Positions 1-64,000 of a stretch of 64,000 nucleotides of DNA are shown one piece after another. Source of the stretch: an archaeon (GTDB lineage: Archaea; Undinarchaeota; CAZHTU01; JBDRCC01); the NCBI GenBank assembly GCA_043822065.1, contig JBDRCC010000007.1:1-64000 (forward strand), given 5' to 3'. Below the pieces are notes generated by a model, which saw only the letters and a program-made list of their open reading frames with translations, was not told the origin of the DNA and did not search any database. The translations under genes were made by a program, and so were the position numbers. Each line of letters opens with the position of its first letter. Position 1 is the first letter of the stretch.

Positions 1-939
1 TTCCTCTTCAAGCTTGACGGCGGCGTCCCGAAGCCGCTTCCGCAGGACGTTGCTGGATACTTCGACTACGCCCCGCGGGACCTGGCATCCGCGATCCGGC
101 AGGAAATCGCGCTCGCACTCCAGCAGTTTGGCATAAAGGTGGAGGCAAGCCACCACGAGTGTGCTGTCGGGCAGCACGAGATTGACTTTGAATATGCCGA
201 CGCCCTGCGAACTGCAGACAACGCAGTCACATTCAAGCACACTGTCAAGTCCGTCGCTTACCAGCACGACATGTATGCGACATTCATGCCAAAGCCGATA
301 TTCGGGATTGCAGGCTCGGGGATGCACGTCCACCAGTCCCTCTTCGACAAGAAGGGCAGCAATGCGTTTTTCGACAGCAAGGACAAGTACCACCTCTCGG
401 ATGTTGCGCGCCATTTCGTCGCGGGACAGCTTGAGCATATCAAAGGAATTTCTGCAGTCCTCAGCCCAACGGTAAACTCATACAAGCGGCTTGTCCACGG
501 CTATGAGGCGCCGGTCTACATATGCTGGGCGCAGAGGAACCGCTCCGCCCTCATACGCATACCTAGATACACTCCTGGAAAAGAGAAGGCGGTCCGCGCC
601 GAGCTAAGGTGCCCGGACCCGTCTGCAAACCCGTACACTGCGTTCGCGCTCATGCTCGCCGCAGGGCTTGACGGGATAAAAAACAAGACCGAGCCGCCAG
701 CCCCTGTGGAGGAGGACGTCTACAAGTTCGACGACAGCAGGCTGAAGGAGCTTGGCATGGCGACCCTGCCGGTCGACCTCGGGCACGCGATTGAGCTGTT
801 CAAGGACAGCCGGCTTGCGAAAGACACACTCGGCCCGCACGCGTTTGACTACTACCTCGCAGGGAAGAAGGCGGAATGGCGCGAGTACAGGATGCACGTG
901 TCGGACTGGGAGGTAAACCGGTACCTCAAGCTCCTCTGA
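1..939 (+). CDS. glnA: Glutamine synthetase type I (5' truncated by window edge)
   Basis: Frame open from base 1; motifs HHECAVGQHEI, TFMPKP..GSGMHVHQSL, NSYKRL, NRSALIRIP, ELRCPDP. Confidence 0.95.
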   Translation, partial: FLFKLDGGVPKPLPQDVAGYFDYAPRDLASAIRQEIALALQQFGIKVEASHHECAVGQHEIDFEYADALRTADNAVTFKHTVKSVAYQHDMYATFMPKPIFGIAGSGMHVHQSLFDKKGSNAFFDSKDKYHLSDVARHFVAGQLEHIKGISAVLSPTVNSYKRLVHGYEAPVYICWAQRNRSALIRIPRYTPGKEKAVRAELRCPDPSANPYTAFALMLAAGLDGIKNKTEPPAPVEEDVYKFDDSRLKELGMATLPVDLGHAIELFKDSRLAKDTLGPHAFDYYLAGKKAEWREYRMHVSDWEVNRYLKLL

Positions 940-977
940 CAGCAAACTCTTTAAAGAAATCCGCGTTTAACCGTAGC

Positions 978-2267
978 ATGTTCGTACCAATCGGGGAGAT
1001 TCTCGAAGGGAAGCACACCGGCAAGAGCGTCAGCATCCGGGGCTGGGTATACCGCACTAGGAGCAGCAACAATTTCGTCTTTGCCGTAATCCGTGACTCC
1101 AGCGGAGTTATCCAGTGCACGGTCAAGAGAGAGTCATCCGCGCCGCTTTTTGTCGAAGCAAGCAAGGCGACGATAGAGTCCTCAGTCCGGCTTACCGGCA
1201 AGGTCAAGGCGGACAAGCGCGCACCCGGCGGGCACGAGCTCGAAGTCGAGACATTCGAAATAGTCGGGCTGGCAGAGCCGTTCCCAATCGAGGGCGGGGA
1301 GACTGACGAGTTCCTCCTCGACATGCGCCACCTGTGGCTCCGCTCAAGGCAGATGAACTCCGTCTTCAAGGTGCGCTCAACGGCATTTGGCTCCATCCAT
1401 GAATACCTTCGCAAGGAGGGCTACTGCGAAACACACCCGCCGATGTTTGTCTCCGGCGCCTGCGAAGGCGGTTCGACCCTGTTCGAAGTCCCGTACTTCG
1501 GCAGGAAGGCTTACCTGTCCCAGTCCTGGCAGCTGTACGCCGAGGCAATGATTACCACAGTCGAAAAGCTGTACACAATCGCACCGTCCTTCCGGGCTGA
1601 AAAATCCCGCACCCGCAAGCACCTTACTGAATTCTGGCACGCGGAAGTCGAGGCGGCGTGGGCGGACCTCAACGAGATGATGGACGTCGGTGAGGGCCTC
1701 ATTTCCCACATCTGCCAGAAAGTAGCCAAGGAGAACTCAGCTGAGCTCGAGTCGCTTGGCAGGAAAGCCCCAGACCTCAAGGCGGTCAAGCCGCCGTTCA
1801 AGCGGATACGCTACGACGAGGCGATCGACATAATCAACAAGCGCGGAGTCAAGATTGAGTGGGGTGACGACCTCGGCGTTGAGCACGAGCGCGCCATAGT
1901 CGAGGGCGAAACGAAGCCAGTTTTCATTACCCACTACCCGACGAAGGCGAAGCCGTTCTACCACAAATACGACCCGGACGACCACGATTACGTCCTTTGC
2001 TTCGACTGCATCGCGCCAGAGGGCTACGGTGAGATAATTGGCGGCGGGCAGCGCGAGGACGACCAGAATCTCCTGCTTGAGCGGATGAAAGCAGAGGGCA
2101 TAGACCCCACATCCTATGGCTGGTACCTTGACTTAAGGAAATACGGCTCCGTCCCGCACAGCGGTTTCGGCCTCGGCACTGACCGGGTCATAACCTGGAT
2201 ATCCAAGCTCGAGCACATACGCGACGCAATCCCGTTCCCGCGGACGATAAACCGCATCTACCCCTAA
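978..2267 (+). CDS. asnS: Asparaginyl-tRNA synthetase
   Basis: OB-fold N-terminus (RGWVYR), LDMRHLWLR, YLSQSWQLY, FRAEKSRTRKHLTEF, GEIIGGGQRE, PHSGFGLG; ATG at 978. Confidence 0.88.
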   Translation: MFVPIGEILEGKHTGKSVSIRGWVYRTRSSNNFVFAVIRDSSGVIQCTVKRESSAPLFVEASKATIESSVRLTGKVKADKRAPGGHELEVETFEIVGLAEPFPIEGGETDEFLLDMRHLWLRSRQMNSVFKVRSTAFGSIHEYLRKEGYCETHPPMFVSGACEGGSTLFEVPYFGRKAYLSQSWQLYAEAMITTVEKLYTIAPSFRAEKSRTRKHLTEFWHAEVEAAWADLNEMMDVGEGLISHICQKVAKENSAELESLGRKAPDLKAVKPPFKRIRYDEAIDIINKRGVKIEWGDDLGVEHERAIVEGETKPVFITHYPTKAKPFYHKYDPDDHDYVLCFDCIAPEGYGEIIGGGQREDDQNLLLERMKAEGIDPTSYGWYLDLRKYGSVPHSGFGLGTDRVITWISKLEHIRDAIPFPRTINRIYP

Positions 2268-2269
2268 GC

Positions 2270-2292
2270 CCTTTCTTTTAAAAAAAGAAAGG
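2270..2292 (+). terminator. Inverted repeat/hairpin after asnS
   Basis: CCTTTCTTTT...AAAAGAAAGG immediately after the stop codon. Confidence 0.45.
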
Positions 2293-2349
2293 CCTACAGT
2301 CTACCCCAAAGAAAACCTTTTTAACTCGACTGAACTAACTACAGACCAT

Positions 2350-2427
2350 GCCCCGGTGGTGTAGCCCGGCCAAGCATTCGAGCCTTTCGAGCTTGAGACA
2401 CGGATTCAAATTCCGTCCGGGGCACCA
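2350..2427 (+). tRNA. tRNA-Glu(TTC), CCA encoded
   Basis: GCCCCGG/CCGGGGC acceptor stem, anticodon arm CGAGC-CT TTC GA-GCTTG, T-loop TTCAAAT. Confidence 0.93.
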
Positions 2428-2430
2428 GTT

Positions 2431-2907
2431 CTAAAGGTTAGCAACCAACGTGCCCACGTAATACGTTATAATAATAACCGCTATTGCAATCAGGACGTGC
2501 TCGCCGATGGTCCCTATGACTGAATGCTCGCTCTTCGTCCCGAGATAATAGCTGAACGCCGTAAGCACCACCAGCCCGTAGGCTATGCAGACAAGAACTG
2601 CAGTCGGCATTGGGAAAACAAGAAATGGCAAAGCGAACGTCAGCGTGTAAACGAGCTTTGTGAAGAACGTTGCAGTGGTTGCCTCCCAGACCTCTTTCTT
2701 CGTGTGCTTTAGCTCGGCCTCCTCCGCAACGTGGATCCCCATGGCGTCCGAGAACGCGTCTGCTATCGCTACCGCTATTATCCCGCCAATCACCGCAAGA
2801 AAAGACTGTGTGCTTGAATACAATCCGACCATAATCCCTAAGGTGGTAATCGTGCCCGAAGTCACACCGAAGCTGAACCCGACCATGCGCGAATGGTTGT
2901 TTATCAC
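2431..2907 (-). CDS. VIT1/CCC1-like membrane protein
   Basis: FGVTSGTITTLG, IADAFSDAMGIHVAEE; several TM helices; start uncertain. Confidence 0.7.
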   Translation of the reverse strand: MINNHSRMVGFSFGVTSGTITTLGIMVGLYSSTQSFLAVIGGIIAVAIADAFSDAMGIHVAEEAELKHTKKEVWEATTATFFTKLVYTLTFALPFLVFPMPTAVLVCIAYGLVVLTAFSYYLGTKSEHSVIGTIGEHVLIAIAVIIITYYVGTLVANL

Positions 2908-3014
2908 AGCCTACTAAACCCGCACACCTTCTTAAAATTTCTCCCAAAAGCGATAATTCAAAACCTTTTTAAAGCTAGGTGGCAATAGATAGTCACCAAC
3001 TTCTACATACCAAA

Positions 3015-3134
3015 ATGGCAAAGTGGGCTTATAAATACAAGAAGACGAAGAGAAGGAAATGCCGCTGGAAATGGCGCCGGAAGAAGCAGAGGCGCATGAA
3101 AGCGCAGCACAAGCGGCGCGTAGGCAAGTTATAA
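3015..3134 (+). CDS. rpl41e: Small basic ribosomal protein eL41/eS32-like (39 aa, below ORF-track cutoff)
   Basis: Manual translation MAKWAYKYKKTKRRKCRWKWRRKKQRRMKAQHKRRVGKL; RWKW..K..RR pattern of archaeal eL41. Confidence 0.7.
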   Translation: MAKWAYKYKKTKRRKCRWKWRRKKQRRMKAQHKRRVGKL

Positions 3135-3193
3135 GTTTACTGGCATTTTGCTCTATCTCTGGCTTTATAAACTCTTAGGTCTACCTATCAGCC

Positions 3194-3988
3194 ATGACCG
3201 ATACTCCTAATCCGGAAATAGCAGAGCTAGTTGGAGCTCATTTAGGTGATGGTTGCATCAGCATTACAAAATCTTACAGTGAATATGTTCTATGCGGAGA
3301 CCGAATCGAAGAAAGGGACTACTATGATGATTTTATAGTGCCTGTATTTAACAGACAAGTAGCTAAACCTATCCTCGGTCATGCGATTGTTCCGAAGGAT
3401 TATCCAAGTGTAGGCACCTATGGGATATACGTATTTGATAGCCGAGTTACTGATTTCTATGTTTGCGACTTAGGCATACCTTCCGGCAAAAAGGATAGGA
3501 TATCCGTGCCTAAATGTATTATTGAATCCGAGGATCCAACATTGTACAAGTCGTTGCTCCGTGGTTTGATAGATACTGACGGCTCGCTATTTTTTGAGAA
3601 AGGTTACAGTCGATGTAACTTGAAATGGAAGCGGGAGCACCACTATCGGCCCAAGATAAAAATAGGCGTAATCTCTAACATGTTAATCTCAGATGTGAAG
3701 CGAATGTTGGGCTTCTTGGGGATAGATTCACGAATAAAGAAGCCATACGCTGGCAGAAAAAATGAGGAAGTTCTACACGAGTTAATCATAGATACGCAAA
3801 ATTCTTTTTTAACTTATTGTTCAGAAATTGGCTTCAGAAACCCTAAGCATGCCACAAAACTAAATATTTGGGAAAGATATGGCTGCTGTCCGCCCCATAC
3901 GACCTTAAACCAACGAAGAAAAATACTTAAAGAAAACCGCGCTTCTTTAAACTACCTTAGTGCGCGGGAGTACCCGAGTCTGGTCTAA
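3194..3988 (+). CDS. Free-standing two-motif LAGLIDADG homing-endonuclease-like protein
   Basis: IAELVGAHLGDG and LLRGLIDTDGS motifs, IGFRNPKH; AT-richer than flanks; stop codon lies inside tRNA-Leu. Confidence 0.85.
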   Translation: MTDTPNPEIAELVGAHLGDGCISITKSYSEYVLCGDRIEERDYYDDFIVPVFNRQVAKPILGHAIVPKDYPSVGTYGIYVFDSRVTDFYVCDLGIPSGKKDRISVPKCIIESEDPTLYKSLLRGLIDTDGSLFFEKGYSRCNLKWKREHHYRPKIKIGVISNMLISDVKRMLGFLGIDSRIKKPYAGRKNEEVLHELIIDTQNSFLTYCSEIGFRNPKHATKLNIWERYGCCPPHTTLNQRRKILKENRASLNYLSAREYPSLV

Positions 3989-4106
3989 GGGGCAGGAGAG
4001 TTTTTAGGTCCGCCTATTACTCTGCCAAACTTAAGATTAGCCCAAGGCTAATAAGCCATCCTGTGGCTTAGTGCCTCCGAGTGTTCAAATCACTCCTCCC
4101 GCACCA
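3964..4106 (+). tRNA. tRNA-Leu(TAA) with two BHB introns (3997-4028 at 30/31; 4036-4057 at 37/38)
   Basis: GCGGGAG/CTCCCGC-ACCA; spliced anticodon arm CAGGA-CT TAA GA-TCCTG; long variable arm; both introns fold into bulge-helix-bulge. Confidence 0.88.
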
Positions 4107-4114
4107 TTTTATCA

Positions 4115-5164
4115 CTAAAAGAAAATCACTATCTCAAAGACTATAAGCACGACAATCAGCGTTTCCATAATCAGCATCAGGGCGTTTGTAATCGAAGCCC
4201 GCTCCGCGTCCCGTGCCTCGTAAAGCATGACATTTATGCTCTCTAGGTCGCCCATTTTCCTGACTATATTCCTCAGCCAGCCGTCCAGCCTGAACCTCTC
4301 GCTCGCGGCGCCGTACACCCTCGCCAGGTACCAGTCCCCGCTTATCTTTATTATGTTCGCGATGTCCTCCATCATGTCGCTTATCATTATCTTCGTCTCA
4401 GCCACGTCCTTAACCACTTTGTTTGTCTTCCCGAAGCTTGGTATAAGGCCGACGCGCTTGGTCATGCCCTTCATATCTTCGTATACCTTGAGCACTCGTT
4501 TGTCAAGTATCGTGTCGTAGGTCCGCAGGGCGATAAGCTGCACTAAGGCGACGTTTATTATGTCAACGATGTCGCCGAAGTCGCCTTCTGGGTCGAACAC
4601 GACCGCGCCCATATAGTCTATAACTGCCAGGTCGTGCTCCTCGAACGAAAGGCTGTGCCGCATACAGTCTGATATCTCCTGTTTGCTCGGCTTTTTTACC
4701 TGCCGCAGGAGCTGGGTGAACCAGACCTCTCCTCTGTCAGGCTTGCCCTTGAACAGCAAAAAAGCGTATGCCCTTACAATCTCTACATACTCATAAGCAT
4801 TTACCATCGCAGGCTCTATCTTCCTCCGCATCTGCGAGAATACCTCCTGCGCCATTTTGTGCATCTCCTCAGTCTCAAGGCGCGTAACAAGCTCCTGCGC
4901 CTCCTCATGCCGCTCTATGTCCCTCTCAAACTTGATGAGTATCTCGCCTATCGGATAAACCTCAGCAAACACCCGAAGGGTATGGCTTCCGACAGTCGTC
5001 GTGCCAAGCTCGAATACGACAGCATTCAGGCCGACATCGGTGTACTTTTTTGTCAGCGTCTTTTCAGCCACCGGCGTCTTCTTGAACTTCTTTTCCTGAA
5101 GCTGCCTGAGGTCGACTTCACCCCCCACATCAAAGACATATTCCAGTATTACTTTGCCTTGCAT
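4115..5164 (-). CDS. Hypothetical protein with C-terminal TM helix (RMD1/DUF155-like)
   Basis: GDWYLARVY..ASERFRLDGW, terminal METLIVVLIVFEI. Confidence 0.55.
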   Translation of the reverse strand: MQGKVILEYVFDVGGEVDLRQLQEKKFKKTPVAEKTLTKKYTDVGLNAVVFELGTTTVGSHTLRVFAEVYPIGEILIKFERDIERHEEAQELVTRLETEEMHKMAQEVFSQMRRKIEPAMVNAYEYVEIVRAYAFLLFKGKPDRGEVWFTQLLRQVKKPSKQEISDCMRHSLSFEEHDLAVIDYMGAVVFDPEGDFGDIVDIINVALVQLIALRTYDTILDKRVLKVYEDMKGMTKRVGLIPSFGKTNKVVKDVAETKIMISDMMEDIANIIKISGDWYLARVYGAASERFRLDGWLRNIVRKMGDLESINVMLYEARDAERASITNALMLIMETLIVVLIVFEIVIFF

Positions 5165-5239
5165 CTATCCCTCAGTATGGCGCACGCCGCGCCAGCTGAA
5201 TACATCTCCACCCTTAATAAATAACTGCCGGCAAGTAGC

Positions 5240-5776
5240 CTAATGCTCAAATATTTCCTTTTTAATCCATTTGGCCGCGGCATGCTCGGCGTCAACCACC
5301 CTCCGCTCAAGGACGTGGAGGCCTCCCCGGAACGCGCTTATCGCAACGACTGCAGAAAGCGCGAGGAATAGGATTCCTATCATGTGCGGCTGCCGGATGG
5401 AAAACGCGAAGGTAAGCGCGGTTCCTGCCGCAGGGGGGTGTTCGACATCAAAATACGCCATCAGAATGGCTGCAATGGTCACGGAGGCCGCCCCCAAAAT
5501 AACCATTTCTTCTAGCTCGGACATAAACGGGAGCATCATCCCCTCAAATCCGTAAACAATAATAAATCCAACTATCGCGGCAGTAAGGTGTCCGCCGAAG
5601 ACGCACCTGAGCCGGCTGCTCTTTGCCTTCGGCATGAAATAAATCGCAAAGACTGTGGAAGAGATGGATGCGAGGAGTATCGGCTGGTTCAGCACTCCCC
5701 GCAGGATGTAAACTATAAAGGCTATAGTGCAGAATACGGATAGCCCCTTTACCGTGGTGCCATATATGTTCCGCAT
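5240..5776 (-). CDS. HPP family membrane protein
   Basis: VFGGH and HPPAAGTAL motifs. Confidence 0.85.
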   Translation of the reverse strand: MRNIYGTTVKGLSVFCTIAFIVYILRGVLNQPILLASISSTVFAIYFMPKAKSSRLRCVFGGHLTAAIVGFIIVYGFEGMMLPFMSELEEMVILGAASVTIAAILMAYFDVEHPPAAGTALTFAFSIRQPHMIGILFLALSAVVAISAFRGGLHVLERRVVDAEHAAAKWIKKEIFEH

Positions 5777-6040
5777 CTACATCATGTGGTAGGCTATTGC
5801 GAAGAGGATTATCGCCAGTACCACGACTATGCCGCCGACAATCAGGGCAGACTGGCCTATCAGCGCGCCAATCGCCTTAAGGGGCATCACTGGAACTGAA
5901 GTCAGGAAGCCGCCCTTGCCGGTGCCAATCTTCTGTACTTGCATTATTCCAATGACGCCTACTGCAAGGAATATTATGCCTAGCAGCACGAGGATTATCA
6001 CTGGTGCGTCCATCCCGCGGTTTGATCTAATCATTTTCAC
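5777..6040 (-). CDS. Small membrane protein, possible class III signal peptide
   Basis: MKMIRSNRG followed by hydrophobic helix; second TM at C-terminus. Confidence 0.55.
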   Translation of the reverse strand: MKMIRSNRGMDAPVIILVLLGIIFLAVGVIGIMQVQKIGTGKGGFLTSVPVMPLKAIGALIGQSALIVGGIVVVLAIILFAIAYHMM

Positions 6041-6105
6041 CCTCCTTATGTGGTGCTTAAGCTAAAAACACATCTCTTTATAAATCTTTGTAGGATATAT
6101 CCCGC

Positions 6106-6855
6106 ATGAAAGAGACTGCAGTTCTTGCAGCGACCGAAGCCGGCAAAATCCTCTTTGAAAATTTCGGCAAAGTGCGCGAGACCAGGAGCAAGGGTGACCG
6201 GGACCTTGTGACAAACGTCGACCTGCTCGCCGAGAAAAAGGTCCTTGAGGTGATTAAGTCCGCCTTCCCGGACCACAGGATAATCTCAGAGGAGGCAGGC
6301 GACAGCAAAATAGATTCAGACTACACCTGGCATGTCGATCCGCTTGATGGGACGCACAACTACCTCTATGGCATCCCTTACTACGGCGTTTCCATTGGGC
6401 TCTACAAAAAAGGCAATCCGCACCTTGGCGCAATCTTCCTCCCGCACTTCAACGAGCTGTATTATGCTGAAAAGGGCAAGGGCGCTTTCCTGAACGGCAA
6501 GCCCATACACGTTTCCGACAGGCCAGCCAGCGAGTCAATCTTCAACATGGACTCCCAGTTCCCCCGCGAGCCGGAGTGGTACATATCCTCCCTTGGCAGG
6601 CTCGTCCCGAAGTTTTTCGGCTTCAGGGTCATGGGAAGCGCCGTCACGAGCCTGGCATTCGTCGCCAAGGGCACGATAGGCGCGTGGCTTACCTTCATAG
6701 CCAAGACCTGGGACGTCGCCGCAGGCAGCCTATTGGTCACCGAGGCAGGCGGGAAGGTTACGAACCTTGACGGGAAGCCTTGGGCCCCTGGCAGGTTTCC
6801 CCTCCTCGCAACCAACGGCAAAATCCACGGTGAAGTGCTTTCCCTCCTGCGATAA
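6106..6855 (+). CDS. suhB: Inositol monophosphatase family (SuhB-like)
   Basis: ISEE, WHVDPLDGTHNY, WDVAAGSLLVTEAGG. Confidence 0.9.
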   Translation: MKETAVLAATEAGKILFENFGKVRETRSKGDRDLVTNVDLLAEKKVLEVIKSAFPDHRIISEEAGDSKIDSDYTWHVDPLDGTHNYLYGIPYYGVSIGLYKKGNPHLGAIFLPHFNELYYAEKGKGAFLNGKPIHVSDRPASESIFNMDSQFPREPEWYISSLGRLVPKFFGFRVMGSAVTSLAFVAKGTIGAWLTFIAKTWDVAAGSLLVTEAGGKVTNLDGKPWAPGRFPLLATNGKIHGEVLSLLR

Positions 6856-6887
6856 TATTTTATACTACCCTTTGAATTAATCAGTCC

Positions 6888-7196
6888 ATGCCAGACAGAA
6901 AGATGCCGCTCGGCAAGATTGACTTTGCCAGGCTTTACGAGATAAAGGACCAGATAGCCTACATCTCCAGGCGCGACGTTGAGGACAAGGAAGGCAGCGT
7001 CACGGGCTGGGCTGGGCTCGTCATCTACCGGGGCGGCCGGGCCGAGGTTGAATACACCTGCCCGCACTGCAGGAAGGCAGGCTACTCCACAGAAGGCATA
7101 GTCCGCGCAAAAAACGGCACGTTCACGTTCACCTGCGGAAACTGCAAGAAGAAGGTCAAGCTTCCAAAGCTGAAGTCCCTTGCAAAAGAGAAATAG
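6888..7196 (+). CDS. Zinc-ribbon protein
   Basis: CPHC...CGNC. Confidence 0.6.
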   Translation: MPDRKMPLGKIDFARLYEIKDQIAYISRRDVEDKEGSVTGWAGLVIYRGGRAEVEYTCPHCRKAGYSTEGIVRAKNGTFTFTCGNCKKKVKLPKLKSLAKEK

Positions 7197-7205
7197 CTAT
7201 TTCGT

Positions 7206-7277
7206 GCCTCCGTAGCTCAGTGGTAGAGTGCGTCCTTGGTAAGGACGAGGTCGCGAGTTCAATCCTCGCCGGGGGCT
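7206..7277 (+). tRNA. tRNA-Thr(GGT)
   Basis: GCCTCCG/CGGGGGC, CGTCC-TT GGT AA-GGACG, GTTCAATC. Confidence 0.93.
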
Positions 7278-7316
7278 CTCATAACAATTAAATACTTCTA
7301 AACAGAATGAATCTGC

Positions 7317-8141
7317 ATGCCACACGAAGTAATGCTCGAATTTGCGGATTTCTACTCAGACACTCTGTTCACCGAGGTCGCCGAGGAATACACGGCGCTT
7401 CGGGCTGCTGGCTTTGAGGCATACCTCCGGGCGAGGCAGTCTGAGGCGGAAGCCCAGCTCAGGGAGGCGAAAGAGCAGTATTCCGCTCACCATACGCAAG
7501 TCGAAGACGCTCTTGGCGCTAAACAAGCCCTCACGCAGCAGGTGTCGGCCGTTTTAGAGGCGCTCAACAAAAACCGCAGCTCCTGTGAGGTGAGGCGTCA
7601 CCACTTAGTCCTACTGGATACTGTCGAGGACATTGATGACACAATCAAGCAGGAGGGCACATTCTGGTACTGCAGATGCCGCATGCTCCAGGACGAGATA
7701 GCGTGGATTGACTATCTCCTCAAGCACAAGGCAGCCGTCGTCAAGAAAGGCGCACTCAGAGAAACCTCTACCGACAGTATAGTGAAAAAACTAAAGGGCA
7801 CGGAAGTGGGCTCCCACCTATTGCTCTTTAGGGACTACATTTCAAAGCTCGAAGGCGCCTTGGAAGCAGAACTCGATAATAAAACAGAAGAAAAGCTTAA
7901 AAAACAGCTCCTCAAAATCCTGCATGTCTCCCCGGCAGAGTTCGAGAATGCGACCCTGAAAGAGCAGTACAACTTCATTCTGAGGTTTTATGAGCGCCTG
8001 CTCGAGATGCAGGAGAAGGACCTTAAGAAGGCAAAGGATGCCACTGAGTTTGCCCTCTCAGTCTCATTGATGGCAGTCATTGGAAAGGAGCTCGATATGC
8101 TAGAATACACTTTGACATTAGCAATAGAGGCGATAGGCTGA
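7317..8141 (+). CDS. Hypothetical helical/coiled-coil protein
   Basis: 274-aa ORF with ATG and upstream TATA-like element; no family recognised. Confidence 0.6.
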   Translation: MPHEVMLEFADFYSDTLFTEVAEEYTALRAAGFEAYLRARQSEAEAQLREAKEQYSAHHTQVEDALGAKQALTQQVSAVLEALNKNRSSCEVRRHHLVLLDTVEDIDDTIKQEGTFWYCRCRMLQDEIAWIDYLLKHKAAVVKKGALRETSTDSIVKKLKGTEVGSHLLLFRDYISKLEGALEAELDNKTEEKLKKQLLKILHVSPAEFENATLKEQYNFILRFYERLLEMQEKDLKKAKDATEFALSVSLMAVIGKELDMLEYTLTLAIEAIG

Positions 8142-8192
8142 ACCTGTTAAAATGGCTATTCCGCGCATTTGCTACCCATCTCTCGCCGAGGT

Positions 8193-8975
8193 CTATCTCA
8201 GCTCTTTTGAGACAATCTTCTGGAACTCTTTGTCCCACTTGTTTGCCAGCTCTATGAACTCGAACCGTCTGGATATTATCCCCGGCACCGTGTCCGCGTC
8301 CCGCAGGCTCTCGAGCGACTCCCTCATTTTTTTCTTCCAGTGCTTGTTGAACTCCCCCTCAAGCTGCATATGGAGGTCCCTCGTGAAGCCGCGCGCGTCA
8401 GTGTACCTCCGCAGGCACTTCACCCCGCAGTCAAAGAACTTCTCGTTGTGCGTCATGCAGAAGCCGTAAAAATATGGGCAGATGTCGAAGTGTGCGTATG
8501 TCTTATTGTAGCCTTTCTCCCGCAACTCCTGGTAGTTGCCCTTGCAGTCATTCATTGCCAGGTTCATGAAGACAAAAAGCTTTGAGAGCGCGTAGGGCGC
8601 TATCTTCCCCTTCGTAGTAGCGGCGAAGCCCTCTGGATACCCGTCAGCATCCCTGAATCCCTTTTCCTCGTCCCGCCCGCCAAGGCAGTTCCTGACCGTC
8701 TTCATGCCAATCTCCCAGTCCCGCTCTATCTTGTAAGTCTTCCCCGCCCGGTAAGATGCGCAGCACTCAGGGCAGAATGGGACGCAGAAGTGCTTTTCGC
8801 CGTTCTCGTGCCAGGTGAACTCATACTCGTAGAACCTAATCTTTTCTAAGCTCTCCAGCGCCCTATAGCAGACTTTCCTGTTGAACTCAACAAACTTTTT
8901 CTCAAGGTATGGAATCTCTTTCGGGAAGATGACCGTCACGTTTTTCGATGCCGTTTTATTCACTCCTTCTTTCAA
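8193..8975 (-). CDS. Hypothetical Cys-rich protein
   Basis: CVPFCPECC and CPYFYGFCMTH...C clusters; start uncertain. Confidence 0.55.
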   Translation of the reverse strand: MKEGVNKTASKNVTVIFPKEIPYLEKKFVEFNRKVCYRALESLEKIRFYEYEFTWHENGEKHFCVPFCPECCASYRAGKTYKIERDWEIGMKTVRNCLGGRDEEKGFRDADGYPEGFAATTKGKIAPYALSKLFVFMNLAMNDCKGNYQELREKGYNKTYAHFDICPYFYGFCMTHNEKFFDCGVKCLRRYTDARGFTRDLHMQLEGEFNKHWKKKMRESLESLRDADTVPGIISRRFEFIELANKWDKEFQKIVSKELR

Positions 8976-9012
8976 GCTTTTTTAATATGCCGTGCGACCC
9001 TTTCATATAAAC

Positions 9013-10017
9013 TTAATCCTCAAAATTAACATTTGCTTTTGTTAATGTTTTCCTAATATTTTCCAATTCCTTCAGCGTCTTCTTTTTCTCGTCATTTCTA
9101 AGCTCATCCCTTTCCTTTGGGGTCTTGGGGACTCGGGTAATCTGAAAAATAAATTCTGCCACAGTCATCTTGCGTTTTGCCCGAATCGTCATCTGCTTCA
9201 CGCGCCGGTAGGAATCACTATGCCCTTTAAGGAATGCTATAACCTCGTTGCACAGATTCTCGCCAAAAAATGGCGTTACCTGGGTAAAATAGAATACGTG
9301 CAGCATGTTCTCTGCGTCAGATTGGTCGTCAGATAGGAGCGTAACCTTCTCTATGGTCCGCGAGGAAATCCACAATCCGCTGTCCTCGTTGACTTCCTTT
9401 ATGATTGACATCACCGTCTCCTTGAGGAGCAGTTCGTCCGTACCCATAAAGTACTTTCCATCAAATATAATAAAAAGGTCTATGTCGTCCCCTTCCTTGG
9501 AGTCCCCCCTCACAGTGGAGCCGCGAACACCATACATGAACACTTTTTTCAGCTCCGCCTCGCTAATCTCAAACCTGTCACAAATCCGCTCTAGCAGCAA
9601 TTTAAGAATCTTTTGCGAAATCTTCAGCCGGATGTTCGTCTCATCCTTCATCATCTCCAGTTTTTCCTCTATCAACTCGTCTACTTGTTTTTGGTTCGTG
9701 CCATAAAGCGTGAAGTACCTCCAGGCATGCCCCCTGTCCAGGAAAATTTCTAGCTTTCCCTTAGATGTGGTTGCATAGTACCTGTCCTTCGCGTATGTCC
9801 TATAATAAAGCCTGGGCAAAATCGGATGGCTGTTGGCATCTGACGGCAGTATCTCGGCGAGCCGCTCCAGCGTCACGTTAGACGTAACCAGAAGCTCCTC
9901 CGGAGTCTGCGGACTATCGTCAAGTGATTTTAGTACATACTCCGGGTCCCGCTTCCTCCGCTGGCTGGTGAAAATTTCCCATACCGACTGGCCAATGCCC
10001 CCCTTGCCGTCCGTCAT
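9013..10017 (-). CDS. Pol-beta-superfamily nucleotidyltransferase domain protein
   Basis: GSTVRG...DDIDLFII (GS-x-RG...DxD) motif. Confidence 0.7.
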   Translation of the reverse strand: MTDGKGGIGQSVWEIFTSQRRKRDPEYVLKSLDDSPQTPEELLVTSNVTLERLAEILPSDANSHPILPRLYYRTYAKDRYYATTSKGKLEIFLDRGHAWRYFTLYGTNQKQVDELIEEKLEMMKDETNIRLKISQKILKLLLERICDRFEISEAELKKVFMYGVRGSTVRGDSKEGDDIDLFIIFDGKYFMGTDELLLKETVMSIIKEVNEDSGLWISSRTIEKVTLLSDDQSDAENMLHVFYFTQVTPFFGENLCNEVIAFLKGHSDSYRRVKQMTIRAKRKMTVAEFIFQITRVPKTPKERDELRNDEKKKTLKELENIRKTLTKANVNFED

Positions 10018-10117
10018 GGTAGCCTATTGGGCTTAGCATTATAAAAACCTATTTGCCCAATTTGCCAAATCAAAAAGCTTATATTCCCGTCCCCCTTTTT
10101 CCCCTAAAATCCATTCA

Positions 10118-10687
10118 TTGGAGGTGGACAAAATCGCAGACGACAAACTAGCAAATCCGGCGCCCCTCGGTCTGATGGGCTTCGGCATGACTACAGTCCT
10201 TCTGAACCTGCACAACGCCGGCTACTTCGCATTGGGCACGATGATACTCGCGATGGGTATCTTCTACGGCGGAATCGCCCAGATACTAGCTGGAATAATG
10301 GAGTTCAAGAAGGGGAACACTTTCGGGACGACGGCATTCACTTCGTACGGCCTTTTCTGGCTTACGCTTGTGGGACTGCTCGTCATGCCTGCGATGGGCT
10401 GGGGCTCTGCTCCTTCTTCGACGGCAATGGCTGCGTACCTGTTCATGTGGGGCCTGTTCACATTCTACATGTTTATCGGCACCCTTAGGCTGAGCAAGGG
10501 CCTGCAGTTCGTGTTCTTCACGTTGTTCGTCCTCTTCTGGCTGCTTGCCTTAGGCAAGGCGACCGGAAGCGCGGCGATAACCAAGTTTGCCGGATATGAG
10601 GGCATACTGTGCGGATTCAGCGCAATTTACGTTGCAGCCGCCCAGGTATTGAACGAAGTGTACGGCAAGACTGTGCTGAAAATTTAG
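10118..10687 (+). CDS. GPR1/FUN34/YaaH (SatP-like) acetate transporter
   Basis: [35 protein letters not shown]. Confidence 0.92.
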
Positions 10688-10729
10688 AATAACTCGCGGC
10701 ATGGCGCAAGCCATGCCCCCTTGATTTTT

Positions 10730-11980
10730 CTACCAGCTCCAGAAGTCCTCAACTGACATCTGGCTGATAGGCATCTTTGAAATTTCCTCTAGGCTGCCCT
10801 TGCACGGCTGGCCATCAGAAACGAAAAGCTTTTTCTCAGTTACATTTACTACGATGGAGTTGAGTGAAGATACCTCATACCCTTTGTTGCATATGCTCTC
10901 CTTGCCGCAGCCGAAAATTAAGCCCCCGTGCTCGTGGTTTTTCAGCAAGTTAAAGTAATCCTCCTCGCCGTAGCCGCTAGCTATCTCATTCTGAAGAAGC
11001 TTGTGCATTGTTTTGTATCTAATGCGTGACGAAGATCCGGTGCCCCCTGCCTGGTCAAGGGCATAAGACGAATGTGGGTGGTTTGTCATCCCGATGATTT
11101 TATGGCCAGCCTGCGTGCTTTCTGGCTCCCTAAATTCAAACTTCAGGTCCCCCCGCGGAGTCTTCGTAGCCTCAATGACAACTATGCGCTTTTTGTCAGC
11201 GACTAGCATTATGTAGCTGGCTATCGTCTTCATCTCCTTATCCTGCACCTTTTTCATGGCATCATCAACACTGTCGCACTCTAAAAGCAGAATCTGCGCG
11301 ACCTGGTTTGGCATTACCGCAGAGTCCCAGACCAAGTCATCAGTTTCCCCTTTTTCGTCGTAGCACTTCCTGTCGCGCCCAAGGGGGTTATACGAGGACA
11401 GCTGGTTCCACAATACAGTCAGGCCAGGGAGGTTTATGCCCCCACTCGTCCCGGCAGAAAACTCCATGCTGACGTCGAGAGTGTCGTGTATCCCTACTCT
11501 AGAGCTTTTTCTGATAAGCCACATGTCTTTGCTCTCAGGGTAGTAGTCATTGTTTTTTCCTACAAACACCTTGCCCGTATCATCTATCACCCCAAATGCC
11601 GTGCATGCGTTCGGCGCTTCCGCCCGTTCATAAACATTCGGAAGCTTTTTTTTAAGGCTAACCTTATTGTATGTCCCTGCGACATAGCCGTAATACCTAA
11701 AGGCCGCATGCGCTTCAAAATCCGTAGTGCTTAATTCCTCGTATATGCTCTTCCCTTTCTGCCCTGCGCCAAGGAGCATCCCTCTGTGGTAGTCCCATGA
11801 GTACGGTGCCTTCTCAAGCTCGCGCATAATCTGGCCCTGCAGCGCCCTGAAACAGGGCACTAAGTGTTCCAGCGGACTCTTCGTATTTAGCACAGCTTCT
11901 ATGTTTTTCCTGTACGTCTTTCCCTGCGCTTCAGCCCGTTCAGTGGTGTTTCCGTGAAGTAATAGTGTTTTCATTGCCAT
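10730..11980 (-). CDS. Ntn-hydrolase, peptidase C45 / acyltransferase family
   Basis: A|CTAFG...GKNND, GGINLPGL, MTNH, SSRIRY, ESICN. Confidence 0.75.
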   Translation of the reverse strand: MAMKTLLLHGNTTERAEAQGKTYRKNIEAVLNTKSPLEHLVPCFRALQGQIMRELEKAPYSWDYHRGMLLGAGQKGKSIYEELSTTDFEAHAAFRYYGYVAGTYNKVSLKKKLPNVYERAEAPNACTAFGVIDDTGKVFVGKNNDYYPESKDMWLIRKSSRVGIHDTLDVSMEFSAGTSGGINLPGLTVLWNQLSSYNPLGRDRKCYDEKGETDDLVWDSAVMPNQVAQILLLECDSVDDAMKKVQDKEMKTIASYIMLVADKKRIVVIEATKTPRGDLKFEFREPESTQAGHKIIGMTNHPHSSYALDQAGGTGSSSRIRYKTMHKLLQNEIASGYGEEDYFNLLKNHEHGGLIFGCGKESICNKGYEVSSLNSIVVNVTEKKLFVSDGQPCKGSLEEISKMPISQMSVEDFWSW

Positions 11981-12014
11981 TGATCTGCATACCTTCCAAG
12001 CCTGCGTTGAGGCA

Positions 12015-12872
12015 TTACCTGTAAGCTATCAGGTTAAGTGTGAAGTCCTCGTACCGGTTCCGGTTTACTGAAGTATAGCCCTTCTCCATCTCCTTGATGA
12101 GGTGCAGCCTCAGATGCCTGTCGTCGAAGCCAAACTCCTCCATCAGGGGCTTGCAGAACATGGCGCCCATTGCGTTTATTATGTGGTCCGAATGCTCAGC
12201 CTCCTTGAGGTCCTTTATCTTGATGAGGGTGCTTTGGCAGTCTGCCAGGTTTGGGTCGTATAGGTGTATTATCTTTAGGTCCTGCCCAAGCATCACCATG
12301 TTGTGCGGACCGAAGCCAGCCTGGACGAAGCCTGCCTTCTGCATCTCAGCCAGCAGCGCCCCGATTTTGTAGTAAACCTCCTCAACTGAGCTGGACTGCT
12401 TCTGGAGGTATTTAACCAGCGGCGTGCCGTGTTCAATCAGCATGTACTTGAGCTTGTAGTCGTATGGCAGGTCCTTTATCGCAAGCTGGCTTATGCGCAG
12501 CTTGGCGTCATCGGCTTCGACTATATTCCCCCGCTCAACTTCAGTCGTGGCCTTAATTCCTATCGTGTACTTATACAAGAAGTCAGCAGGCACATTATCG
12601 CGCAAATAGCGCATGGCATTTGCAGTGCCGCGGTGGAACAGGTGGCCTACGTAGCTTTTTCCGCCGTGGTCTATCCCCTCAACTAAAAGCAGTGTTGTGT
12701 AGGTGCATAGCCTGTCGAGCTTGTTTAGCGGAGTGGAATCCTTTACCATTTGGCCGTAGTTGACCCTTGGTATGCAGCTTATCTGTATGAACTCCTTTTC
12801 GTTTATGACCGGATACCTTTCTATGAGCTTTAGGTCCTTTTTGTCGTAAAGCTCCTTGCTGAACAGTCCCAT
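12015..12872 (-). CDS. Kinase-fold-like hypothetical protein (Bud32/Kdo-like, degenerate)
   Basis: MLIEHG...IGALLAEMQKAGFVQAGFGPHNMV...LKIIHL resembles a kinase catalytic loop. Confidence 0.45.
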   Translation of the reverse strand: MGLFSKELYDKKDLKLIERYPVINEKEFIQISCIPRVNYGQMVKDSTPLNKLDRLCTYTTLLLVEGIDHGGKSYVGHLFHRGTANAMRYLRDNVPADFLYKYTIGIKATTEVERGNIVEADDAKLRISQLAIKDLPYDYKLKYMLIEHGTPLVKYLQKQSSSVEEVYYKIGALLAEMQKAGFVQAGFGPHNMVMLGQDLKIIHLYDPNLADCQSTLIKIKDLKEAEHSDHIINAMGAMFCKPLMEEFGFDDRHLRLHLIKEMEKGYTSVNRNRYEDFTLNLIAYR

Positions 12873-12920
12873 GAATTTTTTTATGAGGGTGGTATATTTA
12901 ATCCTTTGCTTGAGCCCTAA

Positions 12921-13091
12921 TCAGAACGGCAGCAAGCTCAGAACGGCTCCGACCAGGACAAGGACTGCTACTGCAATCAGCGATACCGGAAGCGACGCAG
13001 CGAACATCGCCTTGATAAGGATTAGCGCCAGGATTATGGTAGCCATGCTTGCGATGGTTGATATCGGAGTTCCGTGCCCGCGCGTGTTCAT
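12921..13091 (-). CDS. Small 56-aa membrane protein (not in ORF track)
   Basis: Manual translation MNTRGHGTPISTIASMATIILALILIKAMFAASLPVSLIAVAVLVLVGAVLSLLPF. Confidence 0.55.
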   Translation of the reverse strand: MNTRGHGTPISTIASMATIILALILIKAMFAASLPVSLIAVAVLVLVGAVLSLLPF

Positions 13092-13163
13092 GCGCGTACC
13101 TTCGCTCCGAAGTTTATATCATTTTCCGAAAGGTGCTTATACTACCTTTCCCTACTCTCTGGC

Positions 13164-13589
13164 ATGAAAACCTACCGGCTCAAGGACGGCATTTTGGCAG
13201 GTCTCGCAGGAGGGCTTGTCCTGCTCGCGGTCAATTCGTTTACAGGATACTTCTCGGGCTACTTGTACGCCCTTGTGCCGATATTCTGGAAGGACATGAC
13301 TGAAGTCTGGCTCGCAGGGATGTTCTTCTACAACTTTGTCGCTGGCGTGCTCATGGGCGCAGTTTATTCAATAGTGAAAGACTCAATACCTGATGAGGGC
13401 GTCCTAAAGGGCATAAACTTTGGCTTTCTTGTCTGGCTGATAGGTCCCTTCCTGAGCCTTTACCTCACCTTCATGACCTTCGCAATCCCGACAATACTGG
13501 TGCTCATATGGGCGGTAGCAAACCTCATAACATATCCCCTGTCCGGCGCGGTAATTGCCTACGTCTTTGAGCAGCTCCAGCAGAGATAG
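13164..13589 (+). CDS. 4-TM membrane protein
   Basis: GILAGLAGG, KGINFGFLVWL; ATG at 13164. Confidence 0.65.
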   Translation: MKTYRLKDGILAGLAGGLVLLAVNSFTGYFSGYLYALVPIFWKDMTEVWLAGMFFYNFVAGVLMGAVYSIVKDSIPDEGVLKGINFGFLVWLIGPFLSLYLTFMTFAIPTILVLIWAVANLITYPLSGAVIAYVFEQLQQR

Positions 13590-13592
13590 TTG

Positions 13593-14522
13593 TTACAGCA
13601 GGTAAAGTATCATTACAGATATTATTCCAGAAACTGCGGGCGTTACTAGCCACCAGGCAGCAATCTTCCCAAATCTCCTCAGTGTCTTGAAGCCAGGCCC
13701 GTAGCCGATTCCAATCCCGCCCACGCCGCCGACAATTGCCAGGCTCAGGCTCGTCGGGATGTGGTACTGGGTGAATACGTACATCACTATCGCCGCCGCC
13801 AGCTGGGACACTGTCGCAGTTACTATCCCCAATTCGCTTATGCCGACGCCAATTGTCCGTATGACCGGCCAGCTTAGGAAGTAAATCGCTATAGCAATTG
13901 GCAGCAGGCTTACAAGGAGAACGCTCTGGTTCCCGGACGCGCCTGCGATCGAGACCAGGAAGCCGCCGGTGTTCGCCCCGAGCGTGTATGCTGCGAAAAT
14001 CGATGTCATGGTGAGCATCAGTATAGGCAGCGTGCCGGTCACGTGGTGGCTGTCGACCCTTTTTGCAAACTTGAAATAGGCATAATAAAAAATGAGGGAC
14101 AAAAAGCCGGCCATCACCGGAGTCGCGAACCATGCGAAGACCATCCATTTTATGTAGATGAGGTTGAGCGCTTCGCCCATGTAAAAAGACGCGAGCCCGA
14201 ATGACACTGCAAGGCACTGGCTTGTGGAAACCGGCATCCCGAAGTACGTCGCCAAGGCCGTCGCAACGAACGCCCCCGCAAGCGTCACTAGGATGACAAT
14301 CTCCGGCGCGCTGGTGCCGGACAAAATTCCCCCTGCAACTGCCTTGTCAAGCTTGGAGCCCTCAAGGTAAAGCCCAAGCACTACGAAAATTGCAGTTATC
14401 GCGAGCCCCTTTTTCCGCGGCAGGACCTTGCTCGCTATCGCCGTAGCTATGCAGTTGCCGCTGCTGTTTGCGCCAATGACCACTGCCATGGCAGCGGCCA
14501 AAAGAAGGAGTAGCCAGTTCAT
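13593..14522 (-). CDS. PiT-family inorganic phosphate transporter
   Basis: GANSSGN and GANTGG repeats, GMPVSTSQ, IPTSLS; adjacent to DUF47. Confidence 0.85.
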   Translation of the reverse strand: MNWLLLLLAAAMAVVIGANSSGNCIATAIASKVLPRKKGLAITAIFVVLGLYLEGSKLDKAVAGGILSGTSAPEIVILVTLAGAFVATALATYFGMPVSTSQCLAVSFGLASFYMGEALNLIYIKWMVFAWFATPVMAGFLSLIFYYAYFKFAKRVDSHHVTGTLPILMLTMTSIFAAYTLGANTGGFLVSIAGASGNQSVLLVSLLPIAIAIYFLSWPVIRTIGVGISELGIVTATVSQLAAAIVMYVFTQYHIPTSLSLAIVGGVGGIGIGYGPGFKTLRRFGKIAAWWLVTPAVSGIISVMILYLL

Positions 14523-15196
14523 ATTCTTGCGATTCTCATGTACGTCATGACGTGTGTCGCCGAATTGCAGCGCGCCACGACATTGGCAAGGAGCCTTATC
14601 GCGCTTATGAGCTCTATGGACAGGAAAGCATCAAGCCTGGCGTCGACAACCATCTTCAGGGTCTCGTCCTCTATTGCGTCTGCCCTGTCCTCAATTTCGC
14701 CGACCTTCTTTGCCTGCGCATCGATGTCTGAATGCCTACCTTTGAGCATTTTTATGCCCTCGTGGGTTTCTGCGGATATGTCCACTGCAAATTTTGCCAG
14801 GGAGAGCATATTGTCCTTTATTTTCTTTGGTATTTTGGAATGCATTTTCTTTAGAAGATCTAAGGTTATCCAGTAGAACTTGGCTGAAGCCTCTGCAGCG
14901 TCCGCCGCGTTCTCTATCTTCTTTGCAAGCTCAAGTGTGTCCTCCCTGAAGGATGGAACAAACGGGTTGTCGCTTACCACTATGCGGATTGCGGTCTTCG
15001 CCCCATCTGCAATGCCCTCTGCGTGTTGGGTCGCCCTCACCGCCTTCTCTATTTCGCTGAATTTTCCCACGTGGAACGCCTCTACGACCTCGTAGTGCCT
15101 TTTTATGACGTCCCTGACCGTGTCCATCTGCGTCGAAAGGAGGTCATAAACCTCCATCTCGTCAGTGTAGTTTAGCAGTCCCATGCGAATCAGCAA
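14519..15196 (-). CDS. DUF47 / PhoU-like phosphate transport regulator
   Basis: EGIAD...PFVPSFRED, IEDRADAIE; coupled to PiT gene. Confidence 0.8.
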   Translation of the reverse strand: MLIRMGLLNYTDEMEVYDLLSTQMDTVRDVIKRHYEVVEAFHVGKFSEIEKAVRATQHAEGIADGAKTAIRIVVSDNPFVPSFREDTLELAKKIENAADAAEASAKFYWITLDLLKKMHSKIPKKIKDNMLSLAKFAVDISAETHEGIKMLKGRHSDIDAQAKKVGEIEDRADAIEDETLKMVVDARLDAFLSIELISAIRLLANVVARCNSATHVMTYMRIARI

Positions 15197-15268
15197 GATA
15201 ATATCCCATTCATTATTAAACTTATGCCTACGCCAACTTTTTTAATCCCCGTTGCTTAAAACACGCCA

Positions 15269-15871
15269 ATGCAGGAGATAGTGCAGTTCCTAGTTGACAA
15301 CATTGGCAGCCTCGGCTACGGAGGCATTTTCATCCTGATGTTTCTTGAAAGCTCATTCTTCCCCTTCCCAAGCGAGGTTGTGATGATACCTGCCGGCTAC
15401 CTCGCATACAAGGGCAGCATGAACATCTACCTGGCAGTGCTTGCAGGGATACTGGGGAGCTATTTCGGGGCGATTTTCAACTATTTCCTCGCGCACCGGC
15501 TCGGGAGAAAGCTCCTCATAAAATACGGGGCGTACCTATTCATAAAGCCGGAGACACTTGAAAAGCTTGAGAAGTTTTTCGAGACCCACGGCCACATCTC
15601 GACATTCACCGGGCGGCTCCTCCCTGGCATCCGGCAGTACATTTCGCTTCCGGCAGGCCTTGCCAAGATGCCGCTCGGGATTTTTTCCGTTTACACAATC
15701 GCCGGCGCAGGGCTCTGGGTTTCAATACTGGCGGTTCTCGGCTATGTGATTGGCGGCAACGAAGCCCTGATCGTAAAATACCTGCACAGCATAACCCTTG
15801 TCATGGTGGTGCTTGTTGGGGCGCTAATCGCAGCCTATTACGTGAACTACAAGAGAAAGCAGGCAAAATAG
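15269..15871 (+). CDS. dedA: DedA family membrane protein
   Basis: [36 protein letters not shown]. Confidence 0.92.
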
Positions 15872-15876
15872 CCGGC

Positions 15877-16482
15877 TTATTCCTCGGGCTCTTCGCCACC
15901 TGATTCTGGCATCCTTTTGTGTGTCAGCCTCCACGCCAATCCAAAGGCAATCCCGACAAGCAGGCCAAACAAATGGGCCCCCCTCCCTATCCCGTCATTG
16001 ATGTTCATTAGCAGATAGCTCGACACTGCCCACCCGATTACGACAATAATGAGCGGGAGCGGGACGGCAACAAAAACCACAAGCATCATCGGCCTCAAGA
16101 ATGCAAGCATTCCCATTATTCCAAAAGCCGCGGTGGAAGCTCCAACTGACGGAAGCGTTGGAAACAGGTATGCCTGCATGTACCCGCCCGCAATGCCTGA
16201 GATGAAATACAGCGACAGGAAAAGCTTCATCCCGATGTCCTTCTCAAGTATCAGCCCGAAGAAAAAAATCGCGAAAAGATTCATGAGCAGGTGCTCAAGG
16301 CTGCCGTGGACGAACATGTAGGTAACAAGCCGCCATGGCTCAGCCGATACCAGCCGCGGAACAAGCGCAAGCGCGTCGAACGTCTGCACTGGAAAAAAAA
16401 CCTGAAGAAGGAACCCCACTGAAGTAAGGGTGACTATCCACAGGGTCCCTTTGCCGATGTTTACTTTCATGCCGCCTGCCAT
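15877..16482 (-). CDS. Rhomboid intramembrane serine protease
   Basis: PWRLVTYMFVHG..HLLMN, VGAS, AHLFG. Confidence 0.92.
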   Translation of the reverse strand: MAGGMKVNIGKGTLWIVTLTSVGFLLQVFFPVQTFDALALVPRLVSAEPWRLVTYMFVHGSLEHLLMNLFAIFFFGLILEKDIGMKLFLSLYFISGIAGGYMQAYLFPTLPSVGASTAAFGIMGMLAFLRPMMLVVFVAVPLPLIIVVIGWAVSSYLLMNINDGIGRGAHLFGLLVGIAFGLAWRLTHKRMPESGGEEPEE

Positions 16483-16532
16483 AAAAGATTATTGGAAAAT
16501 TACTTTAAATAGATTGTTTAAAGATGGCTCGT

Positions 16533-16609
16533 GCCGAAGTAGCTCAGCCTGGTAGAGCGCCAGACTCATAACCTGGAAGTCGAGGGTTCAAACCCCTCCT
16601 TCGGCACCA
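16533..16609 (+). tRNA. tRNA-Met(CAT), probably elongator
   Basis: GCCGAAG/CTTCGGC-ACCA, CT CAT AA loop; G1-C72 pair argues against initiator; Ile2 not strictly excluded. Confidence 0.85.
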
Positions 16610-16613
16610 TTTT

Positions 16614-17573
16614 CTATAATCTGCCGAATGCTGATTTGTTCTCTTTCCAGTAGTCGTCCGAGAGCTTCATGTTATGGTGCGGGCGTATCTCTATCTGCCC
16701 TATCTTTGCCTTCTTGGAAATCCTCTTGAACGCGTCTACAAGCTTCCTGTCCCGTTTATAGTGCCTGTCTATGGACTCTGAGCGGTGGTCATACACCTTC
16801 GTAATGACCTTGCAGCCTGCGCCTTCCGCAAACCCGACCACTTCTGGGTAGTGGGCGCTGCCCCACATCGCAAGGAACACGTCAACTTCCTTGTGCATCT
16901 CTATGAGCTCTTTTATCCCAGCGCCTATCCTTACTGCGTCCAGGGGGGTGTACCTCAGCCAAGGGTCCTCATTAGCGTATATTGCCTCCAGCGTCTTTTT
17001 ATCGACCTTTCCAAGATTTACGTCCACAATCCACGGTGCCTCATCGCGGTAATAAATCGTGCATACTTCATCATCCGATATCTCCTCCATCTGCGGCTCT
17101 CGCAGGTCTGCGGAGACAAAATCTGCCTCCTTTGCATAGTCAATGCACGCCTCAGTTAGTACAACATCCTTTTGCCTTGTCTCCTCAGTATACAGTACCT
17201 TCGATTTGAGGATTTTGTCCCGCGCATCTCTTACATCCTCCGGGAACAGCGTTGCAGTTTTTTCCAGATACTCCACCAAAAAACGGTTCTCGACGGGCTT
17301 GTCCGTCCTCCTGCTGCCCTTTTTCCGGGTTTTCCAAACGGCTTCCTTGGACTCTATAAACTGTTGGCGCGCAGCTTCAGTTAAGCCATGCAAAAACTTT
17401 GTGTAAATCTGGGCGTAGGCATACTCCTGCTGCATCGCTCGCATGCTCCATGGGTGCAGCAGTCTCTCTTTGAGGTAAAGGGCCCGCTTCCCCCTTATGT
17501 GGCGTGCAAGGTCGTTTGGGTAAAACGGATGCTCGTGCTCATCAATTATGAAAATGAAAGTCCGTTTTCCCAT
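16614..17573 (-). CDS. Hypothetical protein
   Basis: 319-aa ORF; DEHEH, WGSAH motifs; family not recognised. Confidence 0.6.
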   Translation of the reverse strand: MGKRTFIFIIDEHEHPFYPNDLARHIRGKRALYLKERLLHPWSMRAMQQEYAYAQIYTKFLHGLTEAARQQFIESKEAVWKTRKKGSRRTDKPVENRFLVEYLEKTATLFPEDVRDARDKILKSKVLYTEETRQKDVVLTEACIDYAKEADFVSADLREPQMEEISDDEVCTIYYRDEAPWIVDVNLGKVDKKTLEAIYANEDPWLRYTPLDAVRIGAGIKELIEMHKEVDVFLAMWGSAHYPEVVGFAEGAGCKVITKVYDHRSESIDRHYKRDRKLVDAFKRISKKAKIGQIEIRPHHNMKLSDDYWKENKSAFGRL

Positions 17574-17666
17574 ATCTACTACTTGAGCAATGAAGTATAA
17601 ATCCTTTTGTCCCCGCCTCGACTCTCCGCAAAGTTTATATGCTTCCCATAACTTCAGCAGTAGAAT

Positions 17667-18155
17667 ATGGCAGATGCTCGCTTAGTTGTGTTCGACTTCG
17701 GGTCAGGCCAGAGGCTTGAGGAGCTCTCACGGCTTGCCGAGGACAAGCAGAAATTCATCATTTCCTTTGACATGACCCGCGACACCGACTTCTGCCCGCG
17801 GAGCAAGCTCCTGATTGACTACAAGAGGTCCCAGAACCTTGACGTCTACAAGTTGAAGGACAACTTCTTCTTCGTCCACCATGATGTTACACAAATACCG
17901 GATATCCCTTGGAGAGCAGACTACGTTGTCACGCGACCCCTGAAGACGAACAACGGCGCGTTCCCCTCGAACATGCTGCGCCACCTCAAGCACGACTGCG
18001 CAGTCTTCATACGCACGGAATTTACTGGCAGTGAAAAAACCTCTGAGTACCCCAACTACGTGGGCGCCGTCAAGACCCAATTAGCCCAGCACGGCTTCAA
18101 ATTCCTGGCAAAGGGCGACTCCCTTGTAGCCATACGGGGCGACATCCGCGGATAG
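17667..18155 (+). CDS. Hypothetical protein, possible degenerate SAM-binding fold
   Basis: VFDFGSG near N-terminus, IISFD; TTTATAT box upstream. Confidence 0.5.
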   Translation: MADARLVVFDFGSGQRLEELSRLAEDKQKFIISFDMTRDTDFCPRSKLLIDYKRSQNLDVYKLKDNFFFVHHDVTQIPDIPWRADYVVTRPLKTNNGAFPSNMLRHLKHDCAVFIRTEFTGSEKTSEYPNYVGAVKTQLAQHGFKFLAKGDSLVAIRGDIRG

Positions 18156-18189
18156 TCAAGTATTTAAAATTTCACGACAATACTTAATT

Positions 18190-18888
18190 ATGCGGTGCGC
18201 GCTGTTAATCACTGCACTTCTTCTGCTTACAGCTTCAGCTTCCGCTGCCGCATCCGAATTCCTCATAGAAAAGGACCTTGGCACTTTCAAATTCATAAAG
18301 TCGTCCGAGGGGCTTGGCTTAACTGGCGAATCCTACACTGCCAGCTACCGCCACGAAATCGCCTTCCGGGGCGAAGTCCAGGAGAGCACTACCTACAAGG
18401 TAGAGGTTGAGGTGCCGAAATACCGGGACCCGCAGTCGATATTCAATGCCTCAGATGCCGCCCTCCGGCGGACCGGCTCTGTCAACTACAAGCTAGTAAT
18501 CGGCGGCTCGGACACTCTTATGTGGCCATCAGGCAATTATCTTGTCAGAATAACATACAAGCACGGCTCCTACTTCCCGTCGCGCCTCCTCAATGCGTAC
18601 AGCTCAAAGTACCCAAGCGAGGCTCCGACGCCTGAGTACATACGAAAGTTTGAGGTTCCGGAGTATAACAGCACAGACGACATCCAGTACGCGGAGGGGT
18701 GTGGGATTGTTAGTAAGCGCATCCGCGGCTATTACTGCTCAAACATGGGGCGCTTCGAACGCCAGAGGGACCCAGGCGACTTCTGCCTTGAGGGTTACGA
18801 GTGCAGGAGCACCAGATGCGTCGACCAGCTTTGCACGTCACCCTATGGGATCGTCGGGAAGCTGTTTGCGCTCGCTTCGTACCTATAG
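18190..18888 (+). CDS. Secreted protein with Cys-rich C-terminus
   Basis: Signal peptide; C-x4-EC-x-S-x2-C-x4-C motif. Confidence 0.65.
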   Translation: MRCALLITALLLLTASASAAASEFLIEKDLGTFKFIKSSEGLGLTGESYTASYRHEIAFRGEVQESTTYKVEVEVPKYRDPQSIFNASDAALRRTGSVNYKLVIGGSDTLMWPSGNYLVRITYKHGSYFPSRLLNAYSSKYPSEAPTPEYIRKFEVPEYNSTDDIQYAEGCGIVSKRIRGYYCSNMGRFERQRDPGDFCLEGYECRSTRCVDQLCTSPYGIVGKLFALASYL

Positions 18889-18940
18889 GAAAAAACTTAA
18901 AAGCCGACCAGCCTAATCATTCCAGGCATAGCCAGCTTAT

Positions 18941-19012
18941 GCCTCGGTGGCGCAGTGGTAGCGCGGCGGTTTTGTAAACCGCAGGTCGGGAGTTCAATCC
19001 TCCCCCGGGGCT
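18941..19012 (+). tRNA. tRNA-Thr(TGT)
   Basis: GCCTCGG/CCGGGGC, GCGGT-TT TGT AA-ACCGC. Confidence 0.93.
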
Positions 19013-19018
19013 CTTCTT

Positions 19019-19945
19019 TTAGTATATCAGCAGGTGTATCAGGAAAGCAGCATATAACCCAAGCAGCATGATTCCGTCCCTCCGCGTGGTTTCCATCTTC
19101 TTGAGCTCCCTGATGAAGACGAGCGAGATTACGAACAGGAAAACAAGGTCGGTCCATATTGCGGCGAAGTCAATCGTTATCGGCCGTACCATCGAGGCAA
19201 AGCCAAGCCCCCAGAGTATGTTTATGTAATTCGCACCGACAATGTCGCCGAGCGACATCATAATCCTGCCTTTCATGGCCGCCATTATGCCCAGCGTCAG
19301 CTCAGGCAGGGATGTCCCGATTGCCACAATCGTCGCACCGATGAGCCACTCCGGAGTCCCCAACATCGTTGAAATATTCACTGCCGAGTTTACCGTGAAA
19401 TTCGCGCCCATCAGCACGCCGGATATGCTTACTGCAGTGAGCCCGACCTCCCGCATTACGTTTACTGTGCCGTCCGTTGCCGTCTTCTTGCTGCGTTCCC
19501 CCATTATCAGGTAAAAATTGAACAATACAACAGCCGCAAACATCGCTGCGCCGACCATCCTCCCTATCCCCCCTAAAATGGACATTATTATCAGGAGCGT
19601 AACACCGCCCAGCATGAACATCCCGTCCTTCTTCCAGAGCGTCTCGTCCCTGTGCCGTATGGGGTGTATCAGCGCAATTATGCCGATTATCAGCGCCATA
19701 TTGCAGATGTTCGAGCCAACGACATTCGCGACCGAAAGCACAGGGTGCGCCTTGTATGACGACATGACCGAAACCGCAAACTCCGGGAGGGAGGTGCCAT
19801 AAGCAACCAGCGTCATCCCTATGATGACCTCGCTTATGCCAGTGGCCCGCGCTATCCTGCTCGCCGAATCTATGAGCTTGTTTGCAAAATATACAAGGAC
19901 GCCCATGCTGGCGAAGAGTATCGCAAGCTGCGTTATTACTAGCAT
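19019..19945 (-). CDS. Ca2+/Na+ antiporter (YrbG/CaCA family)
   Basis: Two GTSLPE alpha repeats, NVVGSNICN. Confidence 0.92.
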   Translation of the reverse strand: MLVITQLAILFASMGVLVYFANKLIDSASRIARATGISEVIIGMTLVAYGTSLPEFAVSVMSSYKAHPVLSVANVVGSNICNMALIIGIIALIHPIRHRDETLWKKDGMFMLGGVTLLIIMSILGGIGRMVGAAMFAAVVLFNFYLIMGERSKKTATDGTVNVMREVGLTAVSISGVLMGANFTVNSAVNISTMLGTPEWLIGATIVAIGTSLPELTLGIMAAMKGRIMMSLGDIVGANYINILWGLGFASMVRPITIDFAAIWTDLVFLFVISLVFIRELKKMETTRRDGIMLLGLYAAFLIHLLIY

Positions 19946-19996
19946 AATTTCTTGATGGTCGTGACATATATATAATCTAAGATACTTACAATTTGC

Positions 19997-20551
19997 ATGA
20001 GGCTCTGGTCCGCCGCGCTCGCATTTCTGCTGCTGGCTAGCTTCGCTTTTGCAGAGGTGAAAATCTACGTCGACGATGTCGGCGACACGCCCCAGATTGC
20101 AGAGCTAAAGCAAATTTTTCCCAAGGGCGCAGAAGTGACTTATTTTGTCATCCCTACCCGGCTGACGCTCCGGACTGCAGAACTGCTCCGCGGGGAGAGC
20201 GTAGGCGTCCACGGCTACAACCATGAGACATACGAATTTATGACTGATTACGCCAACGCAAAGACCCGGGCAGAAGTGGGGGCGGCGATACTGCAGGACT
20301 ATGGATTCAGCCCTGCCTGCTTCCGCCCACCGTTCGACGCCATAAGCCCCGAGGCGGAAAAGGCCGTTTCAGATGCAGGCCTCACCCTACTCATCCAGCC
20401 TGCAAGGGACCCGCTGTTCAACAACCCGCGCCCCATGGAGACTGCCGCCCTCATCAAGCTGAAGTACCGGGTCACGGGAAACCTTAGGCTGACAATCCAC
20501 GTCCCGCTCGACGATGCGAAGCTTGAGGCAATAAAATACATTTTCAAATAG
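19997..20551 (+). CDS. Secreted polysaccharide deacetylase-like (CE4) protein
   Basis: YVDD, VHGYNH, FRPP. Confidence 0.75.
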   Translation: MRLWSAALAFLLLASFAFAEVKIYVDDVGDTPQIAELKQIFPKGAEVTYFVIPTRLTLRTAELLRGESVGVHGYNHETYEFMTDYANAKTRAEVGAAILQDYGFSPACFRPPFDAISPEAEKAVSDAGLTLLIQPARDPLFNNPRPMETAALIKLKYRVTGNLRLTIHVPLDDAKLEAIKYIFK

Positions 20552-20608
20552 CAAAACCCTTTCCGAAAAGAGTTAAAAGCGAGCCAGTTATTATTCACGC
20601 ACCACACG

Positions 20609-20683
20609 GGGGCCGTGGGGTAGTCTGGCGACCTTCTTTCAAAAAGAAGCGCGACCAAGAAACTCCCGGCTCAACCACGGCAT
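20609..20683 (+). repeat. 20-bp exact copy of the tRNA-Pro 5' end plus 55-nt hairpin insert
   Basis: GGGGCCGTGGGGTAGTCTGG at 20609-20628 and again at 20684-20703. Confidence 0.9.
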
Positions 20684-20761
20684 GGGGCCGTGGGGTAGTC
20701 TGGTCTATCCTGCCGGCTTTGGGAGCCGGCGACCCCAATTCAAATTTGGGCGGCCCCACCA
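20684..20761 (+). tRNA. tRNA-Pro(TGG), CCA encoded
   Basis: GGGGCCG/CGGCCCC-ACCA, CCGGC-TT TGG GA-GCCGG. Confidence 0.93.
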
Positions 20762-20803
20762 CTAATCAAAGATTTTATATCCTAAGTGCTCTTCTACAAA
20801 AGC

Positions 20804-22204
20804 ATGCGCCGGCTGCTTTATCTCTTCACAATAATTGGGATTCTGGTAGCCCCCGCGCTCTGCGCAGACAAGTACATTTTCGTGTCAATCGAGGGCGAGC
20901 AGAGCAGGCTGGACGTCGATGAGCAGCTCGACCTTGTAGTGCAGGTCTTCAACCCAAACCACGAGGATATTAGCGTCACCCTTGAGGTGACTGGCGCGAT
21001 ATATTCCTGGGCGACCCTGAAGGACACCCGCCTTACTGTGCCGATGCTCTCTAATGCGTCCACGACCCTCTACGTCGACGCGCCATTCGACGCGCCGGCA
21101 GGCTCGTACAGCATAGGGGTGACTGCATACCTGTCAAAAGACAAGTCGCTGTCTGGGAAGGGCGGCTACACCCTTACCCTCCTCCCGCAAGAAAAGGTTT
21201 CCGTGCTTTCCTCAACTGACAAGGGCGAATACTCCCTTACCGACGAAATGTCATTCCTTGCGGAGGTCGAGAACCTCGGGAACGTCCAATACGACGACCT
21301 CACGGTGAAGGTCAGATTTTTGGGGCAGGCGGAATGGTCCACCGAAAAGAAAATATTCCTGGACTCCAAGGAGCGCAGGGCAGTCGCAATGGATGTTGAC
21401 CTCCAGAAAGTCGTCGCCGGCAAGCAAACAGTCCTGACCGAAGTATACGCTGCGGACAACTACCTCGCCAACACCACGAACCAGCTGACAATCTTCCCCA
21501 CAAAGGACATATCCAAAACAGAGAACTCGACTGCCGGCTTCTGGCGGAAAACCTACACTCTTGTAATTGAGAACCGCGGAAACACTCTCGAGGTGGTGGA
21601 CGTCAGAAAGGCATTCCTTCCGCTCGAGGCAAATTTCCTTTCATCGTCCATCGAGCCAGCAAGGGCGGGATTATTCTCTTCGACCTGGTCCATTACAGTC
21701 CTCCCTGGCGAGAAAAAAGTCCTTGAGTTCTACACCTACGGCACAGTCCTCTATATATTCGACCTAATCGCGCTCCTCGTTTTCCTTGGCTTCGGCTACC
21801 TGAGCATAATGAAAATCCAGAACCGCTCGCCTGCCGAGGTCACCAAGGGCATGGTCGCAATATACTCCAAGGGCGGGAGGATGGACCTGACCGTTTCACT
21901 CTTAATAAAGAACAAGGGCCCCCAGCGCCTCACAAACATACTCGTCACAGACTCAGTTCCGATAAGCGTCCGCGTCAGCCGGTTCAGGACGGCAAGGCCG
22001 ACGCAGATTAACGAGCGCAAGTACGAGATTGAGTACATGTGGTCAATTCACTCGCTCCAGCCGTTTGAGGAGCGCGTAATCGTCTACGACATAGGCGGCG
22101 AAGCCGTGCCCAAGACGCTCCCCCAGGCGACCGTCCGCTCGACCAACAAGCATGGCAAGACCCTCTTCCACAAGTCGAATATCGTCCGGCTCCAGCAGCC
22201 ATAG
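20804..22204 (+). CDS. Cell-surface protein with Ig-like domains and one TM helix
   Basis: Signal peptide, VENLGNV/IENRGNT CARDB-like strands, TM helix, NKG...VTDSVP domain. Confidence 0.7.
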   Translation: MRRLLYLFTIIGILVAPALCADKYIFVSIEGEQSRLDVDEQLDLVVQVFNPNHEDISVTLEVTGAIYSWATLKDTRLTVPMLSNASTTLYVDAPFDAPAGSYSIGVTAYLSKDKSLSGKGGYTLTLLPQEKVSVLSSTDKGEYSLTDEMSFLAEVENLGNVQYDDLTVKVRFLGQAEWSTEKKIFLDSKERRAVAMDVDLQKVVAGKQTVLTEVYAADNYLANTTNQLTIFPTKDISKTENSTAGFWRKTYTLVIENRGNTLEVVDVRKAFLPLEANFLSSSIEPARAGLFSSTWSITVLPGEKKVLEFYTYGTVLYIFDLIALLVFLGFGYLSIMKIQNRSPAEVTKGMVAIYSKGGRMDLTVSLLIKNKGPQRLTNILVTDSVPISVRVSRFRTARPTQINERKYEIEYMWSIHSLQPFEERVIVYDIGGEAVPKTLPQATVRSTNKHGKTLFHKSNIVRLQQP

Positions 22205-22263
22205 CCTAACAGTAAATTTATTAAGCCATGGACTCTAACTAATCCTCACAGCTAGATTGGTTT

Positions 22264-22332
22264 GTCCCCTTGTAGCTCAATGGCAACCCTTTGCTTCGGC
22301 AAAGCGTTGGCGGAGAAGCTGAGGGAAACAAC
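22264..22332 (+). repeat. 20-bp exact copy of the tRNA-Tyr 5' end plus 49-nt hairpin insert
   Basis: GTCCCCTTGTAGCTCAATGG at 22264-22283 and 22333-22352; insert contains CTTTGC-TTCG-GCAAAG. Confidence 0.9.
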
Positions 22333-22334
22333 GT

Positions 22335-22439
22335 CCCCTTGTAGCTCAATGGTAGAGCGTCCGGCTGTAGTCTGGTTAAGTCCGCAAGGAAAGCCATGCG
22401 GGCACCGGAAGGTTGCTGGTTCGAGTCCGGCCGAGGGGA
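22335..22439 (+). tRNA. tRNA-Tyr(GTA) with canonical intron 22371-22403
   Basis: C1-G72 acceptor CCCCTTG/CGAGGGG-A, TCCGG-CT GTA G^A-CCGGA, relaxed BHB. Confidence 0.9.
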
Positions 22440-22517
22440 CTCCTATTTATTTAAAAAATAAAGGTGCAGGAGAGCATTCCCCCGCACATCTCTTCATAAA
22501 ATCTTTACAAGCAGAAA

Positions 22518-22874
22518 TTACTTCCTAACAGTTGCGCTTACTTTTGAAGACGCTGCACCGGTTCTCCTATCTGGAGCCGTCTTGCTACCTGCAGTCCGTC
22601 TCTGCCTTCTAAAATCTTCCCGGTCATACTCTGTGGCAACTGCGTTAAATCCGCTGTTTCTCAGCTCATTGCTGGCATTCTTTCGAATCTCGTCAGAAGA
22701 ACTATCTTTATCTCCAAATCTTTTAGTTATCCTGTCCGATATCTGTCTCGCAACTTCATCGGCGCGGTCCTTAAAATCTGAAGTGCGGCGAGCTGCCTCA
22801 CGAATAGACCTCTCAATTTTCTGCCCGTTAAAGGCCTCTGTACCTCTTGAACCCCTTTTCTTAACTTTAGCCAT
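22518..22874 (-). CDS. Stand-alone ATP-cone domain protein (cassette 1)
   Basis: KVKKRGSRGTEAFNGQKIERSI...SSDEIR...A..Y ATP-cone pattern. Confidence 0.75.
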   Translation of the reverse strand: MAKVKKRGSRGTEAFNGQKIERSIREAARRTSDFKDRADEVARQISDRITKRFGDKDSSSDEIRKNASNELRNSGFNAVATEYDREDFRRQRRTAGSKTAPDRRTGAASSKVSATVRK

Positions 22875-22980
22875 TATTTTATCCCCCCATTTAAACCAAT
22901 CTTCTCATTTTATAAATTACTTGTGCATATACTTCCTATACGCTTAGGTTCACGCCCAATAGTCAAATGAAAGGTTCCGG

Positions 22981-23011
22981 GCTGGTTCAAATCCGGCCGA
23001 GGGGACTCCTA
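22981..23011 (+). repeat. R1: copy of tRNA-Tyr 3' end (att-like)
   Basis: GCTGGTTCAAATCCGGCCGAGGGGACTCCTA vs 22415-22445, 29/31 identical. Confidence 0.92.
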
Positions 23012-23065
23012 CAAAAAGAAAACTTATTTATTGAGCAAAAACTCTACTGAGCCTTAGTATAACCT

Positions 23066-24109
23066 ATGACCGAAAAACGAGAGCTTAAATTTTTCGAGAA
23101 GTACCTGACCCTCTGGGTTTCGTTGTGTATATTAGCCGGCATCCTGTTCGGGAAGTTTTTCCCGGCAGTTGCAACTTCGCTGAACGGCATCCAATATGCC
23201 AACGTATCAATACCCATAGCTGTCCTGCTGTTCTTTATGATATACCCCATAATGGTCCAGATAGACATTCGGGACGTCATAAAGGCAGGCAAAACGCCGA
23301 AGCCGGTTGCCCTCACGCTTTTCGTAAATTGGGCAATAAAGCCCTTCTCAATGGCATTCATTGCATGGCTTTTCATGAGCCGGATTTGGGCTGGTCTGAT
23401 TCCTGGGGCAATGGCGACGGAATACACCGCCGGCATGATTCTCCTTGGTGTGGCGCCCTGCACTGCAATGGTTCTCGTCTGGAGCTACCTCTCAAAGGGG
23501 AACATGGGCCATACGCTCGTCATGGTCGCAATAAACTCGCTCACGATGCTCGTTCTTTATGCGCCAATTGCGGGCTTCCTGCTCGGCCTTACAGACATAC
23601 CCGTCCCGTGGCTGACGATTGCATTATCCGTTGCCGTTTACGTTGGCGTCCCTCTATTTGCGGGATACTTCTCCAGGAAGGAGCTGTTGCGGAGGTGGGG
23701 GCTTACATGGTTTGAGGAATCTTTTGCCCCCAAGCTAAGGACAGTTTCCATAGTTGCACTCCTCATTACCCTTATCACACTGTTCAGCCTGCAGGGCGGC
23801 GTTATCCTTGCACAGCCATTCGTAATAGCTCTCATCGCAATACCTCTTTTTATCCAGACGATGTTCATTTTCGGCCTTAGCTATTGGCTGTCACAAAAAA
23901 TAGGGCTTACTTATGCCGATGCTGCCCCAACGTCCCAGATAGGTGCAAGCAACCACTTTGAGGTTGCGATTGCAATGGCAGTCATGCTTTTTGGGATAGA
24001 CTCCGGAGCGGCGCTGGCGACCGTAGTTGGAGTTTTAATCGAGGTCCCTGTTATGCTGGGTTTAGTCAAGATATGCCTTGCAACTCAGCATTGGTTTCGC
24101 TCTTCTTAA
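23066..24109 (+). CDS. acr3: ACR3-family arsenite efflux transporter (cassette 2)
   Basis: [53 protein letters not shown]. Confidence 0.95.
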
Positions 24110-24114
24110 AAAGA

Positions 24115-24151
24115 GGGATTACAATTGCAGTTGAAACCCGGCAGAGGGGAC
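24115..24151 (+). repeat. R2: cassette-end repeat
   Basis: GGGATTACAATTGCAGTTGAAACCCGGCAGAGGGGAC, 6 nt after acr3 stop. Confidence 0.85.
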
Positions 24152-24182
24152 CTATTTATATTTCTACGTTTTAACACATGCC

Positions 24183-24695
24183 ATGGCTTCCAAAATAAAA
24201 CTCTATGCCAAAGGCATTGAATCGTATCTCATCTCAACTGTAATCCTTGGCAATTTTATGATGCTCTCATGGATTGCACTGGGGACCATGGCTACCCGGT
24301 TCTTCAGCCCCCTGATTGCTCAGGCTTATCTGGCCATTGCTTTGATAATGGTCTACGTTGTCTTGCGGAAGCTCGTATGCACAAACTGCTATTACTATGG
24401 CAAGTGGTGCCCTACTGGCTGGGGAAAACTGTCTGCACGTCTATTCAAGAAAGGAAAGGTAGACGAATTTGCAAACAGCATTGGCGTAAAACTCGCCCCG
24501 GCTACATATGGGCTGTTGAGTCTGGTTCCGATTGTACTAATTATTATTTCACTATGGCAAGCCTTTACATCCTCTAAGGTTGTTGTACTGGTGCTGCTGC
24601 TTTTGGTTTCAGCTTACAGTGGCTCAATAGGCAGAAAGAAGTCCTGCGCGAACTGCAAGATGCGATTAATTTGTCCTGGCTGTGCTGTGAAGTAA
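24183..24695 (+). CDS. Membrane protein with Cys clusters (cassette 3)
   Basis: CTNCYYYGKWC and CANCKMRLICPGC; 4 TM segments. Confidence 0.7.
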   Translation: MASKIKLYAKGIESYLISTVILGNFMMLSWIALGTMATRFFSPLIAQAYLAIALIMVYVVLRKLVCTNCYYYGKWCPTGWGKLSARLFKKGKVDEFANSIGVKLAPATYGLLSLVPIVLIIISLWQAFTSSKVVVLVLLLLVSAYSGSIGRKKSCANCKMRLICPGCAVK

Positions 24696-24699
24696 TTCA

Positions 24700-24736
24700 G
24701 GGATTACACTTGCAGTTGAAATCTGGCAGAGGGGAT
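24700..24736 (+). repeat. R3: cassette-end repeat
   Basis: GGGATTACACTTGCAGTTGAAATCTGGCAGAGGGGAT, 5 nt after stop. Confidence 0.85.
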
Positions 24737-24786
24737 GTTTCCATTTTGTACGATAAAAATATAACCTGCTCTTCTTTACCTCTATC

Positions 24787-25950
24787 ATGCCGCAGAACAG
24801 AAAGCTTGGGGGGCTTGGAAGAAACATACTTTTGCTCGCCATTGTCAGCTTCTTAGCTGATGTCAGCAGTGAGATGATAACGCCGATTCTCCCGCTGTTC
24901 ATTCTTACACTTGGCGGGACAGGCGTAGCAATTGGCCTGATAGGTGGCGTAGGGGACTCCATTGCAAGCTTCCTGAAGGTTCTGTCCGGCTACTGGTCCG
25001 ATAGAATTGGGAAGCGCAAGCCGCTGGTAGTAGCCGGATACTTTACCTCTGCCTGCGCTAAATTGTTTTTTCCATTCGCAGCGGTGTGGCAACACATACT
25101 ACTACTAAGGTCTGCCGAAAGAGTCGGCAAGGGCGTCCGCACTGCACCACGTGACGCAATAATAGCACTGTCTTCGGACAGAAAGAAACTTGGCAAGGGG
25201 TTTGGCTTTAATCGGGCAGCAGACTCTGCAGGGGCCGTAGTTGGGACTTCCCTCGCGTTCATCTTTTTTTGGTTTCTTCATTTCGATTTGCAGAAAATCT
25301 TCCTGATAGCTGCGTTTGTCGCCTTCCTGGCCTTGGTGCCGCTTCATTTTGTCAAGGAGAAAAATTCAATGCCCACTAAGTCAAACCTGAAAATTAGTCT
25401 GTCGTCCCTTCCGCCGAAACTTCAGTCGTTTATCTTTATTTCAGCCCTCTTCTCATTTGCCGATTTCACTTACATGTTCTTTATTTTAAGGGCTGGCGAG
25501 TCATTCTCTGGAACTGCAGCGGTTGCAGTGCCGATACTGCTGTATCTCCTGTTCAATATGACTTACGCTTCTTTCTCAGTCAAAACCGGTGACCTCTCTG
25601 ACAGAATAGGGAGGACGAAAGTAATACGCGCAGGTTACCTCTTGTTTGTGGCAGTTTGCATTGGTTTTGTCTTTCTTGAGTCACTGCCTTGCCTTGTGCT
25701 CCTCTTCCTCGCCTATGGCATTGTCTACGCCCTGGTGGACGGAACTCAGCGCGCATATGTCTCGGACCTCAGCAGCGAAGGACTCAAGGGGACAGCACTT
25801 GGCACATTCCACGCCGCAAACGGATTCGCAGACCTACCGAGCGGGATTATCGCAGGTGTCCTATGGCAGTACGTAAGCCACGAAGCGACATTCGTTTTCG
25901 GGGCGTTTTTCGCCCTGTGCGCTTTCATATTGTTAAGGAACCAAAATTAA
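24787..25950 (+). CDS. MFS transporter (cassette 4)
   Basis: SFLADVSSEM, GYWSDRIGKRKP, RVGKGVRTAPRDA, GDLSDRIGR. Confidence 0.92.
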   Translation: MPQNRKLGGLGRNILLLAIVSFLADVSSEMITPILPLFILTLGGTGVAIGLIGGVGDSIASFLKVLSGYWSDRIGKRKPLVVAGYFTSACAKLFFPFAAVWQHILLLRSAERVGKGVRTAPRDAIIALSSDRKKLGKGFGFNRAADSAGAVVGTSLAFIFFWFLHFDLQKIFLIAAFVAFLALVPLHFVKEKNSMPTKSNLKISLSSLPPKLQSFIFISALFSFADFTYMFFILRAGESFSGTAAVAVPILLYLLFNMTYASFSVKTGDLSDRIGRTKVIRAGYLLFVAVCIGFVFLESLPCLVLLFLAYGIVYALVDGTQRAYVSDLSSEGLKGTALGTFHAANGFADLPSGIIAGVLWQYVSHEATFVFGAFFALCAFILLRNQN

Positions 25951-25951
25951 T

Positions 25952-25988
25952 GGAATTATAACTGTAGTTGAAACACAGCCGAGGGCAC
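25952..25988 (+). repeat. R4: cassette-end repeat
   Basis: GGAATTATAACTGTAGTTGAAACACAGCCGAGGGCAC, 2 nt after stop. Confidence 0.75.
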
Positions 25989-26077
25989 GCCCCCTCTATT
26001 TGGCAATACATAACCATATAAACTTCCTCTGCCAAGAAGTACTGCCCCATTATTCATCGGGGCAGGAATAAAACATA

Positions 26078-26290
26078 ATGGCATACGAAAACAACTTCCA
26101 AGGTGGAAGTGGAAACTTTAACAGGCCGCCGCGCGAGATGCACTCCGTTGACATAAATGGCAACGAGCTCGTTTGCGCAGACTGCAAAACAACTGGTTTC
26201 CAGCTACCTTTCAAGGCAGACGGCAGCAGGCCGGTTTACTGCTCGGATTGTAACAGGAATCACAGACCACCACAGAGAGACAGGTTTTAG
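26078..26290 (+). CDS. CxxC-x17-CxxC zinc-binding small protein (cassette 5)
   Basis: PREMH...CADC...LPFK...RPVYCSDC. Confidence 0.85.
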   Translation: MAYENNFQGGSGNFNRPPREMHSVDINGNELVCADCKTTGFQLPFKADGSRPVYCSDCNRNHRPPQRDRF

Positions 26291-26379
26291 TAAATAGCGC
26301 ATAGAAAAATTAGCACATATTGATTTTTCTTAAAGAGATTTACTGAATAGCTACGCCTCTATAGGGGTGGGACTGAAAA

Positions 26380-26416
26380 CAGATTGTACCTTTAGTTGGC
26401 CCTCAGGCGAGGGCTC
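26380..26416 (+). repeat. R5: degenerate cassette-end repeat
   Basis: CAGATTGTACCTTTAGTTGGCCCTCAGGCGAGGGCTC, 25/37 ungapped to R4, followed by CTATTTATTTAA as after the tRNA. Confidence 0.6.
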
Positions 26417-26593
26417 AACTATTTATTTAACTCGTTCTCGAATTTTTCATACTACTCAGAGTAGACCTGCTCCGCCGGCTTTCCGCGGATGTTCCACTCC
26501 TTGCTCTTTGGGGACGAAGCGGGTGCTTATACTATTGAAGTATATTTGATTGCAGCCTCACGCATGGGGCTTCGTAAACGCTTTGTGGTTTAG

Positions 26594-26941
26594 TATCCTC
26601 ACCAGGACAATCAGCGGCAGTTCGACCCGCTCTATGAGAAATACGGCACGCCGATAATCATGATGACGCCATTCCAGAGCTGCGAGTACGGCGCAAAGCA
26701 GGACTGGTTCGAGCCGATGATGCTCCAGCCGGACGTCAAGCAGGACCTGGTTGCGCAGGCAGACATGTACGAGGCGTTCTTCTCAGCGACAATCGACGAG
26801 CCATGGTTTGCCGGGCTCATGACCTGGGGCTACTACTTTGAGGACGAGTTCAACACTAAGGAGTATGCCTCAGAAAAGTCCTCGACCGTCAGGAACAAGC
26901 CGGCGGCGCAGATTGTCAAAAAAATGGTTCGAGCAGATTGA
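26594..26941 (+). pseudogene. C-terminal fragment of a GH113/TIM-barrel glycoside hydrolase-like gene
   Basis: QADMYEAFF...PWFAG..W...RNKPAAQI; N-terminal part missing. Confidence 0.55.
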
Positions 26942-27050
26942 GTAATCTCCCTCCCTTCAGCCAATACATGGGGGATACAAATCTATATAAACCCCTATTG
27001 ACAAATAAAACTGTCCTCACATACTGTTGAGGGCAGGAAAAATAACTAAA

Positions 27051-27281
27051 ATGGATCGTGAAAACAGATTCGGTGGACGCGGAAGAAGTAACTTTGACAG
27101 GCCTCGCGGAAATTTCGACAGGCCGGATAGGGAAATGCACACAACGTATGACGACGGCACTCCGACGGTTTGCGCAGACTGCAAAGCAACCGGCTTTGGC
27201 GTACCCTTCCAGCCAAAAAAGGACAGGGACCTCTACTGCCAAAACTGCATAAAAAACCACCAGAAGCCAAGAAGGTTCTAA
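27051..27281 (+). CDS. CxxC-x17-CxxC zinc-binding small protein (paralog of 26078)
   Basis: DREMH...CADC...VPFQP...LYCQNC. Confidence 0.85.
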   Translation: MDRENRFGGRGRSNFDRPRGNFDRPDREMHTTYDDGTPTVCADCKATGFGVPFQPKKDRDLYCQNCIKNHQKPRRF

Positions 27282-27406
27282 CAAGTAGACCCTAGAAAAG
27301 ATTAAACTTTTTGATTTTTTCTTAGAGCTTTACTTAGTGTAAGATTTGCACAAATATATCCCGGCAGTTTTGCCGGGTACAATTTTTTTTATCAACAATA
27401 GGTTAG

Positions 27407-27967
27407 CTATCCCTTTTTTCTTAAATACTCAAGAAGCCCTGGCGTGAGGACCGGCTTGCCCTCGAACACAGGTATTGCGTAATCAAGGGTTATGCTCTCA
27501 TTCTCGCTGAACTCAATCTCCGGCTTGTTTGAGAGCAGTACATCCTCCAGCTTTGCCCCGTCCGCAACCTTCTTCGCCATGAAGCATGCCCCGTCGATGC
27601 TAAGCTGGTACTGGCCGATTGAGCGCGGGATTCCGTTGAGCTTGGACGTTATGAGGTCCTTTGTCCTCCCGCGGGGCATGGCGTCGCCAAGTATGCCCCC
27701 GATTACAATCTTGTCTGCAAGCTTGAAGTCATCCGGGCTGAGGAGCTTATCCGTCTGAGGGTCAAGCACGATAACCTTTTCGCCTTTCAGGAAATCTGCC
27801 GCGCTCTCCTTGCGGAAATGCCCTATTTTTCCTATGGCCCGCTGGTCTTTCTCCAGGCTGACGTTGGTGAACAGCAGCTCACCGCCGGCAATCTTCCCGC
27901 AGTGCCTGTACTCGAGCTCCATCCACTCGCTTACGCCCCGTTCGCAGTGCTCGACAATGAAAAGCAT
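27407..27967 (-). CDS. SPOUT-class SAM-dependent methyltransferase (Sfm1-like)
   Basis: IVEHCE...WMELEY, LDP, IGGILGD..PRGRT, QLSIDGA; start set at MLFIVEH. Confidence 0.8.
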   Translation of the reverse strand: MLFIVEHCERGVSEWMELEYRHCGKIAGGELLFTNVSLEKDQRAIGKIGHFRKESAADFLKGEKVIVLDPQTDKLLSPDDFKLADKIVIGGILGDAMPRGRTKDLITSKLNGIPRSIGQYQLSIDGACFMAKKVADGAKLEDVLLSNKPEIEFSENESITLDYAIPVFEGKPVLTPGLLEYLRKKG

Positions 27968-28073
27968 ACTGAAATTATCTCGCCTTGGTTTAAGTCCTTG
28001 CGGGTGCGGCCGCCGCATTATGCCAAATTCCAAGCTTGGTGACATTTTTATACTGCCTTGGATTCAATAGATT

Positions 28074-28721
28074 ATGGCGCTTTACAACACGACCCAGATA
28101 GCCCCGCTCATTGCGGAGAACTTCTCAACTGCTGATGCAATTGCCGCGTCGCGCCCGCTTGCAGCTTATGTTTTTGCAATAGCAATATACGCAATCTTCA
28201 TCTTCAAGTTCTACCGGTTCCTTGGACGGAAAGACGTCTTTTCCATCGACCTGGCGAAACACTCCAACACCCGATTTGCGGGCGCAAAGAAGTTCTTCAG
28301 CGTAGTTTTTTATGTACTCAAGTACCTGATACTCTTCCCGCTTGTCGTCTTCGTATGGTTTGCATTCCTCGCCCTGATGCTGATATTCCTGGCGAAGAGC
28401 GGCACAGTTGAGCAAATAATGCTAATCTCAGTTTCGCTTGTCGGCGCCGTTCGCGTCTGCGCCTACTACGACGAGGACCTATCGAAGGACTTGGCGAAGC
28501 TGCTGCCGCTGGCTCTGCTTGGCGTTTTCATCGTTGACCGGTCGTACTTCAACTTCAGCAATTCGGTACTGACCCTCTTGTCCCTTCCGGACTACTGGAA
28601 GCTCCTGAGCTACTACATGGTCTTCATAGTTTCGCTTGAGTTTGTGCTCCGGGTGCTGTCCGGCACCGCAGGCATGCTGTTTGGCCGTGGCGAAAAAAAG
28701 CAGCAAAACATAAAGGATTAA
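28074..28721 (+). CDS. Conserved archaeal membrane protein
   Basis: Multi-TM; AYYDEDLSKDLAKLLPLALL. Confidence 0.65.
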   Translation: MALYNTTQIAPLIAENFSTADAIAASRPLAAYVFAIAIYAIFIFKFYRFLGRKDVFSIDLAKHSNTRFAGAKKFFSVVFYVLKYLILFPLVVFVWFAFLALMLIFLAKSGTVEQIMLISVSLVGAVRVCAYYDEDLSKDLAKLLPLALLGVFIVDRSYFNFSNSVLTLLSLPDYWKLLSYYMVFIVSLEFVLRVLSGTAGMLFGRGEKKQQNIKD

Positions 28722-28745
28722 ATATTCCAGGGACAAAGGATAGCT

Positions 28746-29051
28746 ATGGCAATCGTGCTTTTTAACTCAGTAACGTTGGCCTTTTCCGTGCCAATCTTTG
28801 CCGGAGCCGCAGCAGGCTTCATACGGGCGTTTCTCGGCTACCTCAAGGCGCGCTACAAGAACGGCGAGGCATTCGTTGCAGGGAAATTCGTCCAGCCAAT
28901 TATTTTTTCAGCAGGTGTCGGGGCCGCGATTGGGTACTATATGTCGCAGGCAGATCCTTTATTCATAGGCGCGGTCGCAATCGCAGGCAGCACGCTAATT
29001 GACTCCATCGTATGGGTTTTTGTAGGGAAGAAAAAGCCGCAGGCCGATTAG
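28746..29051 (+). CDS. Small membrane protein
   Basis: 3 hydrophobic segments. Confidence 0.55.
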   Translation: MAIVLFNSVTLAFSVPIFAGAAAGFIRAFLGYLKARYKNGEAFVAGKFVQPIIFSAGVGAAIGYYMSQADPLFIGAVAIAGSTLIDSIVWVFVGKKKPQAD

Positions 29052-29290
29052 TCAAGCAGCTTTAAGTCTTTGGCCATTCTCCAGGCGACGTACGCAGTCA
29101 CAGGATAGAGTATCGCATACGAGCCTGCGTCCATGAACCTGCTGCCTGAGCCGACATTGGTGCAGCCGGAACTGGCGAGAAGAAGAATAGGGAGGATGGT
29201 TTTTGTGGCAAGATGCCTCATCCTGGTGCGTAGCCCTGTGGCTTTTACCCCAGTACTAGACGCACATTGGGACGAAAGTTTTGAAACCAT
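29048..29290 (-). CDS. Hypothetical small protein, possible lipoprotein
   Basis: LLLASSGC lipobox-like; start uncertain. Confidence 0.35.
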   Translation of the reverse strand: MVSKLSSQCASSTGVKATGLRTRMRHLATKTILPILLLASSGCTNVGSGSRFMDAGSYAILYPVTAYVAWRMAKDLKLLD

Positions 29291-29577
29291 CTCCCCCCAC
29301 TAGGTGTTGAAGATAGAGCATTCAACCCCTAATAACCTATCATGGTCACATCCCTTTATAGATTTTTCGTGTTTTGCTTTTTTTATTGGAATATTTGTTT
29401 AAATATTGCCTATTTTTAGAAAAAATCCATAAAAACTGATACTTTTTGAACGAATTCCAAAAAATACATACTTCCCCACCTCCGAAACTGGAAATTTTAC
29501 AGCATTGCGTTCCTGCCGCATACTGAAAAATTTTCAGCATTATAGGAAAAATATAAATACCTTTCAGCCCTCCTGAT

Positions 29578-30060
29578 ATGGGGATTGGCTTGAAAATTAC
29601 TGAACCTGACTTAAAACTCCTCTCCGAACTCCAGATTGACGCAAAACAGCCCCTCAAGGTGCTGTCGAAAAAGCTCAAAGTCCCAGTCTCAACTCTGCAC
29701 TCAAGGATAAGCAAGCTGGAGAAGGGGGGCGTGATACAAAAATATTCTGCTGTGCTTGACCCCCAAAAGCTGAACATGAACTTCACCGCCCTTGTGTTCT
29801 GCACCCTGCGGTTCCAAGACGCTGAGGAGAAGCCCATCACAGTCGAAAAAATCCTTGATGAGCTTAAAAAAATTCCTGAAATCCAGTCAATCTTTTTAAC
29901 CACCGGCCAGCGCGACCTCATTCTGAAGGTAAAAAGCCACAAGGTCGAGGACGTGTCCTCAATCATAGCAAAGAAAATACGCTCAATCCGCGGCATAGAG
30001 CGGAGCGAGACTTATGTCTGCTTCAACGTAGTCAAGGATTCGCTTGACCTGCCAATCTGA
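29578..30060 (+). CDS. Lrp/AsnC transcriptional regulator
   Basis: DLKLLSELQ.DA...HTH...RISKLEKGGVI; TGQRD. Confidence 0.92.
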   Translation: MGIGLKITEPDLKLLSELQIDAKQPLKVLSKKLKVPVSTLHSRISKLEKGGVIQKYSAVLDPQKLNMNFTALVFCTLRFQDAEEKPITVEKILDELKKIPEIQSIFLTTGQRDLILKVKSHKVEDVSSIIAKKIRSIRGIERSETYVCFNVVKDSLDLPI

Positions 30061-30410
30061 TGATTGAAGAGGAGCATAGGCGCGCGGTTGAAAAATTGAA
30101 AAAGCTCTCAGCCGAAGGCGTGCCGATTCTTGCCGAAGGCATTCGGGACCTGAACCGCCTGAGGGCGATTGGCGTCGAGGGCGAAATAATCCTCATCCAG
30201 GGCAAGAGCATGCCGCGGCTGGTCCATGACCTCGGCGGCCTGAAGGCGCTGATAATCCTTACGGATTTTGACCGGACAGGCGCCCAGAAGTGCTCGCGGC
30301 TCAAGACGCTGCTTGAGGGATATGGGGTTAAGGTCAACACCGACCTGCGGCTGAAGATATTCAGCACAACCTTCTCAAAGCGGGTCGAAGAGCTTCACCT
30401 GCCAGAATAA
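30060..30410 (+). CDS. Small Toprim-domain protein
   Basis: AEGIRD, IILTDFDRTG. Confidence 0.82.
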   Translation: MIEEEHRRAVEKLKKLSAEGVPILAEGIRDLNRLRAIGVEGEIILIQGKSMPRLVHDLGGLKALIILTDFDRTGAQKCSRLKTLLEGYGVKVNTDLRLKIFSTTFSKRVEELHLPE

Positions 30411-30442
30411 AGTATATCAAGCGCGTTGCACAATACTCTCGC

Positions 30443-31015
30443 ATGGCAACGTATTTTCCGCTTAACCTGAAGGCATGGAGAAACGACGAGTATGGATTTA
30501 CTATCCGGATAGCCGTCCCTGCCGACTATGACGCGCTGGTAACTGCGTGGGCTGAAATCGAGGAGGGCCGGCGCTCCATTGCGCGCGTAAACATGCTCAA
30601 GGAGAGCATAGAGCGTGGCTGGGTTATAGTGGCCGAAGAACGCGGAGACATTTTTGGGTATTCAGATATAACCCCCATATATACGAAATATTCAGATTTC
30701 CCAGTCACCCACCTGGCAGTCAGCGGCGTTTCGCCGAGGGATGGCGGGAAATACCGCAAGACGGGGGTCCATGAAGTCATGAGCATTCTTAGGATTTTAG
30801 GGATACTTGGCAAGACCCAAACTGCATGTTCTTATGTGGACTCTGAGTCTCTCTTAAGCCGGCGGGAGGCCATTGCAAAAAAGCTTGGGATACCGCTTAC
30901 CATTGTTAGAGGGGAAAATAACATCACCCTGAACTACGACCTGACCTGCGACATCAAAAAAATAGAGAAAAAAATTCGTGAACACCTAACCTCCCTTAAG
31001 TGGCATGAGGCCTAA
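30443..31015 (+). CDS. Hypothetical protein, GNAT-like fold
   Basis: TIRIAVPADY...VIVAEERGDIFGY. Confidence 0.5.
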   Translation: MATYFPLNLKAWRNDEYGFTIRIAVPADYDALVTAWAEIEEGRRSIARVNMLKESIERGWVIVAEERGDIFGYSDITPIYTKYSDFPVTHLAVSGVSPRDGGKYRKTGVHEVMSILRILGILGKTQTACSYVDSESLLSRREAIAKKLGIPLTIVRGENNITLNYDLTCDIKKIEKKIREHLTSLKWHEA

Positions 31016-31060
31016 TCTGCAATAAATTTATTAACTGCCAGACCTATCTTGTTGTATAGG

Positions 31061-31516
31061 ATGGCGAAGCTAGAACTCAAAAAAGCACCTCAGGGTCTGC
31101 AGATGCTGCTGGGTGACATAATCAGGTCAATACCCGAGTTCGGCCACATCGACCCCTCCCGAGTCCACCTTATAGTGTCAAACTCGGACTCGCGGGCGCT
31201 TGCACTCTGCCATGAGATGTCAAGGAGGATACAGTTCGCATTAGGCGTCCCGCCGCACTACGTCATAGAGCTTGTGGAAAAACACTGGAGTGGCTTGGAC
31301 GCTGAAATGAGGGCAAAAGTCCTGATACACGAGCTATACCACATCCCAAAGACCTTTTCCGGGCATCTCAGGAGCCATGACCACAGGAAGGGCTTCGGGA
31401 GGTACTCCCGCAGGCTCGAGGAGGACCTTTACCGCGATTACCTGCACAAACACCCCCAAAAGTCCAGGGAAGAGGCGCTTGCGCTCGTCAAAACCCTCAC
31501 TTTTTCCGGTTTTTAG
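31061..31516 (+). CDS. Putative metallopeptidase (HExxH)
   Basis: YVIEL...KVLIHELYHIPKTFSGHLRSH. Confidence 0.8.
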   Translation: MAKLELKKAPQGLQMLLGDIIRSIPEFGHIDPSRVHLIVSNSDSRALALCHEMSRRIQFALGVPPHYVIELVEKHWSGLDAEMRAKVLIHELYHIPKTFSGHLRSHDHRKGFGRYSRRLEEDLYRDYLHKHPQKSREEALALVKTLTFSGF

Positions 31517-31570
31517 CAGGAATAAGCCTAAATCCAAACCTATATATAGTATCTTATAGTGATTATCGAA

Positions 31571-31692
31571 GTTAGCGGTCATAGCAGAGGGGTCACACCT
31601 GGTCTCATTCCGAACCCAGAAGTTAAGCCCTCTAGCGATTTTGATTGTACTATCTTGCGAGAGCAGATGGGAACTCAAAGACGCCGCTAGCA
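31571..31692 (+). rRNA. rrf: 5S rRNA (unlinked)
   Basis: GCGGTCATAGC...CTCATTCCGAACCCAGAAGTTAAGCC...GCCGCTA; ends approximate. Confidence 0.92.
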
Positions 31693-31815
31693 CTTCCACA
31701 TAAGAAAGCCGGTGAGTGCCAATTGGCGAGACCCGAAAAAACAACAAATACATTCTAATTATAGTCCTTGCTGAGCTAGTGCTATAATTAGGGGGGTCAC
31801 TCGGCTGAGGCGAAT

Positions 31816-31888
31816 GCCCGGATGGTGTAGTGGCCTAGCATAGAGCCCTGTCGAGGCTCTGACGCGGATTCAAATTCCGCTCCGGGCG
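31816..31888 (+). tRNA. tRNA-Asp(GTC)
   Basis: GCCCGGA/TCCGGGC-G, GAGCC-CT GTC GA-GGCTC. Confidence 0.93.
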
Positions 31889-31893
31889 CTCTC

Positions 31894-31967
31894 GGGCTCG
31901 TAACTCAGGTTGGCAGAGTGCTTGGCTTTTAACCAAGAAGTCGCGGGTTCAAATCCCGTCGGGCCCA
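31894..31967 (+). tRNA. tRNA-Lys(TTT)
   Basis: GGGCTCG/CGGGCCC, CTTGG-CT TTT AA-CCAAG. Confidence 0.92.
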
Positions 31968-31999
31968 TTCCCGTTCGCGGGCCGCAAAGAGAAAACAAG

Positions 32000-33478
32000 A
32001 TGCTGAAAAAAGAACCAAATCCCATCCTCGTGGCGTACTTTAGGAGCAACTCACTGGTTGAGCACCATGTTTCTTCGTTTAATGACTTCTTAGACCGCGG
32101 GCTCCAGAGCGTAATTGACGAAATCAAGGTAATCGAGCCGGAGCTAGAAGACTATTACATAAAGCTCGGAAAGATATTCGTCGACGAGCCGGTTTCGAAG
32201 GAGGCGGACGGAAGCACCAGGAAAATCTACCCGAATGAGGCAAGGCTCAGGGACAGGACCTATTCCGCGCCGATAACCCTTGAAATGACTGCTGTTGAGG
32301 GCGGGGAGGAGCAGGAGACCATGAAAGTGGTCATTGGCAAGCTCCCAATCATGCTCAAGTCAAAGAAGTGCCTCCTGGCCGGGATGACCGATGACGAGCT
32401 CATCCGTGTCGGGGAAGACCCGCAGGACCCGGGCGGCTACTTCATCATAAACGGGACCGAGAGGGTTTTAGTCCTTGTTGAGGACCTCGCATCAAACCGG
32501 ATTCTTGCCGAGCACAACAACACGACCAACACAAACGTCGCAAAGATATTCTCCGCGCGCGGCTGGTACAGGCGCCCCTGCACCCTTGAAGTCCGCGGCG
32601 ACTCGTCACTCAAATTCCTGTTCCCGCCCCTGGCCAAGCCGGTCCCAGTCTTCATAGTCCTGAAGGCACTCGGCCTCAAGACAGACCGCGAGCTGTTCGA
32701 CTCTGTAACGAAGGACGCTGCAGTCCAGCAGGAGCTCCTCGTTGCGAACGAGGAGGCGGCAGAAGTCGTGACCGTCTCTGATGCTCTTGACTTCATCGGC
32801 AAGCGCGTGGCAGTCGGGCAGCAGAGGGAGCAGAGGATTGAGCGCGCAGAGCAGGTCCTGGACAAGTACCTCCTCCCGCACGTCGGAATGGAGCGCGCAG
32901 ACAGGGCGGCAAAGGCATATTTCATAGGCAAGATGGTCGAGAAGCTCCTCATGTTCAATATTGGAAAGATTCCAGCAGACGACAAGGACCACTACGCAAA
33001 CAAGCGCCTCAGGCTCGCAGGCGAGCTGATGGAGGACGTATTCCGCGTCGCGTTCCGGGGGCTCGTCGCAAACGCAGTATACTCACTTGAAAAGGCAGCC
33101 CGCAGGGACCGCAAGGTCGCAATAAGGACTGCAATCCGATCATCGCTTCTGACCGAGCGCATAGGCCACGCAATGGCGACAGGCGCGTGGGTCGGAGGGC
33201 GGCAGGGAATCTCCCAGCACCTCGACAGGCTCAACCACCTATCGACGCTTTCACACCTCAGGCGCGTAAGATCGCTCCTTTCTAGGACCCAGCCGCACTT
33301 CGAGGCAAGGGACTTGCACGCAACCCACTGGGGCAAGATTTGCCCGAACGAAACTCCGGAAGGCTCAAACATCGGGCTTGTCAAAAACCTCGCGCTTCTG
33401 ACCGAGATAACAAATCAAGTGGACGAGAAGCCAATTGAAGACGCCCTCATAGAGCTTGGCGTGCGGAGGGCATGGTAA
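32000..33478 (+). CDS. rpo2N: RNA polymerase subunit B'' (Rpo2N)
   Basis: DPGGYFIINGTERV, DDKDHYANKR, ETPEG; start moved downstream of tRNA-Lys. Confidence 0.95.
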   Translation: MLKKEPNPILVAYFRSNSLVEHHVSSFNDFLDRGLQSVIDEIKVIEPELEDYYIKLGKIFVDEPVSKEADGSTRKIYPNEARLRDRTYSAPITLEMTAVEGGEEQETMKVVIGKLPIMLKSKKCLLAGMTDDELIRVGEDPQDPGGYFIINGTERVLVLVEDLASNRILAEHNNTTNTNVAKIFSARGWYRRPCTLEVRGDSSLKFLFPPLAKPVPVFIVLKALGLKTDRELFDSVTKDAAVQQELLVANEEAAEVVTVSDALDFIGKRVAVGQQREQRIERAEQVLDKYLLPHVGMERADRAAKAYFIGKMVEKLLMFNIGKIPADDKDHYANKRLRLAGELMEDVFRVAFRGLVANAVYSLEKAARRDRKVAIRTAIRSSLLTERIGHAMATGAWVGGRQGISQHLDRLNHLSTLSHLRRVRSLLSRTQPHFEARDLHATHWGKICPNETPEGSNIGLVKNLALLTEITNQVDEKPIEDALIELGVRRAW

Positions 33479-35280
33479 TGGCAAGCATATTCGTGAACGG
33501 CAAGTTTGTCGGACAGCACGAAAAGCCAGCCCAGCTGCTGAAGTCCGTAAAGGAACTGAGGCGCGATGGCAAGCTTCCGGGCGGAATCAGCATCGCACAC
33601 TACGCTGACCTGGACGAGATACAGATAAACACAGATGCGGGCAGGATACGGCGCCCTCTGCTTGTCGTCACCGGCGGCAAGTCGCCAATCACCCAGGAGA
33701 TAAACGACAAGCTCAAGAGCGGCCAGCTGACAATCGCAGAGCTCATAAGGCGTGGAATACTCGAGTACCTTGACGCAGAAGAAGAGGAGAACGCCTACAT
33801 CGCCCTTCACGCGAGGGACCTGACAAGCGAGCACACCCACCTTGAAATCCACCCAGAGACAATCTTCGGCATAAGCACAGGGATAATCCCTTACCTTGAG
33901 CACAACCAGGCGTCAAGGGACAACCTCGGCGCTAACATGTCCAAGCAGGCGCTCGGGATGTACGCCGCGAACTTCCACCACAGGGCAGACACCCAGCGGC
34001 ACATCCTCCATTACCCGCAGGCGCCGCTCGTGACAACCGAGATAGGCGAGGTTCTGAAGGTATGGAACAGGCCGTCCGGGCACAACGCAGTTGTGGCAGT
34101 CCTTTCCTACGAGGGCTACAACATGCAGGACGCACTCATACTCAACAAATCATCCTGTGACCGGGGATTCGCGCGCTCTACCTTCTACCGCACCTACGCG
34201 ACCGAGAAGATAAGGTATGCTGGCGGGCAGGAAGATGACATAATGACCCCTCCTGAGGACGTCTCAGGCTACAAATCGGAGCGGGCGTACCGGTTCCTTG
34301 ACGAGGACGGAATAATCACGCCAGAATGCGACATTGAGGCTGGCGACGTGCTCATTGGAAAGACCTCCCCTCCGCGGTTCCTTGAGAGCCTTGAGGAGTT
34401 CGGCGCCGCAGTCACGAAGAGGCGCGAGAGCAGCGAAGTGGTCAAGCACGGCGAGAGGGGCACGGTCGACATAGTCGTCCTGACAGAGACCGAGGACGGA
34501 AACAAGCAGGTCAAGGTAAAGCTCCGCGACCTCCGGGTCCCAGAGCTCGGTGACAAGTTTGCGTCCCGCCACGGGCAGAAGGGCACAGTGGGGCTTCTTG
34601 TAAACTCAGAGGACATGCCTTTCACAGAAAACGGCGTAGTCCCAGATGTCATAATCAACCCGCACGCCATCCCGAGCAGGATGACCGTTGCGCAGCTGCT
34701 CGAGACCATCGCCGGCAAGGTCGGCGCCATGGAGGGCAGGTACATCGACGCAACCGCGTTCTCAGGCGAGCCCGAGGCTGACCTTAGGAAGGCGCTCGAA
34801 AAGCTCGGCTTCAGGGACAACGGCAAGGAAGTCATGTACAACGGGATAACCGGCGAGAAGTACGAGGTTGAGATATTCATTGGCGTCGTCTACTACCAGA
34901 AGCTAAAGCACATGGTCGCAGACAAGATACGCGCAAGGTCAAGGGGCCCCGTGCAGGTTCTCACCCGCCAGCCTACAGAGGGCAAAGCCCGCGAGGGAGG
35001 GCTCAGGGTCGGAGAAATGGAAAAGGACTGCCTTGTCGCCCACGGCACTGCCATGCTGCTCAAGGAGCGGCTGCTCGAGGAGTCAGACAAGACGCAGGTT
35101 CCAATCTGCCTGTCATGCGGGATGACCGCGATATACGACCGGTACCGCGACATAAAATACTGCCCGCTCTGCGGAGAGGACACAAACGTCCAGCTCGTGG
35201 AGATGTCATACGCATTCAAGCTCCTCCTGGACGAGCTCAAGTCAATGTGCACGTACCCAAGGCTGGAGATAGGTGATTAG
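33472..35280 (+). CDS. rpo2C: RNA polymerase subunit B' (Rpo2C)
   Basis: GYNMQDA, GDKFASRHGQKG, GGLRVGEME. Confidence 0.96.
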   Translation: MVMASIFVNGKFVGQHEKPAQLLKSVKELRRDGKLPGGISIAHYADLDEIQINTDAGRIRRPLLVVTGGKSPITQEINDKLKSGQLTIAELIRRGILEYLDAEEEENAYIALHARDLTSEHTHLEIHPETIFGISTGIIPYLEHNQASRDNLGANMSKQALGMYAANFHHRADTQRHILHYPQAPLVTTEIGEVLKVWNRPSGHNAVVAVLSYEGYNMQDALILNKSSCDRGFARSTFYRTYATEKIRYAGGQEDDIMTPPEDVSGYKSERAYRFLDEDGIITPECDIEAGDVLIGKTSPPRFLESLEEFGAAVTKRRESSEVVKHGERGTVDIVVLTETEDGNKQVKVKLRDLRVPELGDKFASRHGQKGTVGLLVNSEDMPFTENGVVPDVIINPHAIPSRMTVAQLLETIAGKVGAMEGRYIDATAFSGEPEADLRKALEKLGFRDNGKEVMYNGITGEKYEVEIFIGVVYYQKLKHMVADKIRARSRGPVQVLTRQPTEGKAREGGLRVGEMEKDCLVAHGTAMLLKERLLEESDKTQVPICLSCGMTAIYDRYRDIKYCPLCGEDTNVQLVEMSYAFKLLLDELKSMCTYPRLEIGD

Positions 35281-37794
35281 ATGATACGCTCTATTAGATT
35301 CTCACTGCTGAGTCCGGAGCTGCTGCGCAAGATGAGCGTCGCTAAGATTGTCACCCCTGACACCCACGACGCAGACGGCTACCCGATAAAGGGAGGGCTC
35401 ATGGACCCGAGAATGGGTGTAGTAGACCCAGGCCTCAGGTGCAGGACCTGCAGGTGCAGGATGGGCGACTGCCCAGGGCACTTCGGCCACATCGAGCTCG
35501 CAAGGCCCGTCCTCCACGTCGGATACGCAAAAAATGTTTACGAATTCCTCCGCTGCTTCTGCAGGAAGTGCGGACGGGTCCTCGTGCCTGAGAAGGAGAT
35601 AATCGAGCTGCACAAGGCGGTTGAAGAGGGCGAGGAGAAAGCCCGCATCTCTGATGCGACCCTCAAGGCAGCCCGCGACACGAAGAAATGCCCGCACTGC
35701 GGGGAAAAGCAGATTAAAATCATGTTCGAGAAGCCGACCGCGTTCTTTGAGGACAAGGACAGGCTCACCGCGACCGACATCCGCAAGCGGCTGGAGAAGA
35801 TATCGAATGAAGACCTCGAGATTCTCGGCATAAGCTCGAAGGACGCCAGGCCGGAGTGGATGATTCTGACAATTCTTCCGGTTCCGCCCGTAACTACAAG
35901 GCCGTCAATCACGCTTGAGAGCGGCGAGAGGTCTGAGGACGACCTGACCCACAAGCTTGTCGACATACTCCGGCTAAACCAGCGGCTTGCAGAGAACATC
36001 GAGGCAGGCGCACCGCAGCTCATACTTGAGGACCAGTGGGAGCTTGTCCAGTATCACGTCACTACTTATCTCGACAACGAGGTCTCCGGAATCCCGCCCG
36101 CAAGGCACAGGTCAGGACGGCCGCTGAAGACAATCGCCCAGAGGCTTAAGGGCAAAGAGGGCAGGTTCAGGTACTCGCTCGCAGGAAAGCGGGTTGACTT
36201 CTGCGCAAGGACGGTCATTTCCCCAGACCCGAACCTCAGGATTGACGAGGTAGGCGTGCCAATCCGAATCGCAAGGGAGCTCACCATACCTGAGCGCGTA
36301 ACCCAGTACAACAAGGACTTCCTTGTCAAGATAGTCAAGAACGGCGAGAATTATCCGGGTGCGAACTACGTCATCCGCGCAGACGGCAAGAGGCGCAGGA
36401 TAAACAACGAGAACTCAGAGGAGGTCTCCAAGGAAGTGGACACCGGCTTCACAGTCGAGAGGCACCTTGTCGACAATGACATAGTCCTGTTCAACCGGCA
36501 GCCCTCACTCCACCGGCTTTCAATCATGGCTCACCGCGTAAGGGTCCTCCCCGGAAACACATTCCGGCTCAACCTCTGCGTCTGTTCGCCATACAACGCC
36601 GACTTTGACGGGGACGAAATGAACCTCCACGTTCCTCAGACAGTTGAGGCCCGCGCAGAGTCGCTGATGCTCATGGGCGTGAACTACTCACTCCGCTCGC
36701 CAAGGTTCGGCGGCCCGATAATAGGCTGCATACACGACCACATAACCGGCGCATACCTTCTGACAAACGACAAGATGGTCCTCTCACGGGAGAAGGCTGC
36801 GCAGATTTTTGGAGCCTGCGGCATGGTGCTGGAGGGCGAGAAAGAAAAATACACTGGAAAGGAAATCTTCTCCATGCTCCTGCCGGACGACATGAACCTG
36901 GAGTTCAAGTCAAAGTTTGGCGAGATGGTCACAATAAAGAACGGCAAGCTCGTAAGCGGCGTGATTGATGACAAGGCAATCGGCGCATTCTCAGGGATTA
37001 TACTAGATTACATGATAACCAAGTACGGCTGTGAGTTCGTCGCCAACTTCCTCAACAAGTTTACAATAATCGCGATAGCTATTGCTGCCATGATTGGCGT
37101 TACAAACGGCCTTGACGAGGAGGACCTGCCGCCGAAGGCGCTCGAGGAGATAAAGTCATTGCTCGATGACACAGAGAAAAAGGTTTCAAAAATTGTCAGC
37201 ATGTACCACGAAGGCTCCCTGAAAATCCTGCCTGGCAAGACCCTCCAGGAGACGCTCGAACGGAAAATCATGTCCACCGTCAATAAAGGAAGGGACGCGG
37301 CAGGCAAAGTATCCGAGTCATACCTCAAGGAAAACAACCAAATCGCAATCATGGCAAGAACCGGCGCTAGGGGAAACATACTCAACATAACCCAAATGAG
37401 CGCATGCCTTGGCCAGCAGGCAGTCAGGGGCCAGAGGATAAACCGGGGATACCGCACTAGGACTCTTCCGCACTTTAGGGAGGGCGACCTCGGGCCGCGG
37501 GCGCACGGGTTCGTAAGGAGCTCATACAAGACCGGGCTTGGCCCGATTGAGTTCTTCTTCCACGCGATGGGCGGAAGGGAGTCTCTCACAGATACTGCAA
37601 TGAGGACGCCGAAGTCAGGCTACCTCCAGAGGCGGCTTATAAACGCGACCCAGGACCTTAAGGTCGAATACGACGGCACAGTCCGCGACAACAGCGGCAC
37701 AATCATCCAGTTTGAATACGGCGAAGACGGGGTCGACACAAGCAAGAGCGATCTCGGAACAGTAAAGCTCGAGAAGGTGTTTGGAACAAAATGA
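35281..37794 (+). CDS. rpo1N: RNA polymerase subunit A' (Rpo1N)
   Basis: [11 protein letters not shown] catalytic motif, [10 protein letters not shown]. Confidence 0.97.
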
Positions 37795-39068
37795 AGGCAG
37801 ACTTTGAGACAATAAAGGCGAGGCTTCCTCCGAAGATACTCTCCCAGGTAGAGGCGCACATAGCCGACAACAAGATTTCAGAGTCCAAGCAGGGTGACAT
37901 TTACTCAAAAGTCTACGAGCTATACAAGTCATACCGCGTCCAGCCGGGCGAAGCGGTTGGCACCATTGCTGCCCAGAGCATAGGCGAGCCTGGCACGCAG
38001 ATGATGATGCGGACGAAGCACTACGCCGGGGTCGCGATGGAAGTAACCAGGGGTCTGCCGAGGCTGATTGAGATATTCGATGCGCGCTCGATACCCTCAA
38101 CGCCGAGCATGGAAATCCACCTCGAACCGGAAATGGCGAAGAGCGAGGAAAAGGCAAAAGGGTGCGCAAACAAAATAGTCCAATCCTCAGTCAACCAGCT
38201 TGCGAAGTCAATAGAGATAGACTTTGGCCAGGCAAGGGTCGTAGTCAAGTTCGACCAGAACATGCTCAAGGAGCGGGCCATAGATGTCCTCGACACCGTC
38301 AAGCACCTCAAGAACGAGCTGAGGCACAAAATCGGGATAGAGGGCACCGAGGTTTACGTCCAGGCGAGAAAATCGTCCGCAGCGTCCCTTTATGCGCTCA
38401 GGGACAAAGTAAAGAACGCAAGGATTGCGGGCGTATCCGGAATCGAGCACGCGGTGCTCCAGGAAACCGGCGGCGAATTTATCATCTACACCAGGGGCTC
38501 AAACCTGAAGGACATACTAAACCTTGAATTCGTCTTGAAGGGCACGACAATCACAAACGACCTCTATCAGGTAGAAAAGGTCCTCGGCATTGAGGCGGCA
38601 AGGGCCACTATAATAAAAGAGGCGACCGAAACGCTTAGGGACGCGGGCTTGGTCGTCGACGCCAGGCACATCATGCTAGTCGCAGATGCCATGTGCGCAA
38701 CAGGCTCTATACAAGCTATTGGAAGGCACGGTGTTTCAGGCGATAAGGGCTCAGTCCTTGCGAGGGCAAGCTTTGAGGAGACAGTAAAGCACCTGCTACT
38801 TGCCAGCATATACGGCGAGTCAGACTATCTTAGGGGAGTCGTCGAGAACGTCATCGTCGGGCAGGTCGTCCCAGTAGGGACCGGTCTGCCGAAGCTCGTA
38901 ATGAAGTCGGGCGACGAATCAATCAAGACAATCCAGCCAGGCAGGCAAGCTCCAGCCCAGGCGCCGGCAGAGGAAGCCCCTCCTGCGGAAGAAGAAAAGC
39001 CAGAATCTGGCGAAGAAGAGCCAGAGCAAAAAGCTAAAAAAGGCAAAGGTACAAAGTCAAAGTCCTGA
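37791..39068 (+). CDS. rpo1C: RNA polymerase subunit A'' (Rpo1C)
   Basis: [27 protein letters not shown]. Confidence 0.96.
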
Positions 39069-39073
39069 TTCAT

Positions 39074-39376
39074 ATGAACCTAGAAAACGCACTCAGAGCG
39101 GTAACGAAGACGGGAAAGGTGCAGATAGGCTCCAGGGCAGCCCTTAAAAATTCCAGGTCCGGGGCGGGCAAGCTCATAATCCTGTCGCAGAACTGCGTAA
39201 CTGAGACATTCTTCGGAGTGAAGCAGAACGCAGAGCTGACCAAGGTTCCAGTCTTCGTTTTCGAGGGTACGAGCAACGACCTGGGGACAGCATGCAAGAA
39301 GCCATTCCCGATTTCGGCTATAACCATCTTCGAGTCTGGCGATTCTGACATACTGGACCTTCTGAAGAAAAAATGA
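39074..39376 (+). CDS. rpl30e: 50S ribosomal protein L30e
   Basis: KTGKVQIG, DLGTACKKPF, GDSDI. Confidence 0.92.
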   Translation: MNLENALRAVTKTGKVQIGSRAALKNSRSGAGKLIILSQNCVTETFFGVKQNAELTKVPVFVFEGTSNDLGTACKKPFPISAITIFESGDSDILDLLKKK

Positions 39377-39798
39377 CGATAACCCTAGACAAGGCGACGA
39401 TTGAGTGCATAGGCCTTTTTCAGGGCATAACAACGGCAGCGGTCAGGGACTGCATCCTTGAGCCGACCCGCGCAGTCTATGTCGTCGAGGAAGGGCAGAT
39501 TGGTTCGGCAATCGGCAGGGACGGCGCAAACATCCATGCCGTCAGGTCAAGGGTCGGAAAAAGCGTCAAAGTTTACGAGTACAGCCCGGACCCAAAGAGG
39601 TTTATAGTGAACCTCCTTGACGGAGTCGAGCCGTATGAGATAACTATAAAAAACAACACGGCGTACATCACGATCTCAGCCGAGGACAAGGGGCGCGTTG
39701 TCGGAAAGGACGGAAAGAATATAAAGTCGCTCACAAAAATCCTTGAGCGCCAACACAACATAAGCAGCATAACAGTCAAGACAAAAACAGAGATATAA
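39373..39798 (+). CDS. nusA: Archaeal NusA (KH domains)
   Basis: [18 protein letters not shown]; conserved position. Confidence 0.92.
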
Positions 39799-40235
39799 TG
39801 GCAAAGAAATCAAGAGGGCTCTTCGCAGCAAGGAAGCTTGAAAGCAGGCGGAAGAAGTTCAAAAACTCTGACAAGGACTGGAAGGTCCGGGCGCTAGGCA
39901 TTAGAATGAAGTATGCCCCCCTCAAGGGCGCGCCAATGGGCAGGGGAATAGTCATCGAGAAAGTAGGCCTTGAGGCAAAGCAGCCGAACTCCGCAATCCG
40001 CAAATGCGTAAAGATCCAGCTAATCGCCTCCGGCAGGCAGGTAACTGCGTTTGCCCCGGGCGTTGGCGCGATAAACTTCATAGATGAGCACGACGAAGTC
40101 GAAATCGATGGAATTGCCGGCGCAATGGGCAGGTCCATGGGCGACATACCGGGAGTCCGCTTCAAGGTCACAGCTGTAAACGGCGTATCCCTTAGGGAGC
40201 TCGTCAGGGGCAGGAAGGAGAAGGCCAGAAGGTAA
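39798..40235 (+). CDS. rps12: 30S ribosomal protein S12
   Basis: [22 protein letters not shown]. Confidence 0.97.
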
Positions 40236-40237
40236 AG

Positions 40238-40840
40238 ATGATAGTCAAAATATTCAACAAGTGGGAAACGACCGGGATAGAGTTCAGGGACCCGGGGATA
40301 AAGGAGTATATTTCGCTTTCTGCAGTTATTGCCCCCACTTCCGGCGGAAGGCACGCAAAGACCCAGTTCTGGAAGGCCAAGATGTCAATCGTCGAGCGGC
40401 TAGTGAACAAGCTTACAGTCACCGGCCACCTGAAAGAGGGCAGGGTCCACAAGCGCACTTCAGGCAGGGACACTGGAAAGAAAATCACAAGCTACAACTC
40501 AGTCAAGGGCGCATTTGAGGCCATAGAGGCAAAGACGAAGGAGAACCCAATCCAGGTTCTAATCCGGGCGATAGAGAATGCAGCCCCCATAGAGGAGACA
40601 ACCGCGTTCAGGCAGGGCGGAATAATCGCAAGGAAAGCAGTCGACCTCGCCCCCTCGCGCAGGCTTGACCTCTCGCTTAGATTCATATCCCACGGCGCAG
40701 GCCAGAGGGCGTTCAGATCCAAGGCCACCCTCTCCGAGGCGCTCGCCGCAGAGCTAATCTCCGCAGCAAACAACGATAACAAGACCTATTCAATACAAAA
40801 GAAAGAAGAGACCGAGCGCGTTGCAGTAGGCGCAAGGTAG
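40238..40840 (+). CDS. rps7: 30S ribosomal protein S7
   Basis: IVERLVN, NPIQVL..AIENAAP, KKEETERVA. Confidence 0.96.
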   Translation: MIVKIFNKWETTGIEFRDPGIKEYISLSAVIAPTSGGRHAKTQFWKAKMSIVERLVNKLTVTGHLKEGRVHKRTSGRDTGKKITSYNSVKGAFEAIEAKTKENPIQVLIRAIENAAPIEETTAFRQGGIIARKAVDLAPSRRLDLSLRFISHGAGQRAFRSKATLSEALAAELISAANNDNKTYSIQKKEETERVAVGAR

Positions 40841-40978
40841 GGCTAATTCCGTCCGACTAAATCTTTAAAAACTAAACCCCCATATCTATCGTTGCCTTCG
40901 AGAAACTATATAAAGAAGGGGAAATAATCTGTCGAATATCCTGGTTTAGCAGGCTATTTTAGGTTATACCGGAATACA

Positions 40979-43159
40979 ATGGGACGACGTGAACAAATGA
41001 TTGCGGACGCGGCGAAAATGAGCCGCGACCCGCTGCACATAAGGAACATTGGGATAGTGGCACACATCGACCACGGCAAGACCACCTTATCTGATTCGCT
41101 CATAGCGGGTGCAGGCCTGATGTCCGAGGGGCTTGCGGGCAGGCAGCTCGTCATGGACTCATATGACCTCGAGCAGCAGAGGGGAATCACAATATTCGCC
41201 GGCGTGGCATCCATGGTCCACGAGTTTAAGGGCCAGAAATACCTTGTAAACCTCGCCGACACCCCCGGGCACGTCGACTTTGGCGCTGAAGTAGTCAGGT
41301 CGATGCGGGCAGTCGACGGAGTCATTGTAGTCGCATGCGCGGTCGAAGGCGTGATGCCGCAGACCGAAACCGTCATCCGCCAGGCTCTCGAAGAGAGGGC
41401 AAGGCCGCTCCTTTTCATAAACAAAGTTGACCGGCTCCTGAACGAGCTCAAGCTCACTCCGGAGGAGCTCCAGAACCGGTTCCTGAAGACAATCAACGAG
41501 GTCAACAAGCTTATCCGGAGCATGGCTCCAGACGACCTCAAGGAGAAATGGCAGGTCAACGTAAACGATGGCTCCGTCGCGTTCGGCTCGGCTTACCACA
41601 CCTGGGCGCTGAACGTCCCGGTAATGAAAGAGAAGAAAATCACATTCAAGGACATAATCGACACTTACTCCAAGCACGGCTCAAACCTCGAAGCCGCCGC
41701 CGAGGAGCTGTCCAAAAAGGCCCCATCCTACCAGGTTCTCCTTGACATGGTCGTAACGCATCTTCCAAATCCACTCGTCGCCCAGAAGTACCGGATTCCA
41801 AAAATCTGGAGCGGGGACATATCCTCTGAACTCGGGAAGAGCCTTGTAAACTGCAATGCAGACGGCCCGCTCGCATTCATGGTAACGAAAGTCAATGTCG
41901 ACCCGCAGGCTGGCGAGGTCGCCACAGGGCGCCTTTTTTCAGGGACTATCAAGCCTGGAATGGACATAAAATATGTCACTGGGAAGTCAACAGGCAGGAC
42001 CCAGCAGATAAGCCTCATGATTGCAAACGAGAGGTACAACGTCGATGAGGTCTCAGCAGGCAACCTCGTAACCGTATCAGGCCTCAAGAATGCAATCTCC
42101 GGCGAGACCATCTGCGAGGTAGGCACCGAGATGGAGCCGTTCGAGTCCATCCACCTCTCTGAGCCGGTCATTTCCAAGGCCGTCGAAGCGAAGAACACGA
42201 AGGACCTGCCAAAGCTCATCCAAGTCTTAAGGGACCTTGAGAAAGAGGACCCCTCAATGAAGATTCAGATAAATGACGAGACCGGCGAGCACATAATCTC
42301 CGGCATGGGGGAGCTCCACCTCGAAATCATCGAGCACAGGATAACAAAGGACAGGGGCGTCCAGATTATCACCTCCCCTCCAATCGTCGTTTACCGGGAG
42401 ACTGTCGCAAAGGGCGCAGGCCCGATTGAGGGCAAGTCCCCGAACAAGCACAACAAATTCCTTATCGAGGTCATGCCCGTCGAGGAGAGCATAATAAAAG
42501 CCATTGACTCCGGCGAGCTGGACCTCACCCGGCTCAAGGGCAAGGAGCTCGCTACCTCCCTGATACAGTTCGGGATGGAGAGGGACGAGGCAAAGAGGGT
42601 TAAGGCGATACACGGGACCAACATACTCGTAGACGCGTCGAAGGGAGTTCAGAACCTCTTTGAGACAATGGAGCTGGTAGTCCAGGCATTTGAGGAGGCA
42701 ATGGACTCAGGTCCGCTTGCAAGGGAGAAAGCGGCACGAGTTAAGGTAAGGCTTACCGATGCGTCCCTCCACGAGGACACAATCCACAGGGGTCCGGGGC
42801 AGGTAATCCCGGCAGTAAAGGACGCTATATACTCAGCAATGCTGCAGGCAGCTGCCGGCCTCATAGAGCCGAAGCAGAAGATTTATATCCGCGTCCCGCA
42901 GGACTACATGGGTGCGGTTACCCGCGAGCTGCAGTCTAGGCGCGGGCAGATACTTGACATGAACCAGGAAGGGGATTTATCGATCATTGAAGCTAAGGCC
43001 CCAGTTGCCGAGATGCTCGGATTCGCGTCAGCGATCCGCTCGGCGGCAGAGGGCAGGGTTCTTTGGAGCACTGAAAACGCAGGTTTTGAGCTGCTTCCGA
43101 GAGAGCTTCAAGATGACGTTGTCCGGAAAATCCGGCAGCGTAAAGGTATAGGAGGTTAA
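40979..43159 (+). CDS. fusA: Elongation factor 2
   Basis: [33 protein letters not shown]. Confidence 0.97.
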
Positions 43160-43164
43160 GACAC

Positions 43165-44445
43165 ATGGCGACCAACAAGCCACACATGAACTTGGTCTTC
43201 ATCGGACACGTAGACCACGGGAAATCCACCACAGTCGGGAGGATTCTCTTCGAAAAGGGAGTCATCTCAGAACAGGTGATTAAGAAATACGAAGACGAGG
43301 CTGCGAAGTCCGGTAAGGCAACGTTCAAGTTCGCGTGGGTAATGGATGCTATGAAAGAGGAACGTGAGCGGGGTCTTACAATAGACATCGCGCACAGGAG
43401 ATTCGACACGGACAAGTACTACTTTACCGTCATCGACGCTCCCGGCCACAGGGATTTCGTGAAGAACATGATCACGGGCACCTCGCAGGCCGACGCAGCT
43501 GTCCTTGTCATCGCCGCAAACGACGGTGTCATGGAACAGACGAAGGAGCACGCATGGCTCGCCAGGACTCTTGGGATACAGCAGCTGATAGTTGCTATGA
43601 ACAAGATGGACACGGTGAACTTTGACGAAAAGGTGTACAACGACCGCAAGAAGGAAATAGAGAGCCTCCTCAAACCGATTGGCTACAAGATGGAGAATGT
43701 CCCCGTCGTGCCGATAGCCAGCTATGCAACAGCCGAGAACCTTACTCAGAAGGCTGGCGCAAAGATGGGCTGGTACAAGGGTCCATCCATCATTGAGGCG
43801 CTCGATGCGCTTAAGGAGCCGCCCAAGGCGACAGACAAGCCGCTCAGGCTGCCCCTCCAGGACGTCTACTCCATAACCGGAGTCGGCACAGTCCCGGTAG
43901 GCAGGGTTGAGACCGGCGTAATCAAGCCCGGCATGAAGATTGCCTTCGAGCCGGCGGGCGTGACTGGCGAGGTCAAGACCGTGGAAATGCACCACGAGCA
44001 GCTCTCGCAGGCAGGTCCGGGCGACAACGTAGGCTTCAACGTAAGGGGCGTCGGCAAAGACGACATCCGCAGAGGAGACGTCGTCGGGCCGGCAGAAAAC
44101 CCGCCAACGGTTGTAGAGGAGTTTACGGCGCAGATAGTTGTTTTAAAGCACCCGTCTGCAATAACCGTAGGCTACACTCCTGTGTTCCACGCACACACGA
44201 CACAGTGCGCGTGCACCTTTACTGAACTGACAAAGAAAATTGACCCGAAGAGCGGCCAAGCGGTTGCGGAGAACCCGGACTTCATAAAGACCGGCGACGC
44301 TGCAATCGTCAAGCTGAAGCCATTACAGCCACTCGTGCTGGAAAAGGCTTCTGACTTCCCGCCACTCGGAAGGTTTGCAGTCAGGGATTCGGGTGCAACT
44401 GTCGCAGCCGGTGTTGTGCTGGACATAGTCCCGAAGAAGAAATAG
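43165..44445 (+). CDS. tuf: Elongation factor 1-alpha
   Basis: [25 protein letters not shown]. Confidence 0.97.
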
Positions 44446-44454
44446 GAAATAGCA

Positions 44455-44486
44455 TCCAGAAGCAGCCATAAGGCTGCTTCCTGGAA
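44455..44486 (+). terminator. Hairpin between tuf and rps10
   Basis: CCAGAAGCAGCC-ATAA-GGCTGCTTCCTGG. Confidence 0.45.
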
Positions 44487-44499
44487 CATTTAGAAGAAC

Positions 44500-44808
44500 A
44501 TGTCAACAGCTCGAATAAGGCTGATAAGCACGAACCTGGACAGCTTAGCCAGCATTTGTGCCGAAATCGGCGACATAGCGAAGCGGACATCGACCAAACT
44601 GAAGGGTCCAATCCCACTTCCGACAAAGAAGATGCGGGTTACCACGCGCAAGTCTGTTTCAGGCGACGGCACGGCAACTTTTGACCGCTGGGAAATGCGA
44701 ATCCACAAGCGGCTCATAGACATCGAGACTACCGAGCGCGCCATGAGGCAGATAATGCGCATTCAGGTTCCGGAAGACGTCCAGATTGAGATAGAAGTCC
44801 CGACTTAG
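44500..44808 (+). CDS. rps10: 30S ribosomal protein S10
   Basis: [21 protein letters not shown]. Confidence 0.96.
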
Positions 44809-44858
44809 GGAGTAGTTTCTCGATAATTATTAAACCGAGCCAGCAATAGCTTTTTTTG

Positions 44859-45638
44859 ATGAAGACATCCATCCTAATTACCAACGACGACGGCCCGAAC
44901 TCGCCCTTTCTCGCCCCCCTTGCGAGCGAACTATCCTCGCTTGGCAACATTACAGTCTGCGTTCCCGCGGTCCAGCAGTCCGCAATAGGCACCGCGTTCT
45001 CCGCCCAGTACCCAATCTCCTACTATGAGGAGCAGCTCAACGGCGGCAAGATGTACATCGTCTCAGGCTCGCCAATCGACTGTTTCAGGATGGCGTACCA
45101 CAACCTCGTCGGAAAGCGCCCGGACATTGTCGTCAGCGGGATAAACCTCGGGGAGAACCTTTCCTTGATTTCAACAGCATCTTCCGGCACCCTTGGCGTC
45201 GTCAGCTATGCGGCAATGCACGGAATCTCGGGAATCGCATTCAGCCAGGAGGTCAGGCTCGAGGCCCTGAAGTACCACCGCGGCAGCATAGACCTTCCTG
45301 CGTCAATCCCCTCCAAACTGGCAAAGCGGATGGTGTCTGCCATTCTTAAGAAGGGAATGCCGGAGGGCGCCGACTTCCTGAACGTTAATTTTCCAGCCGG
45401 CGTGAAAATGTCAACCCCAATAAAGATAACGCCCTTATCTAAAGCATACTACAAGGACGCGTTGGATCCGAGGAAGGACCCCCACGGCAGGCTTTACTAC
45501 TGGAACGCAGGCAAGCCAGTGCTCAAGGGCGCCAAAGGGACGGACACATATGAGCTGAAAAGCGGATTTGTCTCGGTTACGCCAATAGCCCTGCCACACA
45601 GCCCGAAAACTCAGCTTCTTCCAGATTTTTTTAGGTAA
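44859..45638 (+). CDS. surE: 5'/3'-nucleotidase SurE
   Basis: ILITNDDG, VVSGINLGEN, SGT, NVNFP, VSVTP. Confidence 0.93.
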   Translation: MKTSILITNDDGPNSPFLAPLASELSSLGNITVCVPAVQQSAIGTAFSAQYPISYYEEQLNGGKMYIVSGSPIDCFRMAYHNLVGKRPDIVVSGINLGENLSLISTASSGTLGVVSYAAMHGISGIAFSQEVRLEALKYHRGSIDLPASIPSKLAKRMVSAILKKGMPEGADFLNVNFPAGVKMSTPIKITPLSKAYYKDALDPRKDPHGRLYYWNAGKPVLKGAKGTDTYELKSGFVSVTPIALPHSPKTQLLPDFFR

Positions 45639-45709
45639 ACGCCGGAAAATATCCCCTGCGCGCCTATGAGTTAATGATTTAAATCACCTGCACATTTATT
45701 GCACTCCTA

Positions 45710-46246
45710 ATGCCGTTAAGCAACAACCAGATACTTGGCGTAGTCATATCGGTTGTAGTATTCACCCTCGTTGCCCATACCTTCTACCCGCGGCTTTTTC
45801 TTTTCACTGCTTTTGTCGCCCTTGGGCTGATAAGCAAGTACTATAAGGCGCTTTACGCAGTCTCCTTCCTCATAGTTGACCTGACTGACCTTTTTGTTTA
45901 CCTGACATTCTACAAGCTGGGGCCAAGCTACGCTTTCATGATTGCCCCAATATTCGCCTACACCTATCTTGCGATGGGATGGGCTGGAAACGAGGGGCCG
46001 ACCGACGCAACCGCCAGGCTAATCGGAATACTCATCTCAACCCTCCTCCTGTTCCAGCTTGGGGTGATGTTTCCGCCCATGATGGCGATAGTGATATACG
46101 TCACAGTCGCAGGCTTCATCTGGGGGATGCTGCAGATGCTGGTTTTTCACATACCCAATCCCATATACTTCCCCATCGCCCTATGCCGGGGCGTCCTTTA
46201 CTACAAGCTCCTTCCATATTTTATGCCCCTCCTCGGGTTAGGCTAA
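45710..46246 (+). CDS. Membrane protein, paralog A
   Basis: Multi-TM; closely similar to next gene. Confidence 0.7.
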   Translation: MPLSNNQILGVVISVVVFTLVAHTFYPRLFLFTAFVALGLISKYYKALYAVSFLIVDLTDLFVYLTFYKLGPSYAFMIAPIFAYTYLAMGWAGNEGPTDATARLIGILISTLLLFQLGVMFPPMMAIVIYVTVAGFIWGMLQMLVFHIPNPIYFPIALCRGVLYYKLLPYFMPLLGLG

Positions 46247-46293
46247 AACCCCGAAAGTTAAGGATTTAAAGCGGACCGTACTCTAGTGGATAG

Positions 46294-46842
46294 ATGCCGC
46301 TCAGCAAAAACAAGATAGTGGGGGCTGCCATAACTCTTAGCCTATTGACCGTACTAACCAACACCTACTATCCAAAGCTTTTCTACTTCCTGGTGTTCGC
46401 AAGCATCGGCCTCATCTCGAAGTACTACAAGGCGGTTTACGCAGTCTCTTTCCTGATAATCGACCTGACGGATTTTTTTGTAATCCTCGCCTTCTACAAG
46501 CTCGGCTCTACCTACGCGTTCGCGCTCGTGCCGATTTTTGCCTATTTTTACCTTGTAACTGGATTGTACGGCAATGAGGGCCCAACGGACTGCACCTCTA
46601 GATTCATAGGGCATTTGCTCAACACCCTCCTGTTGTTTTACACTGCCGCCGTGTACCCTCCTGCGACTGTCTTTTTCATCTATATACTATTGGCCGGCCT
46701 AATCTGGGGTACAAACCAGATGCTGATGTTCCACATAATAAACCCAGTCTACTACCCCATAGCTATCTGCCGCGCAGCGCTCTACTGGCGGGTTCTGCCA
46801 TACCTCCTTCCGCTTATCGGTTTAGCGACTATCCCCCCTTAG
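46294..46842 (+). CDS. Membrane protein, paralog B
   Basis: Shares GLISKYYKA.YAVSFLI.DLTD, GNEGPTD, YxPIAxCR with paralog A. Confidence 0.7.
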   Translation: MPLSKNKIVGAAITLSLLTVLTNTYYPKLFYFLVFASIGLISKYYKAVYAVSFLIIDLTDFFVILAFYKLGSTYAFALVPIFAYFYLVTGLYGNEGPTDCTSRFIGHLLNTLLLFYTAAVYPPATVFFIYILLAGLIWGTNQMLMFHIINPVYYPIAICRAALYWRVLPYLLPLIGLATIPP

Positions 46843-46891
46843 CCCCGCAACTGCATAAAGCATATAAAGATTTCCCGGCTATACTCCGGAT

Positions 46892-47476
46892 ATGAAACTC
46901 AGTGAAAGGTTGGCACATTACCTTCCGAACGACTGGAAGATATACGCGTTCACAGCCGTGGCTCTCCTCTCGCTTGGGCTATACTTCGTAATACTCGGGC
47001 TTATACAGTTTGCAGGCACGCTAAAGCTCATTTTCCTTTTCATCTCGCTCACAATCCTCATCATAATAATGCGGTTTCCCGAGAGGATATCCGAAGTGGG
47101 CGGGACGGACATAGAGCTCGTCCTGATAGCATTCATGGGCGCATTCTACGGCCCGACAATAGGCGGGGCGTTCGGCTTCCTGTCGACCGCAGTTTCCGAA
47201 TACTTCACTGCGAACACGCCGCAGTACCGGATAGCCGAGACTATAGCACACACGATAGTCGGGATAGTCGCCGGGCTTTGGCTCACCCTGACTCCAGAGA
47301 ACTACATGTTCGTCCTGATGGTTTTTGTCGTCGTTTCCCATGTAATCTCCCGCCCGATTTGCATCGCAATCGGCTGCCCGTTTGTCCCTCAGGTCGGCTA
47401 CATGTTCGTCAACATCCTCTGGTCCTACGTCATAATCCGCCAGTTCGGGCTTTACCTCTTCAGCATATTCGCGTGA
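46892..47476 (+). CDS. Membrane protein, ECF S-component-like
   Basis: GAFYGPTIGGAFG motif, about 6 TM. Confidence 0.5.
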   Translation: MKLSERLAHYLPNDWKIYAFTAVALLSLGLYFVILGLIQFAGTLKLIFLFISLTILIIIMRFPERISEVGGTDIELVLIAFMGAFYGPTIGGAFGFLSTAVSEYFTANTPQYRIAETIAHTIVGIVAGLWLTLTPENYMFVLMVFVVVSHVISRPICIAIGCPFVPQVGYMFVNILWSYVIIRQFGLYLFSIFA

Positions 47477-47481
47477 GCCAA

Positions 47482-47811
47482 ATGGAAACAATAAGCTACT
47501 CAGACTTCAAAAAAATGGAGCTCAGGGTAGGGAAAATCCTCCTGGTCTCCCGCGTCGAGGGCGCAGACAAGCTCTACAAACTGAAGGTAGACATAGGCCG
47601 GGGTGAGCCAATATCGCTGGTCACCGGGCTTGTGCCATACTACTCTGAAGACAAGCTCCTTGGGAAAGAGATTGTAGTTCTCGTCAACCTAGAGCCGAAG
47701 AAGCTCAAGGGCGAAGTGTCCAACGGAATGCTCCTATGCGCCGAGGACGGCGGCAAGGTCGCGCTGCTGAAGCCCGACTTTGGCGTCTCACCCGGCTCAG
47801 TTGTGGACTGA
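47482..47811 (+). CDS. Stand-alone tRNA-binding domain protein (Trbp111/CsaA/MetG C-term)
   Basis: DFKKMELRVGKI, ADKLYKLKVDIG, NLEPKKLKGEVSNGMLL. Confidence 0.9.
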   Translation: METISYSDFKKMELRVGKILLVSRVEGADKLYKLKVDIGRGEPISLVTGLVPYYSEDKLLGKEIVVLVNLEPKKLKGEVSNGMLLCAEDGGKVALLKPDFGVSPGSVVD

Positions 47812-47854
47812 GAAAAGTTTTAAACAAACACCCACTATACTTTAACTACCTCAT

Positions 47855-47942
47855 GCCGAGGTGGCAGAATCTGGCTAATGCGCTGGTCTTGAGAACCAGT
47901 GGGCCTTTCGGGTCCGTATGAGTTCAAATCTCATCCTCGGCG
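47855..47942 (+). tRNA. tRNA-Ser(TGA)
   Basis: GCCGAGG/CCTCGGC-G, CTGGT-CT TGA GA-ACCAG, long variable arm. Confidence 0.92.
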
Positions 47943-47998
47943 CTTTTCATTCAGAATCAATCCTAAGGTATATATATCGCGCGCATTTACACAGGGGC

Positions 47999-48574
47999 AT
48001 GGGGATACTAAAAGAGGCGCGTTTTGAAAAATCACTTCATGAGACGGAAAAAATACTGTACGCCATTGTACCGTCGCTTTTGAGCAGTCCACACATATGG
48101 TTGGGCGTTTTCCTGTTCTTCTACGGCATACTCTTAGGTTCTTTTATTTCAGGAGCAGGCATCTTCTTTCTCATTCTCAGTATCCTGATGATACAATGGG
48201 GATATGTCAAAATAAAAAGGACAACATACTACATCACAAACGTGCGGGTAGTTATGGAGTTGCCATTTTTTAATTATCACGTGATGGACATAACCTACGA
48301 CAAAATCACAGATGTCCAAGCACGCCAAAGCTTTTTAGAGCGCATCCTTGACTATGGTCACGTAATCATCAACACAGCAGGCACCCCTCTTTCTGAACTC
48401 AAGATTATGGGGGTTAGAAACTATGCTGAGCTGGGTGAGGCGATAAATGGCTGCCGCGCAAAAAAATCCACAACAACGGAAGAATCCCCCTTGGCTATCC
48501 TAAAGAAAAGGTTTGCCAGAGGCGAGATAAATGAAGACGAATTTTTGAAAAAGAAGCGACTCTTGGCAGAATAG
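47999..48574 (+). CDS. Membrane protein with bacterial PH (bPH_2) and SHOCT domains
   Basis: YYITNVRV...KITDV...QSFLERILDYGHV.I.TAG; LKKRFARGEINEDEF. Confidence 0.85.
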   Translation: MGILKEARFEKSLHETEKILYAIVPSLLSSPHIWLGVFLFFYGILLGSFISGAGIFFLILSILMIQWGYVKIKRTTYYITNVRVVMELPFFNYHVMDITYDKITDVQARQSFLERILDYGHVIINTAGTPLSELKIMGVRNYAELGEAINGCRAKKSTTTEESPLAILKKRFARGEINEDEFLKKKRLLAE

Positions 48575-48576
48575 GA

Positions 48577-48597
48577 CATCCTATGTGCTTTTTATTC
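48577..48597 (+). repeat. Degenerate copy of tRNA-Ser 3' end and flank
   Basis: CATCCTATGTGCTTTTTATTC vs CATCCTCGGCGCTTTTCATTC (47932-47952), 17/21. Confidence 0.55.
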
Positions 48598-48695
48598 CAA
48601 AGAAACAAAAACCCGTTTCCTTGGCACCTCTTTTTACGCGGTTTAGTTGAAACCTAAATAAAAGAATAAGAACTAGATGTTCTTTACTCACAAAT

Positions 48696-49343
48696 ATGTG
48701 GCCGTTCAAGAAGGACAAGAAAACCGAAATAGAAAAACGGAAGAAGACGCTCGAAAAGAAAAAGGCGAAAATTGACAAGAAAAAGAAGGACGCTGCCGAA
48801 AAGTCAAAAACGCCGAAGGTAAAGGGCGGCAAAGAGCCCCCTGCTGCAAAGATGGGGGGCGTCGCCGACCGGCTTGAGCGCGGGCTTGAGCAGCTCGAGA
48901 AGCTTGGCGAGGAGGAATATTACCAGCCGGACTCCAAGCCATACGAGTTCCGGTTTGGTCAGGGGATTGTCAACCTTAATGTGCGCGGCAAGACGCTAGC
49001 CGACCTGTTCGAGAACGCAGCCGAAGCCATGTTTGGCGTAATGGTCGACCTCAACCAGATCGAGGCTGTGGACTCTAAGACCGTTGAAGTCGAGTCGGCG
49101 TATCCTGCGGACATGCTGAAGGCGTGGCTCGACAGCCTGCTATTCCACTACGGCGTGGACTATCTTATCTTCAGCGACTTTGATGTCAAAATAACCGGCA
49201 ACAAGCTTACTGGAACGGCTACCGGCGAGGAGCTTGACAGCAAAATGCATGAAAAGAAATGCGAGGTCAAAAACATACTCAAGGACGTGCAAATCGAGCA
49301 AAAAAGGAACGGTTTTGAGGCGAAATTGTCCCTCGAAATATAA
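48696..49343 (+). CDS. Archease-domain protein with Lys-rich N-terminal extension
   Basis: GKTLADLFENAAEAMF, WLDSLLF, GEELD...EVK. Confidence 0.75.
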   Translation: MWPFKKDKKTEIEKRKKTLEKKKAKIDKKKKDAAEKSKTPKVKGGKEPPAAKMGGVADRLERGLEQLEKLGEEEYYQPDSKPYEFRFGQGIVNLNVRGKTLADLFENAAEAMFGVMVDLNQIEAVDSKTVEVESAYPADMLKAWLDSLLFHYGVDYLIFSDFDVKITGNKLTGTATGEELDSKMHEKKCEVKNILKDVQIEQKRNGFEAKLSLEI

Positions 49344-49447
49344 TTGCCGCCCCTCGATGAAAACCTTTATAAATGAGGGCACTAAATATGTTGTCACCCT
49401 CGAGGGAATCGAGCGGTTTTTTCGATTTATCATATCGAGAATAGACT

Positions 49448-50440
49448 ATGACTAGATGGAAGGGTAAGCCCCGTGCGGGCTCTCGTGCATACAGCCCTAG
49501 GAAGAGGGCAGCATCGCAGTCAGCTCGCGTTAGGTCCTGGCCCGTTTCTGTGAAGTCCGAGAAGCCAGTTTTCCTTGCCGGCTTTGCAGGCTACAAGGCA
49601 GGGATGACCCACTGCTTTGCCATCGACAATCGAAAGGATTCCCATTCGTCCGGCAAAGAAATCATGCTCTCCTGCACAGTCCTTGAAACCCCACCTCTTG
49701 TTCTCTTCGGCGCCCGTGCGTACAAGAAAACCCCATACGGCCTTGTCATACTCTCTGAAACCTACTCAAGTGATAACAGCAAATACGTCCTCGCCCGCGT
49801 CCGGCCTGGCAAGCCAAATGCAAACTTCGCCCAGGAGTCCGCAGGCGCATACGATATACGTGCACTTCTCCACACCCAGCCTTACAAGCTGAAGGGCGTC
49901 CCGAAAAAGGTGCCGGAAGTAATAGAGCTCGGGCTTCTCGGCTCGAACGAGGAGAAGCTCAAGTTCATCCAGGAAAAGCTCGGCAAGGAAGTGCCAGTCT
50001 CTGAGGTCCTAAGCCCAGGGCAGTTTATCGATGCCCTTGCAGTGACGAAAGGCAAGGGATTCCAGGGCAGGATAAAGCGGTTCGGCGTAAAGATGATGAA
50101 GCGCAAGCAGGCATCGCTGAAGACCAGGCGCTCAGGCACCATCGGCGGAAGGCAGACTGGAACAAGGTGGCAGGTACCGATGCCAGGCCAGATGGGCTAC
50201 CACCAGAGGTGCGAATACAACAAAAAGCTCATACTCGTCGGGAGCGAGCCCATAACCCCGAAGGGCGGGTTCATACGCTACGGCGAAGTAGTCGGGGATT
50301 ACGTCCTTGTCGAAGGCTCAGTCCCAGGCCCGACGAAGCGGCTCATCACCATCCGGCACGCGCTCAGGTCGTCGCCAACTTACGCTCCAAAGCCAATCGA
50401 AATAACCTATATCAGCAGGGAGTCAAAGCAGGGAGCATAG
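49448..50440 (+). CDS. rpl3: 50S ribosomal protein L3
   Basis: FAGYKAGMTH, TKGKGFQG, GQMGYHQR. Confidence 0.96.
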   Translation: MTRWKGKPRAGSRAYSPRKRAASQSARVRSWPVSVKSEKPVFLAGFAGYKAGMTHCFAIDNRKDSHSSGKEIMLSCTVLETPPLVLFGARAYKKTPYGLVILSETYSSDNSKYVLARVRPGKPNANFAQESAGAYDIRALLHTQPYKLKGVPKKVPEVIELGLLGSNEEKLKFIQEKLGKEVPVSEVLSPGQFIDALAVTKGKGFQGRIKRFGVKMMKRKQASLKTRRSGTIGGRQTGTRWQVPMPGQMGYHQRCEYNKKLILVGSEPITPKGGFIRYGEVVGDYVLVEGSVPGPTKRLITIRHALRSSPTYAPKPIEITYISRESKQGA

Positions 50441-50441
50441 A

Positions 50442-51266
50442 ATGAAAGCAGCAGTATATTCCAAATCGGGTGCGAAGACAAAAGACATAGAGCTCCCGCG
50501 GGTTTTCAATACCGAATACCGCCCAGACCTGATAAAGCGCGCGCATCTCGCATTCATGTCCAACACCTACCAGCCGAAGGGCGCTGACCCAATGGCTGGC
50601 AAGAGGAACACTGCCGAAAACTGGGGCAAGGGCGGAGGCATCTCGAGGGTTAGGCGCATCAAGGCAGGCCCAATGCGGAAAGGGCGCGGGTCAAAGCGCT
50701 ACCGTGCGAAGTTCGGAAGCTTCCACGCAGCCGGCAGGGCGGCGTTCTCGCCATGCAACGTCGGCGGATACAGGGCGCACCCCCCTAAGGTCGCCAAGAT
50801 TCTCACTCTCAAGATAAACTCAAAAGAAAAGGCGTATGCAGTCAGGTCCGCAATTGCAGCCACTGCGCAGAAAGACGTTGTTTCCTCAAGGGGGCACGAC
50901 ATTGAAAAGCTCAAGTCGCTCCCGCTGGTTGTCGAGGACGATTTCTCAAAGATTTCAAAATCAAAGGATGCCGTCTTGGCGCTTGCAGCACTTGGCATTA
51001 TCGGAGATGTCGAAAAGTCAAAGCCAAAGAAGGTACGGGCCGGCCGCGGAAAGATGCGCGGCAGGAGATACCGCGAGAGGAAGGGCCCGCTTTTCGTGCT
51101 TGCATCAAACTCCCCTGCCTCCAAGGCGCTGAAGAACCTCGCAGGCTCAGACGTAGCCACAGCAAAATCAGTCAACATTGAGCAGCTCTCCCCTGGTGCG
51201 CACGGCGCGCGGCTAGTGGTCTGGACTGAGCAGGCGATAAAGGAAATTGGCGAGAGGTTCAAATGA
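50442..51266 (+). CDS. rpl4: 50S ribosomal protein L4
   Basis: RPDLIKRA, GGYRAHPPK, RAGRGKMRGRRY. Confidence 0.95.
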   Translation: MKAAVYSKSGAKTKDIELPRVFNTEYRPDLIKRAHLAFMSNTYQPKGADPMAGKRNTAENWGKGGGISRVRRIKAGPMRKGRGSKRYRAKFGSFHAAGRAAFSPCNVGGYRAHPPKVAKILTLKINSKEKAYAVRSAIAATAQKDVVSSRGHDIEKLKSLPLVVEDDFSKISKSKDAVLALAALGIIGDVEKSKPKKVRAGRGKMRGRRYRERKGPLFVLASNSPASKALKNLAGSDVATAKSVNIEQLSPGAHGARLVVWTEQAIKEIGERFK

Positions 51267-51520
51267 AGCCATACGACGTACTAATCAAGCCGCTGGTAAC
51301 TGAAAGGGCAATCGACCAGATTGAGAAGCAGAACAAGCTGCACTTCCTTGTGAAGTCCTCTGCCACCAAGAAGGATATCGCGGCGGCCGTTGAGAGCCTT
51401 TACAAGGTCAAGGTCCACTCAGTAAACGTACAGATAAAGTTTGGCATCAAGAAGGCATACGTCCGCCTTGCGCCGGAGAATTCCGCCGCAGATGTGGCAG
51501 CCAAGCTAGGGATAGTATAA
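51263..51520 (+). CDS. rpl23: 50S ribosomal protein L23
   Basis: PLVTERA, KKAYVRL. Confidence 0.95.
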   Translation: MKPYDVLIKPLVTERAIDQIEKQNKLHFLVKSSATKKDIAAAVESLYKVKVHSVNVQIKFGIKKAYVRLAPENSAADVAAKLGIV

Positions 51521-52215
51521 TGGGAAAACGAATCATCTCTCAGAGGCGCGGGAAGGGAAGCCCAGCATACAGGTTCCCAAGCCACCGCAGCAAGGGCATG
51601 ATAGCCCTCGCACCCCTCTCTAACCAGGATGCGTTCGTCGTCGAGGACATTTTCCACAACCAGGCGCATTCGACCCCGCTCGCAAGAATCGTGTCACAAA
51701 GCGGGTTCAAGACGCTCATACCTGCCGCAGAGGGAATGTACGTCGGGCAGAAGCTCGTTGGCGTCCAGCCGGGCGTTCCGATGACGATGCGGGACATACC
51801 TGTCGGCAAAAACGTATACAACATCGAGCTCAGCCCTGGCGACGGCGGAAAGCTCATGCGGAGCAGCGGGACCTCTGCACGGTTCGTCGCAATAGAAGGC
51901 AAGACTGCAGTCCTCCGCCTTCCGTCAGGCAAATTCAAGAACATTTCGCTCAACTGCCGCGCAATAATCGGCACAGCCGCTGGCGGCGGCAGGCGCGACA
52001 AGCCGCTGGTCAGGGCAGGCAACGCATACTATAAATACAAAGCAAGGAACAAGCTCTGGCCGAGGACTTCTGCGCTGCACATGAATGCAGTCGACCACCC
52101 ATTCGGTGGAGGCAGGCACCCGCACACAGGCAAGCCTGAGACGACTTCAAAGAATGCGCCTCCGGGACGGAAAGTAGGATACATCGGCGCCAGGCGGACG
52201 GGACACAAACGATAA
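51520..52215 (+). CDS. rpl2: 50S ribosomal protein L2
   Basis: MGKRIISQRRG, MNAVDHPFGGG. Confidence 0.96.
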   Translation: MGKRIISQRRGKGSPAYRFPSHRSKGMIALAPLSNQDAFVVEDIFHNQAHSTPLARIVSQSGFKTLIPAAEGMYVGQKLVGVQPGVPMTMRDIPVGKNVYNIELSPGDGGKLMRSSGTSARFVAIEGKTAVLRLPSGKFKNISLNCRAIIGTAAGGGRRDKPLVRAGNAYYKYKARNKLWPRTSALHMNAVDHPFGGGRHPHTGKPETTSKNAPPGRKVGYIGARRTGHKR

Positions 52216-52592
52216 TGGCAAAGGAATTCACATACCGCGGAAAGACACTTGCAGAGCTCCAGTCCATGGATATCTCTGAATTTGCAAAGCTCGCGGACTC
52301 GCGCGCACGCAGGCGCCTGCTTGCGATGCCCGAGGTGGACAAGAAGCTCCTTAGGAAGATCCGCAAGGCATCAAAGCCGGTACGGACGCACCTTCGGGAT
52401 ATGGTAGTTGTCCCAGAGATGGTCGGCAAGGTACTCATGATTTACAACGGGAAAAGCTTCGAGCGGGTCGATATCCAGCCTGACATGGTTGGGCACCGCC
52501 TCGGCGAGTTTTCCATGACGCGGCCAAGGGTCAAACACTCGGCTCCGGGCATAGGCGCAACTAGGAGCAGCAAATACGTCTCACTCAAATGA
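52215..52592 (+). CDS. rps19: 30S ribosomal protein S19
   Basis: RTHLRDM, MVGHRLGEFS. Confidence 0.96.
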   Translation: MAKEFTYRGKTLAELQSMDISEFAKLADSRARRRLLAMPEVDKKLLRKIRKASKPVRTHLRDMVVVPEMVGKVLMIYNGKSFERVDIQPDMVGHRLGEFSMTRPRVKHSAPGIGATRSSKYVSLK

Positions 52593-53005
52593 AACTGAAA
52601 TACTGCTGTCAGACAAAGGGCGCGAAGGCGATGGGCAGGGACCTTCAGATTTCACCCAAACGGTCATACGAGGTTGCAAGGATGATCCGCGGGAAGAAGC
52701 TCGAAACCGCTAAGCGCGAGCTTGAGCTTGTCGTTGCAAAAAAGATGGCAGTCCCGCACGTCAGGTACAAGCGGAAGACCGGCCACAAGACAGGCATGAT
52801 GGCTGGCAGGTACCCGGTTAAGACTGCTGCAGAATTCCTTAAGGTGCTCAAGAATGCAGAATCAAACGCCAAAGACCTGAACAAGGACAAGCTCGTGGTA
52901 AGCCACATATCCGTCCACAAGGCGAGAATCATGTACGGGCGCAAGAAAGGCTCGCCCTACAACAAGAAAACATCGCATATACAGGTGGTATTGACTGAGG
53001 CATAA
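52589..53005 (+). CDS. rpl22: 50S ribosomal protein L22
   Basis: ISPK, GRYPVK, NAESNA. Confidence 0.94.
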   Translation: MKLKYCCQTKGAKAMGRDLQISPKRSYEVARMIRGKKLETAKRELELVVAKKMAVPHVRYKRKTGHKTGMMAGRYPVKTAAEFLKVLKNAESNAKDLNKDKLVVSHISVHKARIMYGRKKGSPYNKKTSHIQVVLTEA

Positions 53006-53895
53006 TGGCGATAGAACGACATTTTATTGACGAGAACGTGAAGAAGCTTGTGGTCAAGAAGTTCACTGAGAAGAAGCTCGAGAGGGTCGGCTGCGGCAAC
53101 GTCATGATATACCGCACCCCGCTCGGAATGCGGGTCACCATATTCGCAGAAAAGCCAGGTCTTGTCATAGGTAGGAAAGGCAAGAGCGTACAGGAGCTAA
53201 CAGACATATTCCGCGAAGACTTCAAGCTGGAGAATCCGCAGATAGAGGTTCAGCAGATAGAAATTCCTGAACACAACGCCAACCTGATGGCTCAGAGGGT
53301 CGCCTCAGCGCTTGAGCGCGGAATAGCCTTCAGGCGCGCCGCCTACTCCGTGATAAGGCGCGTAATGGCATCCGGCGCCCTTGGAATCGAAGTCATAATA
53401 TCTGGCAAGCTAAGCGGCGAAAGGGCGAAGTCAGCCAAGTTCAAGGAAGGCTTCATACTTCACACCGGCGAGATATGCGACCGGGTTGTCCTGAAGGGCT
53501 ACGCCGTCGCTAGGCTGAAGCCAGGTATCCAGGGCGTACGCGTCAAGATAGTCCCGCCTGGCGTATCAGCCAAAAGCATAATCGAAAAACCGCTTCCGTC
53601 TGAGGTGCAGAAGCCGGCGGCAGAAGAGCCCGCAGCAAAGGCGCCCGCCGAGGCGTCAGCTGAGGCGCCAGAGGGAAAAGCGGCTGAACCCAAGGCGGAA
53701 GAGAAAAAAGCGCCGAAAGCCGCAGAAAGCAAGGACGCGAAGAAAGCGCCAGCTTCAGAGGAGAAATCCGAGACGACGCCAAAAGCAAAGGCTGAGAAGA
53801 AATCCAAAGAAGCGCCCGCAGCCGAGAAAAAAGTGTCAAAGGAAAAAGAGAAAAAGGCTCCGGCGAAACAAGAAACGAAGGAGTCAAAGTCCTAA
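53005..53895 (+). CDS. rps3: 30S ribosomal protein S3 with long K/E/A/P-rich tail
   Basis: PGLVIGRKG, ISGKLSGERA. Confidence 0.95.
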   Translation: MAIERHFIDENVKKLVVKKFTEKKLERVGCGNVMIYRTPLGMRVTIFAEKPGLVIGRKGKSVQELTDIFREDFKLENPQIEVQQIEIPEHNANLMAQRVASALERGIAFRRAAYSVIRRVMASGALGIEVIISGKLSGERAKSAKFKEGFILHTGEICDRVVLKGYAVARLKPGIQGVRVKIVPPGVSAKSIIEKPLPSEVQKPAAEEPAAKAPAEASAEAPEGKAAEPKAEEKKAPKAAESKDAKKAPASEEKSETTPKAKAEKKSKEAPAAEKKVSKEKEKKAPAKQETKESKS

Positions 53896-53896
53896 A

Positions 53897-54094
53897 ATGG
53901 CAATACTCAGGTCCAAAGAGATCCGGCAAATGAAGCCTGCGGAAGTTTCCGCGAAGCTTGACGAGCTGAAGCAGACGCTCATGGAAGAGCGGTCTAAGCT
54001 CACAGCCGTCGGCGCCGCTGACAACCCCGGGAAACTAAGGGAAATCAGAAGGACAATAGCTAGGGCAGAAACCATCCGGAGAGAATCCAAGTAA
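53897..54094 (+). CDS. rpl29: 50S ribosomal protein L29
   Basis: [14 protein letters not shown]. Confidence 0.93.
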
Positions 54095-54402
54095 TGCCGG
54101 AAATCTGTCAGGTCTGCGGTCTGCCAAAGGAACTCTGCATCTGCCAGGAGCTGGCAAGGGAAAAGCAGAGAATCAAGGTCTATGTCCTGAAAAGGAAGTA
54201 CGGGAAGCTCATGACCGTCGTCGAAGGCTTCGACGAAAAGGAGATAGATGCAAAAGAGCTCACAAAAGGGCTGAAGGCGAAATGCGCCTGCGGCGGGACC
54301 TTCAAGGAAGGCCACGTCGAGCTCCAAGGCGACCACAGGAACAAGGTGAAAAACCACCTCGTATCGCTCGGGTTTTCCGAGTCAATGGTCGAAGTGAGAT
54401 GA
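54094..54402 (+). CDS. Translation initiation factor aIF1 (SUI1)
   Basis: [23 protein letters not shown]. Confidence 0.95.
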
Positions 54403-54662
54403 GGTCGAAGGAAAACCTCCACCAGCACGAGCTCATAGGGCTCAAGGTGGAAGTTGCCGAGTCCTCTAATACGGCCCTCATGGGGCTGAAGGGAACGGTC
54501 GCGGACGAGACGAGAAACATGCTCGTCGTTGATTCCGGCGGGATGAAAAAAGTCCCGAAAGCCGACTGCACCTTCCGGTTCCCGGAGTACGGGGTCAGCA
54601 TCGAGGGAAAAATCCTCGTCGCGCGCCCTGAAGACAGGATAAAGAAAAGGTTCGAAAAATGA
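54399..54662 (+). CDS. rnp1: RNase P protein component 1 (Rpp29)
   Basis: [22 protein letters not shown]. Confidence 0.92.
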
Positions 54663-54961
54663 CAGAAACAAAGAAAGCGGAAAAAAAGAAGGAAACTCCC
54701 AGCGTGGGCTATGCAACCCGCGGTTCGCAGTTCCAGGGGATAGTCGTCAGCACAAAGATGCAGAAGACCGCGACCGTCAGAATCGAGCACGTCCGCAAGA
54801 TCCAGAAATACGACCGGCTTGAGAAGAGGAGCAAGAAAGTAGCCGCCCACAACCCAGAGTCAATAAATGCAAAGCAGGGCGACCTCGTCCTAATCCAGGA
54901 GTGCAGGCCGATAAGCAAGACAAAATCATTCATAATCACAAAGGTGGTATCGCATGGTTAA
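54659..54961 (+). CDS. rps17: 30S ribosomal protein S17
   Basis: [16 protein letters not shown]. Confidence 0.95.
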
Positions 54962-55376
54962 GCGGGTCTCGAAGGTCCACGCAAAGCCAATTGCAGTGGC
55001 GCCGAAATACCTGCCGATAGGTGCACGGCTCGTCTGCGCCGATAACTCCGGCGCAAGGATTGTGGAGATAATCTCCGTCCACGGCCACAAAGGTCGTCAC
55101 AGGAGAATAGCGTCGGCTGGTGTCGGCGACATGGTAAACTGCACAGTAAAGAAGGGGAATCAGGACCTCAGGGGAGAGGTTTTCCAGGCGATAGTCATCC
55201 GCCAGAAAAAGGAATACAAGCGCGTGGACGGCACAAGAATCAAGTTCGAGGACAACGCCGCAGTACTAACTACTGCGGACGGAGACCTTAAGGGCACAGA
55301 GATAAAAGGCCCGGTGGCCAAAGAGGCGGCAACTAAGTGGCCGGGCATATCCGGCGCAGGAGCACTGCTCGCATGA
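54954..55376 (+). CDS. rpl14: 50S ribosomal protein L14
   Basis: [22 protein letters not shown]. Confidence 0.96.
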
Positions 55377-55708
55377 AGTCAAAACAGCCGAGAAAGCAGA
55401 GGTTTGCGCTGTTCAACGCGCCTCTGCACCTAAAGCAAAAAAAGCTCACTGCCCCGCTGAGCAAGGAGCTCAGGAAAACGAAGAAAAAGCGCTCCCTTCG
55501 GGTAAGGCGCGGCGACGAAGTCCAGGTATTGCGCGGAGCAAGCCGCAAGCGGCGCGGCGAGGTGCAATTCGTTGACTGCAAGAGGGGCAAGATATTCGTC
55601 AAGAATATCACCAAGAAAAAGACCGACTCTTCCGAGGTAATGGTCTCGCTTGAGCCGTCAAATGTCATGATAGTGAAACTCAATGAAGACGACAAACGGA
55701 GGTTTTAA
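55373..55708 (+). CDS. rpl24: 50S ribosomal protein L24
   Basis: [21 protein letters not shown]. Confidence 0.94.
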
Positions 55709-56388
55709 TGCACCTTAAGAGAACCTGTTCGCCAACATTTTGGCCCATAATACGGAAGCAGAAAACATGGGCGGTCAGGCCGGCTTCTCGCGGATTCATG
55801 CTTAACGAGTCTATGCCTCTGCTCCTGGTAATCCGGGATGTCCTTGGCGAGACAAAGACGCTTAGGGAGACAAAGAAGCTCCTTAACCAGGGTGTTGTCA
55901 CAGTCAACGGCAAGGACCGGACGGATTACCGGTTCCCGGTAGGCCTCTTTGACATAATACACATAACGCCGATTAAAAAAACTTACATCGTCGTCCCGTC
56001 CAAGAAAGGAATTGGGATAAAGGAGACTAAGCCGGCAAGCTCAGCTCTCATGAAGATAACGAACAAGGTAGCAAACGGCAAGGACGCTTACCAGTACACG
56101 TTCCACAATGGGATGACCATTAACCTGAACAAGAGCTACAAGATAGGCGACTCGCTCGTCATCGGCTTCGACGGAAAGGTCCAGGGCTCTTTTGAGATGA
56201 AAGAAGGCACCTACGCAGTAATCACTGGCGGAAGGCGGCGCGGCGCCCAGGGAAAAATTACGTCAATAACCCTACCTGCCTTCACCGGCTCTAAAATGGT
56301 TGCAATAGAGGGCGAGGGCGGCTCGTACATCACAAAATATGATTATGTCTTCCCATGCGGAAAGGCAAAGCCGGAGGTTGACTTATGA
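55708..56388 (+). CDS. rps4e: 30S ribosomal protein S4e
   Basis: HLKR..P..W, FPVGLFD. Confidence 0.93.
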   Translation: MHLKRTCSPTFWPIIRKQKTWAVRPASRGFMLNESMPLLLVIRDVLGETKTLRETKKLLNQGVVTVNGKDRTDYRFPVGLFDIIHITPIKKTYIVVPSKKGIGIKETKPASSALMKITNKVANGKDAYQYTFHNGMTINLNKSYKIGDSLVIGFDGKVQGSFEMKEGTYAVITGGRRRGAQGKITSITLPAFTGSKMVAIEGEGGSYITKYDYVFPCGKAKPEVDL

Positions 56389-56897
56389 ACAAGATGGCTG
56401 AGCCTAAGATAGACAAGATATGCCTGAACATGGGCGTAGGGGAGAGCGGGGAGCCGCTGACCAAGGCCATGAAGGTTCTCACAGACCTTACTGGAAAGAA
56501 CCCAGTGAAGACATTCGCAAAGGCGACCGTGCCCGGCTTTGGCGTAAGGCAGAATCAGGAAATAGGCTGCAAGGTCACGCTACGGAACGAAGCCGCAGAG
56601 AACTTCCTTAGGAAAGCATTCAAGACTGTCGGGAACAAGCTTTCTCCAAAGTGCTTCGACAAGAACGGGAACTTTTCATTCGGCGTCTCTGAGCACATAG
56701 AACTTGAGGGAATGCGCTACGACCCGAAGATTGGGATATTCGGGTTTGACGTCGCCGTCAACCTCATCCGCCCCGGCTACCGCATTGCAAAGCGGAAGAA
56801 ATCCAAATCAAAGATTGGGAACAAGCACAAGCTGACTCCCGCAGACTCAATGGAATACGTAAAAAACAAATTCGGGGTGACTATCGGTGGCAAATAG
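56385..56897 (+). CDS. rpl5: 50S ribosomal protein L5
   Basis: NMGVGESG, IGCKVTLR, YDPKIGIFG. Confidence 0.95.
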   Translation: MNKMAEPKIDKICLNMGVGESGEPLTKAMKVLTDLTGKNPVKTFAKATVPGFGVRQNQEIGCKVTLRNEAAENFLRKAFKTVGNKLSPKCFDKNGNFSFGVSEHIELEGMRYDPKIGIFGFDVAVNLIRPGYRIAKRKKSKSKIGNKHKLTPADSMEYVKNKFGVTIGGK

Positions 56898-57033
56898 GAC
56901 ATGCGGCAAAGCCGTCAGGTGCTGCAGGATATGCGGCACAAGCGAGCGGCTGATTCGCTCATATGGGCTTTACATATGCGGACGTTGCTTCAGGGAGGTA
57001 GCAAGGGACGTCGGCTTCAAGAAATACTCCTAA
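56887..57033 (+). CDS. rps14: 30S ribosomal protein S14 (not in ORF track)
   Basis: GTG start; ...CRICG...IRSYGLYICGRCFREVA...GFKKYS. Confidence 0.92.
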   Translation: MANRTCGKAVRCCRICGTSERLIRSYGLYICGRCFREVARDVGFKKYS

Positions 57034-57034
57034 A

Positions 57035-57412
57035 ATGAGACACGACCTACTCGCGGACGCAATGTCTGCAATAAAAAACGCGGAAAGAATGGGAATGCAT
57101 GAGCTTAAGGTTCCCTCTAGCAACCTTCTGAAAGACGTTCTTGGCGTCTTCAAGAAGGAAGGTTACATCGAGGACTACTCCTCGGAGGGCGCATACTCCC
57201 TTAAGGTCAAGCTTGCGAAGAAAATAACTGACTGCGGAGTCATAAAGCCGCGGTACTCAATAAACAAGAACACATACACCAAGTGGGAGAAGCGGTACCT
57301 TCCGTCGAGGGACTTCGGCATACTTGTCCTGTCGACACCGAAGGGCGTCATGACGCACCGCGAAGCCAAGGACAAGAACCAGGGGGGTGTCTTGCTCTCG
57401 TTCGTATACTAA
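57035..57412 (+). CDS. rps8: 30S ribosomal protein S8
   Basis: DLLADAM..IKNAE, STPKGVMTH. Confidence 0.96.
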   Translation: MRHDLLADAMSAIKNAERMGMHELKVPSSNLLKDVLGVFKKEGYIEDYSSEGAYSLKVKLAKKITDCGVIKPRYSINKNTYTKWEKRYLPSRDFGILVLSTPKGVMTHREAKDKNQGGVLLSFVY

Positions 57413-57413
57413 C

Positions 57414-57941
57414 ATGAAATCCACAATAAAAATCCCTGACGGCGTTCAGGTAAGCGTTCAGCGAAAGAAGGTAACCGTCAAGGGCAAGAAGGGCGAGCTC
57501 ACTAGGCAGTTTGTATGCCCCACCATAAAGATTGAAGTCGCCGGAGACCAGGTCATCGTCACCTGCGAGTCTGCCAGGAAAGCAAAAAAGGCAACTGTCG
57601 GCACAATAGCTGCGCACGTAAAAAACATGATAATCGGCGTAACCAATGGGTACAAGTACTCGCTTCGCGCAGTTTATGCGCACTTCCCTATGGTGTGCAA
57701 GGTCCAGGGAAGCAAGTTCCTGATTGACAACTTCCTCGGCGAGAAATATCCGCGGAAGACAAATGTGCCGGCGGGCGTAGAAATCAAGATCAGCGGCCAG
57801 GACCTAACCGTCCTCGGCTTAAACAAAGAGGCAGTCGGAATTGCCGCTTCAAGGATAGAGCAGCTGACAAAGCTCAAGACGAGGGACAGGCGGGTTTTCC
57901 AGGACGGAATCTATCTCACAAAGAGGGAGTTGGCAGAATGA
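57414..57941 (+). CDS. rpl6: 50S ribosomal protein L6
   Basis: YAHFP, NFLGEK, RDRRVFQDGIY. Confidence 0.96.
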   Translation: MKSTIKIPDGVQVSVQRKKVTVKGKKGELTRQFVCPTIKIEVAGDQVIVTCESARKAKKATVGTIAAHVKNMIIGVTNGYKYSLRAVYAHFPMVCKVQGSKFLIDNFLGEKYPRKTNVPAGVEIKISGQDLTVLGLNKEAVGIAASRIEQLTKLKTRDRRVFQDGIYLTKRELAE

Positions 57942-58294
57942 CGTTACTAGAGCTAAGGAAAAAGATTCAGGCAAGACGGAGCTATACGTGCAAGCGGGGC
58001 CACTGGAAGAAGTACGGCACCGGCTGGAACAAGCCGAAAGGAATCCACTCAAAGCTCAGGCAGCACTGGAAGAGCAGGGGCAAATACCCCTCAACCGGAG
58101 ACGGCTCGCCGGCAGAGGTCAGGGGCCTTAACCCGAAAGGCTTCAACGACGTCCGAATATCAAACCCCGCACAGCTGCAGGCTCTAAATCCAAAGACTGA
58201 CGCAGTCCTGATTGCGTCCTCGGTCGGCTTCAAAAAGCGCCAGATCATACTCAAGAAGGCTGACGAGCTCAAGCTGGAGGTTTCAAACAGATGA
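57938..58294 (+). CDS. rpl32e: 50S ribosomal protein L32e
   Basis: WNKPKGIHSKLR, VRGLNP. Confidence 0.92.
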   Translation: MTLLELRKKIQARRSYTCKRGHWKKYGTGWNKPKGIHSKLRQHWKSRGKYPSTGDGSPAEVRGLNPKGFNDVRISNPAQLQALNPKTDAVLIASSVGFKKRQIILKKADELKLEVSNR

Positions 58295-58713
58295 AGACCC
58301 AGAAACGGCTTGCGGCATCGCTGCTCAAATGCGGCGTAAAGAGGATACGGGTAAACCCAGCGGACGAGGAAGTCCAGATGGCCCTTACCCGCGATGACAT
58401 CCGCGCAGCAATCGCTAGGAAGGCAATATACAAAGTCAAATCAAACCAGCAGTCCCGCGTCAGGGCAAGAAAAATAAAGCTCGCAAGGAAAAAAGGCAGG
58501 TCCTCTGGCCACGGCAGGCGCAAAGGGCCAGCCGGCGCAAGGGAGCCGTCCAAACAGCAGTGGGTCAGGCGCATACGCGCAATACGGGACGAGCTGAGGA
58601 AGATGAAGGCCGAGGGCAAGATAACGCCGCACGAGTACAGGCGGCTCTTCAGGCTTTCAAAGGCAGGCGTCATCCATCACAGGGCTCACGCCAGGAGCAT
58701 GGGGGGTAAATAA
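58291..58713 (+). CDS. rpl19e: 50S ribosomal protein L19e
   Basis: QKRLAASLLKCG, GHGRRKG..GAR, WVRRIRA. Confidence 0.95.
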   Translation: MKTQKRLAASLLKCGVKRIRVNPADEEVQMALTRDDIRAAIARKAIYKVKSNQQSRVRARKIKLARKKGRSSGHGRRKGPAGAREPSKQQWVRRIRAIRDELRKMKAEGKITPHEYRRLFRLSKAGVIHHRAHARSMGGK

Positions 58714-59279
58714 TGGCACAAGGTCCAAGGTACAGGGTAATGTTCAGGAGAAGGCGCAAGGGCAAGACAGACTACACTGCGCGGCTGGGTATGCTTAGGG
58801 GCAACCTCCCGCGATTCGTTGTACGGTCCACGAACAGCAGGATACTCTGCCAGCTAGTTGACTACTCAAAAGAAGGCGACAAGACGACCGCATCCGTTGG
58901 AAGCGACGCCCTGAAGCAGTACGGCTGGAAGGCCGGCGGCGCAAACACATCCGCAGCCTACCTCACTGGCCTCCTGCTGGGAAAGAAGTCCGGCGCCAAG
59001 AAAGCCATACTTGACATCGGGTTGAGCACTTCCGTCAAGGGCGCAAAGGTGTACGCCGCTGCAAAAGGGCTTCAGGACGCAGGCGTCGAAATAGCCATAG
59101 GCGACGTAGTCCCGGACGAATCAAGAATAAGCGGCACTCATGTTCAGGAATATGCAAAATCGCTTCCTGAGGAGGAGCGCAAGAAGCGTTTCTCGCTTTA
59201 CTACAAAAACAGCATAGACCCGACTAAGCTCGTTGACCATTTCAACGCAGTCAAGGTCAAGATAGAAGGTGCAAAATGA
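58713..59279 (+). CDS. rpl18: 50S ribosomal protein L18
   Basis: RRRRKGKTDY, AAYLTG, ILDIGL. Confidence 0.95.
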   Translation: MAQGPRYRVMFRRRRKGKTDYTARLGMLRGNLPRFVVRSTNSRILCQLVDYSKEGDKTTASVGSDALKQYGWKAGGANTSAAYLTGLLLGKKSGAKKAILDIGLSTSVKGAKVYAAAKGLQDAGVEIAIGDVVPDESRISGTHVQEYAKSLPEEERKKRFSLYYKNSIDPTKLVDHFNAVKVKIEGAK

Positions 59280-59950
59280 GGCGCAGACGCTCAAATATGC
59301 AAAAAAGAGGCCCCAGAAAAGACGACGTGGCTGTCGAGTGGATACCAAAAACTGCCCTCGGAAAGCTTGTCAAGGCAGGTGAAATAACCTCTGTCGATGA
59401 GATATTCAAGAAGGGAATCAAGATACGTGAGGCTGAAATAGTCGACCACCTGATCCCAGACATGGAGGAGAGCGTCGTCGGCATTGGAATGGCGTCCAGG
59501 CCTTTTAAGATGGTCCAGAGGATGACTGACTCTGGCAGAAGGAGCAACTTCCTAGTGATCGTCATAGTCGGCAACGGCAACGGGTATGTTGGCCTTGGCC
59601 AGGGAAGGGCAAGAGAATACGGTCCTGCCCTCAGAAAGGCAATACGCAACGCAAAGCTCAATCTCATACACGTTCCTCGCGGCTGCGGCTCATGGGAATG
59701 CGGCTGCGGCGGGGGGCATTCCCTCCCTGTCGGCGTGTGGGGCAAGTCCGGCTCAATACGAATCCACCTCAAGGCGGCGCCAAAAGGGCTCGGCCTTGCG
59801 GCGAACAAGACAAGCTGCATCCTGCTCAAGCTCGCAGGCGTATCTGACATTTGGTCACAATGCCTTGGGCACACAAAATCGCGGGTCAACATGGCGAAAG
59901 CGACCTTCGACGCGCTTAACAACCTAAACAAGGTGAAGAACCTAAAATGA
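59276..59950 (+). CDS. rps5: 30S ribosomal protein S5
   Basis: WIPKT.LGKLV, RMTDSGRR, RGCGSWECGC. Confidence 0.95.
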   Translation: MRRRRSNMQKRGPRKDDVAVEWIPKTALGKLVKAGEITSVDEIFKKGIKIREAEIVDHLIPDMEESVVGIGMASRPFKMVQRMTDSGRRSNFLVIVIVGNGNGYVGLGQGRAREYGPALRKAIRNAKLNLIHVPRGCGSWECGCGGGHSLPVGVWGKSGSIRIHLKAAPKGLGLAANKTSCILLKLAGVSDIWSQCLGHTKSRVNMAKATFDALNNLNKVKNLK

Positions 59951-60384
59951 AGCTGGCAATCGTAAGGATACGGAAGGGGGAGCCGAATCCCACTGCCAGG
60001 ACGACCCTTGAATGCATGAAGCTGACGCGGATTAACAACTGCATAATAATACCTGACACCAAGATTTACCTTGGCATGCTTCAGGCGATAAAGGACTACG
60101 TCACATGGGGTCCCGTGTCCGAAGACGGCATGATGGCGATACTCCCCAGGGCAAAGCCGGTCGGCATGACTCTTGAGGAATATCTCAAGAAAAACAAAAA
60201 GTCACTAAAGGACATTTCTTCTGCACTCCTCACGGACAAGTCCCTCAAGGAGCTCGGGCTCTCGCAGACAATAGGCCTTCACCCCCCGCGGGGCGGGCAC
60301 AAGTCAGTCAAGCGGGCGTACCCAAAGGGCGCGCTTGGCAACAGGAAGGACGCGATAAACAAGCTTCTCGTGAGGATGAGATAA
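59947..60384 (+). CDS. rpl30: 50S ribosomal protein L30
   Basis: KDYVTWG, LHPPRGG. Confidence 0.94.
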   Translation: MKLAIVRIRKGEPNPTARTTLECMKLTRINNCIIIPDTKIYLGMLQAIKDYVTWGPVSEDGMMAILPRAKPVGMTLEEYLKKNKKSLKDISSALLTDKSLKELGLSQTIGLHPPRGGHKSVKRAYPKGALGNRKDAINKLLVRMR

Positions 60385-60396
60385 TTAGAGGTTGAA

Positions 60397-60897
60397 ATGA
60401 CAGTAAAAATACGCTGCAAAAACATAAGGTTCAGGGGATACAGCACCCACGGGTGGGGCCACAAGAAGAAGCACCGCGGAGCCGGAAGCAGGGGCGGTCG
60501 CGGAAGGGCAGGCCTCCACAAGCACAAGTTCGTATACGCACTGGTCAATGGCTTGTTCCACAACGGCAGGCTGGCTGAATTCGGCTTCAAGTCAAAGCCA
60601 GCCCGTGAGGCGGTCCGTGTGATAAACCTGTTCCAGATTGAGGAGCTCGCCAAGGGAAGGCGGGAAGTCGACATCTCAGAGTACGGCTACGCGAAGGTCC
60701 TTGGCCGCGGCAGGCTTACAAAGCCGCTCACAATCAAGGCGGAATACTTCTCCGCGTCTGCAGTTGAAAAAATAAAGGCGGCAGGCGGAAAGGCAGTCGG
60801 CGCAGTCCAGGAAGAGGCGCCGGAGGAAGCCCTGCCTAAAGAGGAAAAGAAGGAAGAGAAGAAGGAATCCAAGCCTAAGGATAAAAAAGTTAAATAG
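60397..60897 (+). CDS. rpl15: 50S ribosomal protein L15
   Basis: THGWG.KKKHRGAGSRGGRGRAG, KVLGRG. Confidence 0.95.
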   Translation: MTVKIRCKNIRFRGYSTHGWGHKKKHRGAGSRGGRGRAGLHKHKFVYALVNGLFHNGRLAEFGFKSKPAREAVRVINLFQIEELAKGRREVDISEYGYAKVLGRGRLTKPLTIKAEYFSASAVEKIKAAGGKAVGAVQEEAPEEALPKEEKKEEKKESKPKDKKVK

Positions 60898-60917
60898 GTT
60901 AACACATCCTACTCAAC

Positions 60918-62312
60918 ATGGGTATTTTAGATTATCTTCCAAAAGTCTCCGAGCCAAAGCGGAGCCTGACCTTCAAGGAGAAGATGAAGTGGACCGGGAT
61001 AATACTTATCCTCTACTTTATACTTGCGGAGGTTACCCTCTGGGGAATTGACCCGACCGCCACAGACTACTTTGAGTCCCTGAGGGCAATAATGGCCGGG
61101 CGGTTCGACTCAATAATCACCCTAGGCATAGGCCCAATCGTGATGGGCTCAATAGTGCTCCAGCTGCTTGCAGGGGCGAAGGTTCTGGAATTCGACCAAT
61201 CAACCTCGGAAGGCAGGGCGCTTTTCCAGGGGACCCAGAAGATTTTCGTCATTGGATTCATAATTTTTGAGGGCTTGGTCTTGGTCCTTTCCGGCCAGGT
61301 GCCGGCGGACCGGGCCCTTGGGGGAATCGCAGTCCCTGCCCTGATATTCCAGATAATGCTCGGCGCCACCCTCATCATGTTTATGGATGAGGTCTGCAGC
61401 AAATGGGGCTTCGGCTCGGGCGTCGGGCTGTTCATCGCGGCAGGCGTCTGCCAGCAGATATTCGTTGGCTCCCTGAACTGGATACCTGCCCACGCCGGCG
61501 AGGCAATACCGGGAGCCATACCATTCGCGCTTACTGCCCTGCGGGAGGGCCAGAGCTTCATGAACGTCTTTGTACGGTCTGGTGCGGGCGACCTCCTTGC
61601 GATATTCTCAACAGTTCTAGTCCTAATAGTCTCCATATACTCACAGGCAATGAAGGTCGAGCTTCCACTCGCCTACGGGAACATCCGCGGAATCGGCAGG
61701 AAATTCCCACTCCCATTCGTCTACGCGAGCAACATGCCCGTCATATTCACCGCCGCACTGCTTGCCAACATCCAGATATGGTTCGGCCTGCTGAACCGCG
61801 CAGGAGTCATCTCCCGCGCAACAATGGAGAAAATCCTGTTCTACCTGCTTCCGCACAGCAATTTTGGCGACCTTCTCGTCCTGCACATCGCCAAGGGCGG
61901 CGGAGTGCTTGGCGCCAGCAACATTATGGCTGCAGTTACCTATACAATCCTTATGGTCGTAGGCTCAATAGTATTCGCTTTCCTTTGGGTAAGCATGAGC
62001 AACATGGATGCAAAGTCCCTTGCTGAGAGGCTCACATCATCCGGCCTGCACAGGCCAGGCTTCCGCAAGGACCCGCGCGTCACAGAGAAAATCCTAGACC
62101 GCTTTGTGCCCCACATAACCCTGCTCGGAGGCGCCTTCGTCGGGCTTCTCGCGGCAGGCGCAACCCTGACCGGCGCTTTTGGAGGTGGCACTGGAGTCCT
62201 CCTTACTGCAGGAATAGTCTACAAGCTCTACGAGGACATAGCAAGCCAGCAGGCAATGGAGTCGCAGCCGTTGCTGAGGAAATTCATGGGCGAAACGTCC
62301 TTTGGAATATAA
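60918..62312 (+). CDS. secY: Preprotein translocase SecY
   Basis: LGIGPIV, KWGFGSGVGLFI, YASNMPVI, GTGVLL. Confidence 0.96.
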   Translation: MGILDYLPKVSEPKRSLTFKEKMKWTGIILILYFILAEVTLWGIDPTATDYFESLRAIMAGRFDSIITLGIGPIVMGSIVLQLLAGAKVLEFDQSTSEGRALFQGTQKIFVIGFIIFEGLVLVLSGQVPADRALGGIAVPALIFQIMLGATLIMFMDEVCSKWGFGSGVGLFIAAGVCQQIFVGSLNWIPAHAGEAIPGAIPFALTALREGQSFMNVFVRSGAGDLLAIFSTVLVLIVSIYSQAMKVELPLAYGNIRGIGRKFPLPFVYASNMPVIFTAALLANIQIWFGLLNRAGVISRATMEKILFYLLPHSNFGDLLVLHIAKGGGVLGASNIMAAVTYTILMVVGSIVFAFLWVSMSNMDAKSLAERLTSSGLHRPGFRKDPRVTEKILDRFVPHITLLGGAFVGLLAAGATLTGAFGGGTGVLLTAGIVYKLYEDIASQQAMESQPLLRKFMGETSFGI

Positions 62313-62313
62313 A

Positions 62314-62790
62314 ATGGGCATAGTATACACCATACTGAATCCTGTCCTGTCCCCCGTCCTCAGCCTTGGGACTATCTGGGCGATACTCACCCTTTCGATA
62401 ATAATCAACCTGATTTCGACATTACTCACCAAGGCCATGGTTGACACCAGGCGGATGAAGGAAATACAGGAGGAGCTCAAGAAATACCGCTCAAAGACAC
62501 TTGCCGCAGCCAAGTCTGGGGAGAAAGCCCAGGACAGTGCAGAGGAGCAGGCAAGGCTCATGGAGATGCAGCAGGAGATGATGAAGCTGCAGTTCCCGAT
62601 GTTCTTCACCATGATACCCATCCTGATAGTGTTCGTCTGGATGCGCGACGCGTTTATTGCAACTGGCGAAGTCATAACCCTGCCGTACACACTTCCAATC
62701 TGGGGCAACACCCTCGGCTGGATAGGGTGGTACATACTATGCTCGCTTCCCATGTCTTTGGTTATACGAAAGGGCCTGAGGGTGGCCTGA
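62314..62790 (+). CDS. EMC3/TMCO1 (DUF106) membrane insertase-like protein
   Basis: TM-coiled coil-TM, GWIGWYILCS; conserved position after secY. Confidence 0.88.
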   Translation: MGIVYTILNPVLSPVLSLGTIWAILTLSIIINLISTLLTKAMVDTRRMKEIQEELKKYRSKTLAAAKSGEKAQDSAEEQARLMEMQQEMMKLQFPMFFTMIPILIVFVWMRDAFIATGEVITLPYTLPIWGNTLGWIGWYILCSLPMSLVIRKGLRVA

Positions 62791-62835
62791 TGGCGGCACT
62801 ACCGTGCGCAACTGCAAACCCAGGAGTGATTTGAG

Positions 62836-63366
62836 ATGCGGATTGCACTTTCCGGCCCGCCTGGCTCAGGGAAAACAACGGTCGGCGAGATTATTGCCAA
62901 GCGGCTAAGCCTAAAATTTATTCCGGCAAGCCAGATATTCAGGGAAATGGCCAAGGAGCAGGGGATGCCGATAGAGCAATTCAACAAGTTCTGCGAGACC
63001 GACAAGGCGTTCGACAAGAAAATGGACGCGTCCCAGAAGAAGTACATGCTACAGGACAACGTTGTCATCGACAGCCGGCTCTCGGCGCACTTCATCACGA
63101 ACGCAGACTTCAAGGTCCACATCCGCGCTGACCTGAAGGAGCGTGCAAGGCGCGTTGCCGGGCGGGACAAAATGCCGCCAGCCGAGGCTGAAAAGAAGAT
63201 AACTGCCCGTGAGGCCAGCGAGCGCGCAAGGTACACGGAATACTACGGCATCGACATAACTGACCTGTCCATATACGACATAGTCCTAAATTCCACAAAA
63301 TGGACCGCTGACGAGGTTGCTGACATCATAGTAACAGCCATCAGACAGAAGGAGGTAAAAAAATGA
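62836..63366 (+). CDS. cmk: Cytidylate kinase (archaeal type)
   Basis: SGPPGSGKTT, IFREMA, RY..YYGIDI.DLSIYD. Confidence 0.92.
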   Translation: MRIALSGPPGSGKTTVGEIIAKRLSLKFIPASQIFREMAKEQGMPIEQFNKFCETDKAFDKKMDASQKKYMLQDNVVIDSRLSAHFITNADFKVHIRADLKERARRVAGRDKMPPAEAEKKITAREASERARYTEYYGIDITDLSIYDIVLNSTKWTADEVADIIVTAIRQKEVKK

Positions 63367-63719
63367 TTGTTGGACAGGTTTGCATAAAGAAAAAAGGCCA
63401 CGACGCCGGTCGCGAGTGCGTCATAATTGAGCTAAAGGAGAAGGAGAACCGCGCCCTAGTAACCGGCCCGAAGGCAGTTACCGGTGTCAGGCGCAGGTAT
63501 GTCAACCTCGCCCACCTAACGCCCACCCAAAAGGCGCTCCAGATTAAGGCGAACGCCTCAGACAGCGAAATAGCGGCGCTCCTCGGCAGGAAGATAACTG
63601 AGCACCCAAAAAAGGAAACGCCAGTAAAAACGGAAGAGAAAAAAGAGGCGCATCCGAAGAAGGCAGAGGCAAAGCCCAAAGCAAAGCCGAAGGCTAAGCA
63701 CAAGGCAAAGAAGAAATAA
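63363..63719 (+). CDS. rpl14e: 50S ribosomal protein L14e with Lys-rich tail
   Basis: VGQVCIK..G.DAG, GVRRR.VN..HL.PT. Confidence 0.9.
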   Translation: MIVGQVCIKKKGHDAGRECVIIELKEKENRALVTGPKAVTGVRRRYVNLAHLTPTQKALQIKANASDSEIAALLGRKITEHPKKETPVKTEEKKEAHPKKAEAKPKAKPKAKHKAKKK

Positions 63720-63721
63720 TT

Positions 63722-64000
63722 ATGGAATGGCAAGTCAAGTCGGAAGCTGAGACCAATCCAGCCTATGGCTGCCTTCCCTCAAAGCGCCCTATAGTGGAAT
63801 ACCTCCGAAACGGGATTATCAACGTTGACAAGGTTGCAGGGCCCACATCCAGGCAGGTTGCGGACTGGGTCAAAAACATCTTTGGCGCCTCAAAGACGGG
63901 GCATTCCGGGACCCTCGACCCAAACGTTACCGGGGTGTTCGTCGTCGCTCTTGACAATGCAACCAAGGCGATACATGTCCTCCTCCACTCCCCTAAGGAA
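63722..64000 (+). CDS. cbf5: H/ACA RNA-guided pseudouridine synthase Cbf5 (3' truncated)
   Basis: GIINVDK..GPTS, GHSGTLDPNVTG. Confidence 0.93.
   Translation, partial: MEWQVKSEAETNPAYGCLPSKRPIVEYLRNGIINVDKVAGPTSRQVADWVKNIFGASKTGHSGTLDPNVTGVFVVALDNATKAIHVLLHSPKE

What the first reader, a model, noticed from the sequence alone, without database searches (positions are those of the whole stretch)
22415..26430. Integron-like, polarised array of single-gene cassettes anchored at the tRNA-Tyr 3' end, with no integrase
Seen: five copies of the tRNA-Tyr 3' end (T-loop plus acceptor strand) follow the tRNA at spacings of 566, 1145, 585, 1252 and 428 bp. Each interval holds exactly one gene: ATP-cone, Acr3, Cys-rich membrane protein, MFS, CxxC-x17-CxxC. 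R2-R4 start 2-6 nt after the stop codon. Hand-counted identity to the 22-nt tRNA core GTTCGAGTCCGGCCGAGGGGAC falls monotonically with distance: 20, 17, 16, 15, 13. Beyond R5 lie decayed fragments and a CxxC paralog. Known: tyrosine integrases use tRNA 3' ends as attB and leave an attR copy, and tandem island accretion exists, but such islands are usually multi-gene and carry their integrase. Inference: minimal gene-plus-att units are inserted one at a time at the tRNA by a recombinase acting in trans, pushing older ones outward. That would be an archaeal gene-capture array that records the order of acquisition.
Basis: partly seen in the sequence, partly recalled or inferred. Interest (0 to 1): 0.9.

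Follow-up and report, generated by a model that had tools for sequence, protein, structure and literature searches.

The report
Single-gene insertion array behind tRNA-Tyr
Behind a tyrosine tRNA gene of a tiny DPANN archaeon lie five decaying copies of the tRNA's tail, each closing off one foreign gene; this looks like a miniature record of repeated DNA insertions at one spot, a known process in an unusually small format.

Summary
An intron-containing tRNA-Tyr (22335-22440) is followed by five same-strand copies of its 3' end at spacings of 566, 1145, 585, 1252 and 428 bp. Identity to the 22-nt core is 20, 17, 16, 15 and 13, and each interval holds one gene. The repeats are not a generic motif: nothing else in the 1.03-Mb genome matches them. 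A profile of R2-R4 picks out tRNA-Tyr 3' ends among 101 distinct tRNA tails. All five genes have low GC3. One belongs to a family shared across domains. In two other genomes tRNA-Tyr lies 0.5-0.8 kb from 5S rRNA; here the gap is 9.1 kb.

The best reading is fossil tandem accretion by site-specific integration at the tRNA. The units are minimal and lack an integrase, like CIMEs or the Dehalococcoides ssrA islands, but about 1 kb each.

The integron analogy is only partly supported. There is no attC-like fold, no integron integrase, and the repeats are decaying. R2-R5 share derived characters, so identity to the tRNA is not a clean age clock. No close relative, read set or second example could be obtained, so mobility and the recombinase remain untested.

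The parts
22335..22440 (+). tRNA-Tyr(GTA) with an intron. It is the anchor and presumed attB; its 3' end is copied downstream.
   Evidence: Rfam RF00005 58.3 bits, E=5.4e-11. ARAGORN -i gives anticodon gta and an intron.
22518..22874 (-). Unit 1 gene: stand-alone ATP-cone protein, 118 aa, on the minus strand. GC3 is 0.40 (1st percentile).
   Evidence: Pfam PF03477, E=1.2e-9. GC3. No relative sharing words in 5.8 billion proteins other than itself.
22973..23017 (+). R1: copy of the tRNA-Tyr 3' end from the variable loop to 6 nt past the gene. 20 of 22 in the core.
   Evidence: D7 (31 nt, 94%), and (31.5 bits locally).
23066..24109 (+). Unit 2 gene: ACR3-family arsenite efflux transporter, 347 aa.
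   Evidence: NCBIfam TIGR00832, 383 bits against a cut-off of 282.8. Pfam SBF. GC3 0.58.
24114..24164 (+). R2: 37-nt family member plus a CTATTTAT trailer. It starts 4 nt after the ACR3 stop. 17 of 22 in the core.
   Evidence: D1.
24183..24695 (+). Unit 3 gene: 170-aa Cys-rich membrane protein of unknown function. Its family is spread across archaea and bacteria.
   Evidence: No Pfam or NCBIfam match. 452 homologues; the 120 listed are 55-78% identical. GC3 0.51.
24699..24750 (+). R3: 92% identical to R2 over 37 nt. It starts 3 nt after the stop. 16 of 22 in the core.
   Evidence: D1.
24787..25950 (+). Unit 4 gene: MFS transporter, 387 aa.
   Evidence: Pfam MFS_1, E=9.2e-35. GC3 0.55.
25951..26001 (+). 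R4: 76% identical to R2 over 37 nt. It starts directly after the stop. 15 of 22 in the core.
   Evidence: D1.
26078..26290 (+). Unit 5 gene: 70-aa CxxC-x17-CxxC zinc-ribbon protein (zf1).
   Evidence: Pfam zf_Tbcl_2. NCBIfam TIGR04272, 37.2 bits against a cut-off of 36.
26381..26430 (+). R5: the most diverged copy, 13 of 22 in the core. It shares CGAGGG plus an exact 12-nt trailer with the tRNA. It also folds as a hairpin followed by a T-rich run.
   Evidence: D6 (83% of 23 nt). The 12-mer occurs only twice in the genome. Fold z = -4.6.
26597..26941 (+). C-terminal third of a GH113-like gene: a truncated remnant with native-like GC3 of 0.77. It marks the decayed distal edge.
   Evidence: Pfam PF22612, profile positions 203-273 of 289, below cut-off. 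GC3. No full copy in the genome.
27051..27281 (+). zf2: paralogue of zf1, 49% aa identity. Promoter, 5' leader hairpin and 3' region are duplicated with it.
   Evidence: (D2, D3, D5, D16).
27341..27390 (+). Possible sixth, very weak copy behind zf2. It shares GATT and CCCGGCAG with R2 and is mainly a hairpin plus a T run. Not established.
   Evidence: By eye. Fold z = -3.45. Not found by the profiles.
31571..31692 (+). 5S rRNA, followed by tRNA-Asp, tRNA-Lys and rpoB''. This is the conserved partner block of tRNA-Tyr in other genomes and shows that the 9.1 kb between is extra.
   Evidence: Rfam 97.4 bits. Synteny in G004 and G017.

Best explanation
The array is the footprint of repeated site-specific integration at the 3' end of tRNA-Tyr (tandem accretion).

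In this model each incoming circle carried a mimic of the tRNA-Tyr 3' end (attP) and recombined with the tRNA (attB). That rebuilds an intact tRNA and leaves a junction copy (attR) distal to the cargo. A later arrival at the tRNA pushes the earlier units outward. R1-R5 are those junction copies. Their 5' arms, which are absent from the tRNA, come from the incoming elements.

At least two att-site families were involved: R1 on one side, and R2-R5 on the other.

The cargo consists of foreign accessory genes: an ATP-cone protein, an ACR3 arsenite pump, a Cys-rich membrane protein, an MFS transporter and a zinc ribbon. Each has its own TATA-like promoter.

The units are minimal and carry no integrase, like cis-mobilisable elements. 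The recombinase therefore acted in trans or was lost. The outer sites are decayed, so the array is largely a fossil.

Shown: the repeats, their tRNA-Tyr origin, the foreign composition, and the extra DNA relative to conserved synteny.
Inferred: integration as the mechanism, the order of events, and the trans recombinase.

Within this reading I put about 0.4 on the units having moved as one-gene cassettes. The rest goes to trimmed larger elements or a block assembled elsewhere.
For: - Repeat counts and spacings are reproduced. R1 is 94% identical over 31 nt, and R2-R4 form a 37-nt family.
- The repeats are locus-specific. No other hit to the R2-R4 profile exists in the genome, and R1 is its best non-self hit (E=0.1). 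No further copies lie in 22000-32000.
- The R2-R4 profile scores tRNA-Tyr tails highest. The top 8 of 101 distinct tails are all Tyr (14 Tyr tails), and the best of 86 non-Tyr tails scores 4.3 bits. Tails of another genus score 10.7 bits against 6.2 for the host's own tRNA. That fits arms brought in from outside.
- The 12-nt trailer is shared only by the tRNA and R5.
- All five genes have GC3 in the lowest 13% of 547 long ORFs. The proximal gene is the most deviant, at 0.40.
- The Cys-rich gene has 55-78% identical homologues in Undinarchaeota, Altiarchaeales and several bacterial phyla, but only 23-36% identical ones in 4 of 16 other genomes of the phylum.
- None of its 21 loci in other genomes has an ACR3, MFS, ATP-cone or zinc-ribbon neighbour. 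The genes are therefore not a travelling operon.
- Synteny: in G004 and G017, tRNA-Tyr is followed after 0.5 and 0.8 kb by 5S, tRNA-Asp, tRNA-Lys and rpoB. Here the gap is 9.1 kb.
- G006 has 8.4 kb in the same gap, with a TraG/VirB4-like ATPase and a PrgI-family protein.
- Integrases other than Xer exist in the phylum. One lies next to a tRNA-Gly.
- Known precedents: tandem integration in archaea and integrase loss (PMC8371274, passages); tandem ssrA islands with an extra conserved arm beside the repeat, some perhaps CIMEs (PMC3146451, passages).
Against: - No integrase, integrase fragment or excision product was seen. Only XerA was found.
- No relative close enough for a presence/absence test was available. 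The nearest held genomes are 2 of the same order, and the phylum has 17 held genomes.
- The R motif was found nowhere else: 0 hits in viral contigs, 0 in metagenome contigs, and 0 of 16 other genomes of the phylum.
- Three unrelated genes each ending 0-4 nt before the same 37-nt arm is not what random decay of large elements predicts.
- R5, and the weak site behind zf2, are good hairpin-plus-T terminators and could owe part of their likeness to that role.
- zf1 and zf2 are paralogous units. At least one unit may therefore have arisen by local duplication rather than integration.
Confidence: 0.6

Rival explanations
1. This is a working, integron-like capture platform: one-gene cassettes, each ending in a tRNA-Tyr-mimic site, are inserted one at a time at the tRNA by a recombinase encoded elsewhere. 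The array is then an ordered log of acquisitions.
For: - Regular, compact units. The spacer from repeat core to start codon is 59, 31, 50 and 89 nt (coordinates), and the repeat arm begins 0-4 nt after the stop in three unrelated genes.
- R2-R4 share an arm.
- No integrase is present locally.
- The proximal unit has the most foreign composition.
- zf1 and zf2 look like paralogous cassettes, each with its own 3' element.
Against: - There is no attC-like imperfect palindrome. No consensus fold was found, and z-scores for R2-R4 were 0.52, -0.67 and -0.53. There is no consistent inverted partner upstream (P = 0.12, 0.02, 0.68).
- The only tyrosine recombinase scores as XerA (258.9 bits, above cut-off) and below the integron-integrase cut-off (194.3 against 265).
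- R4 and R5 are decayed.
- Each unit has its own promoter, and one unit is inverted.
- Identity to the tRNA mixes two att families and is not an age clock.
- No second example was found anywhere searched.
Confidence: 0.15
2. A few larger integrative elements (plasmids or viruses) inserted at the tRNA and were then trimmed by deletion. Alternatively, the block R1 to R4/R5 was assembled in another host and arrived in one event. In either case the one-gene pattern is secondary.
For: - Archaeal integrated elements without an integrase are attributed to gene loss after integration, and tandem integration is known (PMC8371274, passages).
- DPANN genomes are streamlined.
- G006 holds an 8.4-kb plasmid-like insert in the same gap with no detectable repeat at up to 5 mismatches in 24 nt.
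- A truncated GH113 remnant at the distal edge shows that deletions occurred here.
Against: - Three independent deletions would each have had to stop at a promoter on one side and leave the gene's stop codon 0-4 nt from the att arm on the other.
- No pseudogene debris lies inside units 2-4, which are about 94-96% coding by the coordinates.
Confidence: 0.15
3. The repeats are cis-acting 3'-end modules (a terminator or processing signal) copied locally from the tRNA-Tyr end plus its T-rich trailer and placed behind neighbouring genes. The genes themselves did not move as units.
For: - The repeats sit directly after stop codons and are followed by T-rich tracts.
- R5, and the site behind zf2, are strong hairpins followed by T runs (z = -4.6 and -3.45).
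Against: - R2-R4 have no conserved or unusually stable fold.
- The motif is used nowhere else in the genome.
- This reading does not explain the foreign composition of all five genes or the arm that resembles other lineages' tRNA-Tyr more than the host's.
Confidence: 0.05
4. Host XerA moves the units, as Xer-exploiting elements and pdif modules do in bacteria (that comparison is recalled, not read here).
For: - XerA is the only recombinase found.
- An archaeal XerA binds stem-looped unrelated att sites weakly (PMC8371274, passage).
Against: - No dif-like 11-6-11 dyad was found. The best arm matches were 6-8 of 11 against a null mean of 6.66.
- The assembly is only 82% complete, so another recombinase may have been missed.
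Confidence: 0.03

Closest known systems
Tandem ssrA-specific genomic islands of Dehalococcoides (PMC3146451; passages read)
   Same: - Several islands lie in a row downstream of a small RNA gene, each bounded by a direct repeat of its 3' end.
- A conserved motif just upstream of the repeat does not align with the RNA gene. This corresponds to the arm shared by R2-R4.
- The DNA is low in GC and interrupts synteny.
- Some islands lack the integration module and are suggested to be cis-mobilisable.
   Different: - Those islands are multi-gene, and 16 carry a six-gene integration module with a serine recombinase.
- They occur in bacteria and target tmRNA.
- Here the units are 0.43-1.25 kb with one gene each, none has a recombinase, and the host is a DPANN archaeon.
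Cis-mobilisable elements (CIMEs) and accretion at tRNA genes in streptococci (PMC5704250; passages read)
   Same: - The elements retain attL and attR but have lost integration and transfer genes.
- New elements integrate next to them at the same tRNA 3' end and give tandem arrays.
   Different: - CIMEs are described as decayed ICEs or IMEs, and movement in cis with a functional neighbour has been demonstrated.
- Here no functional neighbour exists, nothing shows descent from a larger element, and the units are far smaller.
Integrated elements at archaeal tRNA genes, tandem integration and 'gene capture' (review PMC8371274 and PMC9897764, passages read; She et al. 2001 seen only in a reference list)
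   Same: An intact tRNA lies at one end and a partial 3' copy at the other. Tandem integration at one locus and integrase-less integrated elements are reported.
   Different: Reported examples are 9-23 kb (PMC9897764). I found no description of one-gene units or of a five-copy series in the passages and listings.
Integrons and integrase-less attC clusters (CALINs), including archaeal ones (PMC9668308; passages read)
   Same: Arrays of short single-ORF units are each followed by a recombination site. New units are thought to enter at one end. Arrays often lack a nearby integrase.
   Different: - The repeats here are about 40-nt tRNA mimics without the attC hairpin.
- There is no IntI and no attI next to an integrase.
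- The units carry their own promoters.

Membership tests
tRNA-targeted integrated element / genomic island | Intact tRNA at one boundary and a direct repeat of its 3' part at the other | tested here: met
   tRNA at 22335-22440. R1 is 94% identical over 31 nt. R2-R5 score 17-13 of 22 and are specifically tRNA-Tyr-like.
tRNA-targeted integrated element / genomic island | Integrase gene within the element | tested here: not met
   Pfam on all array ORFs shows none. Genome-wide there is one PF00589 hit, an XerA on contig C10. PF16795 and PF00239 gave no hit. The assembly is 82% complete.
tRNA-targeted integrated element / genomic island | Foreign composition and interruption of conserved synteny | tested here: met
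   GC3 is 0.40-0.59 against 0.671 +/- 0.081. The tRNA-Tyr to 5S gap is 9.1 kb here against 0.5 and 0.8 kb in G004 and G017.
tRNA-targeted integrated element / genomic island | Repeat-bounded presence or absence among close relatives | not testable with these tools
   No relative closer than order level is held.
Integron / CALIN | attC sites: imperfect palindromes of 57-141 bp with inverse core and core sites (sizes and motifs recalled) | tested here: not met
   R2-R4 have no consensus fold, and z-scores are 0.52 to -0.67. 116-nt DNA folds are inconsistent. There is no significant upstream inverted partner in 2 of 3.
Integron / CALIN | Integron integrase (IntI) | tested here: not met
   TIGR02249 scores 194.3 bits, below its cut-off of 265. 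The same protein passes the XerA equivalog, 258.9 against 220.
Integron / CALIN | Tandem single-ORF units, each followed by a site, in one orientation | tested here: inconclusive
   4 of 5 genes are on the plus strand with the repeat downstream. The ATP-cone gene is inverted.
Xer-dependent modules (IMEX / pdif-like) | dif-like site: two 11-nt inverted arms around a 6-nt spacer (PMC8371274, passage) | tested here: not met
   The best dyads at the tRNA and R1-R5 match 6-8 of 11. The null mean is 6.66, and P(>=8) is 0.135.
Cis-mobilisable element (CIME) | Flanked by att sites and lacking integration and transfer genes | tested here: met
   Each unit lies between two tRNA-Tyr-end copies and holds one non-recombinase gene.
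Cis-mobilisable element (CIME) | Derived by decay of an ICE or IME, and mobilised in cis by a neighbouring functional element | not testable with these tools
   No functional element is adjacent, and there are no population or experimental data.

The most novel reading that the evidence does not exclude
DPANN archaea possess a tRNA-anchored analogue of the integron. One-gene cassettes (promoter, ORF, and a roughly 40-nt mimic of the tRNA-Tyr 3' end placed directly after the stop codon) circulate between lineages. A recombinase encoded elsewhere (an MGE integrase or host XerA) inserts them at the tRNA-Tyr gene. The tRNA therefore serves as the attI-like entry point, and the array stores acquisitions in order.
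Probability: 0.2. Interest if true: 0.85.

Novelty: new variant of a known kind. Interest (0 to 1): 0.55.

Why it matters
Small-genome DPANN archaea depend on acquired genes, but how they take up and keep single useful genes is poorly known. An accretion array in which every att-bounded unit is one gene would be the smallest format of site-specific gene capture described at a tRNA. It would sit between classical genomic islands and integron cassettes.

If the units prove mobile, this gives a concrete and testable route for gene flow into DPANN genomes. The flow would include cross-domain genes such as the Cys-rich membrane protein, and metal or drug efflux functions. It would also supply a compact attB/attP pair for archaeal genetics.

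If the units are only fossils, the locus still dates a series of insertions at a hot spot that is also occupied in another family of the phylum.

Tried and rejected
Chance or a generic motif: rejected.

attC-like structure: rejected. One 116-nt fold around R2 had z = -3.89, but R3 and R4 did not (z = -0.42 and -1.72), so I do not count it.

dif-like dyad: rejected.

Coding potential of the repeats: R2-R4 are open in one frame by eye. Their differences are mostly non-synonymous (6 of 8 between R2 and R4 by my own reading), so they are not treated as coding.

The extra profile hit at 31580 lies inside the 5S rRNA.

Searches that found nothing:
- R2/R3 consensus, the tRNA 3' end and a merged pattern in viral contigs.
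- R2-R4 pattern in metagenome contigs.
- R2/R3 pattern with up to 3 mismatches in the 17 genomes of the phylum: only the window's own two copies.
- Relatives of the 472-aa upstream protein in metagenome contigs.
- Phage records: no match. Plasmid records: only short ACR3 gene pieces in 16 records.
- PHROGs on nine local proteins: one weak, irrelevant hit.
- 3'-end copies downstream of tRNA-Tyr in loci of 13 other genomes (L013, L017-L029): none at up to 5 mismatches in 24 nt.
- R-like sequence behind homologues of the cassette genes or near the phylum's integrases: none.
- Sequencing runs: none was listed, so read laying was not used and empty-site or circle reads could not be sought.

A genome self-comparison gave no similar repeat family.

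That relative has RpoB'' at 81% and the Cys-rich protein at 78% identity. Supplementary files of papers were not requested; those of PMC9668308 and PMC9897764 may list small or DPANN cases that I could not see.

My literature claim ('no one-gene tRNA-anchored array described') rests only on searches and on passages of five papers.

Full report
WHAT IS THERE

The window is the first 64 kb of a 143-kb contig of a 1.03-Mb, 22-contig assembly. The assembly is 82% complete and 0.05% contaminated. It is archaeal. tRNAs carry introns, RNA polymerase subunit B is split, and the closest RpoB'' (81% identity) is named 'Candidatus Undinarchaeota archaeon' by its source. Only 17 genomes of the phylum are held, and the nearest are two of the same order but of other families.

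Default ARAGORN missed the tRNA. Rfam finds a tRNA at 22335-22439 (58.3 bits) with a 36-nt insertion.

THE REPEATS

Identity to the 22-nt core is 20, 17, 16, 15 and 13, and the spacings are 566, 1145, 585, 1252 and 428.

- R1 matches the tRNA over 31 nt at 94%, and the homology runs from the variable loop to 6 nt past the gene.
- R2, R3 and R4 are a 37-nt family of their own (92% and 76% to R2). Their 5' half has no counterpart in the tRNA.
- R5 matches the tRNA end plus trailer at 83% over 23 nt.

The pairwise matrix over a 38-nt register shows a chain rather than a star: tRNA-R1 27, R1-R2 21, R2-R3 34, R2-R4 29, R4-R5 25, tRNA-R5 14. R2-R5 share AGTTG where the tRNA has GGTTC. R1 and R2-R5 therefore descend from different source sequences. 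The fall in identity to the tRNA is partly a family difference and not only age.

MORE THAN CHANCE, AND tRNA-Tyr-SPECIFIC

- A profile of R2-R4 finds only its three members in the whole genome at E < 0.01. Its best other hit genome-wide is R1 (E=0.1, 13.1 bits), in the same array and on the same strand.
- The tRNA/R1 profile finds R2 and R3 at only E=4.9 and 7.7 genome-wide. That direction is weak on its own.
- The 12-mer CTATTTATTTAA, and the spaced motif GAGGG-N5-CTATTTAT, each occur only twice in the genome on both strands: after the tRNA and in R5.
- The R2-R4 profile was scored against 101 distinct 3' tails of 108 tRNAs from this genome and from the loci of other genomes. Its eight best scores are all tRNA-Tyr (14 Tyr tails, the window's own set aside). 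The best of 86 non-Tyr tails scores 4.3 bits. The tails are from kin and are not independent.
- Tails of one other genus of the phylum score 10.7 bits, against 6.2 for the host's own tRNA.
- No further copy lies between 26430 and 32000. The one weak hit there is inside the 5S rRNA.
- A possible sixth site behind zf2 (27341-27390) is visible only by eye and is not counted.

THE GENES

- tRNA to R1: a 118-aa ATP-cone protein on the minus strand (Pfam E=1.2e-9).
- R1 to R2: an ACR3 arsenite efflux transporter (383 bits against a cut-off of 282.8).
- R2 to R3: a 170-aa Cys-rich membrane protein without a family.
- R3 to R4: an MFS transporter.
- R4 to R5: a 70-aa CxxC-x17-CxxC protein.

The R2-R4 family starts 4, 3 and 0 nt after the stop codons. 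The spacer from repeat core to the next start codon is 59, 31, 50 and 89 nt and holds a TATA-like box (read). Units 2-4 are thus almost wholly coding and have no debris.

All five genes are single-copy apart from the zf1/zf2 pair, which is 49% identical at the protein level. zf1 and zf2 share promoter, leader hairpin, gene and 3' region. One of the two units may therefore be a local duplicate.

Beyond R5 lies the C-terminal third of a GH113-like gene with native-like GC3 of 0.77.

FOREIGN ORIGIN

GC3 of 547 long ORFs is 0.671 +/- 0.081. The five array genes have 0.40, 0.58, 0.51, 0.55 and 0.59, which places them at percentiles 1, 11, 4, 7 and 13. The flanking 472-aa gene, the SFM1-like gene and rpoB'' have 0.73, 0.68 and 0.71.

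The Cys-rich protein has 452 homologues. The 120 listed are 55-78% identical. The named ones are from Undinarchaeota, Altiarchaeales, Cloacimonadota, Dehalococcoidia, Deltaproteobacteria, Patescibacteria and WOR-3. Within the phylum, only 4 of the 16 other genomes have a homologue, at 23-36% identity.

In its 21 loci from other genomes, no ORF resembles the other cassette proteins. The ATP-cone protein has no word-sharing relative at all.

SYNTENY

- In G004 (same phylum) the order is tRNA-Thr, tRNA-Tyr, 5S rRNA (about 480 nt later), tRNA-Asp, tRNA-Lys, rpoB''.
- In G017 (another phylum) the order is the same, with about 820 nt between tRNA-Tyr and 5S.
- In the window, tRNA-Tyr ends at 22440 and the 5S rRNA starts at 31571. 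About 9.1 kb is therefore extra, and the array is its tRNA-proximal 4 kb.
- In G006 (another family of the phylum) the same gap holds 8.4 kb, with a TraG/VirB4-like ATPase and a PrgI-family protein. The site is used repeatedly.
- In G001 (same order) the upstream tRNA-Pro, the homologous gene (30% identity) and tRNA-Tyr are kept. An AMP-binding enzyme follows, and its homologue here lies on another contig.
- No downstream 3'-end copies were seen at tRNA-Tyr in L013 and L017-L029 (loci of 13 other genomes) at up to 5 mismatches in 24 nt.

RECOMBINASES

The assembly has one PF00589 protein. It is 295 aa, lies on contig C10 and passes the archaeal XerA equivalog (258.9 against 220 bits). It fails the integron-integrase models. 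No SSV-type integrase domain and no serine recombinase was found.

In the phylum, 7 of 17 genomes have PF00589 matches. They include proteins of 346-432 aa that are not Xer-sized, and one lies beside a tRNA-Gly. An MGE-borne integrase acting in trans is therefore plausible but unseen.

WHAT THE REPEATS ARE NOT

- R2-R4 have no conserved or unusually stable fold as RNA. As 116-nt DNA only R2 stands out.
- They have no consistent inverted partner in the gene ends.
- They have no dif-like 11-6-11 dyad.
- R5 and the site behind zf2 are strong hairpins followed by T runs. They probably also act as terminators.

READING

The anatomy is what site-specific integration at a tRNA produces, repeated several times. 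There is an intact tRNA and distal junction copies. The arms of those copies come from the incoming DNA, and they resemble other lineages' tRNA-Tyr more than the host's. The cargo is foreign, and the array is extra DNA inside a conserved RNA-gene block.

The same logic is documented for the tandem ssrA islands of Dehalococcoides. There a conserved motif beside each repeat does not align with ssrA, and some islands lack the integration module (PMC3146451, passages). It is also documented for CIME accretion in streptococci (PMC5704250, passages). Tandem integration and integrase loss are reported for archaea (PMC8371274, passages).

What is unusual here is the scale and regularity. There are five units of 0.43-1.25 kb, one gene each. 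Three unrelated genes end 0-4 nt before the same arm. That regularity favours units that moved as minimal cassettes over random trimming of large elements. However, there is no evidence of activity, no enzyme, and no second example in any collection searched. I therefore file it as a new, miniature variant of tandem accretion. It is not an integron, and the integron-like reading stays open at about 0.2.

LIMITS

This is one locus in one metagenome-assembled genome. No close relatives, reads or earlier notes were available. The order and timing of events, and whether the block was assembled here or elsewhere, cannot be told from these data.

Noticed in passing
window 20609-20628 and 22264-22283; G000 contig C8 about 15634-15653 and 18421-18440 (minus strand): Four tRNA genes (Pro-TGG, Tyr-GTA, a C8 tRNA that ARAGORN calls Tyr, and Asn-GTT) carry a copy of their own first 17-20 nt, 58-82 nt upstream. 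Two copies are exact 20-mers. Each copy is followed by a short perfect hairpin and then a stretch complementary to the copied acceptor strand. The leader therefore folds into a long, mini-tRNA-like hairpin (-26 to -31 kcal/mol). TATA-like boxes precede the upstream copy. Not seen at up to 3 mismatches at tRNAs in loci of 14 other genomes (L013, L017-L030). Unexplained.
   Followed up: partly
window 24183-24695: The 170-aa Cys-rich membrane protein (CxxC motifs, no Pfam or NCBIfam family) belongs to a well conserved family. 452 hits were found, and the 120 listed are 55-78% identical. The family occurs in archaea and many anaerobic bacterial phyla, with no conserved link to ACR3 or MFS genes. 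Function unknown, and probably frequently transferred.
   Followed up: partly
L019 (G006:C4) 3619-12002: Another family of the phylum has 8.4 kb between tRNA-Tyr and 5S rRNA. The insert holds a TraG/VirB4-like ATPase, a PrgI-family protein, a TrmB-like regulator and a papain-like protease. This looks like an integrated plasmid-like element at the same hot spot, without a detectable tRNA-end repeat.
   Followed up: partly
window 26040-26075 and 27010-27048: zf1 and zf2 each have a hairpin in the 5' leader just before the start codon. Some of its pairs appear to be kept through changes on both sides between the two copies (by eye). This may be a regulatory element of these CxxC-x17-CxxC genes.
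   Followed up: no
window 26597-26941: An isolated C-terminal third of a GH113-like glycoside hydrolase with native-like codon composition and no full-length copy in the assembly. It is a truncated gene remnant at the distal edge of the array.
   Followed up: partly
window 20684-20761; G000 contig C8 15479-15571: Rfam at gathering threshold did not list the tRNA-Pro(TGG) that ARAGORN calls. The second 'tRNA-Tyr' on C8 scores like a non-Tyr tail with the repeat profile and may be mistyped because of its intron. ARAGORN found more tRNAs when contigs were scanned one by one than in the multi-record run.
   Followed up: no
L062 (G012:C28) 1833-2609: A 432-aa tyrosine recombinase lies directly beside an intron-containing tRNA-Gly(TCC) in another genome of the phylum. 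This is a classical integrase-next-to-tRNA arrangement and a candidate for the kind of enzyme that could act on such sites.
   Followed up: no
G000 contig ends: Several contig ends overlap by exactly 141 nt at 100% identity (for example C7:1-141 with C18). Others overlap over 350-850 nt at about 92%, which suggests assembly-graph breaks at strain variants.
   Followed up: no
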